IMG/VR virus record: IMGVR_UViG_3300029743_000013
Location: 1 to 40,074 of that record
Reading direction: 5' to 3' (one strand)
DNA: 40,074 nt
Source: a virus
The notes under the pieces are model-generated. The model did no database searches and was not told the origin of the DNA. It saw nothing but the letters and a program-made list of their open reading frames with translations. The position numbers and the translations under genes are program-made. This document shows positions 1 to 40,074 of the stretch, in pieces. How positions within the stretch are numbered: position 1 is the stretch's first letter; the number at the start of each line of letters is the position of its first letter.

Positions 1-108
1 TGGCGGATGCTGCGCCACTCTCGCCGGTGGCGGATGCTGCGCCCATCCAGCCGGTGGCGGATGCTGCGCCACTCTCGCCGGTGGCGGATGCTGCGCCCCT
101 CACGCCGG
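1..108. repeat. 27-nt coding tandem repeat, 4 units (A-B-A-C)
   Basis: A = tggcggatgctgcgccactctcgccgg (1-27, 55-81). B = tggcggatgctgcgcccatccagccgg (28-54). C = tggcggatgctgcgcccctcacgccgg (82-108). The same array is present at 39926-40074. Confidence 0.95.
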
Positions 109-475
109 TGGCGTGGTTCTTCTTTTCGCTGTTTGCCTTTTTGATGGCATTGTCAAAATCACACTGTGCTTTAACGTACTCCACCTGCGCCTTGACAAGC
201 CCCGGAATGCCGATCTCTGCGCGCAATGTCAGTTTCTTGCCGACGCGCTTCGTGTCGTCTCTGTGCATCTCGTCGCTGACATCCTCCAGCTCCGCCGCAA
301 AATACCGAGAGCCATCGCCGGGCGCGTAGTAGCCCAGCACATCCAACGGCATCTCGCAGGCGTGGAGACCTCTTTCGCAGAGTTTAACGTCTCCATCCAC
401 TTCTGCCGTTTTACCAATCTCATACTGGAGCCCACGGCACTTCATATCCTTATCCGTAGCCTTGTAAACCTTCAT
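1..475 (-). CDS. N-terminal part of a wrap-around phage repeat protein (continues at 40074..39729)
   Basis: ATG at 475 is in an ATGA overlap with the stop of 472..702. Translates MKVYKATDKDMKCRGLQYEIGKTAEVDGDVKLCERGLHACEMPLDVLGYYAPG...NHATGVRGAASATGES... and runs off the window start in frame with 39729..40074. The N-terminal domain resembles, from memory, a family common in Firmicutes phages (DUF7666-like); unverified. Confidence 0.8.
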   Translation of the reverse strand, partial: MKVYKATDKDMKCRGLQYEIGKTAEVDGDVKLCERGLHACEMPLDVLGYYAPGDGSRYFAAELEDVSDEMHRDDTKRVGKKLTLRAEIGIPGLVKAQVEYVKAQCDFDNAIKKANSEKKNHATGVRGAASATGESGAASATGWMGAASATGESGAASA

Positions 476-702
476 CTTCCTTCCCTCTTTCTTTTTATCA
501 CCATTTTGGCCCTCTCGCGCCTTGCGTTGTTCATGCTGTAAAAGTCGATCTCGCTGTACGCAGCGTAGCGCTTGGCCTTGTCAGCCTTGATGACCTCCAG
601 ATACGCCGCGTACTCCTCGCACTGTCCGTGGCACTTCGGGTGTCTGCTCCGGCAGTCCTTGCAGGGCGTGCCCACTCTGTTCGTCAGACCTACCATTCCC
701 AC
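472..702 (-). CDS. small Cys/His-rich (zinc-binding-like) early protein
   Basis: 76-aa ORF with CKDC-x5-H-x2-CH-x2-C. It overlaps the stop of the 3D-domain gene, and its own stop overlaps the next ATG (ATGA). ATG 696 is an alternative start. Confidence 0.65.
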   Translation of the reverse strand: MGMVGLTNRVGTPCKDCRSRHPKCHGQCEEYAAYLEVIKADKAKRYAAYSEIDFYSMNNARRERAKMVIKRKREGR

Positions 703-1205
703 TGCACCATTGCTTTCACCACACCGGCCTGCGCCGCCTCCTCGTGGGTCATCAGCACGTCCACCGTGTAGCCGTACACTCCGGTGTCGGCGGCTATGTA
801 CTCCTTGCCTCCGATGGTCACGGTGCTGCCCAGGGGGATAATGTCCGGGTCAACTGCCACCGCCTCGCCGATGCAGACCCACCGTCCGGAGGCCGTCAGC
901 ACCTGCCCTGCCTCGTTGCGGTTGATGTCCGCATAGGGCGTGCAGCAGGCGCAATAGCCGGTGATGTCGCATACCAGCAGATTCTCCGGCGGCTTTGCGG
1001 CGGACAGCACCGCCGCCTGCACCGCAGTGGGCAGGGGAGGAGGGACGTCCTCCGGCTCCTGTGCCTCCGGCAGCGTCAGCGCCCAGAAGAGGATACCGAT
1101 GATCAGCAGGATCATCAAAGCGTTGAGGATCCAGAGCCGCCTGTTCCACCGCCGCTCCCAGCAGCGCTGGGAATACTCCCGCGCCCGCCTGTTCCGCTCT
1201 CTCAT
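690..1205 (-). CDS. membrane-anchored 3D-domain protein (MltA/YuiC-like cell-wall lytic-transglycosylase fold)
   Basis: Preferred start is ATG 1205, with GGAGG about 11 nt upstream and in an ATGA overlap with the upstream micro-ORF. The longer GTG ORF to 1352 has no RBS. Arg-rich N-terminus plus TM LWILNALMILLIIGILFWAL. C-terminus GYCACC..TASG..AVAVDPDIIPLGSTVTIGGKEYIAADTG matches the 3D-domain signature as I remember it. Confidence 0.75.
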   Translation of the reverse strand: MRERNRRAREYSQRCWERRWNRRLWILNALMILLIIGILFWALTLPEAQEPEDVPPPLPTAVQAAVLSAAKPPENLLVCDITGYCACCTPYADINRNEAGQVLTASGRWVCIGEAVAVDPDIIPLGSTVTIGGKEYIAADTGVYGYTVDVLMTHEEAAQAGVVKAMVQWEW

Positions 1206-1291
1206 CGTCCCAGCGCCTCCACGCCCTTGACGATGGCCCAGCTCAGCCACGCCGCGCCGATAAACGCCAGCGCCCATGCAAACGCGCTCAT
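1202..1291 (-). CDS. 29-aa hydrophobic micro-protein
   Basis: MSAFAWALAFIGAAWLSWAIVKGVEALGR. ATGA overlaps at both ends (1288-1291 and 1202-1205). Below the ORF-track cutoff. Confidence 0.45.
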   Translation of the reverse strand: MSAFAWALAFIGAAWLSWAIVKGVEALGR

Positions 1292-1440
1292 TTCGCACCT
1301 CCACACTTCTTCTCGTTCGGCACAAGGCCGACAAACTCAAGCCCTCTTCCACGGGCGTAAATCTCGCCCAAGATCTTCCCCAGCTTTACGGGGTCTGGGG
1401 GCGTTACCCAAATGATTTTGTACTCCGGCTTTTTACTCAT
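1288..1440 (-). CDS. 50-aa hypothetical early protein
   Basis: MSKKPEYKIIWVTPPDPVKLGKILGEIYARGRGLEFVGLVPNEKKCGGAK. GGGAGAAAGGAAAAGG lies upstream of ATG 1440, and the stop overlaps the next ATG. Confidence 0.5.
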   Translation of the reverse strand: MSKKPEYKIIWVTPPDPVKLGKILGEIYARGRGLEFVGLVPNEKKCGGAK

Positions 1441-1547
1441 TGCCTTTTCCTTTCTCCCGTGCTACAATAAGCACGGACACAATATCTTGTGGTGAAATTT
1501 GTCCCACCCGCCCCGCTCGATGCTGCAACATTGGGCGGGGCATTTTT

Positions 1548-1775
1548 TTACTGCCCGTCGCTGGATTCAAACAGCTCGTCCACCGTCACGCCGTACATCT
1601 TCGCCAACTTCTTGTGGTACTTCCGCAACGGTCGCCAGTCGCCAAGTTCCCAATGCGTTACGCAGGATAAGTCAACATTCAGTTTCTTTGCCACCTGTGC
1701 GCGGGTCAGTCCGGAGCGTTCTCGTAGCTCTCTCAATGTCAATTTTTGTGTCCTCCCTTCATTGTGAGTTATCAT
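1548..1775 (-). CDS. Cro-like XRE-family HTH regulator, first gene of the minus-strand early operon
   Basis: LTLRELRERSGLTRAQVAKKLNVDLSCVTHWELG is a typical XRE HTH. AAGGGAGGA sits 9 nt before an in-frame TTG at 1742, so a 64-aa product from 1742 is at least as likely as ATG 1775. Confidence 0.85.
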   Translation of the reverse strand: MITHNEGRTQKLTLRELRERSGLTRAQVAKKLNVDLSCVTHWELGDWRPLRKYHKKLAKMYGVTVDELFESSDGQ

Positions 1776-1790
1776 TGACTGCGGCGGGGA
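1773..1790. repeat. left copy of an 18-bp perfect inverted repeat
   Basis: cattgactgcggcgggga is the exact reverse complement of 2184-2201. It contains the P1 -35 hexamer and the ATG 1775-1773. Confidence 0.95.
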
Positions 1791-1803
1791 GATTTGCTAT
1801 ACT
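1775..1803 (+). promoter_or_regulatory. sigma-70-type promoter P1 (TTGACT-17-TATACT)
   Basis: TTGACT at 1775-1780, 17-nt spacer, TATACT at 1798-1803. It faces away from the cro-like gene. Predicted TSS is near 1810. Confidence 0.6.
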
Positions 1804-1845
1804 GCCGTTAGCCCTCTTTGGGCAACTTCAAAGGAGGTGGTTTTC

Positions 1846-1914
1846 GTGACCAACCTTTTGATTTTGCCTGTTCCCTTCCTGCCGGGTCGCAACAGCGGTT
1901 GCCAAAGCGCGTAA
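1846..1914 (+). CDS. 22-aa sORF inside the P1 transcript
   Basis: AAGGAGG (1831-1837) sits 8 nt before GTG 1846. Product MTNLLILPVPFLPGRNSGCQSA, stop TAA at 1912-1914. The SD is partly sequestered in hairpin 1829-1860. Confidence 0.3.
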   Translation: MTNLLILPVPFLPGRNSGCQSA

Positions 1915-2147
1915 AACTGGCTAAATGCAGCAACTGATACGGCGGAGCACTCAGTGAAGAGGTTAAAACTCACGGTGATATGCCAGTAATCATATCCCAC
2001 CGTATCGGGTACTCCCGATGGCTTACCAGCGAGAAGGCCATGCGCAGAACCAAAACTGCGAAAGTGGTAAGGCTCCAGAAGAACTTGTAGCACCATTGCA
2101 AGCGGCGAAAGCCTGCACGGGGCAAAGGGTAAACAAATTTGGACATT

Positions 2148-2183
2148 GGCCGGTGGGAATGGTGCTCCCGCCGGTCTTATGTT
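2148..2183 (+). terminator. terminator-like hairpin ending the P1 transcript
   Basis: ggccggtggg (2148-2157) pairs with cccgccggtc (2167-2176): 10 bp including two G-U pairs, with a 9-nt loop, then ttatgttt. The U-tract is interrupted. Confidence 0.4.
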
Positions 2184-2201
2184 TCCCCGCCGCAGTCAAT
2201 G
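2184..2201. repeat. right copy of the 18-bp perfect inverted repeat
   Basis: tccccgccgcagtcaatg is the reverse complement of 1773-1790. The 393 bp between the copies are non-coding. Confidence 0.95.
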
Positions 2202-2235
2202 CCCGCCGAAACCTCATAAACATGAGAAATCACAC

Positions 2236-2264
2236 TTGACACTGCCCCGTAAGCGTATTACAAT
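2236..2264 (+). promoter_or_regulatory. sigma-70-type promoter P2 (TTGACA-17-TACAAT) for the CI-like gene
   Basis: TTGACA at 2236-2241, 17-nt spacer, TACAAT at 2259-2264. About 160-nt leader to ATG 2431. Confidence 0.6.
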
Positions 2265-2337
2265 GAAATCGCCAAAAGACATTGCAAAAGCCGCTTTTAT
2301 GGGGGCTGGTTTTTGTGTACCCTTTTCCGGTGGGCTT

Positions 2338-2352
2338 AGGTATATGATACCT
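2338..2352. promoter_or_regulatory. candidate operator (6-3-6 inverted repeat)
   Basis: aggtat-atg-atacct. It overlaps the -10 of the minus-strand promoter at 2344-2349. Confidence 0.4.
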
Positions 2353-2372
2353 CACAGATGCGAGGTTTGCAA
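2344..2372 (-). promoter_or_regulatory. candidate early promoter PR (minus strand, TTGCAA-17-TATCAT)
   Basis: On the minus strand, TTGCAA is at 2372-2367, the spacer is 17 nt, and TATCAT is at 2349-2344. It is convergent with P2 and would give a leader of about 560-600 nt before the cro-like gene. Confidence 0.45.
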
Positions 2373-2430
2373 TAGGTAAATTCAGTGTTTATTGAGTTTT
2401 GGCAAATCTAACAAATATAGGCAAGCGAAT

Positions 2431-2802
2431 ATGTCAATTATGCAAGAGCGTGTCCTTTCTCTTATCCCTCGCAAACCTGACGGGAAATATGTGCATGGCG
2501 CAAAGGCTGATTTTGCAAGGGAACTTGGGTTTAAGAGCGGGGCGATAGTAAGCGATTGGGAATCAGGGAAAAGCGATTCATATAAAAATTATCTTTACCA
2601 AATCTCGGCGCTGCATGGCGTATCCGTTGAATACCTCCGTGGCGAAACGGACGACCCGGGCATAAAAGAAGCCCCCGCCACAGAGGGCGAGGGCTATACA
2701 GATTTGCAGAAGGCCGCTATTCAGTTTGTGTTGTCATTACCGCCGGAAAAGCTGGAGCGGTTTATAAAAATGGGTCGCGCTGCTTTTGAGGAAGACCAAT
2801 GA
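2431..2802 (+). CDS. CI-like XRE-family HTH repressor candidate
   Basis: ATG 2431 (or 2440) lies inside track ORF 2392..2802. HGAKADFARELGFKSGAIVSDWESGKS is an HTH. It is the first gene of the plus-strand lysogeny block, divergent from the cro-like gene. No S24 peptidase-like C-terminus. Confidence 0.8.
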   Translation: MSIMQERVLSLIPRKPDGKYVHGAKADFARELGFKSGAIVSDWESGKSDSYKNYLYQISALHGVSVEYLRGETDDPGIKEAPATEGEGYTDLQKAAIQFVLSLPPEKLERFIKMGRAAFEEDQ

Positions 2803-2895
2803 AAGAAATCATTATTGCACGCAGTTAAATGCCGTGATCGAGTGCAAGCGGAAAGCCAACGGTTAAAATGCGGCCTTTCCGGCTTCGCCCTCTTT

Positions 2896-3039
2896 CTAAA
2901 ACACCTCAAGTTCCCCGGTAAACAGGTTTCGCGCCATTCGGTAAAGCTCGGTCATTGCGGTCTCGCGATCCATGCCGTCGCATTCCAGGCCGATTTCATA
3001 CTCGACGCCTTTTTCTTTACTGATCGCCCAAATTTTCAT
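2896..3039 (-). CDS. 47-aa hypothetical protein (second of a coupled micro-ORF pair)
   Basis: MKIWAISKEKGVEYEIGLECDGMDRETAMTELYRMARNLFTGELEVF. ATG 3039 is in an ATGA overlap with the upstream micro-ORF. Confidence 0.45.
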   Translation of the reverse strand: MKIWAISKEKGVEYEIGLECDGMDRETAMTELYRMARNLFTGELEVF

Positions 3040-3158
3040 TTTAGAGCCTCCATGATTTTTTGAAGTTGTTCGTCGGATAACTTTTGTATCAGGTCAAAGG
3101 CTTCTGCCAGCATTTTTTGATACTCTATTGTATCACTTTTCACGTCTTCGCGCAACAT
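3036..3158 (-). CDS. 40-aa hypothetical helical protein (first of a coupled micro-ORF pair)
   Basis: MLREDVKSDTIEYQKMLAEAFDLIQKLSDEQLQKIMEALK. GGAGGG lies 8 nt before ATG 3158, and a TATAAT (minus strand, 3182-3177) lies upstream. Confidence 0.45.
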   Translation of the reverse strand: MLREDVKSDTIEYQKMLAEAFDLIQKLSDEQLQKIMEALK

Positions 3159-3205
3159 TTTGTGTCCCTCCAAATGATTATAGTAACGGGGCTATATGTC
3201 GATTA

Positions 3206-3233
3206 TTGCACTTTGTGCAGTCGAAAATATAAG
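3206..3233 (+). promoter_or_regulatory. candidate promoter of the lipoprotein gene (TTGCAC-16-TATAAG)
   Basis: Hexamers at 3206-3211 and 3228-3233. Confidence 0.35.
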
Positions 3234-3249
3234 AAAATGGAGAGTTGAG

Positions 3250-3684
3250 ATGAAAAAGTTTTTGCTTATCGCGATGTCTTTGGTTCTCGCGCTCGGCATG
3301 TTAACCGCCTGCGGGGGAACAAATCAGACCAAGCCAGAAAACGAGCCGGTAACTCCGCCCGATCTCGTTGGAGAGTGGAAGCAGACAAACAGCGATGCAG
3401 AGGACGCATGGCAGGCCGCTACCATTTCCGGAGATGCCATTGAGGTGTATTGGGTATCTGATAATGGAGACACCAAAGCCCTCTATTGGGCTGGCACTTT
3501 TGATGCCCCTCCCACGGCGGATGAGCCGTACACCTGGGAATCGGAAAATGATAAAGACCAGACCGATATGGCAATTCTCGCCAGCGGCGATGACACCAAG
3601 ACGTTTACCTATCAGGACGGCGTAATTAGCTACGAAGTGTCTGCTATGGGAGCTACTCAGACCGTAAAACTTGAGAAGCAATAA
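3250..3684 (+). CDS. prophage lipoprotein
   Basis: ATG 3250 with GGAGAG upstream. Signal peptide MKKFLLIAMSLVLALGMLTAC carries the lipobox LTAC. A strong terminator follows. Confidence 0.85.
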   Translation: MKKFLLIAMSLVLALGMLTACGGTNQTKPENEPVTPPDLVGEWKQTNSDAEDAWQAATISGDAIEVYWVSDNGDTKALYWAGTFDAPPTADEPYTWESENDKDQTDMAILASGDDTKTFTYQDGVISYEVSAMGATQTVKLEKQ

Positions 3685-3690
3685 GTAACT

Positions 3691-3733
3691 AAAGGCACTG
3701 CCGCTCTCCGCAACAAACGGCAGTGCCTTTTTG
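3691..3733 (+). terminator. rho-independent terminator
   Basis: aaaggcactgccg (3691-3703) pairs with cggcagtgccttt (3718-3730), followed by a T-run. Confidence 0.85.
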
Positions 3734-3785
3734 CAGGCAGCGAGGAGCGGTCGCCGCTGCATAATTTGACCATACTCCGCGTTGC

Positions 3786-3815
3786 TTGACTACTTCAACG
3801 CCAAAACCTTGCAAT
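3786..3815 (+). promoter_or_regulatory. candidate promoter (TTGACT-18-TGCAAT) of the HTH-TM/integrase operon
   Basis: Hexamers at 3786-3791 and 3810-3815. Confidence 0.35.
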
Positions 3816-3890
3816 AAAACAGCGTGTGGTGAGGTTCGGTAAGCCCTCATCTTGCGACTTCGCGGTGCCAAAATCGGAGAAATTAAGGTG

Positions 3891-4313
3891 ATGCAAATGA
3901 ACATTCAAGAGGTGTGTAGAATCCGCAAAGAAGAATTGAAACTGACCTATCAGGACATTTCCGACACTTCCGGCGTACCGTTGTCCACCGTGCAGAATTT
4001 CTTTTCCAAGTTTTCAAAGTCGCCGTCCATTTACACTGTCGCGCCGATCTGCAAGGCAATGGGCATATCCCTTGACGAGACGTTCGGGATTTCCGAACAC
4101 CTGACGCCGACCGAGGAAACTTTGCAGGCGCGGAATGATGAGCTGGAACGCCATGTTGACGCAAAAGCAGACATGATCGAGATCATGCGGCGTGGAGTGC
4201 GTATCCGCAACGGCGTGATTGCTATAATGTTTTTTATAATTGTTCTTCTCGCTGCGTGGTGCGTGTACATTGATTTTCATTGTATAGATTACGGATTTTG
4301 GAGGGGGATTTGA
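3891..4313 (+). CDS. membrane-anchored HTH (XRE-like) protein
   Basis: ATG 3891 (or 3897) after GGAGA..AAGGTG. N-terminal HTH LTYQDISDTSGVPLSTVQNFFS, a coiled-coil stretch, and C-terminal TM VIAIMFFIIVLLAAWCVYI. The stop TGA shares a base with the integrase ATG. Confidence 0.75.
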   Translation: MQMNIQEVCRIRKEELKLTYQDISDTSGVPLSTVQNFFSKFSKSPSIYTVAPICKAMGISLDETFGISEHLTPTEETLQARNDELERHVDAKADMIEIMRRGVRIRNGVIAIMFFIIVLLAAWCVYIDFHCIDYGFWRGI

Positions 4314-5641
4314 TGATAGCGGCATTGATGAGAGTGGCTTTGATAAGAGTGGCTTTGTATATCCGCGTCTCAAGCGAAGAACAGGCGCGGCATGGCCTGT
4401 CCCTGCAAGAGCAGCGGGACGCGCTGATAAGATATGCAAAAGCAAATAAAATGACCGTGGTGGGCATATATGAGGACGCGGGAATATCCGCGAGAAAGCC
4501 GTATAAAAAGCGTCCGGCGCTCCTGCGACTGCTGGGCGATTGCAAAGACGGTAAGATAGACATGATTCTGTTTGTCAAACTTGACCGCTGGTTTCGCAAT
4601 GTCGCGGGGTATTACGATGTACAAACACAGCTCGACCAGTACGGCGTAACATGGCAAGCGACGGAAGAAGATTACGAAACACGGACTGCTTCAGGGCGTT
4701 TAAAGGTCAATATTATGTTGTCAGTCGCGCAAGACGAGGCCGACCGCACAAGCGAACGAATCAAATTTATCAACGATGGAAAACGGGCAAAAGGACAACC
4801 GGCAGGCTCAAAAGCGCCTTTAGGGTATGTCATCACGGACAGGCAATACCAGATTGATAACGGCACGGTAGATGCAGCGCGAGATATGTTCGCCGCGTTC
4901 ATCCGGCTAAAAAGCGTCCTTGCCGTAAAGCGATATATGCTTGACACATGGGGCATTGACCGGGCTTATAGCAAGTATGTAAACTATTTCCGCAACCGTC
5001 TTTACATCGGCGAGGTTTACGGCATCGAAAATGCTTGTCCGGCGTTGGTTAGTAAGCAAGACTTTGACATTGTAAATGATATTATTCGCCAGCGGTCACA
5101 ACGCTGTGCGGGAGTTGACACAGACCGCGTGTATCTGTTTTCCGGGATACTGCATTGTAAAGAATGCGGGAAAACGATGCAATCGGAAACCGTAAAGAAG
5201 ACATATACATATTACCGATGCCGGACTCGGATGCTTGATAACACCTCTTGCCCTCACACAAAAAGGATACGAGAGGATGTGTTGGAAGACTACCTACTAC
5301 ACGAGCTTGCTGGAATCGCAGAGCGGAACAATAGGTACTACAAAAAGGCCGAAAAAAAGCCCACGCAAAGCGCGGACTCGATACGAAAGAAAATGAGCAA
5401 ACTAAAAACGCTATACCTAAACGATTTGATTGAGCTTGACGACTATAAAGCGGAATACTCGATCTTGAAAAGATCCCTCGAAACCGTGGAGGAAACGCCG
5501 AAGACAGACCTCGACGCCTTGAGAAACGGGCTGGGCGAATATGGCACATACTCTCGGGAAGAAAAAAAGGAATTCTGGACGCGCTTCATCAAGCGGATTG
5601 ATGCAGACAACGATGGCGCGTTTTTCGTAACGCCGCGTTAG
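4313..5641 (+). CDS. int: large serine recombinase (phage integrase)
   Basis: Resolvase-type N-terminus ALYIRVSSEEQ, a recombinase domain, zinc ribbon CKECG..YYRCRTR..CPH, and a C-terminal coiled coil. GGAGGGGG sits 6 nt before ATG 4313. Confidence 0.92.
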   Translation: MIAALMRVALIRVALYIRVSSEEQARHGLSLQEQRDALIRYAKANKMTVVGIYEDAGISARKPYKKRPALLRLLGDCKDGKIDMILFVKLDRWFRNVAGYYDVQTQLDQYGVTWQATEEDYETRTASGRLKVNIMLSVAQDEADRTSERIKFINDGKRAKGQPAGSKAPLGYVITDRQYQIDNGTVDAARDMFAAFIRLKSVLAVKRYMLDTWGIDRAYSKYVNYFRNRLYIGEVYGIENACPALVSKQDFDIVNDIIRQRSQRCAGVDTDRVYLFSGILHCKECGKTMQSETVKKTYTYYRCRTRMLDNTSCPHTKRIREDVLEDYLLHELAGIAERNNRYYKKAEKKPTQSADSIRKKMSKLKTLYLNDLIELDDYKAEYSILKRSLETVEETPKTDLDALRNGLGEYGTYSREEKKEFWTRFIKRIDADNDGAFFVTPR

Positions 5642-5680
5642 GCATATTTTACCTTGGCGGACACAAAGGGTAAGTATACC
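5641..5680. other. candidate attP core (imperfect inverted arms)
   Basis: ggcatattttacctt / ggcggacaca / aagggtaagtatacc. The arms match 11 of 15 in inverted orientation. It lies immediately 3' of int. Confidence 0.25.
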
Positions 5681-5681
5681 T

Positions 5682-5717
5682 AAAAAATCCCCCGCCGTAA
5701 ATGACGGGGGATTTTTT
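5682..5717. terminator. bidirectional rho-independent terminator between convergent int and late/accessory genes
   Basis: atcccccg (5687-5694) pairs with cgggggat (5705-5712), with an A-run before and a T-run after. Confidence 0.85.
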
Positions 5718-6030
5718 ACCTATCGAGTTTACGCATGACGCTGTTGTAGACACGCTCGTTAACAACTTTCAAACTGTCCATCAGTTCGTCCATAACCGCC
5801 CATGCCACACTTGGCTCAACAGCTGATACGGCCCGCAGAAAGTCGCTGTCGCCGAAAACTTCAACCGGTGCAGGAGCGGCGGAATACAGCATTGGCGACA
5901 TTTTGTCGTTAACGTCGTTTTGCTGGTTAATCACCGTATACAGCACGGCAAGGCGTTCATAGTTTGTCCAGCTGGACTCTTCGGTTTCTAACCGCGCTAT
6001 CCACCTTTTGATCTCGGTCTCATCAATCAT
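5716..6030 (-). CDS. hypothetical protein (last gene of accessory cluster)
   Basis: ATG 6030 after AAGGGGG gives MIDETEIKRWIARLETEESSWTNYERLAVLY... The longer track ORF to 6099 overlaps the upstream gene and lacks an RBS. Confidence 0.65.
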   Translation of the reverse strand: MIDETEIKRWIARLETEESSWTNYERLAVLYTVINQQNDVNDKMSPMLYSAAPAPVEVFGDSDFLRAVSAVEPSVAWAVMDELMDSLKVVNERVYNSVMRKLDR

Positions 6031-6037
6031 GGGGCGT

Positions 6038-6427
6038 TTACCCCCTTTCGTCCTCCAGCACGTCCATGCAGCGCTGAATGGCGCTTCGGATGGTGTCATC
6101 GTCTGCGCTATCCAGCATATCTTGCAACTGCCGTCTCATTCCGTCGCGTGCGCTGTCGCGGCTGTAATGACCCCGGACATAATGCTTTCGGCTTCTTGCG
6201 TAGGAGCTACCACCTCCGTACTCATCGTGCGGATACCGACGCGGCTGATACCCAGCTCTGGAATAGCCGCCATCTTCCATTGCCTCAATTTTATCCAGAT
6301 TTTTGATGGTGCTTGCCAGTTTGTGCGCGATATCCAGATCACCTGCTCCAAGCTCACCCTTTCTGGCAATTTCATCCAGCTCATCGCAAAGCATATCGCG
6401 CAGCTCATACATAGATTTCATGCTCAT
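6038..6427 (-). CDS. hypothetical protein with Gly/Tyr/Arg/Ser-rich centre
   Basis: AAAGGAGG precedes ATG 6427. MSMKSMYELRDMLCDELDEI...GGYSRAGYQPRRYPHDEYGGGSSYARSRKHYVRGHYSRDSARDG... Confidence 0.7.
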   Translation of the reverse strand: MSMKSMYELRDMLCDELDEIARKGELGAGDLDIAHKLASTIKNLDKIEAMEDGGYSRAGYQPRRYPHDEYGGGSSYARSRKHYVRGHYSRDSARDGMRRQLQDMLDSADDDTIRSAIQRCMDVLEDERG

Positions 6428-6440
6428 GCTTTACCTCCTT

Positions 6441-6863
6441 TCAGCAGACGCGCTCCACGATCATGTTGCTATTGGCAAAGCTGGTCGCCTGAGCGCTGGT
6501 GTTCTCCATCGCTACCGTTACGCAGCAGCCCTTCGGCACGTCCACGTTGGCAGCGACAAAGATGTTAAAATAGTTCTCCACGGCGGCGGGCGTTACTGTC
6601 GCCACGGCGCTGGTCAGCGGCTCTCCGTTGATAGCCAGCGCGGCGGAGATTGCACCCACCGTGCCGCCTGTGGGGATGGCAATGTTTCCGCCGAAGGACA
6701 CGCGGAACCGTGCCTTACACTGGTTTGTCAGGCCGCGCAGGAACACCTGCCCGCTGCCCTCGCGGTGTACGATACAGGATTTGCCCGCAACGGCAGTTTC
6801 CGTCAGCGGTACATTCTGTCCGGCAGGAACAGAAACGATGTTGGTATTTACGTATTCAGCCAA
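6441..6863 (-). CDS. hypothetical protein, possible TNF/C1q-like jelly-roll (BclA-C-terminal/exosporium-like)
   Basis: AAGGAG sits 8 nt before TTG 6863 (track start TTG 6881). The beta-rich sequence ...VFLRGL..ARFRVSFGGNIAIPTGGTVGAISAALAINGEPL... fits the call, but the fold assignment is from memory only. Confidence 0.6.
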   Translation of the reverse strand: MAEYVNTNIVSVPAGQNVPLTETAVAGKSCIVHREGSGQVFLRGLTNQCKARFRVSFGGNIAIPTGGTVGAISAALAINGEPLTSAVATVTPAAVENYFNIFVAANVDVPKGCCVTVAMENTSAQATSFANSNMIVERVC

Positions 6864-6879
6864 AATACTCACTCCTTTC

Positions 6880-6913
6880 AAAATGCAGACGGCGGAGCTA
6901 TTGCCCCGCCGCC
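6880..6913 (-). terminator. terminator-like hairpin
   Basis: On the minus strand, ggcggcgg...ccgccgtc is followed by tgcatttt. It lies between 6974..7678 and 6441..6863. Confidence 0.35.
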
Positions 6914-6973
6914 TTTCAATATCAGCCCGGAGCTGAACAATTTCCGTTTTGGAAATAGATTCCTATGCAGTTG

Positions 6974-7678
6974 TCAGCAGCCGGAGCAGCCGGAGCAGCC
7001 GGTGTAGCTGCCAGCCCACGGGTTGCAGGATGCATATGCCGGGATGGGCGTCGGCCGCAGCTGGGAGATCAGGTAGTTGTTCTGCGCAGCCTGAGACGCG
7101 GCCAGACGCAGCTCCTGATTTGCGCTCTCCAGATCGCGCATCTTGGAGTTGGTCAGGAAGTCCAGGATGGCGCGGCTATTGGCGTTCTGGTTCTCCACGA
7201 TGTCGCGGGCGGCGTTCTGCACGGTGTTCCGCGTGTCACACGCCTGCGTCGCCATGTCATAGCGCACCTGCGCAACGGCGGCTCTGTTCTCGCAGCAGCA
7301 GTTTGCCGCCTGCATCTGCATAGCGCTGAGCTGCTGCATCAGTGCGGCCTGCTGGTTGGCGCGGGACAGCTCGGCATTGCCGAATCCAGTCAACAGCGTG
7401 TTGTTCACGGCATAGAAGCCGTCGCACAACCCGTTATTGATGATATCCATCTTGCGCTCGATGTTGGAGAAGTCGGAGGCCAGCACATAGCCGTCCACCA
7501 CGCCGCCGGAATTGCCAGCGTTGTTGCCCCAGCCGTTGCCGCCCCAGCCGCAGAACGCGAACAGGAACAGGATGATGAGGAACCACGCGCCGTCACCGCC
7601 AAAGCCAAAGCCGTTACCGCTGCCATTGGCAGGGGCCACAGGCATGGTCATGGTGGGCATACCCTCGGAAAGAGACAT
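6974..7678 (-). CDS. Gly-rich membrane protein with Gln/Asn-rich helical region and Cys-rich tail
   Basis: AAGGAG sits 7 nt before ATG 7678. NGSGNGFGFGGDGAWFLIILFLFAFCGWGGNGWGNNAGNSGG, then ..AANCCCENR.., ending GCSGCSGC (9-nt repeat at 6975-7001). Confidence 0.75.
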   Translation of the reverse strand: MSLSEGMPTMTMPVAPANGSGNGFGFGGDGAWFLIILFLFAFCGWGGNGWGNNAGNSGGVVDGYVLASDFSNIERKMDIINNGLCDGFYAVNNTLLTGFGNAELSRANQQAALMQQLSAMQMQAANCCCENRAAVAQVRYDMATQACDTRNTVQNAARDIVENQNANSRAILDFLTNSKMRDLESANQELRLAASQAAQNNYLISQLRPTPIPAYASCNPWAGSYTGCSGCSGC

Positions 7679-7773
7679 AGTATCACTCCTTTTTATTGAT
7701 GTAATTTATCTGAATCGCGGCCACGATCAAGAAACAAGTTATGTTTCGTCTTGTGTTTTTGCTTAGACTTTGC

Positions 7774-7974
7774 TTATTCCATCAGACTTTGAAATTGCTT
7801 CGCCATCTGCTGGAGCTGGTTCAACTGCTGCTGCGTGAGCTTGCCGCTTTGCAGCAGTTTCTCCACCTCTGCCTTGGGGTCGCCCTGGAAATTCGCTTTG
7901 AACTGTTTGAACTGCTGCACCATCTGCATAAAGCCGTTGCCGCCGCCCATTGCCCCGAAAAACGGATTATTCAT
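7774..7974 (-). CDS. 66-aa Gln/Lys-rich protein
   Basis: MNNPFFGAMGGGNGFMQMVQQFKQFKANFQGDPKAEVEKLLQSGKLTQQQLNQLQQMAKQFQSLME. The ATG overlaps the end of the upstream gene. Confidence 0.7.
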   Translation of the reverse strand: MNNPFFGAMGGGNGFMQMVQQFKQFKANFQGDPKAEVEKLLQSGKLTQQQLNQLQQMAKQFQSLME

Positions 7975-8377
7975 CGCTCTTTTCCTCCTTGCGCTTCTTG
8001 CCCTTCATTTCGCTCACAAGCGCCGCCAGCGCGTCGAACTCCTTACGGGTCACATATTCCGCAGCGGGCGCTTTCTGCGTATCAGGAGCGCTTGCAAGCC
8101 GTTCCACAAGGTCATACACCTTGAGCGTCGGCTTGCCGCTTGCATCGGCTTGTTTCAGATACACCGTTGGCGCCGTCGAATCCCACAGCGCCACCGCCGC
8201 ATTGGGCGCGACCATCCAGCTTCTTGCCTCCTGTTCGCCGGATACCCACTGCACGCCGCTCTGCGGCAGAGGATTTTGCGGCATCGGCGGAATGGTTTGC
8301 ATCTGCTGCTGCCTCAGCTGGGCGAGGTTGTCCTGCATCGGCGGCATATAGGGGTTTCCATAGTAGGGGTAGTTCAT
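7967..8377 (-). CDS. Pro/Gln/Tyr-rich N-terminus protein with Lys-rich tail
   Basis: MNYPYYGNPYMPPMQDNLAQLRQQQMQ... ...MKGKKRKEEKSDE. ATGA overlap with the upstream gene. Confidence 0.75.
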   Translation of the reverse strand: MNYPYYGNPYMPPMQDNLAQLRQQQMQTIPPMPQNPLPQSGVQWVSGEQEARSWMVAPNAAVALWDSTAPTVYLKQADASGKPTLKVYDLVERLASAPDTQKAPAAEYVTRKEFDALAALVSEMKGKKRKEEKSDE

Positions 8378-8757
8378 GCTTCATCCGTCCTTTCCCAATA
8401 ATACAAAACTGTTTCGTTGCTGCTGTCCCAGCTGTCATATAAAACACCATCTTGTACACACACGACATGACCGGAGAGCGCGAGAATATACGTCCCAAAT
8501 GGGTGCTCATCGGCAAAACGGCCAACTGTGTAACAATCAGGACAGGTATCCGGCACGATGTACCGTCGGAAACCTACCGACCGAAGATAAGCGCCCCAGC
8601 AGGAGTTAGCCGACGGCATATCCCCGTCAAGATATCCCTGTACGCAAAGCCGGAGGTACGTCTCACCCCAGTCCTTGCCAGTTGCTTTTGATATGGCTCT
8701 GACGGTACAGTCGCCTACGTTTTTACCTCGTGGGTTTTCATTGTAGTAGCTATACAT
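8374..8757 (-). CDS. putative papain/transglutaminase-like Cys-His-Asp protein
   Basis: ATG 8757 gives MYSYYNENPRGKNVGDCTVRAISKATGKDWGETY...ALSGHVVCVQDGVLYDSWD. The Cys/His/Asp spacing suggests a thiol-enzyme fold (inference). Confidence 0.7.
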   Translation of the reverse strand: MYSYYNENPRGKNVGDCTVRAISKATGKDWGETYLRLCVQGYLDGDMPSANSCWGAYLRSVGFRRYIVPDTCPDCYTVGRFADEHPFGTYILALSGHVVCVQDGVLYDSWDSSNETVLYYWERTDEA

Positions 8758-8899
8758 ATTCGCGCCTATCGTCGTGGAAAAGCTCCACGATGCGCACAAG
8801 GAAAAGCAATCCAGCAAAGTCCGCTCCGTATTGGTCGCATATATCCCGCGCCATATCCGCCGTATACCCGCACGTCAGCAGCCGATCCATTACACTCAT
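8750..8899 (-). CDS. 49-aa hypothetical protein, first gene of accessory cluster
   Basis: ACAGGGGGTG precedes ATG 8899. MSVMDRLLTCGYTADMARDICDQYGADFAGLL... Confidence 0.55.
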   Translation of the reverse strand: MSVMDRLLTCGYTADMARDICDQYGADFAGLLFLVRIVELFHDDRREYV

Positions 8900-8932
8900 T
8901 TCGACACCCCCTGTATATCTCACAACATACAA

Positions 8933-8975
8933 TAAAAAAGGCCCAACAAAGAGCCTGAAAAAGGTCTTTGTTGGG
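8933..8975 (-). terminator. rho-independent terminator after the late operon
   Basis: cccaacaaaga (8942-8952) pairs with tctttgttggg (8965-8975). On the minus strand it is followed by CCTTTTTTATT. Confidence 0.8.
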
Positions 8976-8983
8976 TCTTCTAT

Positions 8984-9280
8984 TTATGGGTTTTTGATAT
9001 GGTCGGCAATCTTTTGGTAACCGTTGCGGCGGCACTTCTTGACATACTCGACCGACGAAAACAGCCTGTTTGCCACCTGCTGGCGGGATTGTTGCTTAAC
9101 GTCGCACGCGATGATGCAAAACGCCTCGTCTCCCGGAAGCTCAAGCGCGGCAACGTAATCAATGGCGCGTTGCGGGGACATACTGCGCAGTCTTGCGCGG
9201 ATGTCTCGGTAAGTTGTATTCATGGCGATCATATTCGCCGTGGACTTGCGGAGCTTTGGTGGAAGCAGGGGTCGGCGCAT
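8984..9280 (-). CDS. sigma-70 region-4-like HTH regulator
   Basis: LELPGDEAFCIIACDVKQQSRQQVANRLFSSVEYVKKCRRNGYQKIA resembles a region 4.2 HTH. ATG 9232 is an alternative start. Confidence 0.65.
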   Translation of the reverse strand: MRRPLLPPKLRKSTANMIAMNTTYRDIRARLRSMSPQRAIDYVAALELPGDEAFCIIACDVKQQSRQQVANRLFSSVEYVKKCRRNGYQKIADHIKNP

Positions 9281-9353
9281 CGTTATCCCTGTTTCGTCCA
9301 GAGTTTTGGATCCGTAAATGTGTCGCTCTCTTCACATAGAAAAAACGATTTTC

Positions 9354-10046
9354 TTACACCCCCAGCAGCTTGCCCCACGTCCCCTTCCCGGCGATGCCGT
9401 CAGCGCCGAGATTATATGCGGTCTGGAACTTCTTCAAGGCGGACTCCGTGCCTGCACCAAAATCGCCGTCAGCACCGGCCGCGCCGCAGGAGAACCCGTA
9501 GGCGATCAGCGCCGCTTGCAGGGTCTTCACGTCCGCGCCATCCATACCGCGCTTGAGCATCCGCACCTTCATGTACAGTTTCGTGGTCTGCACATCGGGC
9601 GCAGGGGCTGCCGTGCCGTAGGCGATGACGTCAAAGGGGAAATACGTACCAGGGCACCCCGTGGCGTTGACATCGCTGTGCTTCTGCACTTTTCTGATGC
9701 CGTACTTCTGCTTGAGATACGCCACCAGCTCCGCGCCTGCCTGCCGCTGGACCGCCGGCATCTGCTCCGACATGAAATTGCCCTCGAAGCACACACCGAT
9801 GCTGTCGTAGTTGTTACTGCCCGCATGGGCACCCAGCACGTCCTCCGGCCTGCCGCGGTAGATGGAGCCGTCCTTTCGGACAAAAAAGTGGTAGCCGATG
9901 CCCGCCCAGCCATTGGCCAGGTGCCAGCTGTGGATCTGCTGGGCTGTGCAGGTCTTGGCGGCGGCGTGGTGCAGGATGATCCTGGTCGTGGACTGGCGCT
10001 TGACCAGCGTACCGCCCCAACGGTAAGTAGTCTCAATGATTCTCAT
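9354..10046 (-). CDS. endolysin: N-acetylmuramoyl-L-alanine amidase (Amidase_2/PGRP) plus PG_binding_1 domain
   Basis: IILHHAA..IHSWH..GWAGIGYHFFV..CFEGNF..H..CPG is the amidase part. The C-terminal GADVKTLQAALIAYGF..DGDFGAGTESALKKFQ is the PG-binding domain. ATG 10046 has GGTGG 6 nt upstream. Confidence 0.92.
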   Translation of the reverse strand: MRIIETTYRWGGTLVKRQSTTRIILHHAAAKTCTAQQIHSWHLANGWAGIGYHFFVRKDGSIYRGRPEDVLGAHAGSNNYDSIGVCFEGNFMSEQMPAVQRQAGAELVAYLKQKYGIRKVQKHSDVNATGCPGTYFPFDVIAYGTAAPAPDVQTTKLYMKVRMLKRGMDGADVKTLQAALIAYGFSCGAAGADGDFGAGTESALKKFQTAYNLGADGIAGKGTWGKLLGV

Positions 10047-10278
10047 TATCATCCACCATGCCTTCCGTCTCGACCGGCACGCCCTTGTTGTACTGGGCCG
10101 TGCTGATGCCCAGCAGGGCGCCCAGCAGCGCCGTCACGGCGGAGATGGTCATCGCCACCTGCTCGGCATAGGGCCATCCCCAGACAGGTGCCAGCGCCAC
10201 GTAACACGCGCTCAGCGCTGGCAGTGCAATCATGACGATCCATTTCAGGATGTCGTATACCTTGTTGTTCAGTTTCAT
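10033..10278 (-). CDS. holin (Dp-1/LC3-like)
   Basis: ATG 10278 after GGAAAGGA. MKLNNKVYDILKWIVMIALPALSACYVALAPVWGWPYAEQVAMTISAVTALLGALLGIS has two TM segments. It overlaps the lysin start. Confidence 0.85.
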   Translation of the reverse strand: MKLNNKVYDILKWIVMIALPALSACYVALAPVWGWPYAEQVAMTISAVTALLGALLGISTAQYNKGVPVETEGMVDDNENH

Positions 10279-10297
10279 AACAAATTCCTTTCCGGCC

Positions 10298-10531
10298 TTA
10301 CTTGGCCTGTCCGTGATTTTCGTTTTCGAGGTCTGCGATGCGGTGGTTGATGACCTTGATCTGCTCCTCCACCACCGGCATCCGCCGCGCAAAGTTGTTG
10401 TGCTCCCGCACCTCGCGGGTCAGTTCTTCGATCTTAGTCTCCGTCACGGCCTGCGTCTTGCGGTTGCTGGCCAGTACGCCGCACAGGCTCAGCGTCCCCG
10501 TGATGACCGCCACGACAATCGCCTCTGTCAC
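10298..10531 (-). CDS. small TM plus coiled-coil lysis-associated protein (XhlA-like?)
   Basis: GTG start after AAGGGGGTG. N-terminal TM AIVVAVITGTLSLCGVLA, then a coiled coil. Confidence 0.65.
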   Translation of the reverse strand: MTEAIVVAVITGTLSLCGVLASNRKTQAVTETKIEELTREVREHNNFARRMPVVEEQIKVINHRIADLENENHGQAK

Positions 10532-10543
10532 CCTATCACCCCC

Positions 10544-12088
10544 TTACAGCTCGGCGCTGAACACGATCTGCGCCCCGTTTTTCAGGAACAGGGCGTAGGT
10601 GTCTCCCGCCGTCAGTCCGGAGGCCGTAAAGATCAGGCTCCTCGCGCTGCAGGCCCCGCCGGTCTGCATCGCCCAGCCGCCTGTGACCTTGGTGACATCC
10701 TTCAGTGCGTTGGAGGTCTTGCCCACCTTGAACAGCGATACGCCGCCGGTGGGGATGGTGGGCGTAGGCGATTTGCGCATGGGCACAGCCAGAGGGATGG
10801 GTACCCACAGGTCGACGGTGTTGTTGGCGTAGCCGATGGCCACGCCGTTGCCGGAGGTGTCGTAGGGCGTGGAGATGATCTGGAGATAGCGCATGCACTT
10901 GGTCAACTCCTCGCCGTAGTCCGGCAACTCGTTCAGCTCCCACGCGCCGCTGACCTGATGTGCCAGCGTCTGCTGGGGGCCAAGCTCCAGCTTGACGGCA
11001 ATAACGCCCACGGTATACCCCGAATACGCTCTGAGCATCACTTTGGTCGTGTGCTCCTTGCTGTGCTGAAGGCATACATAGCCGGTGCTATTCCCGTTAA
11101 CCGCGAAATAGCTGACCCCGATAGTCTCGTCGGTCGTAATGGCCGACAGTTCTTCTTTACTGGGGACATTCGCGGTGGCGGAGTATAGCCCCGTTGTCGT
11201 CAGTGCAGATACCGTGACCTGCTTTCCACACAGGCTGTACGGCTCCTCCAAAAGTTGAGAAATCAGCGCGTTCTGCGACAGTTCAATATAACCGTCCTTA
11301 ATGGTGGTGACATTGGGAGTTACAGCTTCGGCTTTCCACCGGTCAATACCGTATCCCGCGCCGCTGTACACCGTCTTGCCCCGCTGATTCACCGGCGCAC
11401 CGAAGTACCAGTTGTCCAGCAGGTCCCGGTTGCAGGGCTGCACTTTGGTTGCGATGACGCTGCCGCTGATGGCGATACCATCCCCCGCCGTATACGGCGC
11501 GGGCGCGTTGATGTTCGCCCGCGCCTGCGCCTTCTGCGCGTCAGACAGTGCTTGCGATGCATTGTACTTGACGGCACCGTCAACCGATGTCGCGGCTTCC
11601 TCTGCGCTCTGCGCCGCAGCCGTTGCGCTCGCCGCTGCGTTCTGCGCCGCAGTCACGGCATTTGCAATAGTGGCTGTCAAAACATTGTAGTAATCGCTCG
11701 AAATGATTTGCGCATCAGGATATACAGATGCGGCAACATCAATTTTGAATGCGAAAGAAGCAAGTTTGCTGTTGCTCGATCCGTAAATATCGACCTGTGC
11801 AAACACATCACCTGCAACGGTAAGGACTTGCGCGGCAACGGGTATTGTGACAACATTTCCGTCAACGTCAACGACATTTCCCACTTCATCTGCGTCATAC
11901 ATTCCACCTGTACCATCAGGCTTCGCGAAACGCAGCATAACACTTGCAGAACCAACATCGTATGCGCTTGCGCCGTCCCACAAGGAAGCTACAATGTAAC
12001 GGCTGTTGCTGTCATTCTGCACCATCTTCAGGACGGGCGGCACAATGTCGGTGGAAAGATTAAGGTTTACCGCTTGATTGACGCTCAT
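10544..12088 (-). CDS. tail fibre / baseplate upper protein (BppU-N-like) receptor-binding protein
   Basis: The N-terminus VPPVLKMVQNDSNSRYIVASLWDGASAYDV..MLRFAKPDGTGG is BppU_N-like from memory. It is followed by an Ala/Gln coiled coil and a C-terminal beta domain. Confidence 0.8.
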   Translation of the reverse strand: MSVNQAVNLNLSTDIVPPVLKMVQNDSNSRYIVASLWDGASAYDVGSASVMLRFAKPDGTGGMYDADEVGNVVDVDGNVVTIPVAAQVLTVAGDVFAQVDIYGSSNSKLASFAFKIDVAASVYPDAQIISSDYYNVLTATIANAVTAAQNAAASATAAAQSAEEAATSVDGAVKYNASQALSDAQKAQARANINAPAPYTAGDGIAISGSVIATKVQPCNRDLLDNWYFGAPVNQRGKTVYSGAGYGIDRWKAEAVTPNVTTIKDGYIELSQNALISQLLEEPYSLCGKQVTVSALTTTGLYSATANVPSKEELSAITTDETIGVSYFAVNGNSTGYVCLQHSKEHTTKVMLRAYSGYTVGVIAVKLELGPQQTLAHQVSGAWELNELPDYGEELTKCMRYLQIISTPYDTSGNGVAIGYANNTVDLWVPIPLAVPMRKSPTPTIPTGGVSLFKVGKTSNALKDVTKVTGGWAMQTGGACSARSLIFTASGLTAGDTYALFLKNGAQIVFSAEL

Positions 12089-12101
12089 TCAATATCACCT
12101 C

Positions 12102-14081
12102 TTAAAAGTTTTTCACTTCGGAGACGGACGCAACACTTCCGGTTCCGCCGGTCTTTGTGGCGTTGCCGCTGCCGTCAAAGTTAAATGCGCAATACCAATC
12201 GTTGGATGCACACTGGAATGCCCCCGATACGCCTGACGGGATAAAGCAACCGGCCTTGTTATTACTGCCGCCAGTGCAATAAACCACGTAACCGATTGTT
12301 TTTTTCTCTGGAAATGCGACAGTAGAGCCGTTCAGCTTGTAGCTTGTGGCGTCCACCGATCCGCCAACGGACAAATCTTTCTCAATGTCCCCATACTTTG
12401 CCCCAATTGTATTCGCAATGGCCCGTCCAAACCCAACGGAAAAAACAACGTTTTCTGTGTCGGCTCCGGTGGTGTTGTTGTGGTACACGCGGTATATTTT
12501 CAGCATGTTAGCACCGTCAGAAGGATCAAGCCGCAGCGCCCATCGCGTAGTAAAATTGACAGTGCGCGTACCTGCGATGATCTGCTGAATCTGTACGGTA
12601 TCAGTGATACTAATTGTGCCGTCCCCGTTTACGTCCAGTTTTTCATAGTCCGCCAGCGTAGGCGTGACAGCCTTGGTGTTGATTTGCCCGATGCGGTCAA
12701 GATCGGCCTGCGAATAGTCCGAATTCCGGTATGTTGCGCCGCTTCCGATTGTGGATAGTTTGGTGTTGAAAAGCTCCATATCTCCGGTGCTAAGATTCCA
12801 CTTGCTTTTCCCGTCTTGTGACTTGATAAGTACGGCCGTAAGCGTCCCAACGTCCATGAAATCAGCTACAATATGACCGTCCTGTGTGATTGCTGTTGCG
12901 TATGTCCCGTTGTAACCGTTGCTGCTGAAGCCAAAGCCGCCAATATTGGAGCGCCACACCTTTTGAGCGGTTGCAATATCGTCAGTATCCATGATAAGGA
13001 ACTCAATAGGTTTTCCGTTACCATCGTACACAAACCGGATGTTACCACCGGACGCACCAGTGATAGCCTTTGTCGCGTTTTCTACCGCCGATGTTTCCCG
13101 CTGCCGAACTGCGCTGTTCGGATCATAAATCGCAGTTTGCAAAGACTTGACAGAACCTTGCAAAGACGGAATCACAGTTGACAAAGTGACCTTGTTTTTG
13201 CTTGCATCATTCGGATAGATGCAATACTCAACAATTCTGTGCGCAACCCTTGTGTTGAACTTCTTATCAAGCAGCCACACAGCCTTGTGCATCTGCAACT
13301 TCTGGAAGCTGTAGTCGCTGTCGATTGCAGCAACGTCCACAACATCGCACTCATAGCTGACAGCCGGGACAGCATTTGCGTCCAGCGTGGCTTGTGCATA
13401 TTCAAGCAAGGATTCTTTGTTCGTGAAGCGTTCATCACTAATCGCCACGCCGTAGATGATTCTGTTGGAATAGGTATAGTTTTCAACGTAGTCTTTGCCG
13501 TTGTTGATGCTGGCGAAAGTCATTCCGTCAGCACCTTTCGCCCGTAGACGTGTGCAGAAGGAAGAACTGTCACCTGCAATGTCAAGCTGACGAAGGTTCA
13601 ATTCTTCGGCCAAGAAAGCGTATTGCGGCTTGTTGTCGGACGGGCAAAGGATTGTGACGGTCTTTGCCGCTGTGTCAAACATAGCGGTCACGCCGGTCCA
13701 TGTATCTTCCACCTGTTCGATGATCTCCATCGGTGTCAACGCACCAGTGATTGTACGGCGCGTTGTGATACCAGTGTTATCAACAAGACTCCATCCAACA
13801 GATGTAAGCGCAGCCGACAAATGATCGTGCGGCGTTGCGCTTGCATCGTAGTCCGTTTGCACGGAACGCAGTTCATCAAGGTCAAGTTCGCAGGTGATGT
13901 TGTCGCCATTGACAATCTTGACAAGATATGCCTGGTTCCGCGTGGTTTCGTGGACGCTCTGCTCGTTTACGATCTTGATGTCATCTGGGACAGAGAAAGA
14001 CAGCTCATTGATTCCGTTGTATTTTTGTTTTATGCAATAGTCATCTACTGCCAGAATTGTTCCATCCGAAAGTGTTAGCAT
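12102..14081 (-). CDS. tail-associated protein Tal (phage minor structural protein, N-terminal region)
   Basis: 659 aa, located after Dit. MLTLSDGTILAVDDYCIKQKYNGINELSFSVP is typical of siphovirus Tal/prophage tail endopeptidase N-termini. Confidence 0.8.
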   Translation of the reverse strand: MLTLSDGTILAVDDYCIKQKYNGINELSFSVPDDIKIVNEQSVHETTRNQAYLVKIVNGDNITCELDLDELRSVQTDYDASATPHDHLSAALTSVGWSLVDNTGITTRRTITGALTPMEIIEQVEDTWTGVTAMFDTAAKTVTILCPSDNKPQYAFLAEELNLRQLDIAGDSSSFCTRLRAKGADGMTFASINNGKDYVENYTYSNRIIYGVAISDERFTNKESLLEYAQATLDANAVPAVSYECDVVDVAAIDSDYSFQKLQMHKAVWLLDKKFNTRVAHRIVEYCIYPNDASKNKVTLSTVIPSLQGSVKSLQTAIYDPNSAVRQRETSAVENATKAITGASGGNIRFVYDGNGKPIEFLIMDTDDIATAQKVWRSNIGGFGFSSNGYNGTYATAITQDGHIVADFMDVGTLTAVLIKSQDGKSKWNLSTGDMELFNTKLSTIGSGATYRNSDYSQADLDRIGQINTKAVTPTLADYEKLDVNGDGTISITDTVQIQQIIAGTRTVNFTTRWALRLDPSDGANMLKIYRVYHNNTTGADTENVVFSVGFGRAIANTIGAKYGDIEKDLSVGGSVDATSYKLNGSTVAFPEKKTIGYVVYCTGGSNNKAGCFIPSGVSGAFQCASNDWYCAFNFDGSGNATKTGGTGSVASVSEVKNF

Positions 14082-14094
14082 ATTTCACCACCAA

Positions 14095-14766
14095 TCACAA
14101 AAAAACCGGATAATATTCTATATCTGCTTCCGTTGTGCAACGGACTTCATTCTCTCCAGGCTGTAAAAAAGGAAAACTGACGAAATCTGTGTCCGCAATC
14201 AATACGGGTGTTCCGTTTTTTAACAGTCTTCCAGTCAATCCGTCAACAACCAGCTCGTCTCCCGGTTTGCAACCAAGGAAGGTTATCCCCGCCAGAACGA
14301 ACGAGCCATCTCGATCCGATTTAACGGTTGCCTTGTATAGCGTTTCCGGCGCGGTGGAGAAACACATAACAGCTGGGGTCTTCGCCGACACCAACTCGCC
14401 GCGCTGATACCCCAGAAACTCAAGCGTAAAATCCAGGACGCCATTACTAACCGATTCTGCTTCTCCTGCGCTCACAAGAGCCGCGACATATCTATCTCCA
14501 TTTGACAGCATGATATCAACTTTATCGCCAAGGCACATAGACAGGATCGCGGACTTTGTTCTGGATGCGTCGACGGCAGAACTTTTCACAATCCGCACGG
14601 GGATCTTAAGAGACTTTAAACCAATTTTCGCTTTTGTCGCTACATAGGCAGAACATCCTCCCGCATACACAGACCTGTTAACAGGCGCGGAGGTAACAAT
14701 ATAGCCCGTGCTGATATATGCGCCATTTTGCGTCATTTCTTTGCCGTTAATATACCACTCGAGCAT
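14095..14766 (-). CDS. distal tail protein (Dit)
   Basis: ATG 14766 after AGGGGG. 223 aa, located between the tape measure and Tal. Confidence 0.75.
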   Translation of the reverse strand: MLEWYINGKEMTQNGAYISTGYIVTSAPVNRSVYAGGCSAYVATKAKIGLKSLKIPVRIVKSSAVDASRTKSAILSMCLGDKVDIMLSNGDRYVAALVSAGEAESVSNGVLDFTLEFLGYQRGELVSAKTPAVMCFSTAPETLYKATVKSDRDGSFVLAGITFLGCKPGDELVVDGLTGRLLKNGTPVLIADTDFVSFPFLQPGENEVRCTTEADIEYYPVFL

Positions 14767-14770
14767 ACTG

Positions 14771-16405
14771 TTACCCCCTAACAAGTTGAAGTTGTGCGCC
14801 CATATACGGCGCGACAAAACGTGCCAGTTCCTTTCCACTCGGCGAAACGACGGTAAGGTGGATGCTTCTATCGCTTCCCCGGGCACTGCTTGTACCCGGC
14901 AATTCTCCGATGGGCGCAGATGCAGAAAAACCTATTTCTGCGGCATCAAAAGTCATGCTTCCTTCAATGTCTTTTTTTATAGATGCAAATTTTTCTCCGA
15001 ATCCATCCCCAAGTCCCTCCGCCATAAATCCGCCAATGCCAGCAAAAACCTTAGACGGGCTGTGAATTCCGAGTAGATTTTTTACACCGTCAATAACTCC
15101 GCTAAAGAGACCCTTTACACAGCCCCACAGCCAGTCCCCCATGCTGCTTATGCCATCCCACAATCCGCGGATGAGGTCTTTGCCGACGCTCAAAATGTCG
15201 GGGATGCCGCTTATAAGGCTCTTTACAATTGTCTGAATGATTTGTGGGACTTTTGCGGCGAGTTGCGGTAGCGCTTCAATCAATCCTCCTGCCAGCGCCA
15301 CAATTAGCTTGATCCCACCGTCAACCAGCGTCGGAAGGTTTTCAATCAGCTTGTCGACAATTGTATCGACCAATTCAAGAACACAGCTAATCAGAAGATC
15401 AATGTTGTCAAGAACTCCGTTAACCAGCGCCGTAATTAAATCCATACCAGCCGCAACTATGCTCGGAAGATTCTCAAGCAAAATCTGAACGGCCATCGGA
15501 ATAATTGTCTGTGACGCTTCTGTTATGAGCTGCGTAAGCCCCTGAATAATCACGTTCACGCGAGGAATAATGTTTCCGCCAACAGTAACAACACTGTCGA
15601 CAAAACTGCTTGTCAGTTCTGAAAAATTTGCGTTGTCATCGGCGATGCCAGTAAGCAGATTTCCCCATGCACCTTTCATGGAAGCCACGGAGCCTTGAAT
15701 CGTATCAGCTGCTTCCCTTGATGCGTACCCCTGCATTCCAACCATTTCGATGTAATCTACAAGGGCGCTTTGACAATCAGCCAGGTTCTCGATTTGATAC
15801 TCTGTGGCGCGCCCGTTTGCCGCGTTCCACTCGTTTACCTTGTCGATAACATCTTGAAAGCCTTCTTTTGTGGGCGTGATGCCGATTTGAAGGTTATCCA
15901 ACATGGTATAGTTGGACTTCATAATTCCGTTGAAAGCATTTTGAACTGCTTCTTGAGAATTACCGGTCGCCGCTACAACGTCTGCTTCAGCATTGATGAT
16001 CTTGTCGGCAAGCTCTGCCGCCGCTTGTTCGTTTCCACCGAGCGCCGTTTTTAAGCCCGTTGCAAATCCGTTTACTTGACGCAGGTATTCGTTCTGGCTC
16101 ATTTGAACGGTGCTATATGCGTTTTTGGCTTTATCTGCGATAAAGTCGTAAGCTCCTCCAAACATCAGCTTTGCGCCGCCTACGAGCTGCTCATAGTCGG
16201 CATAGGCAGCCATCGCCTGTTTGCTAACAGCTACAATAGCCGTGCCTCCCGCAGCAACAGCCGCCGCGCCAACTTTGGCAGCAGTCGCAAGCCCGCCTTT
16301 AAGCTTATTTGCAAGCGTTTCTGCTCTGCTGCTTGTTTCCCCCAAACCAATGTCTACGTCGCTGTTATCAACAGTGATTTTCACAAAAAGATCAAGCAGG
16401 TTCAT
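14771..16405 (-). CDS. tape measure protein
   Basis: ATG 16405 gives 544 aa. Ala/Gly-rich N-terminal part and long helical Leu/Ile/Val repeats, in the standard position. Confidence 0.88.
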   Translation of the reverse strand: MNLLDLFVKITVDNSDVDIGLGETSSRAETLANKLKGGLATAAKVGAAAVAAGGTAIVAVSKQAMAAYADYEQLVGGAKLMFGGAYDFIADKAKNAYSTVQMSQNEYLRQVNGFATGLKTALGGNEQAAAELADKIINAEADVVAATGNSQEAVQNAFNGIMKSNYTMLDNLQIGITPTKEGFQDVIDKVNEWNAANGRATEYQIENLADCQSALVDYIEMVGMQGYASREAADTIQGSVASMKGAWGNLLTGIADDNANFSELTSSFVDSVVTVGGNIIPRVNVIIQGLTQLITEASQTIIPMAVQILLENLPSIVAAGMDLITALVNGVLDNIDLLISCVLELVDTIVDKLIENLPTLVDGGIKLIVALAGGLIEALPQLAAKVPQIIQTIVKSLISGIPDILSVGKDLIRGLWDGISSMGDWLWGCVKGLFSGVIDGVKNLLGIHSPSKVFAGIGGFMAEGLGDGFGEKFASIKKDIEGSMTFDAAEIGFSASAPIGELPGTSSARGSDRSIHLTVVSPSGKELARFVAPYMGAQLQLVRG

Positions 16406-17036
16406 TTTTTCACCACCAATCCGCACCGCGCGACCACATCGGCGGTAATCTCTTCGCACGTTCTGTTGTCCTGCTTTTTCGGCTCAATCATATCAGCGTA
16501 TCGCGCCTTGATGTAGTTCCCTCCCGCGTATCGCGCCGTGTTTTCTGCCACAATGCGCAGCGCGTCCGTCACATAGATGTGGTATGCGTCGTTTCTTGCT
16601 TTTTCATTGAGCCGTGCCGTGCAGTATCGCAGGAACGGTTTTATTCGCTTTTGCCCTCGGTATTCTCCGGCGCAGAGCCAGAGGATTTCTCGCTCTGCGC
16701 CGAGATAAAAAGCGTGACGAATGCTTCGTCCGTCAACAGCTCCACCGCGTCCCGCGTCAGCTTCACAAGGTTCAGTGCGCCCTTGTAATCGTCTGCGCTC
16801 ACGCCCTCAATAGCCGCAAGAATGGCAATAATATCGCCTTTGTGGCCCTTGAGCAGCTCTGGGAGCGATTTTCGCGCTCTCTGCGTAGCAAACTGCTTTG
16901 CCGTCATGCCCTCCGGTAGCGGTTCACGCCGAAACATGGCCGAAGCTTTTTCGTCCTGTGCAATATTGGCGATGGGGTCAATGACGTCCGCAATGACGTC
17001 AAAGACGCGTTCGCCCTGAATGTCGGAAAGTCTCAT
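16402..17036 (-). CDS. tail assembly chaperone G-T fusion via programmed -1 frameshift
   Basis: The -1 frame stays open across the gpG stop. It encodes KPFLRYCTARLNEKARNDAYHIYVTDALRIVAENTARYAGGNYIKARYADMIEPKKQDNRTCEEITADVVARCGLVVKK. Its TGA overlaps the TMP ATG (ATGA at 16402-16405). The slippery site is not canonical (GGGCAAAAG near 16648-16657). Confidence 0.6.
16641..17036 (-). CDS. tail assembly chaperone (gpG-like)
   Basis: 131 aa with an acidic C-terminus, directly after the major tail gene (TAAATG junction). Confidence 0.8.
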   Translation of the reverse strand: MRLSDIQGERVFDVIADVIDPIANIAQDEKASAMFRREPLPEGMTAKQFATQRARKSLPELLKGHKGDIIAILAAIEGVSADDYKGALNLVKLTRDAVELLTDEAFVTLFISAQSEKSSGSAPENTEGKSE

Positions 17037-17624
17037 TTACGCCTCCTCCGTGCCGGCCTTGATGTAGATTTCAAAGGGAACAGCGTCCTGCGCGCTCATG
17101 GAATAGTGGCCGGTAAACTCAAAGGCAAGCTGCCCCTTGGCCTTGTCGCTCGTCTGGAGCTGGAAGCCGCCCGTAGAAAGCGCGTTGATCAGTTTGATGG
17201 CGATAAAGCCGCCGTTGGTTTCGCCGTTCTTGTCAGAGTAATCGCCCACAAGCCAGATATCGTCAAAGTCCGCGTCCTTGAGGTCATTGCGCGGTGTGAC
17301 CTTGGTCGTGTCGGTCGCCCCGATGTCCGCCGCGCCGCACAGCCGCTTTGCAATGGCGGTATCGGCATTGACAAACGTGCCGGTCATCTTGACTTCCCAC
17401 GAATCGAGCTTTTTCAGCTCCTTCATGTTCTTCGGGCAGTTGTCGATATCCTCGCCAAAGTCCGAATAGGTCGGCGTGGCGGTAAATTTGACGCCGCCGG
17501 TCGTTGCGCCGATCTGCCCCGCCTCGCCGACGGCGCCGGTCGCAGGCGTGAAGTCTGTCGTCAGAATTCCCGCATTGATTTGCAATTTCTGGAATGCATC
17601 AGAAGGGATTTTTGTAAATTTCAT
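17037..17624 (-). CDS. major tail protein
   Basis: 195 aa in the standard position. TTGGVKFTATPTYSDFGEDIDNCPKNMKELKKLDSWEVKMTGTF is typical of phi13/TP901-like major tail proteins. Confidence 0.85.
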   Translation of the reverse strand: MKFTKIPSDAFQKLQINAGILTTDFTPATGAVGEAGQIGATTGGVKFTATPTYSDFGEDIDNCPKNMKELKKLDSWEVKMTGTFVNADTAIAKRLCGAADIGATDTTKVTPRNDLKDADFDDIWLVGDYSDKNGETNGGFIAIKLINALSTGGFQLQTSDKAKGQLAFEFTGHYSMSAQDAVPFEIYIKAGTEEA

Positions 17625-17639
17625 AGTTTTGTCCTTTCA

Positions 17640-18008
17640 TCAGTTCTGCGACAGATATTCCACCGTCATGTTGAGATACCGCCGCTTGATGTTTTTATCG
17701 CTTTCATCCGCAATGTTTTGGCACCACGGGGAGCCTCGCTTGAGCCACATCGCCCCGCCGTCGTACGGCACCATGCAGCCGCCCATTCCGATAGCGTCGG
17801 AGATTTCCTGTGCCTTGGCGTTCGGCACCGCTTCGCTCTCGGTGTAATACCATAGGTTGATTGTCAGCGCGATCTCGCCGCTCTCCCATGATCCTGTGAT
17901 AAGCTCATAGGTCAGCCACGGGAAAACCGCGTCATCTGGCACATTGGAGGTTGGGTATGATGGGAGGAATTGAGAGAACCACGCATGGAGCGCCTTGTCC
18001 TTTGTCAT
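17640..18008 (-). CDS. tail completion/terminator-like neck protein (positional)
   Basis: 122 aa, ATGA-coupled to the upstream gene. Confidence 0.6.
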   Translation of the reverse strand: MTKDKALHAWFSQFLPSYPTSNVPDDAVFPWLTYELITGSWESGEIALTINLWYYTESEAVPNAKAQEISDAIGMGGCMVPYDGGAMWLKRGSPWCQNIADESDKNIKRRYLNMTVEYLSQN

Positions 18009-18364
18009 TTTGGTAGCTCCTTTCGCTCCGCGGTGAAGAATTTCAGCGCCTTAATGATTGCGCCCGCAGACCTCGGCGCGGCCTTTTCCTCGGGATTTGA
18101 TGTCACGCGATAGGTAATCCCCGTTTCCGTATCGCGGAAATAATCGTTGTACTCGATGGGAACGCTCTGATTTACCAGCGCGGAATATACCGAGGTCACA
18201 CCCTCCTTTTCCGCTTTTCGCGCCTCCATCGATGTGTCAAGAGATTGGTAATTGAGGAACTCCGCGCCCTCTTCCCACGCAGTGATGTAGCCGCCCGCGC
18301 CGTCAGGCGTGCGCTTTTTCTCCATCAGAATGCACTTGTGGGCAAAATCGTCCAGTAAACTCAC
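18005..18364 (-). CDS. head closure / head-tail adaptor (SPP1 gp16-like)
   Basis: GTG start after AAGGGGGTGG. 119 aa. Confidence 0.65.
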   Translation of the reverse strand: MSLLDDFAHKCILMEKKRTPDGAGGYITAWEEGAEFLNYQSLDTSMEARKAEKEGVTSVYSALVNQSVPIEYNDYFRDTETGITYRVTSNPEEKAAPRSAGAIIKALKFFTAERKELPK

Positions 18365-18795
18365 GGTTCCACCCCCTTGAGCTTGCGCCAGTCATTTAAC
18401 CGGCCTTTAAAAGCACCCTGCCAGCCCGTCCCGGCGCTCGTGTCGGCATTTCCGCCGCTCGCCTTGGTGTAACTGTACCCGCCGAAGCTTTCGCTCATGT
18501 ACGGGCTTAAAACGGCTTCACCGTTCTTTTCTTCCCACGCGGCGATATCTTCGGCAAGTGCAACCACAGCCTTTGGCACCGCCAGCGCCCACACCGTCCC
18601 GGTAAAGATTTCATCCGTAAGGTCGGTCTCCGGGTACTGGTGCAGGCCATCGTTAAATACGGAACCACAGATGCGGAAATATTGATTGGTCAGGAGAAAG
18701 GGCAGCGCAATGCTGCCATTCTCCACGGTGAACTCTCCTTCGTAGATATCCACAAGGAACCAGTTGTTTAAGTGCCGTAGAACATTTTCAAGCAT
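18361..18795 (-). CDS. head-tail connector protein (positional)
   Basis: ATG 18795 after AAAGGAGG. 144 aa. Confidence 0.6.
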   Translation of the reverse strand: MLENVLRHLNNWFLVDIYEGEFTVENGSIALPFLLTNQYFRICGSVFNDGLHQYPETDLTDEIFTGTVWALAVPKAVVALAEDIAAWEEKNGEAVLSPYMSESFGGYSYTKASGGNADTSAGTGWQGAFKGRLNDWRKLKGVEP

Positions 18796-18808
18796 TGCGC
18801 TGCCTCCT

Positions 18809-18952
18809 TTAGCTACCTGCAACAATTTTATAGATTTCGGCCTTTTTCATTGAGCCGCTACCCCCGGCAATGCCGTTTTCCTCCGCATACGCAAGCAATT
18901 CCGCCTTTGTTAAGTTGCTAAGATCTGCGTTATTGCCGGGTGCCGTTGCCAT
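18809..18952 (-). CDS. 47-aa protein with Rho-N/SAP-like HeH motif
   Basis: MATAPGNNADLSNLTKAELLAYAEENGIAGGSGSMKKAEIYKIVAGS. Located directly after the capsid gene. Confidence 0.55.
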   Translation of the reverse strand: MATAPGNNADLSNLTKAELLAYAEENGIAGGSGSMKKAEIYKIVAGS

Positions 18953-18963
18953 TAGCGGCCCAA

Positions 18964-19887
18964 TCAGCCCCCCACGCTGGCGGGTGTTACGGTCACAACG
19001 GCGATCCCGTCCAGATACTCAGCCCACAGAGCCATACCCATCAGCGCGTAGCTCTCGCCTACGGCGGTGCTGTAGTTGCCCTGGGCGTGGAAACCAATCA
19101 GGTTAGTCTCGCCCTGAACGGTGTAGTTCAGGCCCAGGCGGGCAAACTCGCTATCGCCGGGATCCACATAGTACAGGTCAATGTTTTCCACGGGGGTAGC
19201 AATAACCTTATTCCGGGCGATCTGCGCCGCAGGCAGCAGGAACAGGGTGGAATAGCCCATGAAATCCTTGATGTAGTTGATGCCAAACTGGGTCTGCACG
19301 GTGATGTTTGCAGTACCCAGATAGTCATATGCATCCAGAATGTTGGCGAAACCTACCACCTGGGTGACATCCTTCTGAATGGTGGCAAACTTGTTCAGAA
19401 CCTCGCCCTGAGCCTTGGCAAGCGCATCCTGCCAGGTGGCGGCGGTCTTTGTCAGGCTGCCGGTGTTCAAGAAAGTGTAGAACTTACCCATGACAACATT
19501 CTGGAGCTTTGTCAGGAATGCGTCATCGGACTTTTCTACGGCAATTTCCGCGCCGTACTTGTTCACGTCTTCGATGGGTACGGCCTTCGCGTACTTCTCA
19601 ATCGTCAGGTCAGACTTTGCCGCCTGCACGATGGTGGTCTTGCTGTAGGGGATGACCTCGCCGGGATCAACAGAGCCGCTCTCCAGGTCAATGCTGGCGG
19701 TGTAAGACACCAGAGACGTACCGGGGGTCTTTCGGATGGGGCGAATGATGCCCAGAATATTTCTCAGCGCCTCCCAGTTGTCACCAAACCGGGTAACAAA
19801 GTCGACCTCGCGCGCGGTCACGCTGGTATAGACATTGGGCAGAGAATCACGGGGCTGGGTCAGAGTTTCAACTTTAGTTGCTGCCAT
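18964..19887 (-). CDS. major capsid protein (HK97 fold, SPP1 gp13-like)
   Basis: 307 aa, located after the scaffold gene. Confidence 0.88.
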   Translation of the reverse strand: MAATKVETLTQPRDSLPNVYTSVTAREVDFVTRFGDNWEALRNILGIIRPIRKTPGTSLVSYTASIDLESGSVDPGEVIPYSKTTIVQAAKSDLTIEKYAKAVPIEDVNKYGAEIAVEKSDDAFLTKLQNVVMGKFYTFLNTGSLTKTAATWQDALAKAQGEVLNKFATIQKDVTQVVGFANILDAYDYLGTANITVQTQFGINYIKDFMGYSTLFLLPAAQIARNKVIATPVENIDLYYVDPGDSEFARLGLNYTVQGETNLIGFHAQGNYSTAVGESYALMGMALWAEYLDGIAVVTVTPASVGG

Positions 19888-19901
19888 GTTAAATGCTCCT
19901 T

Positions 19902-20525
19902 TCAGTTCATCAGATCAGGATTTTCGGCAAGTGCTTTCTGCCGTTCGGCAGTAGACATTACATAGCGGCCCTTATCGTCCTTTTTGTAGATGTCTGCCTT
20001 GGTCAGATTCGCGCCGCCGGTGTTCGCCGGGGGATTGGCGGGATTCGCGCCCTTTGTCTGCGTGGTGGAGACAAGCCCCTTGTAGGTGCCGTCTACGAGC
20101 GCATCAAGGGCCTTGGTGTCCTTGATTTTCTCGCCGTCCAGCTCCAATGCGGCCATTTCCTCGCCGCAGCCGCGCATAGCAAGGTCGAGATTCGCGCCGG
20201 TGATGTTTTTGCTCTCAAAGTAAGCACGGACAGCTTTTTCCTTTGCCGCCTTGCTTTCCTTTTTTGTGACGTCGGATTTGTAAGCTTCAAAGGCCGAGTG
20301 TTCCTTCTCGTACTTTTCCTTATAGCCGCCGTCACCCGCTGCCTTGAGGTCGTCCAATTCCTTCTGGACGCCTAGCAACTTCTCCGCGTCCGCCTTGTAC
20401 TTCGTGAGATCGTCCTTGAGGGGATCAACCACGCCCAGATGCAGCGCAACCAAGCGATTCTCGATCTCTTCGGTGCAAGCGTCGCCGAGAATATTTCTGA
20501 TTTCCGCTCTCGTAAATTTTGCCAT
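19902..20525 (-). CDS. scaffolding protein
   Basis: ATG 20525 after AAGGAGAA. Charged, helical, Lys/Glu/Ala-rich, 207 aa. Confidence 0.85.
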   Translation of the reverse strand: MAKFTRAEIRNILGDACTEEIENRLVALHLGVVDPLKDDLTKYKADAEKLLGVQKELDDLKAAGDGGYKEKYEKEHSAFEAYKSDVTKKESKAAKEKAVRAYFESKNITGANLDLAMRGCGEEMAALELDGEKIKDTKALDALVDGTYKGLVSTTQTKGANPANPPANTGGANLTKADIYKKDDKGRYVMSTAERQKALAENPDLMN

Positions 20526-20633
20526 GTTATTCGTTCTCCTTTTCTTTGGCCCCAATTCTTCGGGGGCGAACGTTGTATAAAAACCGCTGTACCTCGCGGG
20601 TTTTACCTAAAGGAAAAGAGCCAACCAAAATCC

Positions 20634-21038
20634 TTATCCATTTTTCAGCTCGTTTTCCAGAATGTCTCGATACTGCCCCGCATGGTCGGCGGCAGCGGGC
20701 TTCAAAAACGGCTGTGCCTTGTTGCCGTGGGTCATGTGCCAGTTGCCCTTCGCATCCTGATACACCCACGGCGTAGGCCGTCCGCCGCCGCCCTCGGCGT
20801 AAATGCCGGTACCAAGCTCGACGTAAGCGGCATACTCATTATTCGTTCCAATAATTGCCGCTGGTTCCTGCTCGTCTACCACACGGGTAATGCTGTTCCG
20901 CAGATTGCCGGTGTCAACAGGGCATAGTTTTTTTGCGTATCCCTCTGCCACCAGACCAACTTTTTCAAGCCCTCTTAGTAGCGCCGCTCCTATCTTGGTA
21001 GAAACTTCTGTACTGTGGTCTTGGATTTCGACTATCAT
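20634..21038 (-). CDS. HK97 gp10-family morphogenesis protein
   Basis: CPVDTGNLRNSI...GTNNEYAAYVELGTG...AQPFLKPA motifs. Confidence 0.8.
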   Translation of the reverse strand: MIVEIQDHSTEVSTKIGAALLRGLEKVGLVAEGYAKKLCPVDTGNLRNSITRVVDEQEPAAIIGTNNEYAAYVELGTGIYAEGGGGRPTPWVYQDAKGNWHMTHGNKAQPFLKPAAADHAGQYRDILENELKNG

Positions 21039-21049
21039 AGAAATACCTC

Positions 21050-21078
21050 TTGACTATTTCCCGACATTTGTATATACT
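21050..21078 (+). promoter_or_regulatory. consensus sigma-70-type promoter on the antisense strand (TTGACT-17-TATACT)
   Basis: TTGACT at 21050-21055, 17-nt spacer, TATACT at 21073-21078. It is followed by hairpins 21087-21102 (then GCTTTTT) and 21110-21148 (then ATTTTTTA). Confidence 0.45.
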
Positions 21079-21146
21079 GCATACGAGGAAACTTATGTTT
21101 CCGCTTTTTGAGCCGAACCTCTGCCCAGATCTGGCGGGGGGGCGGC

Positions 21147-22628
21147 TCATTTTTTATACCTTCTGACAAATAACAATGATCCGTCCAATTTAAGTGCCAT
21201 GACATCAAAATCAAAATTAAGATTTCTCATAGCCCTTGCATCAAGGATTTCGATAAGTGTTCTAATGTCGAATTCACGTCCACACTGCATCACAGCTCCG
21301 CCGGGATTATTCTTAATTTGTTGTATCGCCGTTCGTAGCGCCGAATCTGCCGCTTTTTCAGTTGAAATGCTTTTTAATTCCCACAGCTTTCCACGCCACA
21401 GGTAGTCTGGGGTTTTTATTCCCTGCACATTTGCTTCTTTCAACAGAACAATCTTACCGCCAAATTGATTCCGAATTTGGTTTGCAACTTCAATTTCATC
21501 CTTATGGTCTTTTGCGCGATAACCGTTTTCATATCGCATTTTGCCTATGCGTGGAGTGGCGCTTTCATTATATTTTTTTGTTATATCTTTTGCCGTGCTT
21601 TTGAACCCACTATGATACGGCGAAATTGGTCTTGCGCCATATCCTCGCTTCGATGCCTCCCATTGCGCATAAGTCATGTCCGAGATTAACCCATCTCGCG
21701 ATCTTCGTAGCCCGTTTGATGTATCCACCCTATCCACATCCGCAATCAGCGTGCATCGGCAGTTATACACGAGGTAACCTGGCGCGGAAGTGTCCCCGGG
21801 GAACATGATCTCGTTCCCATCGGCCTTAAACGGCTTGTCAATATCTACCGTCTGACCGTCCAGCATGGCGTGAGCGTGTCGCGTGCGATTGTCCAGCGTC
21901 GCAAGCCATTGTTTCCTGAGCTTGACGCCCATCTTCTCCGCCGCCGCGTAGCTGTCCATGCGTCCGGCGTTCTGTGCTCCTGTCACGGCGGTTCTGGCCG
22001 TGCGGATGGCGGAATCGCGGCTCATAGTGGTAATGCGCATTTGCAGGTCGTCCGCCATGTGCTTGATGCTTTTGCCCTGCAAGATGGAACTGGTGACACT
22101 GGCCGTAATTTGTTTCTTGCCATACGCGAGATCAATGCCGCGTTTCAGCGCTCTGTCCTTCGGATAGTACGGCATCAACCCCGGCTGCTCCACGATCAGG
22201 CGTTTCACTGTCTGCTCGTCCCACAGGTCAAATCCAATGTCCCCGGCCACGCTCTCGATGGTGTACGCCGCATAGTTGCGGTTGAAGGAGTAGATACCGG
22301 GCGTTGCGTCGTTGGTGTAAGACACCGCCACGGCGTTTGCGTTGGTCACGCGCTGCGCTACCTTATCCCGCATGGCCTGATAGCGTTCCCCACGTCCGAT
22401 CTGATTGAGTCGCCATTGCTTATAGTCGGCTTCCGTCCATTCTTTACCGTTCTGCACAGTGCCGATCAGAGATTTCATTTCTTCGTCGCGCTTGGCAAAC
22501 TGCTCAAAGTATGTATCAATGGTCGCTTGCAGATCTTTCCCAGCCTCACGGTACAGCTTTGCAATGCGCCGTTCCAGTTTCGCAAGCTCTTGATCGGTCA
22601 GCTTGTGGCCAAGATCACTGGTCGCCAT
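21147..22628 (-). CDS. MuF/SPP1 gp7-family minor head protein with C-terminal toxin-like (PD-(D/E)xK-like) domain
   Basis: ATG 22628 after GGTGAT (track start TTG 22634). The MuF core includes YNCRCTLIADVD. The C-terminal ~150 aa are AT-rich and carry DEIEVAN...TPDYLWRGKLWELK. Confidence 0.85.
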   Translation of the reverse strand: MATSDLGHKLTDQELAKLERRIAKLYREAGKDLQATIDTYFEQFAKRDEEMKSLIGTVQNGKEWTEADYKQWRLNQIGRGERYQAMRDKVAQRVTNANAVAVSYTNDATPGIYSFNRNYAAYTIESVAGDIGFDLWDEQTVKRLIVEQPGLMPYYPKDRALKRGIDLAYGKKQITASVTSSILQGKSIKHMADDLQMRITTMSRDSAIRTARTAVTGAQNAGRMDSYAAAEKMGVKLRKQWLATLDNRTRHAHAMLDGQTVDIDKPFKADGNEIMFPGDTSAPGYLVYNCRCTLIADVDRVDTSNGLRRSRDGLISDMTYAQWEASKRGYGARPISPYHSGFKSTAKDITKKYNESATPRIGKMRYENGYRAKDHKDEIEVANQIRNQFGGKIVLLKEANVQGIKTPDYLWRGKLWELKSISTEKAADSALRTAIQQIKNNPGGAVMQCGREFDIRTLIEILDARAMRNLNFDFDVMALKLDGSLLFVRRYKK

Positions 22629-23952
22629 CGTCAATCACCGGCTCAGTCAAATCGATCACCTCTGCTGCCTTGCGCTTCATCATATCCTCATATTGGTCAA
22701 TGTCACCGTTGATCGTCAGAAGCTTCTTTGTGATGTATTCGTCATCGTAATACGCCGCGCCCAGAAGGACGTTCTGCGTTTCCTCGCTCTTGTTGATGAT
22801 CTGATTGCGCGTGTAGCTCGGCTTGTCTTCAATGCCTGCCAGGCGCAGAATCTCAACAATAAACCGCGTGACCTCGGATTCAAACTTGTCCGTCTTCAAA
22901 TCCAGAGGCACATAGCTGGCCTTAATTGCCGTTGCAGTCTGATTCCCAGCGGACACAGCCAAAGCGTCAAAGCACTGGAAATCCTCGTACAGCTTCTTCT
23001 TGAGCATATCAATGGTGCTGCTGGTGCCCTCATAGGGGGCCTCGATGGTTTTACTCTCCACCTTTGCGCCGTCATCGCCGTTGGCGTGGGCAACGTGCGT
23101 GGTTTTCAAGCGCTCCACAAATTTCGCATCGTCCAGATCGTCCATGCCGTTGCAGTTAGAAAGCACCCAATAGATTAGGTTGCCCTCATCCACATTGTTG
23201 ACCATGTTAGAGGACGCCAGATCCAGCGCGTCAATGGTGTTGCGCTTGCCGACGATCTCGGAAAGACACCGCTTGTTGTTTTTCAGTGGCACGATTGGGA
23301 AACTCGGATAATTGCCGCCGTCATAGATTTCGGTTTCACCGACATCAGCCTTGCGCTCGATCAGCTTATAGCTACGCTTCGGCTGCATGACGTCCATATC
23401 CTCGCCGCTGGGCTGGAAATATTCGGTAAAGCCGTCGATCTCATACAGCGTCGCTCTCAACGGCTTATCCTGTGCCACCTGCCAGAACCGGATACCGGCT
23501 TTCATCGCGCCGTCCTCCTCATCGTAGAGGGGGACAAACTCAAGCAGGGAGAACACGCGCAAATGCGTCAAATCCCAAAAGCCGAAGGACACGCCTGCAA
23601 TTTTTGCCTCACGTGCTGCATCCATGACTTCTTGATCGAAGTCCGGGCACAGTTTGTTCGGTGTTTCCTTCTCCGCAAAAGTTACGCCGTTGCCCAGCAG
23701 ATACGAGACTTCCTGATCCACCGCCAAGCCAAAGAACCGACTGGCCAGCTTGTGGTTTGCCGTCCACATATCCGTGTGGGCGCGACCCTGCATATCGTAG
23801 ATGATTTTTTCATAGCGGTTAATGGTTGGATTCAGACCGTTATAGTATTCCTCCGCATCCACCGCCGTCTTATATGCGTGGGATTCGCGATGCGCGTTGA
23901 TCGCGCTGCGGATAAACTCCATCCGCGCCTTTTCGTCCTCGCCCACCGCCAC
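22615..23952 (-). CDS. portal protein (SPP1 gp6-like)
   Basis: 445-aa track ORF with a GTG start. ATG 23922 (MEFIRSAINAHRE..), preceded by AAAGG, is a plausible true start. Confidence 0.88.
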   Translation of the reverse strand: MAVGEDEKARMEFIRSAINAHRESHAYKTAVDAEEYYNGLNPTINRYEKIIYDMQGRAHTDMWTANHKLASRFFGLAVDQEVSYLLGNGVTFAEKETPNKLCPDFDQEVMDAAREAKIAGVSFGFWDLTHLRVFSLLEFVPLYDEEDGAMKAGIRFWQVAQDKPLRATLYEIDGFTEYFQPSGEDMDVMQPKRSYKLIERKADVGETEIYDGGNYPSFPIVPLKNNKRCLSEIVGKRNTIDALDLASSNMVNNVDEGNLIYWVLSNCNGMDDLDDAKFVERLKTTHVAHANGDDGAKVESKTIEAPYEGTSSTIDMLKKKLYEDFQCFDALAVSAGNQTATAIKASYVPLDLKTDKFESEVTRFIVEILRLAGIEDKPSYTRNQIINKSEETQNVLLGAAYYDDEYITKKLLTINGDIDQYEDMMKRKAAEVIDLTEPVIDDGDQ

Positions 23953-23986
23953 AAGGTCATTATATGTCTTAATCTCCGCTCACCCC

Positions 23987-25252
23987 TTATCTCAGAATGG
24001 AAACATAATCGGAGCTGTCGCGCTTGTTCCACAACCGCTTTACGATGCTGGCCGCGCTGTCCGGCGCGTCATCATGCTCCGCGTTCTCGTTGTAATCGCA
24101 AATCTGGTCGATATACGCATTATCCGTACCAGCCACAAAAACCACATTGCGCCATTCCGCCTTGAGATAGCTTGTGATTTTAAGGAACTTATTCATGTTC
24201 TCGTGATAGGTAACAGCCCGTTCGCCCTTTGCACGCAGCGCCTTTGCCAGATAGCCCTTGTCCGCGTTGGTCTCGCAGTAAATCTCCCCAGCGTTGAAGC
24301 ATTTCCGCAATCGGACAATCTCGTCCATGCAATCGTCCACGTGCTTATGCCAAAGCCGCCCGTAGAGGTAATATGTTGTCCCCTTTTTCCGGGCAATCGT
24401 GAACGCCGTGTAGTCATCGCCACCGTATGCCGCGTCGATATGGCAAATGCCCTGCTCTGCAAGGCAAGGCTCCGCGCCCATCTGCGGCGTGTCAAAGATT
24501 ACATCGTCGCTGGCTATATGCCGCAACTCGTAGTTCGCCGCAAACAGGGATGACGTCATGGACGATTTGATGGTTTGCAATTCATCCACAGAGATCAGCC
24601 CAGTTGAATAACAATCGTGCTTTTCGATATTCGGCATCATGGAAAACGCGTCTTCCTTATGCCAGGGTGTGCCGGTGTTGAAAATGCGACCGCCACGGTT
24701 GCGGATGTTCTGCAGCTCCTGATAGATCGTTTTTGTATGATCCCGTTCTGCGCGAGAAATACGGTCCTGTACGTTTACAATATCGTCCGTGAATATGCGG
24801 TCGAAATGCTTACCGGTCAGGGAACCGTTCACGCCGCACGCCACAAGCTGGCTCGTGCCCTTGTTATCCGCTGCCAAATTTGTGGAAATCTCCGTTGCGG
24901 ATACCGTCGTCAAAATCAGCGGTTTCCCGTGGATCTTCTCGCACAGTGCCTCCATGTATGGCGATAGCAGCAGATTCCGCACCTGCCGCACAACCTCTTT
25001 CACGTCCGCATCCGTTTTTCGCATAAACAGCGTTTTGAGATTCGGCAGAAGAACGATGATCTCCGCTAGCGCAATCGAAACGCACGTTGTTTTATAACTG
25101 CCACGGTGCGCCTGCAAGGTTTTGTCCTCGTTCCCGCGCACCATATCCTGTATCCATACGTTGTGCAGCGCATCCAGCTTATTAAACCCAACAGCATGAC
25201 CGAACGCGATGGGGTTATGTATCAGCAGTTCCGCCGCTTGTATCCGCGTCAT
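23987..25252 (-). CDS. terL: terminase large subunit
   Basis: Walker A-like AHRGSYKTT, and a nuclease half with ..HIDAAYGGDDYTAF... 421 aa. Confidence 0.92.
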   Translation of the reverse strand: MTRIQAAELLIHNPIAFGHAVGFNKLDALHNVWIQDMVRGNEDKTLQAHRGSYKTTCVSIALAEIIVLLPNLKTLFMRKTDADVKEVVRQVRNLLLSPYMEALCEKIHGKPLILTTVSATEISTNLAADNKGTSQLVACGVNGSLTGKHFDRIFTDDIVNVQDRISRAERDHTKTIYQELQNIRNRGGRIFNTGTPWHKEDAFSMMPNIEKHDCYSTGLISVDELQTIKSSMTSSLFAANYELRHIASDDVIFDTPQMGAEPCLAEQGICHIDAAYGGDDYTAFTIARKKGTTYYLYGRLWHKHVDDCMDEIVRLRKCFNAGEIYCETNADKGYLAKALRAKGERAVTYHENMNKFLKITSYLKAEWRNVVFVAGTDNAYIDQICDYNENAEHDDAPDSAASIVKRLWNKRDSSDYVSILR

Positions 25253-25595
25253 TCTGCATCACCATCTTCTCCAACTCGTCCAATGCAATGCCCTTCGCGT
25301 CCGTCACCGCCACGTCCACGCTGTCACGCTGCCCCAAAAACTGTTTGCCGAGGAAAATCGCCATTGTAGCGTTTTTTTCAGCCAATCTCCACTGGCTCCG
25401 CCGCAGTGAAATTTTCCCCGCTCCTCGCTTTTGTTTAAATACCTCGGAAAAACTGGCATGATAGGTGCGTTTACACCAACTATCCAGCGTTTTATCGGTC
25501 ACATCAAACCAACCGCAGATTTCCTCAAGCGTGCATTGCAGGCCGCAGAGGTTTTCGAATTGCTTCTGATCTATTTCCTTTCTTGGCCTTGCCAT
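25215..25595 (-). CDS. terS: terminase small subunit
   Basis: MARPRKEIDQKQFENLCGLQCTLEEICGWFDVTDKTLDSWCKR is an HTH-type terS N-terminus. AAAGGAGGG RBS. Confidence 0.85.
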   Translation of the reverse strand: MARPRKEIDQKQFENLCGLQCTLEEICGWFDVTDKTLDSWCKRTYHASFSEVFKQKRGAGKISLRRSQWRLAEKNATMAIFLGKQFLGQRDSVDVAVTDAKGIALDELEKMVMQNDADTSGGTADT

Positions 25596-25687
25596 ACGTG
25601 CCCTCCTTTCTCTGCTGGCGTTTAATAAACTTCTCCATGTCCCGCTTCAAATACGGGCTGTCTGTTTTGGCAATAATCGCCTGTGCT

Positions 25688-26923
25688 TCATCTATCGTCA
25701 TTTCCCAAGCTTCGAACGATTGCCCATTCCCGCTCCGACAACTTCCAAATATCCGTGTTGACCTTTTCCGCAGCAGCCTTTTCCGCAGCAGCCTTTTCCG
25801 CAGCAGCCTTTTCCGCAGCAGCCTTTTCCGATAGCAAAAAGCCGGAGCCGAACAAGCCTTTCCCCGACGCTTTCTGTGAGTCAAGTGCGCGGATAAAATG
25901 TGCATCTCTTTCGCTAATTTCAAGGCTTACGCCGTGAGCTGCCATATAACACAGCATCGTTGCTGTCAAAACCTCGTCTGGATATGAGTATTTCGGCAGT
26001 TCTCTGTGCAACTTTTTGAGATTCTTTTTGTTCTCGTCATCCAGTATTTCTCTTAAATCAGCAGCAGCGACAATCTTATTGCCCCCCATGTTGGTAACAA
26101 ACGACGTATTGACAGACGCGCCGTTTTCATACACAACTCCGCACCCGCACGCCACATAGTTTGCCGAGCCTCGCATAATTCCGAGGAGCGTAAGCGTCGG
26201 AGCAAACAGAAAAAAGTTGATTCTCTTGCTTGTGTACCACTCGCAGATTTCTGAAATAATGGAAAAAGGTGGATTGTCTATCACAACACACCCGGAAGGG
26301 TATTTCTCGCTTTTATAATCTCCGCCCGGATAAAACGGGCGCACAATCGCGGCATTGCCAATTTCGTACTTCTCAGCCGCCCAATCTCTTACTGCGTCGT
26401 AGATGTTATCTGGCGTGTAGCAATCGTCCGTTGTTTTCTTCGCTTCAAACTTTTTCAGAAACTCTTGATATTCTTCGTCATCGTCCGAAAGTTCCCCGCG
26501 CTCCATTCGTTCTCTAAATTCCTGTTCACGTTCTTCGTTAGTAAGTTCCGTTTCGTCGGTATCTCGGAAATCCCAGTCAAAATCAAACGCCGACAAATCC
26601 AGCCCAGGCAGCTCGTCAGCCAGGAGGTCAAAGTCCCAGTCGCTCTCGTTGCTTTTATTATCCACCAGCCGCAGGGCGTTCACCTGCTCCGGTGTCAGAT
26701 CATCCACGCAGACACAGGGCACTTCTTCCATGCCCAGCTTCTTTGCCGCCATAGCGCGGCAGTGGCCAATTACAATAACACCATCTCGGTCAATCACAAT
26801 CGGCTGCACGAACCCGTACTGTTTAATGCTTTCGGCCACATTGTTGATTTGCCGTCTGTCGTGCTTCTTGGCATTTGCAGCATACGGCATAATATCCGCC
26901 AGCCGCTTGTTTTTTACTTCCAT
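25688..26923 (-). CDS. ParB-like nuclease domain fused to N6-adenine DNA methyltransferase
   Basis: ATG 26923 after AAAGGAGG. ParB-N motif VQPIVIDRDGVIVIGHCR, methyltransferase motif IV VVIDNPPF, and a C-terminal (EKAAA)x4. Confidence 0.85.
   Translation of the reverse strand: MEVKNKRLADIMPYAANAKKHDRRQINNVAESIKQYGFVQPIVIDRDGVIVIGHCRAMAAKKLGMEEVPCVCVDDLTPEQVNALRLVDNKSNESDWDFDLLADELPGLDLSAFDFDWDFRDTDETELTNEEREQEFRERMERGELSDDDEEYQEFLKKFEAKKTTDDCYTPDNIYDAVRDWAAEKYEIGNAAIVRPFYPGGDYKSEKYPSGCVVIDNPPFSIISEICEWYTSKRINFFLFAPTLTLLGIMRGSANYVACGCGVVYENGASVNTSFVTNMGGNKIVAAADLREILDDENKKNLKKLHRELPKYSYPDEVLTATMLCYMAAHGVSLEISERDAHFIRALDSQKASGKGLFGSGFLLSEKAAAEKAAAEKAAAEKAAAEKVNTDIWKLSEREWAIVRSLGNDDR
25762..25829. 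repeat. 15-nt tandem repeat x4 (gcagcagccttttcc), coding (EKAAA)n
   Basis: Perfect units at 25770, 25785, 25800 and 25815. Confidence 0.95.
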
Positions 26924-27191
26924 GTGGCCTCCTTTTTCTGACGCACCGGCCTCCCACCACTGGTCTTTGTCATTGGCACGTCTTTCCCAGGCTTTCGCCA
27001 CACCCTAATGCTAATTTTTGCGCGTTTTCCCCGTCAGGGCGGAGCCGCCGCCCCGCCCCACAGGGTAGAAAAGAGGGGAAAAGAAATGAATCGGCACGGG
27101 CAGGTTGCCCCTGCATATCCAGCATACCTATATGTATATCTCCCGCGCACCCCTCAAACGAAAAATTTTTTTATATTTTTCATTCCCCCTC

Positions 27192-27220
27192 TTGACATAC
27201 CACGCAATGCGTGGTAATAT
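27192..27220 (+). promoter_or_regulatory. consensus promoter (TTGACA-17-TAATAT) with a 6-3-6 palindrome in the spacer
   Basis: TTGACA at 27192-27197 and TAATAT at 27215-27220. The spacer contains ccacgc-aat-gcgtgg (27200-27214). An A/T-rich UP-like tract lies upstream. Confidence 0.6.
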
Positions 27221-27275
27221 ATAGACAGATCAAGAAACAGTGCAGCCGCACAGCGGCAGAAAGAGGAGGAACATC

Positions 27276-27509
27276 ATGAAGAAGCTTATCGACACCGCCA
27301 CCAACACCACGATCTGTGAGATCGTATCCAACCACAGCATGACGCTGGACGAGGCCATCGAATGCGCCGGCGGCGAGATCATCAACGATGCCAACGATGA
27401 GCGCTGGTCCCCGGAGGAAAACGTCATCATCGACGGCGTGTACTACTGCTACGACGATCTGGATCTGGTCTACATCCCCGACGAGATCTCCCCCGCCGCC
27501 CACCGCTGA
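27276..27509 (+). CDS. 77-aa strongly acidic protein (cassette gene A)
   Basis: AGAGGAGGA sits 6 nt before ATG 27276. MKKLIDTATNTTICEIVSNHSMTLDEAIECAGGEIINDANDERWSPEENVIIDGVYYCYDDLDLVYIPDEISPAAHR. Confidence 0.7.
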   Translation: MKKLIDTATNTTICEIVSNHSMTLDEAIECAGGEIINDANDERWSPEENVIIDGVYYCYDDLDLVYIPDEISPAAHR

Positions 27510-27518
27510 CCACCCGCC

Positions 27519-28115
27519 ATGCGAACGAAAAAATGCATCACCTGCGGCAAGGTGTTCTCCACAGACCGCGCCGAGCAGGCGAAGTGTGATGACTGCCTTG
27601 CCGCCGCCAGATCCACCACCCTGCGCACCCGAACCTGCCACACCTGCGGGGCTGCCTTCACCGGCGGGCCCCGCGCCCGCTACTGTCCCACATGCCGGGC
27701 CGAGCGGCAGAAAGCCCGGGAGCGAAAGTACCAGGCCACCGGTTACTCCCGGCACCTGGGAGACATCGATAACTGCATGATCTGCGGCGGCGAGTATGTC
27801 ATCCGATCCGGCCTGCAGAAGTATTGCCCCAAATGCGCACCGGATGCCGTCCGCGAAATCGACCGTGCGCAGGCCAACCGCTGGAACGCCGAACACGATT
27901 ACCGCGCCAAGCGCCGTGAAACACCCCGCCGGGGCGTCAAGGTCTGTGTTGTCTGTGGCCGGGAAATCGTCCCCGGCACCCCCACCGTCACCTGCTCTCC
28001 GGAGTGCGCCGCCGCCCATCGGAAAGAGGCCCAGCTTCGCGCGGACGCCAAGCGCCGTGGCCAGAACAGGAAGAAATCGACGCCAACCGAAGCCAAAAAG
28101 GAGAAATTACCATGA
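27519..28115 (+). CDS. basic protein with four CxxC...CxxC zinc-ribbon modules (cassette gene B)
   Basis: CITC..CDDC, CHTC..CPTC, CMIC..CPKC, CVVC..CSPEC, and a Lys/Arg-rich tail. No obvious SD. Lies 9 nt after gene A. Confidence 0.65.
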   Translation: MRTKKCITCGKVFSTDRAEQAKCDDCLAAARSTTLRTRTCHTCGAAFTGGPRARYCPTCRAERQKARERKYQATGYSRHLGDIDNCMICGGEYVIRSGLQKYCPKCAPDAVREIDRAQANRWNAEHDYRAKRRETPRRGVKVCVVCGREIVPGTPTVTCSPECAAAHRKEAQLRADAKRRGQNRKKSTPTEAKKEKLP

Positions 28116-28453
28116 CCACCGACAAACTGTTCTACACCTTATTCGGCGACGCCATCACTTCGCCCGACCGAGACGCTTTTGTCTCCGACTGGTCGTTGTC
28201 CTCCGTCTGGGGCGATGCGTCGGATGCGGACATCCCCGCAGACCGCATCGATACGCTGGCGCGTCTCTGGGACGCCGCCCACCTGACGATCCGCGACATC
28301 CGGCAGCACACCGGACTATCCCAGGTGGCCTTTGCCACCCGCTACTGTATCCCCACCCGCACGCTGGAGGATTGGGAGCGCGGCGCACGGAGCTGCCCCG
28401 ACTACCTCCGCCTCCTGCTGGCACAGGCCACCGGCCTTTACACAAGACCATGA
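28112..28453 (+). CDS. HTH (XRE/MqsA-C-terminal-like) protein with acidic N-terminal domain (cassette gene C)
   Basis: ATGA overlap with gene B. IRDIRQHTGLSQVAFATRYCIPTRTLEDWERGARSCPDYL. Confidence 0.75.
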   Translation: MTTDKLFYTLFGDAITSPDRDAFVSDWSLSSVWGDASDADIPADRIDTLARLWDAAHLTIRDIRQHTGLSQVAFATRYCIPTRTLEDWERGARSCPDYLRLLLAQATGLYTRP

Positions 28454-28457
28454 CGAC

Positions 28458-28491
28458 AAAAAGAGGACACCATGTAGGTGTCCTCTTTTTT
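28458..28491. terminator. bidirectional rho-independent terminator
   Basis: aaaagaggacacc / atgta / ggtgtcctctttt, with an A-run before and a T-run after. It lies between convergent genes. Confidence 0.85.
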
Positions 28492-28563
28492 AGGTTTCCA
28501 CGTCCTCATGAAAAACCGTCTCCCGCACGCAGCTTCCTAAGCCATTCTGGGAATTCGTTCATG

Positions 28564-28860
28564 TCAGAAATTCCTCCCCAATGCGCCCATGATCTTCTTG
28601 TCCACTTCCGTCAGTGTAACCAGCGCGTATTCCAAGTCATAATCCATCGGAGGAGGCCCCGGCAAATCGCACTGTATAATATCCTCTGGGAAAAACGTCT
28701 CCCGCACGCCCTTGCACTCCGCCACGATGTAGCGCCCCTTTGGGTGCACATACACCACCGTTGCCTTGCGCACGGGGTACTGTTTTTCGGCCTTTCCGGA
28801 GCCGGGGAACGGGTCCGGCATCGTCAGAAAGCGGGCGCGCACCGTATCATCGATCTGCAT
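28564..28860 (-). CDS. hypothetical early protein
   Basis: ATG 28860 preceded by GGAGGTG. MQIDDTVRARFLTMPDPFPGSGKAEKQYPVRKATVVYVHPKGRYIVAE... Confidence 0.65.
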   Translation of the reverse strand: MQIDDTVRARFLTMPDPFPGSGKAEKQYPVRKATVVYVHPKGRYIVAECKGVRETFFPEDIIQCDLPGPPPMDYDLEYALVTLTEVDKKIMGALGRNF

Positions 28861-29059
28861 GGCCGCACCTCCCATTCATGGCGTTCCACTTCCTGGTGGC
28901 ACAGGACTGGCTGTCACCGGAGACGGTGTAGCCGCAGCCGCCGCAGCGGACGTAGTAACGCAGGGGGACGTTGACGGATTCCTTGCGCTTGCCGCTGTCC
29001 ATGCCGCAGCGGGGGCAGGTGGACAAGTCTGTGATTGGTTTGCGGTTACGTGCGTTCAT
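28847..29059 (-). CDS. Lar-like zinc-ribbon protein (restriction-alleviation family candidate)
   Basis: CPRCG...YYVRCGGCGY...ATRKWN matches the Lar-family pattern from memory. Confidence 0.55.
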   Translation of the reverse strand: MNARNRKPITDLSTCPRCGMDSGKRKESVNVPLRYYVRCGGCGYTVSGDSQSCATRKWNAMNGRCGHADR

Positions 29060-29753
29060 AACCGACCACCAGCTTTTCCATCGCCTTCCGGATCACACTG
29101 CCGCCGTAGGCATCCTTGGTCAGGGCCAGAAACTCTCGCAGGGTCATGGTGTCGCTGTCCACGTCTATTCCGTGGTCGCGGGCAAACTGACGGCGGCCCA
29201 TGTCGCAGCTTCCGGTAAGGCGGTGATGCCAGTCATAAAAATACTGCGCAGGGTATGCCCTGCCGTCCTCCGTCTCTTTCAAAAATGCCGCGATGCGCTC
29301 CTCCACCGGCATATCTCCAAACAGCTTGTCCCTAAGAGCCTCCATCGCCTTTGCCAGCGTTGCACCGTGGGCAAAGATGTTATCCTGTTTGGCAACGTAG
29401 CAGTTCGTAGTGGTCAGGTCGCGGTTCAGGATCACGCCGTGCGCCACGTTCCCCCGCACGTGGCGGAGGATCGTGGGCACCCCGTCGATGGTATACACCG
29501 GTTCGCTGTTAAAGGATCTTATGCCGTCGCCGTAGCCGGAGCCGGAGCCGGAGCCGTAGCCGGAGCCGGAGCCGTCGCCGTCGCCGTCGCCGTAGCCGTC
29601 GCCGGAGCCGTCGCCGTAGCCGGAGCCGGAGCCGTAGCCGGAGCCGGAGCCGTCGCCGGAGCCGGAGCCGTAGCCGGAGCCGGAGCCGTCGCCGTCGCCG
29701 TAGCCGTCGCTTACAGACAAAAATGCTTTGACTTTCTCATCCAGCGCGCTCAT
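29046..29753 (-). CDS. protein with N-terminal (G/S/Y/D) low-complexity repeat and conserved-looking C-terminal domain
   Basis: ATG 29753 after AAGGAG, in an ATGA overlap upstream. About 60 aa of GYGDGDGSGSGYGSGSGDGSGSGYG..., then IRSFNSEPVYTIDGVPTILRHVRGNVAHGVILN... Confidence 0.75.
   Translation of the reverse strand: MSALDEKVKAFLSVSDGYGDGDGSGSGYGSGSGDGSGSGYGSGSGYGDGSGDGYGDGDGDGSGSGYGSGSGSGYGDGIRSFNSEPVYTIDGVPTILRHVRGNVAHGVILNRDLTTTNCYVAKQDNIFAHGATLAKAMEALRDKLFGDMPVEERIAAFLKETEDGRAYPAQYFYDWHHRLTGSCDMGRRQFARDHGIDVDSDTMTLREFLALTKDAYGGSVIRKAMEKLVVGYERT
29524..29710. repeat. degenerate 6-nt-based coding repeat (gccgga/gccgta/gccgtc)
   Basis: Seen directly in the sequence. Encodes the GS(Y/D)G tract. 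Confidence 0.9.
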
Positions 29754-30082
29754 CGCTTCCACTCCTTCACGCCGCTGATGGATGCCGTGGCCTTTTCGGT
29801 GCAGGGGATCACCTGGATCACCCCGGTCACTTCCATCAACGGTACCGTCACAGTAAACTTGCAGTCACCGGGGGTCTTGGTGCCGTCCATAGCCAGTTGC
29901 TCGATGGCGCAGGCACCGTTCCAGTACCACAGCTTGCGCACATTGGTCATGGTCGCTTCCGTGCCGCGTCGTTCCTTGATGCCACCGAAAAACACGCCTG
30001 CGCGGTCGCAGCGGACAATGTACATCTGCTCGTTCTTCTCGTTCTTCTCGTTCTTCTCGTTCTTCTCGTTCTTCTCATTCAT
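29750..30082 (-). CDS. small protein with N-terminal (NEK)x5 repeat (core resembles DUF6948-like phage proteins)
   Basis: ACGGAGGAAAG RBS before ATG 30082. MNEKNEKNEKNEKNEKNEQMYIVRCDRAGVFFGGIKERRG... Confidence 0.75.
   Translation of the reverse strand: MNEKNEKNEKNEKNEKNEQMYIVRCDRAGVFFGGIKERRGTEATMTNVRKLWYWNGACAIEQLAMDGTKTPGDCKFTVTVPLMEVTGVIQVIPCTEKATASISGVKEWKR
30026..30079. repeat. 9-nt tandem repeat x6 (cttctcgtt)
   Basis: Four perfect units at 30035-30070, flanked by one imperfect unit on each side. Confidence 0.95.
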
Positions 30083-30127
30083 GGTATCTTTCCTCCGTAT
30101 TTTTTATTTCACCGGCATGCCGGCGTT

Positions 30128-30466
30128 TTATTGATTTCGTTCGCCGTAAGAACAAAAGTCCTCCGGCTTTCGCTTCTGCCAAGCCGCTGAGTGTATGTTG
30201 CCGTCCGAGTAAATTTTCAGGCAGACACCCATGTCGTAGTGCTTGCAATCCTTGCAGCATACCACCGGAGCAACATCAGCGGCGGGAGCACCGTTTACTT
30301 CCCGCAACACTTTGGCAGCCAGCAAGTACGGGATTTCCTGTGGGTTCTCCGAGAACACATCCTTGGTGTAAACAGCACCGTGATAACGCTTCGTGTTTTC
30401 GATTGCTCTCGCACCGGCGTTCATGGCAAGCATGAGTTCTTCCGTGCGTTCGATGTATTCAGCCAT
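30128..30466 (-). CDS. hypothetical early protein (MAEYIER.. family)
   Basis: ATG 30466 is preferred by analogy with the MAKYIERDAL remnant at 30894. C-terminal CCKDCKHY..C. Confidence 0.65.
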   Translation of the reverse strand: MAEYIERTEELMLAMNAGARAIENTKRYHGAVYTKDVFSENPQEIPYLLAAKVLREVNGAPAADVAPVVCCKDCKHYDMGVCLKIYSDGNIHSAAWQKRKPEDFCSYGERNQ

Positions 30467-30647
30467 TTTCAGCACCATCCCATTCTAACGGTTTGCCGCA
30501 CATCGGGCATTTTTCAGCCTTCTTCTCTTCGACCACCAGCCCCAACTGCCGCTTGCAATGCGGACAGTACGGTATATGCCACCAGCCGAAACTTCCGCCA
30601 AGTTTCCATTTCTTGTCGCAGTAAAAAGGCTTTTTAGGTTCAGCCAT
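30459..30647 (-). CDS. zinc-ribbon protein
   Basis: CAGGAGGACTGACA RBS. CPHC...CPMC. Confidence 0.65.
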   Translation of the reverse strand: MAEPKKPFYCDKKWKLGGSFGWWHIPYCPHCKRQLGLVVEEKKAEKCPMCGKPLEWDGAENG

Positions 30648-30671
30648 TGTCAGTCCTCCTGTTCAACGCTT

Positions 30672-30848
30672 TCAGCCAGTTTGGATAATTCTCCACTCCT
30701 CCGGCCTTTTCTGCGCGGCCCTAATTTGTTCCAGTGGCCCGCGCTCCTCACACACAGCGTACTGCTTCCAACGGTAGCTTTGGAACGTGCGGTTTTTAGT
30801 CAGCTCCTCGTGGGGGATGTAGAGCGATTTGTACTCAAGAACATACAT
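30672..30848 (-). CDS. 58-aa hypothetical protein
   Basis: GAGGGGG lies upstream of ATG 30848. MYVLEYKSLYIPHEELTKNRTFQSYRWKQYAVCEERGPLEQIRAAQKRPEEWRIIQTG. Confidence 0.5.
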   Translation of the reverse strand: MYVLEYKSLYIPHEELTKNRTFQSYRWKQYAVCEERGPLEQIRAAQKRPEEWRIIQTG

Positions 30849-31122
30849 CGCCGATTCGCCCCCTCAGCGCGTCCCGCTCAATGTATTTAGCCATTGTCAG
30901 CCCTCCTGCACATAGCACCAGCTTTGGGGCGGGCGCTTGAGGTGCAGGCTCTCGTTGCCGGATGTAGTCCTCGTGCGGGTACTTCGGCAGTGTGCAGTAG
31001 ATGTACACCCTGAACGGTGTGTTCAGCTTCGGGCGGGTCTTGCGCACCTCAATGGTCTTTTCGCCGTTGACGATCTTCTCGCACCACTTCGGGCGGATGC
31101 TTATCATCACAGATTTGCTCAT
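30835..31122 (-). pseudogene. truncated ASCH-domain gene read through into the RBS and start of a truncated MAKYIER.. paralogue
   Basis: ATG 31122 after AAAGGAGG. MSKSVMISIRPKWCEKIVNGEKTIEVRKTRPKLNTPFRVYIYCT is ASCH-like for only about 50 aa. The frame then crosses caggagggctgacaATG (30894) and stops 19 codons later. Confidence 0.5.
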
Positions 31123-31136
31123 GCCTTTTCCTCCTT

Positions 31137-31295
31137 TTAGCTCATATTTCGCACTGTCAGCGCGGTATACAGGATACACGCACCCAGCCATTGCAAACTG
31201 GTAGCCCAGTCTCCCTTGCTGGCGATATTTACCACCAAACTGCCCAGCGCACCGGCTACCATCAGCAGCGGGAAAACAATTTTCAAAATTTCCAT
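31137..31295 (-). CDS. 52-aa membrane protein
   Basis: MEILKIVFPLLMVAGALGSLVVNIASKGDWATSLQWLGACILYTALTVRNMS. TGATG coupling upstream. Confidence 0.5.
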   Translation of the reverse strand: MEILKIVFPLLMVAGALGSLVVNIASKGDWATSLQWLGACILYTALTVRNMS

Positions 31296-31513
31296 CACTC
31301 CACCTCCACATACGCCAATCTCAAAATATCGTCTACTAAACTGTCACAGCTGTCGCAGATGTAATCACCAGAATCATCGTAAAACTGATATGCTGTGCAT
31401 GGTACAGCTTTAATCCCGGTGTATAACTCCAAACGTCTGATAAATTCGCCGTAATCGAATTCTTCAAGCGTTCTAAGCTCTTGAAACTGTTGTCTTGTGA
31501 TGCTGCTCGTCAC
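31295..31513 (-). CDS. 72-aa acidic hypothetical protein
   Basis: GTG start after CAGGAGGTGAA. GTGA overlap upstream. Confidence 0.6.
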   Translation of the reverse strand: MTSSITRQQFQELRTLEEFDYGEFIRRLELYTGIKAVPCTAYQFYDDSGDYICDSCDSLVDDILRLAYVEVE

Positions 31514-31824
31514 TTCACCTCCTGACCCCAGAATTCTTTACGACAGTCAGCGCACAGCCGTTTTGTACAGTTACCGTATCTGTTCCGGCAATCAGTGGAA
31601 ATGCGCTTTGGGCATAGCACCAAACACCCGCTGCTGTCAATTTCCCCCTCCGGATACTGCGCCAGAAACACGCTTTGCCGCGTTTTGCGCGGATGTGCGG
31701 CAGACCACGCTTCGACTTCTGCGACGACATCTTCTGCTTTCGTGTTATAATCGTTAATGCCTTTCTTGATACATCCAAGTGTATACATTCTTCTGCGCTC
31801 CTTGACAAACTTCACAGCGTCCAT
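31510..31824 (-). CDS. hypothetical Cys-rich protein
   Basis: AAAGGAGGAAAAG RBS. 104 aa. Confidence 0.65.
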   Translation of the reverse strand: MDAVKFVKERRRMYTLGCIKKGINDYNTKAEDVVAEVEAWSAAHPRKTRQSVFLAQYPEGEIDSSGCLVLCPKRISTDCRNRYGNCTKRLCADCRKEFWGQEVK

Positions 31825-32121
31825 TTACTTTTCCTCCTTTTCCGCCACGGCCTTGGCAAACTGCGCCAGTCCATCACTCATGTCCGCGATCTGCGCATCC
31901 CGCCGCAGTACAGTATCACGCAGGGCGGCGTTGGCCTGCAACAGTGCCTCGATGTGCCGCTGCTGGTTCTCGATCAGGTCAGCGGCGGCAACATTTTTCT
32001 TTGTGCAGCAGTCGCCCAGTTCGTCGCACGTGTTGTAAAACGCGCAGGTTGTTCTGCACTCATATTCGCAATCAAGGCTTGCACAGCACCGCAGCGCGGT
32101 CACGATCTCATCTCTGGACAT
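31825..32121 (-). CDS. hypothetical protein (Cys-rich N-terminus, coiled-coil C-terminus)
   Basis: AAAAGGAGCAGG RBS. 98 aa. Confidence 0.65.
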   Translation of the reverse strand: MSRDEIVTALRCCASLDCEYECRTTCAFYNTCDELGDCCTKKNVAAADLIENQQRHIEALLQANAALRDTVLRRDAQIADMSDGLAQFAKAVAEKEEK

Positions 32122-32366
32122 ACCTGCTCCTTTTTGTACCTCGTAGCAAAGTCTCCAGCTTCATAGCGCTCACACCGCTCCATTTCGGGTGTCCTGACCT
32201 TGATGCTGGGGAGTTCCTTTCTGCCAAGGGCATATTCCTCCCGGTGCTTCAACAGCCAATCACGGTAACACTTTCCCTGATCACTGTTTTCCACCATGAC
32301 GCAATACCCACTCCCCGCTGGGCCTTTTCTGCTTTCATCCAGCCATTTGCATCCGTGACAATTCAC
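32100..32366 (-). CDS. hypothetical Cys-containing protein
   Basis: GTG start after AAAGGAGGAG. 88 aa. Confidence 0.6.
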   Translation of the reverse strand: MNCHGCKWLDESRKGPAGSGYCVMVENSDQGKCYRDWLLKHREEYALGRKELPSIKVRTPEMERCERYEAGDFATRYKKEQVCPEMRS

Positions 32367-32367
32367 G

Positions 32368-32523
32368 TTACTCCTCCTTTTCCCACCGAATTTTCATTTG
32401 TGCCGGATATAGGTCAACCTCCGGTCTGCCCACAATGGCAACGCCCACGATCTTCATACCGTCCGTGCAGCCAAAGTTGTCCACGATGATCTCACCGGTC
32501 ATCGTCTCTTGTGCAAAAACCAT
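32368..32523 (-). CDS. 51-aa hypothetical protein
   Basis: MVFAQETMTGEIIVDNFGCTDGMKIVGVAIVGRPEVDLYPAQMKIRWEKEE. It fills the gap between the flanking genes exactly. Confidence 0.45.
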   Translation of the reverse strand: MVFAQETMTGEIIVDNFGCTDGMKIVGVAIVGRPEVDLYPAQMKIRWEKEE

Positions 32524-32526
32524 ATC

Positions 32527-32802
32527 CTAATCTCCAAAGCCCACGCCGTACTCCTCCGCCAGCATATCCTTGATATGCCGCCGCCGGATGCGGCCATTGT
32601 TGATCTCCTGTGTGATCTTCTCCAGGCACTCGTACAGATACGCGATGCTCTGCGTGTCTCGGCTGTCCGGCGTCTCCTCCTGAACGTGCCAGCCGCACTT
32701 GTCCAGCAGCGCCATTGCCACCATGTCCATGCACTCCTGCGTACCGCGCCGCTTGCCGTCCATAAAGATCCGGTCGTCCCGGCTCAAATGCTGCTTGCCC
32801 AT
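32527..32802 (-). CDS. hypothetical protein
   Basis: AGGAGTGAGG RBS. 91 aa. Confidence 0.6.
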   Translation of the reverse strand: MGKQHLSRDDRIFMDGKRRGTQECMDMVAMALLDKCGWHVQEETPDSRDTQSIAYLYECLEKITQEINNGRIRRRHIKDMLAEEYGVGFGD

Positions 32803-32803
32803 G

Positions 32804-33877
32804 TCAATACCTCACTCCTATGTAGTCCAGCACCCGCGCATAACCAAGGCCGTCTTTCGTGGGCTTCCACAGCCCGTCCGTGTCGAATGCGCCGCCGCCG
32901 ATGCAGAATTGGTAGTGCTTCGGGTGCGTTTCTTTCATGCGCTGAAATCGGTTGATCCCCTTTTCCAGATGCGAACCGAAACCGCAGAACATACAGCCCG
33001 TTCTTTGGCAGCCAGTGCAATGCAGCTGGCAGTCCACCAGCGTCGCGTCGTAGTCGTTCTCGCCGTCGCTGGCCACGATGTCGCCGTACACGCTGGCGTA
33101 GGGGAGTTGACGCTCCACGATAAATTGCAGCACATCCTGCTCCGTCCAGAAACTCATGGGCTTAGATAAGGGACGCCTTCCATCAAAAGCGTTGCAGCCG
33201 GTTTCGCGCCATTTTTGCATACGCAGAAGACTTTCCTCCGCCATTGTTGCCGTCGTGGGCTTGACATCCGCTCGGTGCTCATAGCTCTTTGCCGGGGACT
33301 TTTTCATAATTCCACAGCACTTGTCTGATATGAGAAATGGAGCCGAAAGCAAATACGCCCACTTTTCACAGTTGTACATACTCTTTTCCCCATCGGCGCG
33401 TAAGACTTCCCCACGCAATAGCTTCATACTTCGGCTATCTGGAGAACGCCGCGCGGTTTCTATCCGGTGCGCTACGTCTTTACCGATGATGCTGTACCCG
33501 TACTTCGTCACCACATGCAGAATGTTCATCTTCGGACGCAGGCGTACAAGATTGACAGTCACGCGGAGAAACTCCCTCCGCAGCCACGCGGCGTACTCAT
33601 TCACGAACTTCTGAATTTCAGGGTATTCCAGCCCGGTATTCACAAACACCAGATTCAGCTCCCACGGCGGCGTCCTGAAACTCGCCAGATACCGCGCCGC
33701 CAGATACGCCAGCACCGTGCTGTCCTTGCCGCCTGAAAACGACACATAGCACTGTCCGCCCCATGCGGTGTACCACTCGTCCAGTTTCTCGTAGGTGGTC
33801 AGTTCCTTTGCCGTCAAATCCAGCGCCATCAGCTTTCGTGCCGCATCTTTTGTCAGCGGCTGATTTGTCGGCATCAT
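32804..33877 (-). CDS. PAPS-reductase-family (PP-loop ATPase) protein with C-terminal Cys cluster
   Basis: YVSFSGGKDSTV is a PP-loop. The C-terminal cluster is CTGCQRTGCMFCGFG. ATG 33877 after GGAGGAGGG. Confidence 0.85.
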   Translation of the reverse strand: MMPTNQPLTKDAARKLMALDLTAKELTTYEKLDEWYTAWGGQCYVSFSGGKDSTVLAYLAARYLASFRTPPWELNLVFVNTGLEYPEIQKFVNEYAAWLRREFLRVTVNLVRLRPKMNILHVVTKYGYSIIGKDVAHRIETARRSPDSRSMKLLRGEVLRADGEKSMYNCEKWAYLLSAPFLISDKCCGIMKKSPAKSYEHRADVKPTTATMAEESLLRMQKWRETGCNAFDGRRPLSKPMSFWTEQDVLQFIVERQLPYASVYGDIVASDGENDYDATLVDCQLHCTGCQRTGCMFCGFGSHLEKGINRFQRMKETHPKHYQFCIGGGAFDTDGLWKPTKDGLGYARVLDYIGVRY

Positions 33878-34065
33878 CACTCGCCCTCCTCCAGACGCAC
33901 CACCTCATAGCATCCGTAGCTTCCGCCGTGCCGGAACGCCTTGCAGATACCCACACGGACATTCTGATATTTCCGACCGGACAACTGCGCCAGCTCCGCC
34001 GTGGTCGTACCCCACCAGCGGGGCAGGCGGTACTTATCGCGGGTGACGATCATGTAGACTGTCAT
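33877..34065 (-). CDS. 62-aa hypothetical protein
   Basis: ATG 34065 after GGGAGGTG. MTVYMIVTRDKYRLPRWWG... Confidence 0.55.
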   Translation of the reverse strand: MTVYMIVTRDKYRLPRWWGTTTAELAQLSGRKYQNVRVGICKAFRHGGSYGCYEVVRLEEGE

Positions 34066-34067
34066 GC

Positions 34068-34493
34068 TCACACCTCCCGGATGGCGAATCCGTACCGATT
34101 GCGGAACAGCTTTGCTTTCATGGCATACTCCCGCGTCCGCACACCCTTCACGTCCTCCACCACCGGCAACCAGTGCCGCTGACCGTAGCTGTCAGGGGAC
34201 GTCCGGCGCTCATACACGAAGTCCGCGATGTAGTCGATACTTTTCACGCGGTCGCCCTCAAACGTCGTGTACGCCTCTTGCAAGCAGTATCGCACCTGCA
34301 ATTTCAGCCCGCGTATCTCTCCGGTCTTTTGCAGCAGCATCAGCGCATCGTAGCGCTCCGCCTCCTTCTTGCTGTCAAAGGTCAGCTTGCCGCGCCGCGT
34401 CTTCTGGGCCTTGTACTTGCTTGGCTTGCGCATCTTCTCCATGACCTGCTTCTGTGCCGCAGGCCCCAGCCGCATCAGATCTTCACTGTTCAT
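34068..34493 (-). CDS. DUF1064-like (PD-(D/E)xK, resolvase-like) protein
   Basis: KYKAQKT..FDSKKEAERYDAL..IDYIADFVY..VEDVKG pattern, from memory. Confidence 0.7.
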   Translation of the reverse strand: MNSEDLMRLGPAAQKQVMEKMRKPSKYKAQKTRRGKLTFDSKKEAERYDALMLLQKTGEIRGLKLQVRYCLQEAYTTFEGDRVKSIDYIADFVYERRTSPDSYGQRHWLPVVEDVKGVRTREYAMKAKLFRNRYGFAIREV

Positions 34494-34695
34494 CCAACAA
34501 CCCTCTTCTCTCCAGTCCGCGCTTGCTCATAGTGTAGCGCTTGACCGTCGTCATTTTCTGCTCTTTGCCGCAGCGCTGGCACACACCCTGCGCCCAGCCG
34601 CGGAACGCTGGCTCGATGATGTATTCCGCCGCCATCTCCTGCAAACAGGCCACGCACAGCCGCGCTCTGGCCACACGCCAGATGCCTTTATCCAT
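34483..34695 (-). CDS. 70-aa Cys-containing hypothetical protein
   Basis: AAGGAGG RBS. Confidence 0.6.
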   Translation of the reverse strand: MDKGIWRVARARLCVACLQEMAAEYIIEPAFRGWAQGVCQRCGKEQKMTTVKRYTMSKRGLERRGLLDEQ

Positions 34696-35086
34696 CCAGC
34701 GCCTCCTTGGCCTCCTGCCACGTCATACCGTGTTCCCGTGCATAGCAGGAGATACGGCCCAGCTTGCGCTCCTTGTGGACGTAATCCCGCATCCATGCGG
34801 TCTTTTTGTCACACACCTGCTGCACAGCGCCGGGAAGCGCCGCCGTGCGGCTTGCAAGCTCCGCCGCGCGCTGTTTTATCTGCCCGACAACAGGGGGAAA
34901 CCCTTTGCTGTCAGACGCGATAAACGCCCTCACAGCCGCAGCAACGGTGTTGTAGCTGTCCTCGGCGAATATATCCGCCCACAGCGCCACCACGCCCTCC
35001 GCGTCCTGCCGCGTCATACCTCGGTAAAAGTTCGGGTATGCAGCCTGCAAAACGGCCATGATCTTCAACGTCTCGCCCTGTGTCAT
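34688..35086 (-). CDS. helicase loader/inhibitor-like protein (SPP1 G39P-like)
   Basis: IMAVLQAAYPNFY...WADIFAEDSYNTVAAAVRAFIASDSKGFPPVVGQIK. Confidence 0.65.
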   Translation of the reverse strand: MTQGETLKIMAVLQAAYPNFYRGMTRQDAEGVVALWADIFAEDSYNTVAAAVRAFIASDSKGFPPVVGQIKQRAAELASRTAALPGAVQQVCDKKTAWMRDYVHKERKLGRISCYAREHGMTWQEAKEALDG

Positions 35087-35712
35087 TGCCTCTCCTCCAG
35101 CATCTCCAGAAACACGTTGCCGCTTGCCTTGCTCACTGCGCCGTGGTCATCCTTCCAGCGCGTTTCCCAGTTCCGCACGGCGGCTTTCCAGTCCTTCATG
35201 CGGTTTTTGCCGACCATCCAGCCCTTCTGCTGGTAGAACGACACAAAGCGCTCTGCATTGACGTGATAGCCTTTCTCGCTGACATACGCTGCCACGTCGT
35301 CAACGGTCGGCGGTGTGAAGCGCGCCGCGCGTGTATCACTCACACCGTTAGGTGGGAGTGAATTGGTTTTGGTTTTGTCTTTGGTTTCGGTTTTGTCTTT
35401 GGTTTGGTACGTTTCGTATACGGTCGTATCCGTTCGTATACCATCGTATACGGTCGTACCATCCTGACGTGCATATCGTTTTTCTATGTTGCGTTGGTTC
35501 TTTTCGCATCGCTCGTCATACGCCGCTTTCGCCCTGTTTATATCGTCCGCAATAAAATCAAATGCGATCGACTCCCGTCCCGTAAGTTCCTCCGTCTCTC
35601 CAGTCTCGCCATATTCCAGCAAAGACCGTACAAGCCGACCTACCTCTTGATCTGAAAGTTTCTCTAATTTCTTGCGATAACTGTAATAAAAGGGAATGTA
35701 CTCAAGAGCCAC
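35083..35712 (-). CDS. replisome organiser / replication initiator-like protein
   Basis: GTG start after AAGGGGGGG. The C-terminal PTVDDVAAYVSEKGYHVNAERFVSFYQQKGWMVGKNRMKDWKAAVRNW is typical of phage DnaD-like organisers. A central low-complexity linker is encoded by DNA iterons. Confidence 0.7.
   Translation of the reverse strand: MALEYIPFYYSYRKKLEKLSDQEVGRLVRSLLEYGETGETEELTGRESIAFDFIADDINRAKAAYDERCEKNQRNIEKRYARQDGTTVYDGIRTDTTVYETYQTKDKTETKDKTKTNSLPPNGVSDTRAARFTPPTVDDVAAYVSEKGYHVNAERFVSFYQQKGWMVGKNRMKDWKAAVRNWETRWKDDHGAVSKASGNVFLEMLEERQ
35365..35460. repeat. candidate origin iterons inside the organiser gene
   Basis: ggttttgtctttggttt occurs twice (35371, 35389). tcgtat(a/c)c then occurs five times at an exact 10-nt period (35414, 35424, 35434, 35444, 35454; the last copy is degenerate). 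Confidence 0.5.
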
Positions 35713-35725
35713 TATGCGCCCCCCC

Positions 35726-36055
35726 TTAGTCCATAAGGGGTGGATCCTTCTTCATCGCCCCGATGACGTAAACGCCGCGCTCCTTGTCCAACGCCACCTG
35801 CACGGTGTAGTCCGTCAGTGCCTGCGTCACCAGCTTCGCAGGGATCTCCAGATGGTAGCCCCACAGTGTGTCGCAGTCCTCACGCTTCTCGCCGAACTGT
35901 ACGGCACAGGCAGCGTAGTGCGCATCCATGCCGCGCCTGAACGCCTCGTTCACGCTCTCCGCGTCCTCGATGTGCTGCCTCTGGCGCTGTACGATGTTTT
36001 CCAGGTGCCGATTCTGCCGCCGCAGACCCTTGATCTCATCCTGCATCTTTCCCAT
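35726..36055 (-). CDS. hypothetical coiled-coil protein
   Basis: GAAAGGAAG RBS. 109 aa. Confidence 0.6.
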   Translation of the reverse strand: MGKMQDEIKGLRRQNRHLENIVQRQRQHIEDAESVNEAFRRGMDAHYAACAVQFGEKREDCDTLWGYHLEIPAKLVTQALTDYTVQVALDKERGVYVIGAMKKDPPLMD

Positions 36056-36260
36056 TCTTTTCTTCCTTTCTCTCGTACTCGTCCGTCAGGTGCCGTGCGA
36101 TGGTGCAACGCTCCCACGCACCGGCACAGAATTGATTCATGAAGCGGGATGCCGCGCCGCCCGTCTCGAAGCTGACGCGGCTTCCGCCCTCGCAGCAGAC
36201 CCGCCGTTTCTCGCTGCTGGTGAAGTAGGGGCAGGTGTACCGCTTGTGCCAGTAATCCAT
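36036..36260 (-). CDS. 74-aa Cys-rich hypothetical protein
   Basis: ATG 36260 after GGAGGGG. MDYWHKRYTCPYFTSSEKRRVCCEGG... Confidence 0.55.
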   Translation of the reverse strand: MDYWHKRYTCPYFTSSEKRRVCCEGGSRVSFETGGAASRFMNQFCAGAWERCTIARHLTDEYERKEEKNGKDAG

Positions 36261-36277
36261 GCCGCTTACCCCTCCCA

Positions 36278-36688
36278 TCAGAACGGTATGTCGCCGTCCG
36301 CGTCAAAGTCCTCGTCCACATCCACGAACTGTCCGCCACCGTATCTATTGGCGCCGCTGTCCGCGTCCTTTTTGGCGTCGCCAAAGTAGATGTTGTCCGC
36401 CAGCACCTCGGCGTTCCGGCGCTTGTTGCCGTCCTTGTCCGTCCAGTCCCGCAGCTGCAAGCGCCCCTCCACCACGGCCATGCGGCCCTTGGTGAAATAC
36501 TTGGATACGAACTCGGCGGTGTTGCGCCACGCCACCACGTCAATAAAATCCGTGTCCTTGGTGCCGTCCGCGTTCTTAAAGTCCCGGTCTACCGCCAGTG
36601 TAAAACTGGTGACGGCGGTGCCGTTCTGCGTCCTGCGCAGTTCCGGATCGCGGGTCAGGCGTCCCATAATGAAAATCTTGTTCAGCAT
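36278..36688 (-). CDS. ssb: single-stranded DNA-binding protein
   Basis: ATG 36688 after AAGGAG. MLNKIFIMGRLTRDPELRRTQNGTAVTSFTLAV is an OB fold, and the acidic tail ends DGDIPF. Confidence 0.92.
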   Translation of the reverse strand: MLNKIFIMGRLTRDPELRRTQNGTAVTSFTLAVDRDFKNADGTKDTDFIDVVAWRNTAEFVSKYFTKGRMAVVEGRLQLRDWTDKDGNKRRNAEVLADNIYFGDAKKDADSGANRYGGGQFVDVDEDFDADGDIPF

Positions 36689-36689
36689 T

Positions 36690-37115
36690 TCAAATCTCCT
36701 TATCCAATTCTTTTTGTTCCGCAAACTTGTACATCATATGTGCTGCATACGAAATGGCCTGCATTAGATCCAGTTCCCGTGTGCCTTTCACCTTGGAATA
36801 CGCCTTGCATATCTCCGTCCCCTGGAAATACATATGCAATACAACTTTTTCTGGAGAAACATCCAACCCCAGCGTATACAGCCCAGCCTGACTGTTGGCT
36901 TTTGTAGGTTGAACGTCTTCCTTTTTCTGAAACGCGCCATTCTCCACTCCAAGCTCTCGCACTAACAGGTCGTATGTGTAGTCAGCCATATCGCCTGTGC
37001 AAGAGCACAGAAAGTTTGAGTTGCGACCGATGCGCCTACACACATCAGATTGCGTCATACCGTGCTCCCGAATATGCTTTTTTATAGCCGGGATATCAAC
37101 CTTGATTCGTTTCAT
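36690..37115 (-). CDS. HTH-containing hypothetical protein (AT-richer gene)
   Basis: IREHGMTQSDVCRRIGRNSNFL. 141 aa. Confidence 0.6.
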   Translation of the reverse strand: MKRIKVDIPAIKKHIREHGMTQSDVCRRIGRNSNFLCSCTGDMADYTYDLLVRELGVENGAFQKKEDVQPTKANSQAGLYTLGLDVSPEKVVLHMYFQGTEICKAYSKVKGTRELDLMQAISYAAHMMYKFAEQKELDKEI

Positions 37116-37134
37116 TTCTTTTCACCCATTCCTC

Positions 37135-37413
37135 TCATAAATAACTTTTTCCGAACTCGCGGCGGAAGTCCTCCTCCGTCCAGCCCTGCTCCTCCATTGC
37201 CTTGAGCTGCCCGTACCGCCTCAGACGCCGCATCTGGTCGCCGTTCTTGTGTACCGCGCCGCGCCCGTTCCGGTGGCAGCGATTGCCGCACAGGTACACC
37301 ACAAGACCGTACTTCTCGCTCTTCTTACGGTTTGCGCCGCCGAGAATGTGGTGGCGCTCCAGCGGGTCACTTGGGTCGTTCCGCCCGCACAAAAAGCATC
37401 GCTTGTCGTTCAT
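37135..37413 (-). CDS. small Cys/His (HNH-like/zinc-finger) protein
   Basis: ATG 37413 in an ATGA overlap. CFLCG..LERHHILGG..LCGNRCH. Confidence 0.65.
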   Translation of the reverse strand: MNDKRCFLCGRNDPSDPLERHHILGGANRKKSEKYGLVVYLCGNRCHRNGRGAVHKNGDQMRRLRRYGQLKAMEEQGWTEEDFRREFGKSYL

Positions 37414-37949
37414 ACGCTCACCTCTCCCCATCGGCTTACAAGGGCATCCAGCTCTCGCGGCGTCATGGTCTCGATGCCGACATCCCGGCAGTCCTGCACG
37501 ATGGCGTCTATCAGCCGCGCCATCTGCTCCGTGTCGTATACGGAGCTGCCGTACCAGACGGTCACGTTCACGCAGCCCTTGATTTTGCTGGGGCCGGTAT
37601 CGGTCATCCAGCCGATACCGTTCCGTTCCCAGCTCCGGCAGAACGCCTCCGCTGCCTTTTCCCGCAGGCACAGTACCTCGCTGACGCCGCCGATGCTCTG
37701 TATCTCCTGCCGGTATACCTTTTCTCTCGCAACGCCGTAGTGCGCCGCCAGCTTGTCCAGCAGCACCCACGCATACCCGTTGGCATCCAGGCTCCGCCCT
37801 TTGCCCTTGATGGTGGCGGTGTACTCCTTGCCCGGCTTCAGCGCATCACAGACCTCCCTCGCCGCCTCCGGCGACTTCACCCGCAGGCAGAGCCACGCAC
37901 CCTCGCTGTCCTGCGACCAACGCGCCGCGTCAACCGTTATCTGCCGCAT
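37410..37949 (-). CDS. NinB/Orf-like recombination mediator
   Basis: KGKGRSLDANGYAWVLLDKLA and the C-terminal ..LIDAIVQDCRDVGIETMTPRELDALVSRWG parallel lambda NinB (RSLDQNRKLWACLGDVS ... WKARWG) as I remember it. Confidence 0.6.
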   Translation of the reverse strand: MRQITVDAARWSQDSEGAWLCLRVKSPEAAREVCDALKPGKEYTATIKGKGRSLDANGYAWVLLDKLAAHYGVAREKVYRQEIQSIGGVSEVLCLREKAAEAFCRSWERNGIGWMTDTGPSKIKGCVNVTVWYGSSVYDTEQMARLIDAIVQDCRDVGIETMTPRELDALVSRWGEVSV

Positions 37950-38547
37950 GGTTGTTCTCCGCTCTCATGCAGCCCCAGCAGAGCCGCTTGCCGTACTTCT
38001 TTACCGCGTTCTCTACGATCTCGTTGGTGGGATACACACGATCCCCGCACTTTACCGCCTTGATGGGCAGTCCGCAGCACTCACACAGCACCGGCGCCTC
38101 CTGCTTGCTCTCCGGCTTGTCATACTTGCTCTTGTCCGCGTCCCAATATACGTCCGCGCCAAATCCAAGCGCCTTACATGCCACAGAGATAGCGTCCGTC
38201 AGCGCCATCTTGAAGCACTCGTCGGAGGTATAAGGGCCGTTCTTCTCCTTAGCGATAAACGCACTTCCGCCCGTTCCGGGGATCGCGTCAGACCACACGC
38301 CGTCGGCCTTTACAAACAGGTCAATGTCCAGAAATGCGGCTACTTCGCCGTTCGCACCCTGCTCAAGCCGCTTGTCAGTGATGACGTATTTCCATCCAAA
38401 GCCGCAGGGGCCGAACTGCTCCGTCAGGGTTTTCAGCCGCCACATGGGGTTGATGTCCGTCTTGCCCTTCAAACGGCCTGTCCCGATCTGCCTTTTGGCG
38501 ATGTCAGGCACGCTTCGCACCGCGTTATAGATAGTCAGGTTCTCCAT
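37930..38547 (-). CDS. Rad52/Sak-like single-strand annealing protein with C-terminal zinc ribbon
   Basis: NPMWRLKTLTEQFGPCGFGW...ALTDAISVACKALGFGADVY. ATG 38547. Confidence 0.7.
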   Translation of the reverse strand: MENLTIYNAVRSVPDIAKRQIGTGRLKGKTDINPMWRLKTLTEQFGPCGFGWKYVITDKRLEQGANGEVAAFLDIDLFVKADGVWSDAIPGTGGSAFIAKEKNGPYTSDECFKMALTDAISVACKALGFGADVYWDADKSKYDKPESKQEAPVLCECCGLPIKAVKCGDRVYPTNEIVENAVKKYGKRLCWGCMRAENNHAADNG

Positions 38548-39038
38548 CACTTCACCCCCATGTTCGACCGCTCACACAGCTCCGCACCGGTCACGGCCAT
38601 GCCGGACTTGAGCAGCGGCGCAATGTCCGTCTTGCTCACCGTCGGCTGGGCATAGGTGATCTTGCCGTCGTACCCGTTGTCCATGCACCACTGCACCACC
38701 GCGTCCATGTCGGTGATCTCCACCGCCGTGCTCTTGCAGTATGTCACGGCACACTTGGCCGTCTGGAATGCCGCGCCGCCCAGCGCCTTCTCTGCGTAGT
38801 CCAGCAGCTTCTCCCGCTTGCGCTCCAGCTCCTTTCGCCGCTCGGCAAGCTCCTTCTCCTCCTCGCGGATGGCCTTTGCCTCCGCCGCCAGATTCTTTGT
38901 CCAGCAAAGTACGCCCTCGATCTTGGCGTCCCGCGCCATTTGCAGCGCCTCGAACGCATCAAAATCCAGCACCTCGCCGGTTTCCTGGTCGATCAGGCTC
39001 TCCAGTTCCCGGTCGATGTGATACAAACTCATACTCAT
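38547..39038 (-). CDS. Siphovirus Gp157-like protein
   Basis: ATG 39038 after GGGAGGAAC. MSMSLYHIDRELESLIDQETGEVLDFDAFEALQMARDAKIEGV... Adjacent to the annealase. Confidence 0.65.
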   Translation of the reverse strand: MSMSLYHIDRELESLIDQETGEVLDFDAFEALQMARDAKIEGVLCWTKNLAAEAKAIREEEKELAERRKELERKREKLLDYAEKALGGAAFQTAKCAVTYCKSTAVEITDMDAVVQWCMDNGYDGKITYAQPTVSKTDIAPLLKSGMAVTGAELCERSNMGVK

Positions 39039-39214
39039 TTCTGTTCCTCCCATGCATCCACCGTCTCAATGCAAAACTCGCACCCCACGATGACGCCGTC
39101 CTTGTTCTTGTAGTAGGTGTCCGTCTCCTCCCCGCACACGGGGCAGACGGGCAGATCGTAGTCCTTCGGCTCTAAGGGCCGCTCCGGTTCCCAATACTGC
39201 ATCACGCTTCTCAT
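39035..39214 (-). CDS. 59-aa zinc-ribbon protein
   Basis: ATGA overlaps at both ends. CPVCG...CEFC. Confidence 0.55.
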   Translation of the reverse strand: MRSVMQYWEPERPLEPKDYDLPVCPVCGEETDTYYKNKDGVIVGCEFCIETVDAWEEQK

Positions 39215-39729
39215 ACCGGCCGACCCGCCGCTTTCAGCACGTCCCGCATCGGCTTTCTGGACTTGAGGATGGACATGGCCCGCGCCGTGTCCCGCCTGTA
39301 CTGCCGGTACAGGTCTCCCAGCTCCTCCGTCTGGTAATATCCCTCGCCGTCGTTGCAGATCATCACGCCCTGCCTCTTGGCTTCGCTGACGGCCTTTCGC
39401 ATCATCCGGTCAGAGGTCTGCATCGCCGCCGCCAGCTCCGCACGGCTGATGGCGTTTCGCCGCCCGTGGGGGATCAGCGCCGCAATGCGCTCCGTTTCCG
39501 CCGTCCGCTGGGGGATGTCGGCCTTGTCCTCGTCGCCGTACAGATATGCCCGGCTGGTACGCAGTGCCGCCTCCAGCGCCGTCATGACCTCCTCCGTGGG
39601 CAGACACACGCCGTTTTCAAACCGGCTCACCATGCAGGTGTCGATACGGGGATCCACCAGCTTCAACACACCGCTGACCGCCTCCTGCGTCAGCCCCAGC
39701 TCCAGCCGCCGTTCCTTCAATCGGTTCAT
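39211..39729 (-). CDS. HTH (XRE) plus winged-helix-like early regulator
   Basis: ATG 39729 after GGAGGTG. MNRLKERRLELGLTQEAVSGVL... Confidence 0.7.
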   Translation of the reverse strand: MNRLKERRLELGLTQEAVSGVLKLVDPRIDTCMVSRFENGVCLPTEEVMTALEAALRTSRAYLYGDEDKADIPQRTAETERIAALIPHGRRNAISRAELAAAMQTSDRMMRKAVSEAKRQGVMICNDGEGYYQTEELGDLYRQYRRDTARAMSILKSRKPMRDVLKAAGRPV

Positions 39730-40074
39730 TACTGCACCTCCACCCATTCCCCGTTCTTAACGGTGTACCACACGCCGGGTTTCAGCGTTTCACCATCCAC
39801 AATGGCGGACAGAATGGAGGTGATATCGCCATTGGCATTTCGCTCAACGCAGACAACGGCGTTTCCAATCTCTCCCATTACGCGCCCATAAAAACCAGTA
39901 GCCATAGCCACACACCCTTTTCCGGTGGCGGATGCTGCGCCACTCTCGCCGGTGGCGGATGCTGCGCCCATCCAGCCGGTGGCGGATGCTGCGCCACTCT
40001 CGCCGGTGGCGGATGCTGCGCCCATCCAGCCGGTGGCGGATGCTGCGCCACTCTCGCCGGTGGCGGATGCTGCG
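39729..40074 (-). CDS. C-terminal part of the wrap-around repeat protein
   Basis: Open to the window end. ...GAASATGESGAASATGWM... then GKGCVAMATGFYGRVMGEIGNAVVCVERNANGDITSILSAIVDGETLKPGVWYTVKNGEWVEVQ. Confidence 0.8.
   Translation of the reverse strand, partial: AASATGESGAASATGWMGAASATGESGAASATGWMGAASATGESGAASATGKGCVAMATGFYGRVMGEIGNAVVCVERNANGDITSILSAIVDGETLKPGVWYTVKNGEWVEVQ
39926..40074. repeat. 27-nt coding tandem repeat, 5 units (A-B-A-B-A) plus a 14-nt partial unit
   Basis: Units start at 39926, 39953, 39980, 40007 and 40034. 39980-40074 is identical to 1-95. Confidence 0.95.

Follow-up and report, generated by a model that had tools for sequence, protein, structure and literature searches.

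What does a perfect inverted repeat do when it brackets a segment of a phage lysis–lysogeny switch that codes for no protein? The question is raised by IMG/VR virus record IMGVR_UViG_3300029743_000013, of which we analysed positions 1 to 40,074 (40,074 nt, hereafter the window). Here two 18-nt arms with 100% complementarity are separated by 393 nt (Table 1), and the match stops at both ends, as the initial annotation of this DNA had stated. By chance ~0.01–0.02 such pairs are expected per 40 kb, in line with the estimate given there, and 0 of 1,000 dinucleotide shuffles of the local right-hand region match the observed score. A search of the 40-kb window with the 16-mer arm core returned the two arms and no further site with fewer than three mismatches. 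Also as described, the −35 hexamer TTGACT (1775–1780) is inside the left arm and the −10 hexamer TATACT (1798–1803) just interior to it. Three readings had been offered for this structure: a helix in the leftward early transcript, an invertible segment, or a pair of operators for DNA looping.

The interior is indeed non-protein-coding, but it is not the empty leader for which it had been taken: it is the gene for FuFi-1, a structured RNA already known though uncharacterised. The gene is self-contained and lies on the plus strand, with promoter P1, a structured RNA of ~375 nt and a terminator. The covariance model RF02986 reaches 121 bits in the window (E = 5e-26; gathering score, 59.6), and an intrinsic terminator ends the 3′ side of the motif. 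All 11 genome matches are Clostridia MAGs (Lachnospiraceae, Eubacterium, Acutalibacteraceae, Agathobacter and Acetatifactor), within the Firmicutes/Fusobacteria range of FuFi-1. The locus thus resembles the described motif in its full-length, high-scoring match, its terminal intrinsic terminator and its relatives in Clostridia and phages; it differs in that the transcription unit has about double the length of the Rfam model, a conserved, covarying domain of ~210 nt preceding the motif. RNAalifold on 16 lineages gives 37 pairs for this domain, 20 of them with compensatory changes, and the conserved 5′ end of the RNA is preceded in every lineage, at an equal distance, by a counterpart of P1 with a different sequence. 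By this analysis, what is conserved of the FuFi-1 RNA is roughly doubled in length. A short ORF-like element is present at about 1846. The main text of Weinberg et al. (2017, PMC5737381) places FuFi-1 among motifs with features of 'sophisticated biochemical function', rare in 5′ UTRs and with no self-cleavage detected; that main text mentions neither an antisense site in a lysis–lysogeny switch nor a flanking inverted repeat. As the left arm precedes the RNA start, the plus-strand RNA cannot include both arms. Two candidate pairings of the RNA were set aside. The right arm as an alternative terminator partner (TCCCCGCCGC resembles the 3′ half of the terminator, CTCCCGCCGG) fails in the L028/L040 and L130 types; as a target for the invariant GGGTAAACAAATTTGG, a 15/17 complement was found in the P2 leader (2312–2328), the best matches elsewhere being at background.

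Table 1. Features of the switch region (positions in the window).
Feature	Position	Strand	Remarks
cro-like HTH gene, 64 aa	1548–1742	−	probable TTG start at 1742; SD GGGAGG at 1752–1757; first gene of the leftward lytic direction
Operator-like 13-mer O1, TGTGAGTTATCAT	1763–1775	+	adjoins the left arm; further copies at 2222–2234 (−) and 2344–2356 (−)
Left arm, CATTGACTGCGGCGGGGA	1773–1790		covers the P1 −35 and the first 10 spacer nucleotides; position conserved in relatives
Promoter P1 of the RNA gene	1775–1803	+	TTGACT, 17-nt spacer, TATACT; TG before the −10; 10/12 match
Conserved structured 5′ domain, outside Rfam FuFi-1	1810–2021	+	start approximate, inferred from the −10; alignments A1/A2
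FuFi-1 RNA motif (RF02986)	2022–2180	+	full-length, model positions 1–175
Intrinsic terminator of the RNA gene	2148–2184	+	11-bp stem (2148–2176), then TTATGTTT; the terminal hairpin of the Rfam model
Right arm, TCCCCGCCGCAGTCAATG	2184–2201		starts where the terminator T-tract ends; position conserved in relatives
Promoter P2, upstream of the cI-like gene	2236–2264	+	TTGACA, 17-nt spacer, TACAAT; 11/12 match
Predicted leftward promoter	2344–2372	−	TTGCAA, 17-nt spacer, TATCAT; only 9/12 match
cI-like gene	2431–2802	+	no Pfam match; resembles HTH repressors of relatives

The lytic genes of the window lie on the minus strand. The initial annotation had the cro-like frame open at an ATG in the left arm; the CAT at 1773–1775 does open a mechanically called ORF (1548–1775), but the TTG at 1742–1740 is the more likely start of the protein. 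Its Pfam matches (HTH_31, 1e-11; HTH_3, 3e-9) begin at residue 2–3 of the 64-aa version, and tblastn matches to it in 80 relatives also begin at this TTG. The left arm is then 15 nt from the SD of the gene. Relatives, empty-site ones among them, conserve the leftward promoter region, and a predicted transcript from this promoter would carry both arms. The 13-mer TGTGAGKTATCAT occurs in three copies at promoter-relevant positions, an inverted pair related to it, TGAATGTGAG(A/G)(A/T)ATCA, is also present in the empty-site relative L169, and it is this 13-mer, not the arms, that looks like the real operator. A leftward promoter at the right arm was considered as well and rejected, a −10 at proper spacing being absent in every lineage. 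A second plus-strand promoter–terminator unit is found at 1440–1548, with no inverted repeat around it on inspection of the sequence.

A bracket stands at the equivalent place in ~250 related phage and metagenome loci. Among these relatives there are at least five unrelated arm sequences of 14–27 nt, with compensated changes and bulges; the arm types are those of the window (18 nt), L042/L068 (27 nt), L052 (19 nt), L032 (21 nt), L067 (26 nt with a gap) and L007/L024 (27–28 nt with a bulge). In many lineages the bracket is significant (0–1 of 1,000 shuffles reach the observed value), and its offsets are identical across these lineages. An alignment of related phages had been proposed as a check on whether both copies co-vary, and compensated changes are found. 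The L003 type shows a compensated G>A in both arms, the L130 type carries GGGGA versus AGA(A/G)ATA compensated across the arms, and several arm positions are compensated between the related phages L032 and L067. Furthermore, in L007, L006 and L067 complementarity runs past the shared arms into lineage-specific flanks, with bulges. The most conserved part of the arms is the outer core TTGACTGCGGC, kept across several phage backgrounds. Window-type arms enclose at least six to seven different interiors of 153–411 bp, comprising FuFi-1, other small RNAs and a 43-aa ORF. At the compared loci complementarity, rather than arm sequence, is conserved, independently of the cargo. Since identical arms surround unrelated cargo, the role of the arms is independent of the enclosed RNA. 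A bracket is missing from roughly half of the FuFi-1 lineages, among them L011, in which the cassette likewise sits within a leftward operon, and the stem is hence dispensable. A distant blastn search of a phage collection for annotated relatives gave one irrelevant match of 108 nt. Short repeats of a second kind ('class B', 10–13 nt, with transversions as mismatches) were seen in L033, L053 and L058, their left arm falling within the 5′ part of the RNA and their right arm immediately behind the terminator.

Our best model, which we hold tentatively and at a little under an even chance, is that the arms pair in the leftward lytic transcript and form an RNase III-type stalk upstream of the cro-like ribosome-binding site. 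It retains the helix in the leftward early transcript that had been proposed initially; the interior as a leader domain does not stand, being the antisense of an independent convergent RNA gene. The cassette lies antisense at the very start of the leftward lytic unit, directly upstream of the cro-like SD, and a transcript from a promoter near 2344–2372 would contain both arms, as the predicted promoter and the operon layout in relatives suggest. The cassette is always within a leftward unit, and a leftward gene has its SD beside it. L042/L068 and L010 have leftward HTH genes on the upstream side of the cassette and a further leftward gene on its downstream side; in L042, 8 nt separate the upstream stop codon from one arm, and ~22 nt separate the other arm from the next SD. 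In some relatives the transcript with both arms would begin from upstream leftward genes instead. When viral contigs were scanned for the L042 arm elsewhere, or for a hairpin with no interruption, L042 alone was returned, and the relatives of its HTH protein are too distant to yield empty sites.

Pairing of the arms would give an 18-bp stem (14–27 bp in relatives), with the entire antisense cassette looped out, and the cro-like ribosome-binding site would then adjoin the remaining leader or the preceding cistron. Its likeliest role would be that of an RNase III-type processing site or an insulating stalk, keeping the cro-like mRNA apart from a stretch with perfect complementarity to an abundant RNA. 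In folding predictions for the minus strand, the stem is present in the MFE and centroid structures with pair probabilities of ~1; stem probabilities are equal on either strand, so that folding does not discriminate between them. Uncompensated transitions, on the other hand, are G·U-compatible more often on the minus-strand RNA (10 versus 5 in an automated count, ~15 versus 6–7 with gapped arms and other families added), a suggestive bias with a rough one-sided binomial p of ~0.05–0.15 for events that are not fully independent. On the minus strand no T-run follows the hairpin of the RNA-gene terminator, which hence does not act as a terminator leftward. RNase III stalks bracket the rRNAs in rRNA operons, and RNase III sites are found in phage early transcripts (T7, the lambda N leader). 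The present locus would share with them a long-range pairing around a structured RNA segment in a longer transcript, and a duplex of 16–27 bp has a length that suits RNase III, which may cleave it; the difference is that the bracketed segment would be the antisense of an RNA gene and not the functional RNA itself. If the bracket is indeed an RNA stalk, it would show how phages tolerate, and perhaps exploit, convergent genes within essential transcripts. Against the stalk, perfect arms of 16–27 nt are hard to evolve by point mutation, and DNA-level processes (templated repair, gene conversion, terminal repeats) explain them no less well. Likewise, the homology with phages that have other cro/cI genes breaks exactly at the outer arm ends, which also fits a mobile or exchangeable module.

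The main rival, possible though clearly less probable than the stalk, builds on these points: the arms would be terminal inverted repeats or recombination anchors of a cargo-swapping cassette (MITE-like or of the 'moron'-exchange type), and pairing in RNA would be incidental. Identical, mostly perfect arms around different interiors, the conservation of the outer core and the position of the homology breaks are all in its favour. So are empty sites such as L124, which equals the window minus exactly TTGACTG...CAGTCA; occupied sites compared with empty ones, together with the homology breakpoints, show a short insertion that encodes no transposase and terminates exactly in inverted repeats, as in MITE or Correia-like elements. 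However, hairpin-stimulated slippage between the copies of a 3-nt direct repeat, TCA, at both junctions accounts equally well for the clean empty site. A target-site duplication is absent, CATTG/CAATG being an extension of the inverted repeat and not a direct repeat; no direct repeats flank the arms in the window, L003, L006, L010 or L130, and only the 3-nt TCA is found at the L124/window junction. No transposase was found. Dispersed copies in one genome are also lacking among the loci examined, the core occurring in the 40-kb window only at the two arms and the relatives having one inverted pair at the equivalent position, although one metagenome contig carries two copies of FuFi-1 (L064 and L080). 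Orientation and position beside the leftward-gene SD are constant, the promoter-bearing arm facing the cro-like gene 71:0 among 79 unique arm-bracketed cassettes. Moreover, homologous cargo also lies within at least four further unrelated arm sequences, so that several unrelated families of terminal repeats would be needed, and the bulged complementarity in the lineage-specific flanks of L007, L006 and L067 speaks against boundary repeats too.

Correia elements are ~100–150 bp long and occur in hundreds of dispersed copies with conserved terminal repeats and a TA duplication. One report on these elements (NEMIS, Neisseria; PMC2649163) describes them as small and bounded by inverted repeats, able to carry promoter sequences at an end and, when co-transcribed with their neighbours, forming a hairpin that RNase III binds and that is cleaved or protected, with changes in the expression of adjacent genes. 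The cassette is likewise a small element with inverted-repeat bounds; unlike them, it shows no dispersed copies among the loci examined, a fixed position and orientation, no duplication, variable cargo that is often a structured RNA, and arms that differ between lineages. Were the bracket a DNA-level exchange module, it would constitute a new vehicle of phage accessory-gene turnover.

It is rather improbable that the repeat is a non-functional scar of cassette capture, left by inverted duplication or by insertion into an older hairpin and kept perfect by templated quasi-palindrome repair. The arms are perfect and lie outside the RNA itself, and about half of the lineages manage without them, all of which suits a by-product; yet brackets of unrelated sequence have arisen repeatedly and independently at these two boundaries, are extended in some lineages, and are retained through cargo swaps and among phages whose cro-like proteins are only 84–98% identical.

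We consider it very unlikely that the arms are operators or host-factor sites that loop the DNA, with the effect of isolating the cassette or of regulating P1 jointly with the switch promoters; paired operators were among the readings first offered. The left arm does overlap the −35 and spacer of P1, where operators typically lie, its two copies do not differ, and the outer core is kept in several phage backgrounds. But the arm is non-palindromic and has no third copy in the window, identical arms are found beside unrelated cro-like and cI-like proteins, and unrelated arms flank the same RNA in other lineages. The right arm also tolerates TTGACT>TTGGCT in three lineages. Identical arms beside different repressors, together with the separate 13-mer present three times, a better operator candidate, argue against operators and looping.

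Least probable of the alternatives, and very unlikely, is a switch in which a recombinase flips 1791–2183 so that P1, the RNA and the terminator face the cro-like operon, the terminator blocking leftward lytic transcription. Promoter invertons (fimS, the Bacteroides capsule promoters, the C. difficile RecV switches) have repeats of 10–30 bp around a promoter segment of a few hundred bp, and the geometry here, as first noted, fits: arms of 15–27 nt, an interior of 150–410 bp and a promoter at one end, with a large serine recombinase encoded 2.1 kb away. What fails is the inverted form, which in contrast to known invertons is found in no assembly: to the 71:0 given above, 83 FuFi loci add 520 locus pairs that share a flank in the same orientation and 0 inverted (counts from assemblies; the inverted junction would read GAGTTATCATTGACTGCGGCGGGGAAACATAAGACC). 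An orientation that never varies argues against an inverton, and the fixed arm mismatch of the L130 group is never swapped between arms. In a scan of 30 ORFs the only recombinase was that large serine enzyme, of the integrase type (4343–5641), and no small or otherwise dedicated invertase and no tyrosine recombinase was found. In addition, a flip would rebuild the same promoter–RNA–terminator unit, and the unrelated arms of different lineages would demand many site specificities. A retron ncRNA (a1/a2) was discarded as well, since the left arm precedes the transcription start and no RT was found among the neighbouring or large ORFs.

Returning to the stalk in the leftward transcript, a wider reading can be built on it, a speculative one that we rate slightly below the exchangeable module. 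In gut Clostridia phages a modular slot for antisense cassettes would head the lytic transcript, its convergently transcribed cargo being FuFi-1-type RNAs, other small RNAs or small proteins, and the enclosing inverted repeat, acting as RNA, would let the transcript structurally skip or excise the insert; formation of the stem would exclude pairing with the cargo RNA and vice versa, coupling the abundance of an RNA expressed in the lysogen to cro-like expression. Lambda oop, P22 sar, P1/P7 c4 and the P4 CI RNA are short cis-antisense RNAs of phage switches that act by base pairing, and lambda oop/cII is a known RNase III substrate. The RNA described here is similarly small and convergent to early lytic transcripts in the immunity region, but it differs from them in its ~375 nt and in its invariant structured elements common to phages of different immunity; to our knowledge, none of those RNAs has a repeat bracketing the antisense gene. 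If the wider reading holds, it would add a previously undescribed RNA layer to the lysis–lysogeny decision and give FuFi-1 its first functional context. FuFi-1, a large and highly conserved 'orphan' bacterial RNA, is in any case now mapped to the head of the lytic unit in temperate gut phages, in antisense orientation, where it occupies a cargo-variable slot with inverted-repeat bounds.

The perfect 18-nt inverted repeat that the initial annotation had placed around 393 nt of the lysis/lysogeny switch is present as described. Its score was reached by none of 1,000 dinucleotide shuffles of the right-hand region, in keeping with the earlier chance estimate, which was reasonable, and the 40-kb window holds no third copy of the 16-nt arm core with fewer than three mismatches. 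The -35 box of P1, the promoter of the enclosed RNA gene, does lie inside the left arm (TTGACT, 1775-1780), with its -10 box (TATACT, 1798-1803) immediately interior to the repeat. The ATG in the arm had been taken as the start of the cro-like gene and opens a mechanical ORF only: the HTH protein (a Pfam HTH_31/HTH_3 match) most likely starts at TTG 1742, downstream of the SD sequence GGGAGG at 1757-1752, and it is at this TTG that the tblastn matches of 80 relatives begin.

The interior, previously described simply as non-coding, proved over its whole length to be a complete plus-strand RNA gene, with a strong sigma-70-type promoter, an RNA and an intrinsic terminator. The RNA belongs to FuFi-1, a known motif described in 2017 as conserved, ending in a 3′ terminator, seldom located in 5′ UTRs, showing no self-cleavage and of unknown function (PMC5737381, the only paper using the name that a search by name found). 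Earlier descriptions were not found for the 5′ domain, the position in the switch, the bracket (that is, the two arms) or the cargo-variable slot. RNAalifold predicts 37 pairs in the 5′ domain, 20 of them with compensatory changes, and since this domain is conserved too, the true transcript would be ~375 nt, about double the length of the Rfam model. A promoter is present in every lineage; its sequence differs, its distance from the conserved 5′ end of the RNA is constant, and this places the RNA start near 1810 and the left arm outside the RNA.

Features of the switch region, and arms of the inverted repeat by lineage (L-numbers denote related phage, metagenome or genome loci)
Feature	Position	Strand	Sequence	Remarks
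Left arm	1773-1790		CATTGACTGCGGCGGGGA	18 nt, perfect complement of right arm
Right arm	2184-2201		TCCCCGCCGCAGTCAATG	18 nt; 393 nt separate both arms
5′ domain	~1810-2021	+		~210 nt, promoter to Rfam start; conserved in alignment of diverse relatives
FuFi-1 RNA	2022-2180	+		full-length Rfam match, 121 bits (gathering score 59.6), E 5e-26
Intrinsic terminator	2148-2176 plus T-rich tail	+		3′ end of FuFi-1 match; 3 bases short of right arm
13-mer	1763-1775	+	TGTGAGKTATCAT	0 mismatches; adjoins left arm/P1
13-mer	2222-2234	-	TGTGAGKTATCAT	2 mismatches; at -35 of P2, promoter upstream of cI-like gene
13-mer	2344-2356	-	TGTGAGKTATCAT	0 mismatches; over -10 of leftward promoter
Arm, window type			CATTGACTGCGGCGGGGA	18/18
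Arm, L003 type			TTGACTGCGGCAGGGA	16/16; G>A in both arms, compensated
Arm, L042			GCAAAACGCCCATGTGCCATTCCTGCT	27/27 (L068: 26/27)
Arm, L052			ATAAAAGTTAGGAAAT...	19 nt
Arm, L032			ATATGTAGGCTACATTGAAAA	21 nt, 3 mismatches
Arm, L067				26 nt, one gap; differs from L032 at several positions, both arms changed
Arm, L007/L024			GCTAAGTTTT	27-28 nt, bulged; shared core plus this extension

Several observations concern the RNA itself. An SD-like element, AAAGGAGG, lies in its 5′ domain (window ~1833-1915, plus strand), 7-9 nt before a GTG, TTG, ATG or CTG codon that opens a short reading frame (MTNLLILPVPFLPGRNSGCQSA in the window; M(T/K)xLLxLPxPL(I/L) in other lineages, with a stop after 10-22 codons). 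Between L051 and L055, which are closely related, this codon goes from TTG to ATG. RNAalifold instead predicts a hairpin in which the SD-like bases are paired and the start codon occupies the loop; the element and its frame may represent a small ORF or purely RNA structure. L051 and L055 also carry a large insertion, and in L084 and L094 the FuFi-1 part is joined to an unrelated 5′ part.

We compiled FuFi-1 loci from IMG/VR (50), genomes (11, all Clostridia MAGs) and metagenomes (35); L064 and L080 are two copies on a single 50.9-kb metagenome contig (ERZ1034928.105). Many loci have an inverted repeat whose arms keep the same two offsets, one at the promoter or a little upstream of it and the other directly after the terminator. 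Arm sequences can be unrelated between lineages; the score of each lineage's repeat was reached in 0-1 of 1,000 shuffles. Comparison of related switch regions, the check proposed earlier, showed both copies changing together in the L003 type and between L032 and L067. The bracket is missing from about half of the lineages (L004/L011 group, L033, L035, L038, L051, L053, L055, L059-L061, L069, L084 and L094) and is hence frequent and recurrent but dispensable. Short inverted repeats of 10-13 nt occur in the L033/L045/L077 group, L053 and L058, their left arm being the SD-like 5′ element within the RNA and their right arm lying directly 3′ of the terminator; these could pair in a read-through plus-strand RNA as well as in a leftward transcript.

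The same arms also enclose different cargo. Loci encoding 80 proteins related to the cro-like one (84-98% identity) were retrieved, and a scan was made for the arm core; the interiors enclosed by these arms measure about 153-156, 200, 250, 268, 323, 339-342, 380-393 and 408-411 bp. These include three FuFi-1-like variants, two of which (L098 and L122) score above the Rfam threshold, and deletion derivatives. Unrelated cargo was found in L130 and ~38 related loci, the L177 and L180 classes and L265. The L130 group (~38 loci) carries, 31-205 upstream of the cro-like gene, a ~130-nt small RNA with its own extended -10 and terminator that matches no Rfam family; other cargoes are a small RNA of ~115 nt and a lysine/serine/threonine-rich basic ORF of 43 aa with its own SD (MAKNSVRTSKTVASKASKALSSGKTSKTTKTIAASALSNRRSK). 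In L265 the RNA body has given way to a leftward ORF, with promoter and terminator retained. Neither arms nor cargo are present in L124, the L125 group (L125/L144/L150/L157/L161/L169/L170) and L134; removing exactly TTGACTG...CAGTCA from the window gives the L124 arrangement, and both junctions carry TCA.

Both arms can be contained in a leftward transcript only. Its predicted promoter (2372-2344) is conserved in relatives, those with empty sites included, and the minus strand carries the lytic genes (terminase, portal, Mu-F, tail). In L042/L068, L010, L011 and L053 leftward HTH genes precede the cassette, which makes read-through unavoidable, and the minus strand of the terminator has no T-run. 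The left arm is 1-24 nt from the next SD in the window, L003, L006, L032, L052, L067 and L068, that is, in most other arm-bearing lineages inspected (~85 nt in L010, the exception); in L042, 8 nt separate one arm from the stop codon upstream, and ~22 nt separate the other arm from the SD that follows. The 18-bp stem appears in the MFE and centroid structures predicted for minus-strand RNA 1735-2240, and stem pair probabilities are ~1 in seven lineages; as the plus strand folds to the same result, folding does not discriminate between strands. Uncompensated arm transitions were G·U-compatible on the minus strand by 10 versus 5, plus 3 transversions, in an automated count of ungapped arms of one family, and by about 15 versus 6-7 with gapped arms and other families; this bias toward the minus strand is no more than suggestive, and promoter constraints on the left arm could account for some of it.

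Of the earlier proposals, a helix in the leftward transcript appears to be favoured, with the amendment that it would enclose a plus-strand RNA gene and not a mere leader. The long-range stem would leave the cassette in a loop, and its probable role would be that of a stalk for RNase III-type processing or for insulation, an explanation that we hold tentatively, with slightly less than even confidence. It would account for the tight enclosure of a whole promoter-to-terminator unit, the conservation of complementarity and not of sequence, the occurrence of unrelated arms around homologous cargo and of the same arms around unrelated cargo, the fixed antisense orientation within the leftward unit next to an SD, and the bulged extensions of some lineages and absence of the bracket in others; only the origin of the perfect arms is left out. 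RNase III stalks surround rRNAs and RNase III sites occur in phage early RNAs; these, together with Correia elements, are the closest mechanistic analogues of the bracket. The inverted repeats of the latter carry promoters and become RNase III substrates in co-transcripts (PMC2649163). Judged as an inverton, a MITE, an operator or a retron, the bracket lacks at least one defining feature in each case.

The main rival, which takes the arms for DNA-level repeats bounding a module that swaps cargo, is possible and distinctly less probable. Homology between the window and the differently flanked L001, L003, L006, L007, L010 and L013 begins and ends at the outer arm ends, as it does on the left side between L042 and L068, and such repeats would account for perfect arms, clean indels and cargo diversity. 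However, target duplication, transposase and dispersed copies are all lacking, and fixed orientation and position, the many unrelated arm families and the lineage-specific extensions are left unexplained; slippage between the TCA triplets of the two junctions, stimulated by a hairpin, would also leave a clean empty site. That the arms are a scar without function, which templated repair has kept perfect, is improbable.

A role as protein sites is still harder to sustain. The arms had been suggested as paired operators for DNA looping, which is made unlikely by their non-palindromic sequence and by identical arms alongside unrelated cro-like and cI-like proteins; a TTGACT>TTGGCT change in the right arm is tolerated in three lineages. 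The real operators of the switch are probably the three copies of another 13-mer (see table); its O1-like copy, adjoining the left arm, is missing from the L125 group, and a related inverted pair, TGAATGTGAG(A/G)(A/T)ATCA, is also present in the empty-site relative L169.

The least probable reading is the inverton suggested by the promoter's position at the repeat: shared flanks among 83 FuFi loci gave 520 locus pairs in the same orientation and none inverted, the promoter-bearing arm adjoins the SD of the cro-like gene in all 71 cassettes with a recognisable -10 (of 79 unique arm-bracketed cassettes), and the L130 group, in which one arm mismatch is nearly fixed, never showed it swapped. Since the scans of the collections took in both strands, any inverted form present in an assembly would have been detected. 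Among 30 ORFs scanned, the sole recombinase is a large serine integrase 2.1 kb away, with no RT, small invertase or tyrosine recombinase.

Elsewhere in the window, 1440-1548 holds another small plus-strand unit, antisense and flanked by two leftward genes, with a promoter (TTGCCT, 17-nt spacer, TACAAT, with TG), an RNA of ~75 nt and a strong terminator (1510-1541 plus T7); its Rfam matches are sub-threshold only and no inverted repeat flanks it. The C-terminal part of the Mu-F-like head protein (21147-22634, minus strand) weakly matches a CdiA toxin domain (E 6e-4, under the Pfam cutoff). At the left edge (1-135), a 27-nt unit (TGGCGGATGCTGCGCC...) occurs in four tandem copies, probably inside a coding region that continues past the window edge.

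Follow-up and report, generated by a model that had tools for sequence, protein, structure and literature searches.

The window, the whole 40,074-nt stretch of viral DNA that we analyzed (IMG/VR record IMGVR_UViG_3300029743_000013), comes from a temperate siphovirus-like gut phage whose structural genes all point leftward. Toward its left end, an apparent switch region holds a cro-like gene and a CI-like gene on opposite strands, and between them lie a predicted RNA gene, the two arms of an inverted repeat, and two further promoter-like sites that face each other (Table 1). The cro-like gene likely starts at the TTG at position 1742, which follows a GGGAGG sequence and is also where its relatives start. 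We compared the region with about 140 related loci and made promoter counts on 95 distinct loci; all promoters and terminators in the window are consensus matches. Annotated phage records gave only two short matches, both in unannotated faecal phage records, and a scan of a genome collection with a 16-mer was dominated by chance matches (FuFi loci made up 9 of 120).

Table 1. Features of the switch region and of the predicted RNA (positions in the window; x joins paired segments)
Feature	Position	Strand	Remarks
cro-like small HTH gene	1548..1775	-	First gene of leftward operon; HTH_31/HTH_3
Left arm of perfect 18-nt inverted repeat	1773..1790	.	CATTGACTGCGGCGGGGA; holds -35 box of RNA promoter; left cassette boundary
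RNA promoter	1775..1803	+	TTGACT-17-TATACT with TG extension; consensus match; predicted start near 1810
5'-terminal hairpin	1811..1823	+	GCCC-UCUUU-GGGC; read from sequence
Hairpin holding Shine-Dalgarno (SD) sequence	1830..1859	+	AAAGGAGGUG; 1830-1834 x 1855-1859 and 1838-1841 x 1849-1852
Mini-ORF	1846..1914	+	22 codons, MTNLLILPVPFLPGRNSGCQSA; SD and start codon conserved in every lineage
Middle domain	1869..2035	+	1880-1886 x 2014-2020; 1933-1944 x 1998-2010; 1894-1897 x 1908-1911; UGUU 1869-1872 x AGCG 2028-2031
FuFi-1 domain (RF02986)	2022..2180	+	Rfam match and covariation
FuFi-1 helix P1	2022-2028 x 2065-2071	+	
FuFi-1 helix P1a	2043-2047 x 2056-2060	+	
FuFi-1 helix P2	2072-2076 x 2119-2123	+	
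FuFi-1 helix P2a	2084-2089 x 2097-2102	+	
FuFi-1 helix P2b	2104-2106 x 2111-2113	+	GAAA loop
Pseudoknot PK1	2050..2142	+	P1a loop 2050-2054 (CCAAA) x 2138-2142 (UUUGG) in invariant core GGGUAAACAAAUUUGG
Kissing loop PK2	2090..2165	+	P2a loop 2090-2096 (GCACCAU) x terminator loop 2159-2165 (AUGGUGC)
Intrinsic-terminator-like hairpin	2148..2183	+	2148-2158 x 2166-2176 and U-rich tail; RNA 3' end
Right arm of inverted repeat	2184..2201	.	Right cassette boundary
Promoter-like site	2236..2264	+	TTGACA-17-TACAAT; presumably for CI-like gene; faces leftward promoter
Leftward promoter-like site	2344..2372	-	TTGCAA-17-TATCAT; presumed early (lytic) promoter
CI-like XRE-family regulator gene	2431..2802	+	phrog_8, phrog_4; same strand as RNA

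The near-consensus promoter is predicted to give a terminated RNA of ~375 nt, spanning roughly positions 1810 to 2180. A sequence-only reading of this DNA had already proposed that a strong promoter drives a discrete, terminated, and highly structured plus-strand RNA of this length, and its promoter, terminator, and extent are confirmed as consensus matches. Under a strict rule, a promoter-like site stands at the same relative place in 50 of the 95 distinct related loci. At the other end, the hairpin at 2148-2176 is followed by UUAUGUUU; all 11 pairs of its stem covary, and the terminators have stems of 10 to 13 bp followed by U tracts.

The sequence-only reading had found no family for this RNA and thought that it might be new. 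The Rfam search that it had proposed gave a different answer: using Infernal, positions 2022-2180 of the plus strand matched FuFi-1 (RF02986) over the full model (positions 1-175 of 175) with 121 bits (E = 5e-26), about twice the gathering score of 59.6, and 12 of 13 divergent related loci also exceeded the cutoff. With a match above the cutoff, the supposedly unmatched RNA is a known orphan motif, and the 3' 160 nt of the predicted ~375-nt transcript are a bona fide FuFi-1 domain. Membership in FuFi-1 is framed in terms of hosts in the Firmicutes or Fusobacteria; the relatives come from gut viral contigs and from Lachnospiraceae, Eubacterium, Faecousia, Lachnoclostridium, and Marvinbryantia assemblies, and the window itself carries no host label. 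The motif was described by Weinberg et al. in 2017 as an RNA of unassigned function, seldom found in potential 5' untranslated regions (UTRs), with properties that suggested a sophisticated biochemical function to the authors (PMC5737381). Besides that paper, we found no mention of FuFi-1 in the open-access papers and preprints that we searched. The remaining ~210 nt at the 5' end of the predicted RNA form a conserved extension outside the Rfam model, and an Rfam search of the 5' half matched no family. Unlike the Rfam model, which begins at P1, the predicted transcripts begin 80 to 240 nt upstream of it in the window and in all related loci examined, and the full transcription unit is predicted to be about twice the length of the catalogued motif.

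The window RNA agrees with FuFi-1 (RF02986, PMC5737381) in its helices and in the Rho-independent terminator at the 3' end. In an alignment of 31 sequences, 92% of the cells of the FuFi-1 helices were paired, and 43 of the 49 pairs showed compensatory double changes; none of 500 shuffles equalled the real alignment, and slid controls were 35 to 45% paired. Two tertiary pairings within the domain also covary in the loci compared here. PK1 is 97% paired, with double changes in all five pairs (e.g., UCAAG:CUUGA, CUAUA:UAUAG, and UCGAA:UUCGG), and PK2 is 96.7% paired, with compensatory changes in six of seven pairs, each in 10 to 16 of the 31 sequences. The predicted terminator is, through the PK2 kissing loop, itself part of the FuFi-1 fold. 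The comparison thereby adds tertiary pairings that the sequence-only reading had overlooked. It agrees with the earlier assignment of the structure to the plus strand: among paired cells, G.U outnumbered A.C by 126:18 and 45:5 on that strand, and the minimum free energy (MFE) z-score was -2.24 versus -1.53 on the minus strand. The individual hairpins named at that stage fared less well, with three of the six falling outside the conserved structure. One of two GAAA-capped hairpins survives, its stem at 2104-2113 being P2b, while the other (2055-2068) clashes with P1a and P1 of the Rfam model. The hairpin at 1889-1902 is incompatible with the covarying hairpin 1894-1897 x 1908-1911, and the one at 2004-2019, which is disrupted in an 87%-identical relative (L055), clashes with two covarying helices of long range (1880-1886 x 2014-2020; 1933-1944 x 1998-2010).

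Upstream of FuFi-1, the middle domain had 91.8% of its cells paired and compensatory changes in 17 of 26 pairs, and 0 of 500 shuffles were as good; short-form lineages have a short hairpin in its place. A local CCUU/AAGG hairpin after the 5' module was discarded, as the covarying long-range helix 1880-1886 x 2014-2020 displaces it. The 5'-terminal hairpin is kept in every lineage with altered sequence (UGCC/GGCA, GCGC/GCGC, and ACGC/GCGU), and its 3' arm can pair alternatively with UUGCCU at 1864-1869. The hairpin that had been proposed to sequester the SD sequence, with a GUG start codon in its loop, recurs in all lineages. Its support comes mostly from conservation (87% of cells paired), covariation being modest (13 double-change cells observed against 6.6 expected). 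Together, the 5' hairpin, the strong SD sequence, the A/G/U-UG start, and the mini-ORF make up a 5' module, which in most cases is followed by the middle domain. The pattern of the 5' module had 121 matches, 97 of them with an exact FuFi core downstream; the 22 distinct sequences among the others comprised 12 variant FuFi RNAs, 2 deletion derivatives, 2 matches truncated at a locus end, and 6 chance matches in unrelated sequence. No complete FuFi locus without the 5' module was found among the related loci compared.

Exact copies of the 18-nt repeat number just two across the 40-kb window, and in the relatives, every filled slot is bounded by this inverted repeat, irrespective of cargo. Beside the same cro-like gene, the slot may hold the long form of FuFi, the short form, or an unrelated 150-nt promoter-plus-terminator RNA (sRNA-X, for which an Rfam search matched no family), or it may be empty. 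As the cargo is optional and alternative between the same repeat-bounded flanks, the RNA is an accessory cassette; judging from these alleles, the unit at 1773-2201, bounded by the inverted repeat, is one within the switch region, which the sequence-only reading had not noticed. As in a MITE-like cassette, a single site is either filled or empty, and terminal repeats mark the boundaries. Our search for target-site duplications or dispersed copies yielded only the two arms in the window and at best a 3-nt TCA overlap, and the end points of the empty sites differ between relatives. If the repeat is considered as an RNA stem of a leftward transcript, its single-arm mismatches are G.U compatible in three lineages and A.C in one contig (L313). 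We rejected the repeat as an operator near other promoters, given only two arms in the window and no related repeats in positions 2180-2440.

In related loci, the FuFi-1 gene has a small divergent HTH gene on one side and a gene for a CI-like repressor on the other. Among 43 nonredundant downstream ORFs on the same strand, 18 have an XRE/CI-type HTH (Pfam HTH_3), 4 have Peptidase_S24, and 2 have Peptidase_M78, the rest including integrases and spurious ORFs; the divergent upstream ORFs are small HTH proteins in at least 12 of 31 cases (9 HTH_3 and 3 HTH_17). The site at 2236-2264 is also present in a cassette-free relative (L350). At the position of the leftward -35 box, relatives have TTGACA or TTGACT, and L350 has no promoter facing the cro-like gene other than the homologous one (TTGACA-17-TATCAT). 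An opposite-strand promoter with a score of at least 10/12 occurs 20 to 420 nt past the RNA 3' end in 76 of the 95 distinct loci and inside the RNA gene in none of them (0/95). A leftward promoter inside the RNA gene, sought by eye as TTGCC-N17-TATAnC on the minus strand, was rejected, as nothing there reaches 10/12 in any locus. No minus-strand terminator was found between 2337 and 1775. The earlier proposal of an RNA antisense to the early-operon leader agrees with the promoter predictions, the only good leftward promoter (2372..2344) lying beyond the RNA 3' end, and the relatives repeat the arrangement. The RNA ends ~68 nt short of the cro-like start codon and ~50 nt short of its SD sequence, which makes direct occlusion of the ribosome-binding site impossible.

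Our preferred reading, to which we give a probability of about 0.45, is that the cassette encodes a stable RNA whose transcription converges with that of the early lytic operon, to the leader of which the RNA is cis-antisense. Because the only good leftward promoter is predicted beyond the RNA 3' end, the idea of a long antisense regulator, already raised from the sequence, still leads as far as the promoter layout goes; an antisense role does not explain the conserved fold. With the early leftward (lytic) promoter in that position, each early transcript would have to run through the cassette in antisense on its way to the cro-like gene, and the RNA gene would act as a brake on the lysogeny side. 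The strong convergent promoter would interfere with leftward transcription, and an abundant, compact, and 5'-protected RNA would pair with the complementary early leader, leading to its cleavage or attenuation; leaky lytic expression would thereby be damped. The 5' hairpin and the ribosome-bound SD sequence and mini-ORF would mainly stabilize the RNA, like the 5' stabilizers of the Firmicutes. The FuFi-1 fold is conserved far beyond the needs of pairing and therefore probably also binds a conserved partner. Since the cassette is missing from close relatives, it is dispensable for the switch.

The near-invariant core, the pseudoknot and kissing loop, and the SD sequence and start codon conserved across lineages are left unexplained by antisense action, and the cassette could be a moron with an unrelated function in trans. 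Such a structured RNA, acting in trans by binding a conserved protein, ribosomes, RNA polymerase, or a small molecule through its fold, with its location in the early leader an incidental or secondary matter, is possible, if somewhat unlikely; its role may lie in superinfection immunity, defense or counterdefense, or host manipulation. It would account for a sequence and tertiary structure that stay extremely conserved while lineage flanks differ, for a cassette that is optional and swappable (a moron trait), and for a strong, constitutive-looking promoter with its own terminator, both predicted, and it fits the function suspected by the 2017 authors (PMC5737381). However, the RNA is placed very consistently between the leftward promoter and the first gene of the early operon, and an unrelated RNA occupies the same slot in the same orientation within the same inverted repeat, which argues that position matters. 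No partner or ligand is on record for FuFi-1, and its core lacks conserved complementarity to flanking sequence. A trans target for the invariant core was sought and rejected: a 15/17 complementarity at 2312-2328 is lineage specific, and the flanks of 86 distinct loci showed no enrichment.

The frequent CI-like gene downstream on the same strand (the 18 of 43 ORFs above) invites another explanation, a cis-acting leader or attenuator in which signal-dependent read-through of the FuFi-1 terminator raises the repressor, analogous to lambda P_RE. P_RE runs antisense to the lytic transcript. The signal may be a ligand, a protein, or translation of the mini-ORF, which is present in the leader, and the kissing loop ties the terminator loop into the fold, as in expression platforms. 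We consider this improbable. In most loci, a separate promoter-like site intervenes between the terminator and the repressor gene (2236-2264 in the window), the terminators are strong, and no conserved pairing was found that would compete with them as an antiterminator alternative; the window's 21-nt complementarity shrinks to the 7-nt kissing loop in L003 and others. The first and last of these points speak against a riboswitch or cis-regulatory leader, as does the rarity of FuFi-1 in potential 5' UTRs (PMC5737381).

The RNA had been said to hold no credible ORF. This stands for the four ORFs of at least 60 amino acids, which are all unconserved and broken by stops or frameshifts in relatives and which we rejected as protein coding, but not for the 22-codon ORF at 1846-1914. 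In 41 of 41 distinct versions, the latter has a perfect SD sequence, spaced 7 to 12 nt from an A/G/U-UG start (CUG in none), and a peptide core, M-T-x-L-L-x-L-P-[AV]-P, recurs; three versions have one additional codon after the ATG, ahead of the conserved ACC/GCC codon. The RNA could accordingly be chiefly the mRNA of a small peptide (a signal peptide like iCF10/SHP or a toxin), with the structured 3' part as a stabilizing or regulatory UTR. This is distinctly improbable, as length varies from 12 to 36 codons and conservation is limited to the start region and the first ~11 codons, variation is not concentrated at third codon positions, and most "synonymous" changes track RNA pairing (CUG with GGCA-A-GG; the extra C of L293 with GGGCGG). 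Three versions (L293, L031, and L014) retain the nucleotide motif in a different reading frame, which argues against a conserved peptide, and the peptide has no signal-peptide-like or transmembrane character. A type I toxin would be a conserved hydrophobic ORF of ~20 to 60 amino acids with a membrane helix; the 12 to 36 codons, of which ~11 are conserved, the two prolines in the core, and the frameshifted versions do not fit a type I toxin-antitoxin system.

That the segment is an invertible promoter (inverton) or MITE-like element, with the 18-nt terminal repeats as recombination sites and the RNA as a passenger, is highly improbable: perfect repeats do surround a promoter-bearing segment, as in part expected of an inverton, presence/absence and cargo vary exactly at this site, and a serine recombinase gene lies 2 kb away, but that recombinase belongs to the large serine integrases (phrog_95), BLAST searches of related contigs with the flanks and segment recovered a single orientation (no inverted copy among about a dozen contigs with both flanks or among the filled slots in 80 further loci), only two repeat copies are present in the window, empty-site end points vary without clear target duplication, and, since the -35 box is part of the repeat and the -10 box belongs to the segment itself, inversion would leave the promoter on.

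Returning to the antisense brake, a broader proposal would join it to the conserved fold. FuFi-1 may be the 3' domain of a 300- to 400-nt RNA with a translated leader that serves many temperate phages and integrative elements from gut Clostridia as a dedicated, exchangeable part of the lysis-lysogeny (or excision) switch. The pseudoknotted fold of this RNA would sense or bind a conserved factor of the cell (ribosome, RNA polymerase, nuclease, or metabolite). We regard this as speculative and rather unlikely; if true, the brake on the early operon would answer to the state of the host, and the RNA would be a decision element and not a passive antisense RNA. In 2017, FuFi-1 was singled out, along with a few other widespread bacterial RNAs, for a conservation that points to a sophisticated function, and the placement of the cassette gives this orphan class a testable role. 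The doubled transcription unit, the terminator inside the fold, and the fixed position (in line with the repressor gene and pointing toward the predicted early promoter, within the apparent switch regions of many gut-Clostridia phages and integrative elements) make the FuFi-1 question experimentally addressable, and the natural alleles between the same flanking genes (FuFi RNA, other RNA, or empty) are ready-made comparisons. If the RNA tunes lysogeny, it would add a new layer of control to the temperate phages that are most abundant in the human gut; otherwise, the copy in the window is an ordinary representative of an orphan family already known.

Small RNAs of phage immunity regions, such as P22 sar, lambda OOP, P1/P7 C4, and P4 CI RNA, pair with early transcripts and hold lytic functions down. 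They are proteobacterial and 70 to 100 nt long, and C4 and CI RNA are processed from the operon that they control. The FuFi-1 RNA is unrelated to them in sequence, and to our knowledge, none of them has a mini-ORF or a pseudoknotted multidomain fold. In the 5' stabilizers of the Firmicutes (5' stem-loops and the STAB-SD or ribosome-bound leaders of cryIIIA, ermC, and hbs), a 5' hairpin followed by a perfect SD sequence blocks RNase J1. The FuFi-1 RNA likewise has a hairpin at its 5' end and then a perfect SD sequence complementary to the 3' end of 16S rRNA, which may serve the same role; STAB-SD needs no start codon, whereas the FuFi-1 RNA always keeps a start codon and at least 11 codons.

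Two further systems resemble the layout. In coliphage 186, the lytic and lysogenic promoters pR and pL stand face to face and cause transcriptional interference (PMC5001618, PMC7708051). In the window, a face-to-face arrangement is predicted for the sites at 2236-2264 and 2372-2344, and the RNA promoter likewise opposes the leftward one, but 186 has no dedicated structured RNA gene between its promoters, and the convergent distance is 62 bp, versus ~530 bp here. In the convergent prgQ-prgX switch of the Enterococcus plasmid pCF10, Qs RNA is a leader, a small-peptide mRNA, and an antisense regulator acting via RNase III (PMC3181467). The Qs/Anti-Q pair (PMC3181467) shares with the predicted FuFi-1 RNA a mobile element of the Firmicutes (probably so for the window), a strong promoter, a terminated RNA of a few hundred nucleotides with a small ORF near its 5' end, and convergence with, and complementarity to, an opposing regulatory operon. 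Qs shows no sequence or structural kinship with the FuFi-1 RNA and lies on the transfer (induced) side, whereas the FuFi-1 RNA runs in the direction of the repressor gene; prgQ yields a peptide of proven signal function (PMC3181467), whereas any product of the mini-ORF here is putative.

A scan of the 40-kb window with cmscan (Rfam 15) returned a single above-threshold match: positions 2022 to 2180 (+) align with the whole model of the orphan RNA motif FuFi-1 (RF02986) at 121 bits (gathering score, 59.6; E = 5e-26), and 1804 to 2021 had no Rfam match. The sequence-only reading had seen a hairpin-rich plus-strand RNA here that it could match to no known family. Its observation is largely real, but the match shows the predicted RNA to be a member of a known orphan family rather than of a new one. 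The 2017 description of FuFi-1 (PMC5737381), its only mention among the open-access papers and preprints searched, assigns it to a set of four highly conserved motifs, each ending in a terminator, and gives no function.

Relatives (L-numbered loci and contigs) were collected by four routes. Viral contigs and, separately, genomes were searched for exact copies of a 16-mer (GGGTAAACAAATTTGG) from the invariant core; viral contigs were also searched with a degenerate pattern based on the conserved 5′ sequence; and relatives of the cro-like protein were gathered. The first three routes yielded a FuFi-like domain in 142 loci, and the Rfam threshold was passed by 12 of 13 divergent FuFi-like loci. 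The genome search, whose output was mostly chance 16-mer matches, hit Lachnospiraceae, Eubacterium, Faecousia, Lachnoclostridium, and Marvinbryantia assemblies. One viral contig (L123) also carries, ~5 kb from its FuFi-1 RNA, a skipping-rope RNA (RF02924; 4906 to 4989, minus strand; 48.9 bits), another 2017 orphan motif with a terminal terminator.

The RNA lies between two regulator genes. Further plus-strand genes to its right encode a lipoprotein, a second HTH protein, and a large serine integrase, and the remainder of the window comprises minus-strand genes for terminase, portal, major head, tape-measure, and tail proteins. The window thus represents a siphovirus-like temperate phage with all lytic genes directed leftward. 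Between the CI-like and lipoprotein genes, two overlapping small ORFs on the minus strand (2896 to 3173; 47 and 45 amino acids) had no Pfam or PHROG match. The phage also carries a ParB-like nuclease or methyltransferase fusion and a PAPS-reductase-like gene (25688 to 27001 and 32804 to 33880, minus strand), and at the left window edge (1 to 110), a 27-nt unit (TGGCGGATGCTGCGCC...) is repeated four times in tandem within an open frame that continues beyond it.

Features of the RNA unit and its surroundings (window coordinates unless stated otherwise)
Feature	Position	Strand	Remarks
Small HTH (Cro-like) gene	1548-1775	-	Left of RNA; likely start, TTG at 1742
Perfect 18-nt inverted repeat	1773-1790 / 2184-2201		Brackets promoter-like site and terminator-like hairpin
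RNA promoter-like site	1775-1803	+	TTGACT-17-TATACT with TG extension; consensus match
Mini-ORF	1846-1914	+	22 codons
Middle-domain closing helix	1880-1886 x 2014-2020	+	Covariation
Middle-domain hairpin	1894-1897 x 1908-1911	+	Covariation
Middle-domain long stem	1933-1944 x 1998-2010	+	Covariation
Terminator-like hairpin	2148-2176	+	Followed by UUAUGUUU; consensus match
Rightward promoter-like site	2236-2264	+	Faces 2372..2344
Leftward promoter-like site	2372..2344	-	TTGCAA-17-TATCAT; faces rightward promoter-like site
CI-like XRE regulator gene	2431-2802	+	Right of RNA
sRNA-X	~2725-2895 of relative L326 (reverse-complement coordinates)		Promoter TTGACT-17-TATGGT; terminator CCCCGAAG...CTTCGGGG, then T run

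The promoter-like site and terminator-like hairpin proposed in the sequence-only reading are both present, and the predicted transcription unit extends beyond the Rfam model, with a conserved 5′ extension. In every lineage, a 5′ module is kept upstream of the FuFi-1 domain, consisting, in order, of the −10 box, a 5′-terminal hairpin, AAAGGAG, a spacing of 7 to 12 nt, an A/G/U-UG start, and ACC-AAA-CUU-UUG-AnU-UUG-CCU-GyU-CCC. The module pattern matched 121 times, and an exact FuFi core follows in 97 cases; the remaining matches (22 distinct sequences) represent 12 variant FuFi domains, 2 deletion derivatives, 2 locus ends, and 6 chance occurrences in unrelated sequence. No complete FuFi locus without the module was found among the collected loci, and in these comparisons module and domain behave as a single unit. 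Between them, most lineages have a middle domain of ~140 nt (1880 to 2020), which is replaced by a single hairpin in short-form lineages.

Several relatives carry altered versions of the gene. Internal deletion derivatives are present in L084/L321 and L122: in L084, the equivalents of positions ~1945 and ~2105 are joined at the short repeat GGCGG, and in L122, the 5′ module is fused directly to the terminator. In L146 (~5265 to 5800, plus strand), the gene ends inside the loop of helix P1a and is directly followed by a tyrosine integrase gene (MATAKKLPSGSWRCQ...), which may reflect a deletion or an attachment/recombination junction within the RNA gene. Just past the terminator, L127 and L137 have a direct repeat of the whole RNA promoter (AAAATACTTGCGTTTACTTCGGTTTA...TATACT); in other lineages, only the −35 and spacer region is copied there, in inverted orientation.

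Covariation among 31 nonredundant sequences supports the FuFi-1 fold, with 92% of cells paired and compensatory changes in 43 of 49 pairs; none of 500 shuffles was as good, and slid controls were 35 to 45% paired. In the same sequences, the P1a loop (2050 to 2054) covaries with 2138 to 2142 of the invariant core, CCAAA:UUUGG being replaced, for example, by UCAAG:CUUGA, CUAUA:UAUAG, or UCGAA:UUCGG. A second tertiary pairing joins the P2a loop (2090 to 2096) to the terminator loop (2159 to 2165), and six of its seven pairs change on both sides, each in 10 to 16 sequences; the terminator thus belongs to the fold. The middle domain is also well paired (91.8% of cells; 17 of 26 pairs compensatory; 18 sequences). 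Covariation in the 5′ module is only modest because the module is so conserved; its long-range helix (GGCAAAG x CUUUGCC), which shares its GGCA with the competing 5′ hairpin, shows concerted changes in L014, L031, L183, L293, and L002/L226.

The excess of G·U over A·C pairs (126:18 and 45:5) identifies the plus-strand RNA as the structured one, as first proposed; the MFE z-scores are −2.24 for the plus strand and −1.53 for the minus strand. Of the individual hairpins proposed, the SD hairpin, the GAAA-capped P2b, and the terminator stand, whereas those at 1889 to 1902, 2004 to 2019, and 2055 to 2068 each clash with covarying helices, and 2004 to 2019 is broken in an 87%-identical relative (L055). 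Between the two facing promoters, 2312 to 2328 (UUUGUGUACCCUUUUCC) is complementary to the core (2121 to 2137) at 15 of 17 positions; this is kept in the window lineage only and is so probably due to chance.

The four ORFs of at least 60 amino acids, already regarded as spurious, are broken by stops or frameshifts in relatives. At the mini-ORF, all 41 distinct versions have a strong SD and start with ATG, GTG, or TTG, never CTG, and in three versions the ATG is separated from the conserved ACC/GCC codon by one extra codon. It is thus probable that ribosomes bind or initiate translation here. A functional peptide seems unlikely: the length ranges from 12 to 36 codons with a conserved part of only ~11, variation is not enriched at third positions, seemingly synonymous changes are explained by RNA pairing, and the nucleotide motif is retained in a different frame in L293, L031, and L014. 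In Firmicutes, a 5′ hairpin with a ribosome-bound perfect SD is a classical 5′ stabilizer arrangement.

The place of the RNA is fixed relative to the flanking regulators and predicted promoters. An XRE/CI-type HTH (Pfam HTH_3) is present in 18 of 43 nonredundant downstream same-strand ORFs, Peptidase_S24 in 4, and Peptidase_M78 in 2, the others including several spurious ORFs; among 31 divergent ORFs upstream, at least 12 encode small HTH proteins (9 HTH_3 and 3 HTH_17). The divergent gene starts ~15 to 35 nt from the −35 box of the RNA promoter, so there is no room between them for a promoter of its own. In 76 of 95 distinct loci, an opposite-strand promoter (at least 10 of 12 consensus positions) located 20 to 420 nt past the RNA 3′ end is aimed back through the RNA gene; 12 of these are perfect TTGACA-17-TATAAT, and no such promoter was found inside the RNA gene in any of the 95 loci. 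In the window, no minus-strand terminator was found between the leftward promoter and the cro-like gene. In L350, a relative with an empty site, the homologous leftward promoter (TTGACA-17-TATCAT) is the sole promoter-like site facing the cro-like gene, which makes the window's leftward site the likely early promoter and would place the RNA unit in its leader.

This unit (1773 to 2201), a cassette of repeat arms, promoter, RNA gene, and terminator, is polymorphic between close relatives. In 80 viral loci with the same cro-like gene (≥84% amino acid identity), four states were seen in the stretch separating this gene from the rightward promoter region. The slot holds the window's long FuFi form, a short and divergent FuFi form (~370 nt), or an unrelated ~150-nt RNA with promoter and terminator (sRNA-X), or it is empty (0 to 17 nt; 8 loci). 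sRNA-X, which has no Rfam match, fills the same repeat-bounded slot in at least 24 relatives (L326, L328, L330, L331, L335, L337, and others). Each filled slot is flanked by the same 16- to 20-nt inverted repeat, whose left arm provides the −35 box of the cargo promoter, and another lineage has a different repeat (GCGTTTACCAC) at equivalent positions. Empty alleles (including L350, L325, L344, L357, L361, and L324) lack the repeat-RNA-repeat unit between otherwise homologous flanks, with two different end points. The repeat could form a stem in the leftward transcript, looping out the cargo, which mismatch evidence favors by 3 to 1 without being decisive, or it could be the terminal repeat of a mobile cassette. 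Inversion of the segment is not supported, as all related contigs retaining both flanks have the window's orientation.

With ~530 bp between them, the RNA promoter and the leftward early promoter would converge, and the RNA would therefore be fully complementary to the early leader. Promoter interference together with RNA pairing would then let the RNA gene serve as a lysogeny-side brake. This antisense interpretation, which the sequence-only reading had offered beside a new structured RNA, an alternative that fails given FuFi-1 membership, is our best hypothesis, with a probability of roughly 0.45. The brake leaves unexplained the near-invariant core and tertiary fold, whose retention across lineages with differing flanks points to an additional conserved partner. 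That an unrelated RNA can fill the same slot argues that position and orientation are important in themselves. New at the level of the FuFi-1 family, all from computational analysis, are the full transcription unit, tertiary contacts, switch-region logic, and cassette alleles. The closest functional precedents for the predicted brake are Clostridium clostridioforme prophages, coliphage 186, and the Qs RNA of pCF10. In an independent survey of the prophages, the switch regions of two (phi5 and phi12) were predicted to contain convergent promoters, and no RNA was noted (PMC11318856). Coliphage 186 has face-to-face promoters, and the Qs RNA, from a convergent operon pair, is at once leader, small-peptide mRNA, and antisense regulator acting through RNase III (PMC3181467).

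Follow-up and report, generated by a model that had tools for sequence, protein, structure and literature searches.

The nine small genes that lie under separate control behind the lysis genes of a gut Clostridia phage, an HTH gene followed by eight genes that we term g1 to g8, are best read as an autonomous, mobile accessory module that temperate phages of Oscillospiraceae-type Clostridia carry in the gut, outside the virion and outside the core lysis machinery, and whose products would come together in the host cytoplasm as a stalk-and-knob complex with a membrane anchor; we assign this reading a probability of about 0.45. The analysis started from a 40,074-bp window that is a complete virus record with terminal repeats at its ends, and the block recurs in thousands of related phages.

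The gene order that follows tail, holin and endolysin is region-4 HTH gene, strong terminator, eight minus-strand genes. On the 5' side of the block lie tail genes with Prophage_tail and BppU_N matches, a Dp-1-type holin (10033-10278) and, as last recognisable late gene, an endolysin (9354..10052, minus strand; Amidase_2, 3.4e-22; PG_binding_1, 9.8e-18; PHROG endolysin). Convergent with the other end of the block is a serine integrase gene (4280-5641, plus strand; Resolvase/Zn_ribbon_recom), and a self-complementary hairpin at 5681..5718 (strand not assigned; -25.3 kcal/mol, z = -5.95) is a terminator common to cassette and integrase gene. The regulator gene is the final gene of the late transcript, and the late operon is closed by an intrinsic terminator (8933..8975, minus strand) consisting of a T-run and a hairpin of -23.7 kcal/mol (z = -5.2), a stability that none of 200 shuffled sequences reached. 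This upholds the strong terminator called at this place by the first-pass annotation and supports the conclusion that the element shields the block from the late operon.

The gene in front of the terminator (8984..9280, minus strand) encodes a stand-alone HTH protein of sigma-70 region-4 / LuxR-GerE type. This identity, proposed from the outset, holds via orthologues and not via the window copy itself: the 98-aa ORF of the window is too diverged to have a Pfam match but can be aligned over its whole length with orthologues (40-49% identity), and of the 10 orthologues considered 9 have a Sigma70_r4_2 match (best E 6.4e-9), 8 a Sigma70_r4 match and 2 a GerE match. The ATG at 9223 is probably the true start, giving 79 aa, as against 98 aa for the ORF as listed. 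A full sigma factor was rejected; the regulator has only ~80 aa and matches region-4 models only, without region 2. In 44 of 92 loci the gene precedes the cassette; at loci without a regulator orthologue, ends of other region-4-like ORFs are visible upstream.

The eight genes had been described as a single tightly overlapped, coupled series. The layout contradicts that description: there are three units, g1-g4, g5 and g6-g8, with coupling inside g1-g4 and inside g6-g8 (neighbouring genes overlap by 4-8 nt or lie 7-13 nt apart) and with spacers, each bearing its own control element, of 95 nt before g5 and of 110 nt, structured and containing a terminator, before g6. The element upstream of g5, at a distance of ~40 nt, is a perfect dyad, ATCGTGGCCGCGAT (7714..7727; strand not assigned), a candidate operator that is followed by an A/T-rich -10-like stretch and has one full match only in the window; 20 relatives keep a dyad at the corresponding position, with arms that vary (CGTGGCCACG, CGTGCGCACG, TCCGGCCGGA). 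The element before g6 is a conserved three-hairpin intercistronic element (6879..6956, minus strand; -38.5 kcal/mol, z = -3.7) that directly precedes the g6 ribosome-binding site and comprises P1 (6940-6956), P2 (6922-6936), the terminator P3 (6887-6914) and a T-run (6879-6883). Across 28 sequences, 7 of the 15 predicted pairs in P2 and P3 stay paired despite changes on both sides; P1 differs in sequence among loci and is a hairpin in every one; Rfam has no family for the element. We conclude that the dyad separates g1-g4 from g5 and that the three-hairpin terminator element separates g5 from g6-g8. Upstream of g1, g5 and g6 there is no sigma-70-like promoter scoring at least 9/12, as the first-pass annotation had stated in reporting no recognisable sigma-A promoter, and no conserved sigma-E or sigma-K promoter pattern was recognised there.

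That all eight genes are real, as first annotated, is confirmed by PHROG matches for six of them, to families of unknown function, by g1 homologues in related loci, and by purifying selection over the seven genes measured, g2-g8 (dN/dS 0.09-0.32); the original descriptions of product composition (P/Q/Y-rich, Q/K-rich, Gly-rich with CCC, G/Y/R/S-rich) are likewise accurate. No cassette product has an obvious signal peptide, which suggests that synthesis and assembly of the proteins take place inside the host cytoplasm. The first gene, g1 (8750-8899, minus strand; SD and ATG), encodes a 49-aa helical mini-protein with homologues of 40-49 aa, sharing the motif RLLxxGFTxQMAxDI, in 23 distinct loci and with no PDB or Pfam match; its stop overlaps the start of g2. 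Third and fourth in the series are g3 (7967-8377, minus strand; 136 aa; PHROG 21718, 6.8e-30; dN/dS 0.25), which begins in an ATGA overlap with g2, has a P/Q/Y/M-rich head, a small beta domain and a helical basic/acidic tail, and is syntenic in 86 loci, and g4 (7774-7974, minus strand; 66 aa; PHROG 22984, 4.3e-23; dN/dS 0.17), with a Gly/Met-rich head and Q-rich helices.

The second gene, g2 (8374-8757, minus strand; PHROG 3754, 1.9e-38), encodes a 127-aa small papain-like Cys-His-Asp protein. Residues D16/C17, H97 and D108, a candidate triad, are invariant in 20 sequences, and in the AF2 model (pLDDT 93.8), which is helix-plus-sheet and papain-like, C17 opens helix 17-26 and H97 adjoins strand 98-102. 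There is no Pfam match; matches in the PDB are weak only (Josephin-2, PaTox, TssM, MCF; best E 0.18; TMq 0.48 and probability 0.54 for Josephin-2), those in BFVD include a C39-domain protein (E 3.9e-3) and a Josephin-domain protein (2.5e-2), and there are strong matches to many uncharacterised phage proteins. On the strength of the model we are confident that g2 has a papain-like Cys-His-Asp fold common in phages, and the enzyme-like product of that description proposed earlier stands. Folds like that of g2 occur in phages of Gram-negative hosts, so g2 may serve a generic phage role. The weak resemblance of this peptidase to deubiquitinases, the accessory site beside att and the position of some cassettes beside injected polyvalent proteins (loci L119-L121) would suit a prophage-borne island for anti-phage defence or counter-defence; we consider this quite improbable, given 0 matches in PADLOC-DB 2.0 for the nine proteins at E <= 0.1, the lack of a nuclease, NTPase or sensor domain, and a constant nine-gene order under strong purifying selection, as opposed to the turnover typical of defence islands.

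The candidate stalk is g5 (6974-7678, minus strand; 234 aa; PHROG 16490, 6.2e-42). Its N-terminal part comprises a conserved peptide, a Gly-rich segment and a single hydrophobic helix (~residues 32-46), the flanking charges of which do not fix its orientation; beyond the helix come a Cys-bearing helical domain, a PxPxPAY motif and a Cys-Gly tail. CCC is invariant and the Cys-Gly tail is variable. The family has >8000 clusters at 90% identity, none with a name, and g5 has no PDB, NCBIfam or PADLOC match. From these sequence features g5 is predicted to be a helical protein rich in Cys that is anchored by its N-terminus and carries a Pro-rich tail. Two candidate identities were rejected: a YjcZ-type sporulation membrane peptide (no NCBIfam or Pfam match for 20 family members or the window g5) and a protein with an exosporium leader (TIGR03720; no NCBIfam match for g5 or other cassette proteins, just the Pro-rich PxPxPAY).

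The candidate knob is g6 (6441-6863, minus strand; TTG start; PHROG 20016, 4.3e-59), a 140-aa TNF/C1q-like jelly roll (BclA_C-like; fold of SSF49842) with an invariant CC pair. The AF2 monomer model (pLDDT 92.5) matches 9h38, 1wck, 3twi, 7r1m, 8d02 and 9h3d in Foldseek with probability 1.0 and TMq 0.71-0.77, which bears out the beta-rich jelly-roll product of the first-pass annotation; as modelled, g6 comes closest, among solved structures, to the exosporium proteins BclA-CTD, F-BclA and ExsFA/BxpB. In the g6 family, 4 of 27 members match Pfam BclA_C (PF18573) weakly (best 8.7e-5); the window g6 has no BclA_C match at E <= 1, and the family profile found no BclA chain in the PDB. The family has 736 clusters at 50% identity, and the clusters listed are of stand-alone size (~70-200 aa). 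Other fold matches are EDA, 4-1BBL, C1QTNF5 and Pgp3 and the phage fibre or spike knobs 9eul, 8ke9 and 9k09. These knobs, together with Big_3/LamG fibre-like and SGNH proteins inserted in some cassettes, would suit a virion accessory, with g6 as the particle-borne knob of a side fibre or decoration. We regard a virion accessory as very unlikely. g6 is the most constrained gene of the block (dN/dS 0.09; mean column identity 81%), the opposite of a variable receptor-binding knob and in keeping with a conserved partner; g6 lacks an N-terminal attachment domain and g5 has a strongly hydrophobic helix; and the block lies behind lysis genes and a terminator, in carriers whose tail and head modules are unrelated.

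Always directly 3' of g6 is g7 (6038-6427, minus strand; 129 aa; PHROG 28802, 7.3e-12), with a disordered Y/S/R/G/D-rich centre between two helical ends. The last gene, g8 (5716-6030, minus strand), starts at ATG 6030, 7 nt past the g7 stop. It is real, as annotated, and encodes a helical protein of 104 aa, not 127 aa, with homologues that begin at MxDExE; it is present in 68 of 92 loci (dN/dS 0.24).

Comparison of ~100 related loci shows that the order g2-g7 is constant in every locus long enough to show it and that g8 joins this core in most loci reaching that far, while the lysin, holin, tail and integrase genes around it often share no relationship from one carrier to another. Portal and prohead-protease genes come after the core in L084; elsewhere the core lies upstream of exonuclease and terminase (L087 and L093), comes after a 2436-aa ART-PolyVal protein in L119-L121, and is present in Dulem virus 33. 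Positions beside portal, terminase or polyvalent-protein genes indicate a self-contained mobile module, and the differences in structural flanking genes indicate that its products are tied to no particular virion, in accord with the original view of them as unlike virion proteins. Insertions occur at the g4/g5 and g5/g6 borders only. Four loci (L091, L092, L096 and L098) have a 130-132-aa ORF between g5 and g6, which in L098 matches Phage_holin_4_1; L098 also has an endolysin gene just 5' of g2.

In distant relatives the block is mixed with holin, endolysin and fibre-like genes, or lies 5' of portal or terminase, an arrangement that late lytic expression fits at least as well as do the spore-coat/exosporium and lysogenic-conversion readings of the first-pass annotation; the arrangement in L098 makes lysis co-expression and a lysis role possible. 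According to this alternative, the block works very late in the lytic cycle, at the membrane and near the time of lysis, in holin timing control, envelope preparation or a late-phase superinfection block, and is switched on by the late-expressed HTH protein. Consistent with it, the block has the orientation of the late genes and lies directly 3' of them, the regulator ends the late transcript, g5 is small, is predicted to cross the membrane once and has a coiled-coil-like domain, and the order g5-holin-g6 is found in four distant loci (by family match in L098, where the endolysin adjoins g2, and by same-sized ORFs in the other three). We judge it unlikely, however: a full holin-endolysin pair is already present upstream in the window and is divided from the module by the strong terminator, known Gram-positive lysis accessories need far fewer than nine conserved genes, and the module is found elsewhere apart from lysis genes (flanked by fibre-like genes on one side and portal or terminase on the other, or 3' of polyvalent-protein genes).

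A further alternative, which we likewise hold to be doubtful, is that, when a lysogen sporulates, the GerE-like regulator governs expression of the module in the mother cell and the products give the forespore a cross-linked layer of membrane-anchored stalks and knobs, a mini exosporium nap. If so, temperate phages would carry a portable kit (GerE-like regulator, membrane anchor, BclA_C-like knob, processing or cross-linking enzyme and low-complexity matrix proteins) for an exosporium-like layer on spores of gut Oscillospiraceae; spore adhesion, germination or phage carriage would be altered, and lysogenic conversion of the spore surface would be a phage function so far undescribed. The nearest structures of g6 and the weak BclA_C matches point this way, as do a jelly roll and several Cys-rich proteins made, like coat proteins, without signal peptide, the G/Y/S/R-, P/Q- and Cys-rich compositions, the GerE matches of two regulator orthologues, a CotH kinase gene inserted in the L098 cassette, a SASP gene adjoining L121, and the location of a terminator-insulated block near att. 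Host genomes of Clostridia background that still carry the module (g6) have SpoIVA in 12/12 cases and Spo0A in 5/5 tested; the SpoIVA association is uninformative because the baseline in the host order is 361/401 genomes (90%). Against a spore-surface role, TIGR03720, YjcZ and every coat family are unmatched, no sigma-E/sigma-K pattern was recognised upstream of g1, g5 or g6, distant relatives interleave holin and endolysin genes with the module, and TNF-like knobs are found on phage fibres too (9eul, 8ke9).

According to the preferred reading, a cytoplasm-built stalk-and-knob complex, the single N-terminal hydrophobic helix of g5 would enter the membrane and its Cys-rich helical part would form the stalk, with the Pro-rich C-terminal tail (PxPxPAY and Cys-Gly) docking a trimer of the TNF-like g6 knob. 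Such docking would resemble the clamping of Pro-rich exosporium leader peptides by ExsFA/BxpB trimers, for which ExsF-leader docking is the precedent (PMC12357932). The g2 protein may trim or cross-link one low-complexity partner (g3, g4, the g5 head or g7), the HTH protein may act at the dyad upstream of g5, and the spacer terminator before g6 may set the stalk:knob ratio. The target of the complex would be the host cell, and its site of action either the cytoplasmic or the forespore membrane.

Compared with the Bacillus exosporium nap (ExsFA/BxpB, BclA, F-Anchor; PDB 7r1m, 8d02, 9h3d, 1wck and 9h38; PMC12357932), g6 stands alone as a ~140-aa protein, shares the jelly roll by model (TMq 0.71-0.77), has no signal peptide, and has a Cys-rich neighbour, g5, with a Pro-rich end, like basal-layer proteins. 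However, identity is only 8-14%; the partner g5 is helical, predicted to be membrane-anchored and without the TIGR03720 leader; none of the eight products has collagen-like GXY repeats; and the module resides in phages of Oscillospiraceae and has seven more genes without an exosporium counterpart. With TNF-superfamily ligands and Chlamydia Pgp3, g5 and g6 would share an N-terminal anchor or stalk and a trimeric TNF-like head, except that stalk and head are here separate genes without secretion signal and that a sequence relationship is not detectable. The regulator resembles GerE, LuxR-type and region-4-only regulators of phages and spore-coat genes in being essentially a region-4 HTH of ~80 aa and in standing directly before genes presumed to be under its control, and differs in that the window copy matches neither Pfam model. 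Small papain-like peptidases (C39-like bacteriocin-leader peptidases, Josephin-type deubiquitinases and transglutaminase-like enzymes) share with g2 the modelled fold and the invariant Cys, His and Asp; g2 is smaller, at 127 aa, with no significant PDB match and no Pfam match. Finally, the module resembles prophage moron or lysogenic-conversion cassettes in its position between lysis genes and att, its terminator insulation and its unrelated temperate carriers, but carries no toxin, defence or metabolic domain and differs from them in having nine co-conserved genes, internal control elements, thousands of variants and other genome positions too.

The block formed by the gene for a sigma-70 region-4-type HTH regulator and the eight minus-strand genes behind it, g1 to g8, is a conserved mobile module that moves as one piece between temperate phages with little else in common. 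Their hosts are the Oscillospiraceae, a family of human gut bacteria that is abundant and poorly cultured. With g6 as the query, a scan of viral contigs yielded at least 576 confirmed relatives among the matched stretches; the order g2-g3-g4-g5-g6-g7 is constant across the 80 loci fetched, and g8 is found in most of those that reach that far. The adjoining endolysin, holin, tail, and integrase genes are frequently unrelated between carriers; in Dulem virus 33 (L001), the block is flanked by genes for a PGRP-type lysin and an integrase. The module is very common, with at least 8000 matching clusters at 90% identity for g5 and likewise for g6; no listed cluster has a name that indicates function, the best-scoring being unnamed or 'hypothetical protein'. 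At 50% identity, g6 has 736 clusters; the listed ones have the size of stand-alone proteins (~70-200 aa).

In the window, a complete record of 40,074 bp with terminal repeats, the minus strand carries, in order, tail genes (Prophage_tail, BppU_N), a Dp-1-type holin gene, an endolysin gene (Amidase_2+PG_binding_1), the 98-aa regulator ORF (8984-9280; start probably ATG 9223), a hairpin with a T-run (8933-8975), and the eight ORFs: g1 (8750-8899), g2 (8374-8757), g3 (7967-8377), g4 (7774-7974), g5 (6974-7678), g6 (6441-6863; refined start TTG 6863, 140 aa), g7 (6038-6427), and g8 (5716-6030; refined start ATG 6030, 104 aa). The end of g8 at 5716 adjoins a strong bidirectional hairpin terminator (5681-5718; inverted repeat adjoining int, -25.3 kcal/mol), faced from the other side by a convergent serine integrase gene (4280-5641). 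Matches to PHROG families without known function exist for six of the eight genes (E 7e-12 to 4e-59). These unnamed PHROGs are the only families found, with no Pfam, NCBIfam, or PADLOC match for any product, and g1, g2, g5, g6, and the regulator have no PDB match by sequence or profile search. A function in defence is unsupported by the PADLOC search. All seven genes measured, g2 to g8, are under purifying selection (dN/dS 0.09-0.32), with g6 the most constrained. A role in virion receptor binding or decoration is unlikely, given that the virion modules of carriers are unrelated and that, of the genes, g6 varies least; the module must be self-contained or directed at a conserved host feature.

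The first-pass annotation had described a sigma-70 region-4-like HTH protein, a strong terminator after its gene, the lack of a recognisable sigma-A promoter, and a single tightly overlapped eight-gene operon; the first three descriptions are borne out, and the last is replaced by three units, g1-g4, g5, and g6-g8. Orthologues of the regulator match Sigma70_r4_2 (9/10, best 6.4e-9), Sigma70_r4 (8/10), and GerE (2/10), and the copy in the window, diverged as it is, aligns with them over its full length; in loci without this regulator family, ORFs with region-4-like ends, read from the sequences, still lie directly upstream. The terminator at 8933-8975 (minus strand) has a folding energy of -23.7 kcal/mol (z = -5.2). 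No sigma-70-like promoter scoring at least 9/12 precedes g1, g5, or g6. The division into three units follows from two elements, a dyad before g5 and a structured 110-nt spacer between g5 and g6. The dyad, ATCGTGGCCGCGAT, is a perfect 14-bp repeat at 7714-7727, ~40 nt before g5, is the sole full match in the window, and overlaps a weak promoter-like site (TTGATC-16-TAAATT). Relatives keep a dyad ahead of g5 in which the arms differ and the centre is always self-complementary. Because the arms vary while the self-complementary centre is kept, the dyad points to a putative DNA operator rather than an RNA hairpin, and the region-4 HTH protein is a candidate for the factor that would bind it. The spacer contains a conserved three-hairpin element (6879-6956, minus strand; -38.5 kcal/mol, z = -3.7), the last part of which is an intrinsic terminator that immediately precedes the ribosome-binding site of g6. 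Across 28 sequences, 7/15 predicted pairs of hairpin P2 and the terminator-like hairpin P3 show compensatory changes, and hairpin P1 varies in sequence and is present as a hairpin in every locus. No Rfam family matches the spacer. The element may act as a regulated attenuator controlling the ratio of g5 to g6.

Many relatives share a layout ~30-120 nt upstream of g1/g2, seen in L019, L029, L034, L036, and L038: CACTTT(TC) motifs, a hairpin terminator of variable sequence, and TTTTTTGTACCATAAA just before the ribosome-binding site, with CACTTT(TC) absent in L029 and GTACAAT in place of TTTTTTGTACCATAAA in L038. The window has the hairpin, and its flank has diverged.

Identity patterns indicate recombination within the block: between L002 and the window, g3-g6 are 97-99% identical, g2 is 63% identical, and g7 is 42% identical. 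Insertions are restricted to the g4/g5 and g5/g6 borders. In Dulem virus 33, an annotated homing endonuclease gene lies on the opposite strand between g4 and g5 (9644-10195), at an insertion hot spot common to other loci. In L079, a single 216-aa ORF (6394-7041) is a fusion of g3 and g4. In L019, L031, L034, L036, L040, and L072, g7 and g8 share a reading frame with one stop codon between them (...EG*RGC.PMVDE...), making a read-through fusion possible at these loci; in the window, unlike in these six loci, g7 and g8 lie in different frames.

The two enzyme-like and jelly-roll-like products of the first-pass annotation correspond to g2 and g6, and structure prediction agrees with both descriptions. 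The AF2 model of g2 (pLDDT 93.8) has no significant structural neighbour in the PDB, the weak ones being papain-like proteases and deubiquitinases; the proposed Cys-His-Asp set is invariant (Cys17, His97, Asp108). In BFVD, g2 has strong matches to many uncharacterised proteins whose source phages infect widely different hosts, and weaker ones to C39- and Josephin-domain proteins. The AF2 model of g6 (pLDDT 92.5) matches the exosporium proteins F-BclA-CTD, BclA-CTD, and ExsFA/BxpB by Foldseek with probability 1.0 (TMq 0.71-0.77), followed by TNF ligands, C1q-like domains, Pgp3, and phage fibre or spike knobs; 4/27 g6 family members weakly match Pfam BclA_C (best 8.7e-5). The g5 product begins with a conserved N-terminal peptide, followed by a Gly-rich stretch and a single hydrophobic helix; a helical domain comes next, with an invariant CCC and other conserved Cys, and the protein ends in a PxPxPAY motif and a Cys-Gly tail that varies. 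Low-complexity parts rich in P/Q/Y/M, G/M/Q, or Y/S/R/G mark the products of g3, g4, g7, and g8, which are helical or consist of small domains, and g1 encodes a conserved helical peptide of 40-49 aa. A UBA-like reading of the g1 motif was dropped when a PDB profile search gave no significant match. Read directly, none of the product sequences has an obvious signal peptide.

Distant g6 relatives (~45% identity, 15 loci) retain g5-g6, in most cases together with g7 and g2. The surroundings in these loci include portal and prohead-protease genes immediately after g7 (L084), a tail-fibre gene upstream with an exonuclease and then a terminase gene downstream (L087, L093), and an insert between g4 and g5 that encodes a Big_3/LamG fibre-like protein with a CotH kinase homologue (L098:1587-4576) or a GDSL/SGNH esterase (L092:2851-4497). 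L091, L092, L096, and L098 have a 130-132-aa ORF between g5 and g6, of which the L098 copy matches Phage_holin_4_1. Interleaving of a holin and an endolysin gene with the module in distant relatives points to late lytic co-expression and counts against a module that modifies the spore surface. In L119-L121, a giant polyvalent protein is encoded directly upstream of the cassette (1087-8397). In both L119 and L121 it has 2436 aa and ART-PolyVal, and L120 encodes a 2734-aa relative with LPD3/PBECR5; L121 lies within a bacterial contig of 396 kb, next to an IS element and a SASP gene. No lytic-only carrier was found, and the three near-complete distant records all encode tyrosine integrases.

Genome contigs with the block are labelled Oscillospiraceae, Clostridium sp. 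CAG:413, Lawsonibacter, or unclassified Clostridia. g6 occurs in 8/401 sampled genomes of the host order, and 400 further genomes from elsewhere in the phylum gave one weak match. Labels of MAGs are unsafe for calling hosts of this module: a 'Collinsella' match is an 8-kb contig, and the MAG labelled 'uncultured Alistipes sp.' (G406, locus L108), with the module on a 40.7-kb contig, also encodes SpoIVA, so its label is no evidence for a Bacteroidota host; the bin is probably contaminated or mislabelled. All 12 module-carrying host genomes tested encode SpoIVA, a test that cannot discriminate because 361/401 genomes of the order do so too.

Modification of the spore surface is a candidate function of the module, with points on both sides. 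In its favour, the hosts have sporulation genes, a CotH gene is inserted in one locus, some regulator orthologues match GerE, the compositions are coat-protein-like, exosporium proteins are the fold neighbours of g6, and a spore-surface-type fold and Cys-rich proteins occur among products that have no obvious signal peptide. Against it, the association with sporulating hosts is uninformative, no coat family is matched, and no conserved sporulation-type promoter was found: judged by eye, a sigma-E/sigma-K -10 pattern (CATA...TA) fits in some loci but is not conserved upstream of g1, g5, and g6. Searches of the literature yielded no description of phage-encoded exosporium or spore-coat modules.

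The best-supported architecture, inferred from these features, is a membrane-anchored helical stalk (g5) that would carry a TNF-like trimer (g6), assembling in the cytoplasm with low-complexity partners and the small cysteine enzyme under the dedicated HTH regulator. The joint conservation of nine genes, which have a regulator and RNA and DNA control elements of their own, implies that a function unnamed in current phage biology is under strong selection. If the module alters the cell or spore surface, it would bear on how gut spore-formers and their phages are transmitted and persist; a role in lysis or exclusion would make it membrane machinery of a class new for Gram-positive phages. In the ExsF-leader crystal structure, TNF-like trimers clamp Pro-rich peptides (PMC12357932). 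By analogy, the g5 tail is a candidate for a Pro-rich peptide clamped by the g6 trimer, although g5 does not match the exosporium leader model. The module offers a clean case in which to test a split TNF-like knob and membrane stalk outside eukaryotes and Bacillus spores.

Follow-up and report, generated by a model that had tools for sequence, protein, structure and literature searches.

What is a short, self-contained set of genes doing between the early and late operons of a temperate phage? The window analysed here is a stretch of 40,074 nucleotides (IMG/VR record IMGVR_UViG_3300029743_000013, positions 1 to 40,074), and the phage it comes from is a temperate phage of gut Clostridia (Oscillospiraceae-like). 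Three coupled plus-strand genes, here called A, B and C, are found together with a promoter and a bidirectional terminator within positions 27192–28491 (Table 1). A sequence-only reading of this DNA had considered three functions for the cassette, namely late-gene control by an Ogr/B-like zinc-finger activator, a toxin-antitoxin or abortive-infection module, and an anti-defence set. The comparative data favour the last of these, and we consider it probable, at roughly 60%, that the cassette is an acr-aca-type anti-defence operon in which C would act as an Aca-like autorepressor, with A and B as candidate inhibitors. This reading is preferred because a conserved promoter/operator and C contrast with variable cargo, because operator and regulator covary, and because homologs of B have counter-defence genes as neighbours. 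To our knowledge, phages that infect the dominant Clostridia of the gut (Oscillospiraceae, Faecalibacterium, Ruminococcus) have yielded very few anti-defence proteins, and few Acrs are known from gut Oscillospiraceae-like Clostridia.

Anatomy of the cassette

Table 1. Features of the cassette, with positions given in coordinates of the window.
Feature	Position	Strand	Description
Sigma-A-type promoter	27192–27220	+	TTGACA at 27192–27197, 17-nt spacer, TG-extended TAATAT at 27215–27220
Putative operator	27198–27216		Perfect 9+1+9 palindrome TACCACGCA-a-TGCGTGGTA, occupying the −35/−10 spacer
5′-UTR stem-loop	27243–27259	+	GCCGC-aca-GCGGC, just 5′ of the gene A SD
Gene A	27276–27509	+	77 aa, acidic; AGAGGAGG directly before it
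Gene B	27519–28115	+	198 aa, basic; four Cys4 zinc modules, Lys/Arg-rich tail
Gene C	28112–28453	+	113 aa; acidic N-terminal domain and C-terminal XRE-type HTH
Bidirectional intrinsic terminator	28458–28491		14-bp stem at 28458–28490; closes the cassette and the convergent early operon

The cassette promoter agrees with the consensus at 10 of 12 positions and was the sole strong match within 26500–29000 in a promoter scan. It is near-identical, base for base, in ~46 related loci across differing cargo sets. The −35 hexamer forms the left edge of the cassette, and the sequence 5′ of it varies with the genome context. The palindrome in the promoter spacer, a feature overlooked by the sequence-only reading, has the half-sites CCACGCA and TGCGTGG. 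Its core 15-mer (CCACGCAnTGCGTGG) is present only once in the window as an exact copy, namely in the promoter of the cassette itself, and the palindrome would be the binding site of protein C. The stem-loop in the 5′-UTR is also kept across different cargo sets, and its variants retain the stem (GCCGC-tccca-GCGGC in locus L098; GGGC-aaaa-GCCC in loci L097, L015 and L127). An Rfam search of the region returned only noise and no known RNA family. The terminator has an A-tract on one side and a T-tract on the other, with a predicted dG of −23.3 kcal/mol on the plus strand and −22.8 kcal/mol on the minus strand (z about −5.6). It is absent from a simple terminator scan because the T-run pairs with the A-run. 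The earlier statement that a consensus promoter and a strong bidirectional terminator bound the cassette is borne out by these values.

The divergent ParB_N/methylase-like gene has its true start at the ATG at 26923, with AAGGAGG as its ribosome-binding site, and the distance from this ATG to that of gene A is 352 nt. On the minus strand of this gap, the promoter scan detected nothing resembling a sigma-70 site, which matches the earlier description of a 350-bp gap that lacks a good late promoter. A large serine integrase gene is located on the plus strand at 4280–5641, and the phage also carries a sigma-region-4-like gene at ~8984–9280. The ORFs with a family match in 9354–26923 and 28564–40025 are all on the minus strand, and to that extent the cassette agrees with its description as the only plus-strand island outside the lysogeny block.

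Protein A contains exactly 17 acidic and 4 basic residues (pI 4.05), as had been estimated. Its family is narrow, comprising 35 clusters that are each at least 66% identical and all unnamed. No significant match to A was found in Pfam, PHROGs, NCBIfam, PADLOC, or PDB sequences, and Pfam gave no match between A and AcrIC5. Its AF2 model (pLDDT 86.8, pTM 0.70) consists of a beta-sheet and one helix, and a Foldseek search with this confident model returned no structural relative (best E = 2.8 in the PDB and 0.13 in BFVD). Judging from the model, the fold of this small acidic protein would be new, and A is a candidate inhibitor carried as exchangeable cargo. A similarity between A and a 54-aa protein in locus L154 was dropped as weak (pairwise E = 4e-4 over 29 residues).

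Gene B starts with an ATG 9 nt after the gene A stop codon and has no purine-rich SD. Its product contains 44 K/R, 21 D/E, and 16 Cys residues, with a pI of 9.75. Seven of its Cys pairs are CxxC and the eighth is C159-x3-C163, so that module four reads CxxC..CxxxC. The sequence-only description of a basic 198-aa protein with four zinc modules is therefore accurate in all but the make-up of this last module.

The start of gene C overlaps the stop of gene B (ATGA), and the first 55 residues of C include 11 D/E and 4 K/R. An HTH_3 domain at residues 60–101 exceeds the Pfam cutoff (E = 1e-5). Over its full length, C matches phrog_25567 (E = 1.9e-16), a PHROG without an assigned function, and its nearest solved relatives are Atu1735 (E = 1.6e-4) and HigA-2 (PDB E = 0.048). 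Against the MqsA model TIGR03830, C scores 18.7 bits where the cutoff is 61.8. The coupling, acidic N-terminal domain, and HTH that had been read from the sequence are all present, and the resemblance to MqsA, like that to HigA-2, is sub-threshold.

A constant promoter and regulator with exchangeable cargo

In dozens of phages, a gene C that is at least 85% identical occupies the same slot, between the ParB-MTase gene and a 103-aa gene. In these sibling phages, the ParB-MTase is up to 91% identical and the downstream gene up to 92% identical. Promoter and C are 479 to 1432 nt apart, and at least nine cargo sets of one to three genes each are found in between: A+B; A plus another acidic protein (with or without B); F2+F1; F2+F3+F1; F2+F21+F1; F8; F11; F3; and F15+F16+F19. 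Most of these cargo proteins are small, several of them being acidic. PHROGs gave no match for ten representatives (seven window-slot cargo families and three acidic proteins from B-linked cassettes), and Pfam gave none above cutoff for a partly different set of nine cargo representatives, with the AcrIC5-like protein of locus L049 scanned alongside. B is absent from most siblings that share the flanking genes, promoter and C, and A is also found in a two-gene A-C cassette without B. The sequence-only reading had raised co-occurrence of A, B and C as a check. The three genes do occur together, in only ~7 close relatives, and the B-C pair is recurrent, but there is no fixed triad. What stays constant is the promoter/operator together with C, and A and B are cargo that can be exchanged for other genes.

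The promoter-C frame occurs at three positions: the early/late junction, beside lysis and sigma-like genes, and between endolysin and integrase genes. By sequence comparison, this frame is a mobile unit. C itself was found in 67 IMG/VR loci, mostly without B, although such counts overstate independence, as a single metagenome project supplied many of the IMG/VR loci and these are closely related. The C-type HTH genes are accompanied by CCAC(GCA/TCA/CGA)...GTGG palindromes in ~85 loci, which include variant half-sites in divergent C homologs. Where the XRE protein is a different one, referred to as XRE-Cys, the palindromes are of the GCTAATATTAGC type (27 loci). No crossover between operator type and HTH type was observed among these ~85 C-type and 27 XRE-Cys loci, a pattern consistent with C as an Aca-like autorepressor of the cassette promoter. 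The same operator is found with and without B, and B is also found beside other operators. B is thus not the determinant of operator specificity, and therefore behaves as cargo.

Described acr-aca operons have a strong promoter with an inverted-repeat operator, an autorepressor inside the operon (an Aca1/Aca2-type HTH protein or AcrIIA1), and small genes that are swapped (PMC8633003, PMC9410906, PMC13551039). An Aca of the RHH type, Aca14, has also been described recently (PMC13551039). The window's cassette is similar in having a promoter with an inverted-repeat operator immediately 5′ of its genes and a small HTH regulator inside the operon, with an RHH or another HTH protein at the same position elsewhere. 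Likewise, its small upstream genes are exchanged while regulator and operator stay conserved, and its location in the prophage varies. The cassette differs in that the best matches of C in PHROGs and the PDB are an uncharacterised PHROG and antitoxin-like HTHs, in the extra acidic N-terminal domain of C, and in lacking any known Acr gene. It counts against the preferred reading that neither A nor B shows direct homology to an inhibitor.

For an acr-aca-type operon at this locus, we infer repression by C, inhibitory activity of A and B, nucleic-acid binding by B, and a targeted defence system in the host. The near-consensus sigma-A promoter would fire once the DNA is inside a cell, and one mRNA would cover A, B and C. 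C, probably as a dimer, would then bind the spacer palindrome and shut the operon off. A may be a direct inhibitor of a host immune protein, and B, by analogy with the CasPR proteins discussed below, could switch off a defence locus of the host or strengthen inhibition in the lysogenic state.

The gene B family and its counter-defence neighbours

B has no significant match in Pfam, PHROGs (for function), NCBIfam, PADLOC, or PDB sequences. Pfam returned generic zinc-ribbon and treble-clef matches only, all of them sub-threshold, and in PHROGs only the zinc-ribbon stretch of an 'HNH endonuclease' PHROG was matched. In the AF2 model, four hairpin-hairpin-helix modules are strung together (pLDDT 78.9, with a low pTM of 0.30). 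A Foldseek search of this model against the PDB gave no specific match, only generic multi-finger arrays (best E = 0.12, CTCF finger arrays). B, a basic protein with an array of zinc modules, most likely binds nucleic acid, probably DNA. An origin of B from the zinc ribbon of large serine recombinases was suggested by 'TnpX recombinase' annotations in Paenibacillus phages. This origin was rejected after a comparison of B with the serine integrase encoded in the window revealed no similarity.

The B family is unannotated and large, with 318 representative clusters at E ≤ 1e-30 and 926 at E ≤ 1e-10, and B is the most widely conserved non-HTH gene among these cassettes. Modules 2 and 3 form the invariant core of the protein. 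A DNA-binding partner adjoins B in most loci (a C-type HTH in 22 of 59 genome loci, XRE-Cys in 6, and RHH in 6), and some B loci have none. The B-C pair recurs across divergent lineages in both gene orders. Homologs of B are also fused to AP2-like tails, HTH domains, or a CapR-like module; the last is exemplified by homolog P0183, which carries a CxCxC-18-CxC module. The AP2 matches in some B homologs are below the Pfam cutoff (E = 3.7e-5 to 3e-3). One B-C fusion (P0019) is known from a single contig and was set aside, as it may be a deletion or an assembly artefact.

Genes of the AcrIC5 family are located directly upstream of B homologs in four loci (L049, L131, L143 and L177). AcrIC5 is a type I-C anti-CRISPR (PMC7913775). 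In L049, a 57-aa gene that overlaps the start of the B homolog matches Pfam AcrIC5 with E = 2e-20 and 73 bits (cutoff 27). Locus L143 has the order AcrIC5-like gene, B (43% identity), and C (31% identity), with CCACGCATTGCGTGG in its promoter spacer. It thus has the window's operator and layout, with the AcrIC5-like gene in the position of A, although the Acr-like match spans 31 residues only. In L049 and L177, the AcrIC5-like gene is followed by B in an operon without an HTH gene. Among the pooled 62 same-strand neighbours of B homologs, there are also a Pfam match to Tad3, a Thoeris inhibitor (E = 2.3e-24, not tied to one locus), and a solitary type I-C Cas7 homolog. For the window itself, the tie to AcrIC5 is one of guilt by association, seen in distantly related loci whose B is 42–46% identical.

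Some B homologs downstream of AcrIC5-family genes end in an AP2-like domain. A comparable arrangement has been reported in Cryptobacterium curtum, where an AcrIC5 homolog is found beside a 196-aa AP2 protein (bioRxiv 10.1101/2023.05.22.541795). The likeness is one of gene order and AP2-like ends, and the window differs from it in that A is not an AcrIC5 homolog.

Close functional analogues in the literature are the recently described CasPRs, DNA-binding anti-CRISPRs of Bacillota prophages that combine CapR and AP2 domains, bind within cas genes and silence their transcription (bioRxiv 10.64898/2026.02.23.707548). The earlier remark that B cannot be placed in any described system is still correct with regard to family membership, and these CasPRs are now available as an analogue. 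Both B and the CasPRs have Cys-rich zinc modules and are found in acr-type operons of Bacillota prophages beside conventional Acr genes, and in the B family, too, zinc modules occur together with AP2 and additional HTH domains. In locus L047, a CasPR-like ORF with two CxCxC...CxC modules and an AP2 domain is found in an island with B and C homologs. The modules of B are CxxC...CxxC(helix), in contrast to the CxCxC...CxC of CasPRs, and profile comparison aligns only the AP2-like tail of extended B homologs, and that weakly. The possibility that the B modules are CapR domains was rejected, since the B profile fails to align with the CapR modules of the CasPR-like ORF in L047. The window's B also differs in having no AP2 domain, and DNA binding and cas silencing by B would be by analogy.

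A broader proposal is that B is the founder of a widespread zinc-array DNA-binding anti-defence class and that C is the first member of a new Aca family. This proposal is tentative, and we regard it as possible rather than probable. B-type proteins would then silence transcription of host immune loci, such as type I-C cas operons, in gut Clostridia and Negativicutes, alongside conventional inhibitors such as AcrIC5 or A, and they would be functional analogues of CasPRs with a different zinc module. Dozens of new inhibitors could then be sought with the invariant operator of C as the query. If the anti-defence reading is correct, C would be a new Aca-like regulator with a sharp operator (TTGACA-ta-CCACGCAnTGCGTGG-TAATAT) as an anchor for guilt-by-association searches, and at least 12 unannotated cargo families, A among them, would become candidate inhibitors. 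A large zinc-array family would then recur beside AcrIC5-type genes and share domain partners with CasPRs, which would widen the transcriptional silencing of host immunity past the CapR+AP2 architecture. It would also bear on the question of zinc fingers in acr loci raised by a 2026 Aca survey (PMC13551039).

Alternative explanations

The cassette could be the same anti-defence operon with B as a second regulator, that is, a zinc-finger 'Aca' that acts, for example, on neighbouring operons or on acr timing. This is unlikely, though the least so of the alternatives. It would suit the HTH-less operons of L049 and L177 and the wide conservation of B. AP2-domain genes of acr loci were also first proposed as regulators (bioRxiv 10.1101/2023.05.22.541795), and whether zinc fingers take part in acr regulation has been raised recently (PMC13551039). 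However, the promoter palindrome follows the HTH type and not the presence of B, and CapR+AP2 proteins, once assumed to be regulators, have been shown to be inhibitors (bioRxiv 10.64898/2026.02.23.707548). A quite unlikely alternative is a type II toxin-antitoxin or abortive-infection module, in which C would be an autoregulating antitoxin that neutralises B, or another cargo toxin, via its acidic N-terminal domain. The HTH of C is indeed closest to those of HigA-2, MqsA-family and Atu1735-type proteins, and it shares with the MqsA/HigA-2 antitoxins an XRE HTH with a ...TL(E/R)(D/N)WE.G.R.P... signature and a palindromic operator in the promoter, as is typical of antitoxin autoregulation. The gene order with the toxin first (partner, then HTH), the coupling through ATGA, and the contrast between a basic B and the acidic N-terminal part of C would suit a binding pair. 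The B-C pairing is found in many lineages, also as fusions, and MqsA joins a zinc module to an HTH as these fusions do. Toxins and antitoxins shuffle partners, and a conserved HTH autorepressor with shuffled partners is typical of toxin-antitoxin modules too. Against this, in-frame toxin-antitoxin fusion is uncommon, neither A nor B matches a toxin family in Pfam, NCBIfam or PADLOC, C falls far below the antitoxin family cutoffs, and there is no MqsR/HigB-like toxin. C with the same N-terminal domain is mostly found without B, beside one to three other cargo genes that are mostly small, several of them acidic, and unlike known toxins. B, in turn, is also found with RHH or other XRE partners or with none, and the recognisable neighbours are validated anti-defence families and not toxins. 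The toxin-antitoxin suggestion of the sequence-only reading is less well supported than the anti-defence one, its antitoxin-like HTH standing and its toxin finding no match. Should B and C nevertheless form such a pair, B with its zinc array would represent a novel type of toxin.

Two further explanations have lower odds. A developmental regulator, either B as an Ogr/Delta-like zinc-finger activator or B and C together as a switch for the divergent late operon, is highly improbable, and the late-gene control proposed by the sequence-only reading is disfavoured. The cassette does diverge from packaging and late genes across a gap without a sigma-70-like promoter, B is basic and rich in zinc sites, and a similar three-gene island is found between early and terminase genes in locus L048 and in the Flavonifractor phage Cormatin. 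B is nevertheless missing in most siblings with the same late genes, the promoter-C frame is also found at lysis and integrase junctions, and the operator is unique to the cassette's own promoter in the window. In addition, Pfam gave no Ogr_Delta match, and the phage's sigma-region-4-like gene could serve late transcription. Decidedly improbable, too, is a generic moron, host-benefit or superinfection-exclusion cassette with cargo aimed at other phages and not at host immunity. The promoter and terminator of its own, the variable cargo and genome position, and the temperate nature of the phage would fit such a cassette, and the authors of the CasPR study pointed out that DNA binders of this kind could act as silencers of rival phages (bioRxiv 10.64898/2026.02.23.707548). 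PADLOC, however, found no defence-system match, the cargo proteins are tiny and without enzymatic domains, and the recognisable neighbours are counter-defence families.

Observed anatomy of the cassette

The cassette singled out by the sequence-only reading is real and was well described: its promoter, three genes and terminator were all re-derived with the same coordinates and features. Genes A, B and C, encoding proteins of 77, 198 and 113 aa, are packed tightly on the plus strand 3′ of the only strong sigma-70-like site found by a promoter scan of 26500–29000. The entire −35/−10 spacer of this promoter is filled by a perfect palindrome, TACCACGCA-a-TGCGTGGTA, which had been overlooked and whose core 15-mer (CCACGCAnTGCGTGG) has a single exact copy within the window.

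Features of the cassette and of its genomic setting in the window
Feature	Position	Strand	Description
Small protein adjoining the endolysin	~8984–9280	−	
Endolysin	9354–10052	−	
Serine integrase	4280–5641	+	
ParB_N/methylase-like gene	25688–26923	−	First gene of the packaging operon
Cassette promoter	TTGACA 27192–27197; TAATAT 27215–27220	+	TG-extended, near-consensus, 17-nt spacing; promoter scan
Operator palindrome	27198–27216		Sequence reading
5′-UTR stem-loop	27243–27259		GCCGC-aca-GCGGC, immediately 5′ of A's SD
Gene A	27276–27509	+	Strong SD
Gene B	27519–28115	+	Begins 9 nt past A stop, without SD
Gene C	28112–28453	+	ATGA overlap with B stop
Terminator hairpin	28458–28490	both	14-bp A-tract/T-tract; folding
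Early protein, 238 aa	29046–29762	−	

Protein A is acidic (17 acidic and four basic residues; pI 4.05), and B is basic (44 K/R; pI 9.75). The 16 cysteines of B form seven CxxC pairs plus C159-x3-C163 and hence four Cys4 sites, so that the four CxxC..CxxC modules described earlier stand as zinc sites, although one of their pairs has a different spacing. The N-terminal half of C is acidic, and an HTH_3 domain (E = 1e-5) follows towards the C-terminus. The terminator is bidirectional, as had been proposed, its 14-bp hairpin folding equally on either strand (~−23 kcal/mol, z ~ −5.6).

The genome in the window is that of a temperate, siphovirus-like phage. Its minus strand encodes the endolysin, both terminase subunits (small and large) and the early genes, among them genes of Gam-like, exonuclease, helicase-loader, resolvase and PAPS-reductase-like type. 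The divergent gene beside the cassette encodes ParB_N fused to a domain matching phrog_21498; the N-terminal part also matches the DNA-methyltransferase family phrog_498, and the C-terminus carries an (AAAEK)x4 repeat. Its true start is the ATG at 26923, which has a strong RBS, and the longer GTG ORF overstates the gene. The gap to A is therefore 352 nt, and the scan found no sigma-70-like site on its minus strand, in agreement with the earlier remark that a gap of about 350 bp lacks a good late promoter.

The 238-aa early protein begins with ~70 residues of low-complexity (G-S/D-G-Y)n sequence, and its PHROG matches are weak and to families of unknown function. The small protein adjoining the endolysin is 44% identical to the product of a sigma-region-4-like gene that is convergent to the B cassette in four comparison loci (L015, L012, L047 and L049), and is a candidate late-transcription factor by this similarity. 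The B cassette and the sigma-region-4-like gene are neighbours in other phages, not in the window.

Constant frame, exchangeable cargo and operator–regulator covariation

A search centred on B recovered 43 IMG/VR loci with three architectures. The order A-B-C was found in seven, all closely related. Eleven others have an unrelated 89-aa acidic gene followed by C (62% identical) and B, and in the rest two other small acidic genes precede a different Cys-rich XRE protein (XRE-Cys) and B; both of these architectures are found beside the lysis genes and a small sigma-region-4-like gene rather than at the early/late junction. The earlier suggestion that A, B and C form one combination thus holds for the seven loci, but these are close relatives only, and A and B are swapped elsewhere.

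Most of the 67 IMG/VR loci recovered by a search centred on C retain the flanks of the window (identity up to 91% for the ParB_N/methylase-like gene and up to 92% for the downstream 103-aa gene), without A and B. The promoter and palindrome are near-identical base for base in ~46 of the 67, across which the promoter-to-C distance ranges from 479 to 1432 nt. At least nine sets of ORFs occupy this slot: A+B; A with an acidic 'WNGEEY' protein, with or without B; and, numbering the other cargo protein families, F2+F1 (the commonest), F2+F3+F1, F2+F21+F1, F8, F11, F3 and F15+F16+F19. None of ten cargo representatives (seven families and three acidic proteins from B-linked cassettes) had a PHROG match, and none of the seven families scanned had a Pfam match above cutoff. 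In another phage, an A-C cassette without B (C 84% identical; operator variant CCACCCGCTGAGTGG) is located between the endolysin and integrase. The conserved unit extends from the −35 hexamer to the C stop codon. Given these fixed edges, swapped ORFs and varied positions, the unit therefore consists of promoter/operator, variable cargo and C, and it moves among genome positions.

A 'GWNGEEY/W' motif is common to several otherwise unrelated small acidic cargo proteins (L012:3398–3682, L047:4669–5004 and L054/L121, as an extension of the A ORF), and in L054 this domain is joined in frame to A (157 aa). The 5′-UTR stem-loop is kept across cargo types, and other cassettes have different yet paired stems at this site (GCCGC-tccca-GCGGC; GGGC-aaaa-GCCC). 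This element might stabilize the mRNA or serve as an additional regulatory site acting as RNA; RNA regulatory sites have been reported for some Aca proteins.

Spacer palindromes were collected over all fetched loci, with locus counts that include many close relatives and are not independent: the ~85 C-type loci carry CCACGCAnTGCGTGG or related CCAC...GTGG palindromes, with variant half-sites CCACTCA and CCACCGA where C is divergent, and the 27 XRE-Cys loci carry GCTAATATTAGC or GCCTAnATAGGC. The palindrome changes with regulator type in a clean switch, with no crossover among all fetched loci. We infer that C is likely to be an autorepressor of the cassette promoter. Because the operator is identical with or without B, and B is also found with other operators, B does not set promoter specificity.

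The B family and its linkage to anti-defence families

B has only sub-threshold generic zinc-ribbon or treble-clef matches in Pfam and no relative in the PDB by sequence. Its AF2 model (pLDDT 78.9, pTM 0.30) is a string of four hairpin-hairpin-helix zinc modules, for which Foldseek returned generic finger arrays only, such as CTCF (E ≥ 0.12). The family is large and uncharacterised (318 representative clusters at E ≤ 1e-30, rising to 926 at E ≤ 1e-10), with genome matches in Oscillospiraceae, Faecalibacterium, Ruminococcus, Lachnospiraceae, Megasphaera, Selenomonas and Desulfovibrio piger. Its invariant core is modules 2 and 3, and precisely these two are matched by shorter proteins from Flavonifractor phage Cormatin, from Paenibacillus phages, where the annotation reads 'TnpX recombinase', and from Blautia phage Montmirail, where it reads 'HNH'. 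Comparison of B with the serine integrase of the window revealed no similarity. A 265-aa homolog (P0019) is an in-frame fusion of B modules 2–4 to C that arose by loss of the basic tail of B, and L045/L052 have a B variant with an internal deletion that removes module 3; these represent either decay of B in some lineages or assembly artefacts.

Among 59 genome loci with B, a C-family gene is beside B in 22, in both orders (identity to the window proteins 34–60% for B and 31–68% for C), an XRE-Cys protein in six, and a 139-aa protein with a C-terminal RHH-like domain (DUF6364) in six. In L049, a 57-aa acidic gene overlapping the B start codon encodes a protein that clearly belongs to the AcrIC5 family (PF22147, E = 2e-20; score 73 bits, cutoff 27), and an AcrIC5-like gene is immediately upstream of B in L131, L143 and L177. 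AcrIC5 has been validated as an inhibitor of type I-C systems, and both Firmicutes and Actinobacteria have homologs of it (PMC7913775). Most telling is L143, from an Oscillospiraceae MAG, in which a promoter (TTGACA-tc-CCACGCATTGCGTGG-TATAAT) is followed by a 66-aa AcrIC5-like gene, B (43% identity, E = 3e-40) and C (31%, E = 3e-13); the layout and operator are those of the window, with an Acr-family gene in the slot of A. When the same-strand neighbours of B homologs (62 proteins; loci L126–L184, L003 and L047–L049) were pooled and scanned with Pfam, one matched Tad3, a type I Thoeris inhibitor (E = 2.3e-24), and the scan also gave a solitary type I-C Cas7 (Csd2) homolog in L154, a Lachnospiraceae MAG (5124–6005; Pfam Cas_Cas7, E = 3.8e-67; PDB 8g9s, E = 3.5e-31). 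The Cas7 gene immediately precedes a B homolog (5917–6363) and overlaps it, both within a plus-strand island that has minus-strand genes on either side; the ORF list has no further large ORF in this block, the expected place for more cas genes. This Cas7 could be a Cascade-poisoning decoy.

Some B homologs end in an AP2-like domain (sub-threshold in Pfam, E = 3.7e-5 to 3e-3, with a typical motif), and HTH domains are fused to others. AP2 genes are common in acr loci, and an AcrIC5 homolog of C. curtum adjoins a 196-aa AP2 protein (bioRxiv 10.1101/2023.05.22.541795). CasPRs, which combine CapR with AP2 and come from acr loci of Bacillota prophages, attach inside cas genes and stop transcription, chiefly in lysogeny; some also have HTH domains that are dispensable and for which an autoregulatory role is proposed (bioRxiv 10.64898/2026.02.23.707548). 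One homolog, P0183, has B modules together with three HTH domains and a CxCxC-18-CxC module, the spacing of which is that reported for the conserved cysteines of CapR (bioRxiv 10.64898/2026.02.23.707548). In L047, an ORF absent from the precomputed gene table (3567–4259), with two CxCxC...C(x)xC modules and AP2 (E = 0.0016), has the architecture of a CasPR; it is flanked by an acidic 84-aa gene on one side and a C homolog on the other, with a B+AP2 homolog in the same island. B shares with CasPRs a genomic niche, neighbours and fusion partners, but we reject it as a CasPR, since its zinc modules are of another type that does not align to CapR modules and the window B has no AP2.

Proposed function and alternatives

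The cassette is best read as a variation on the acr-aca theme in gut-Clostridia phages, function being derived from comparison throughout. Aca proteins are repressors of the HTH type that acr operons themselves encode, and they bind inverted repeats of the acr promoter (PMC8633003, PMC9410906); Aca14, described in 2026, is an RHH Aca whose authors raise the question of a zinc-finger role in acr loci (PMC13551039). What is new here is the regulator family with its operator, and the orphan acidic protein A. We assign a probability of about 0.6 to an anti-defence operon with C as autorepressor. Upon entry or induction, the strong promoter would give a burst of A, B and C, with translation of B probably coupled to that of A, as suggested by the missing SD and 9-nt gap; C would then shut the promoter, where an occupied spacer palindrome would exclude RNA polymerase. 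A may directly inhibit some host immune component, and B may use its zinc array and basic tail to bind nucleic acid and so down-regulate a host defence locus or another target. Within the anti-defence reading, B as a DNA-binding effector is a tentative assignment at somewhat less than even odds, and B as a second regulator is unlikely.

The antitoxin-like HTH of C, together with the operator, the order of the genes and the complementary charges of their products, would also suit a toxin–antitoxin module, which we nevertheless regard as slightly less likely still, as cassettes hold several small cargo genes, some of them acidic, B is often missing, and neighbours come from Acr families. A generic moron or exclusion function is improbable. 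Least probable is the late-gene control module proposed in the sequence-only reading, which does not survive comparison: B is missing from siblings with an identical late-gene set, and the cassette also occurs at other genome positions.
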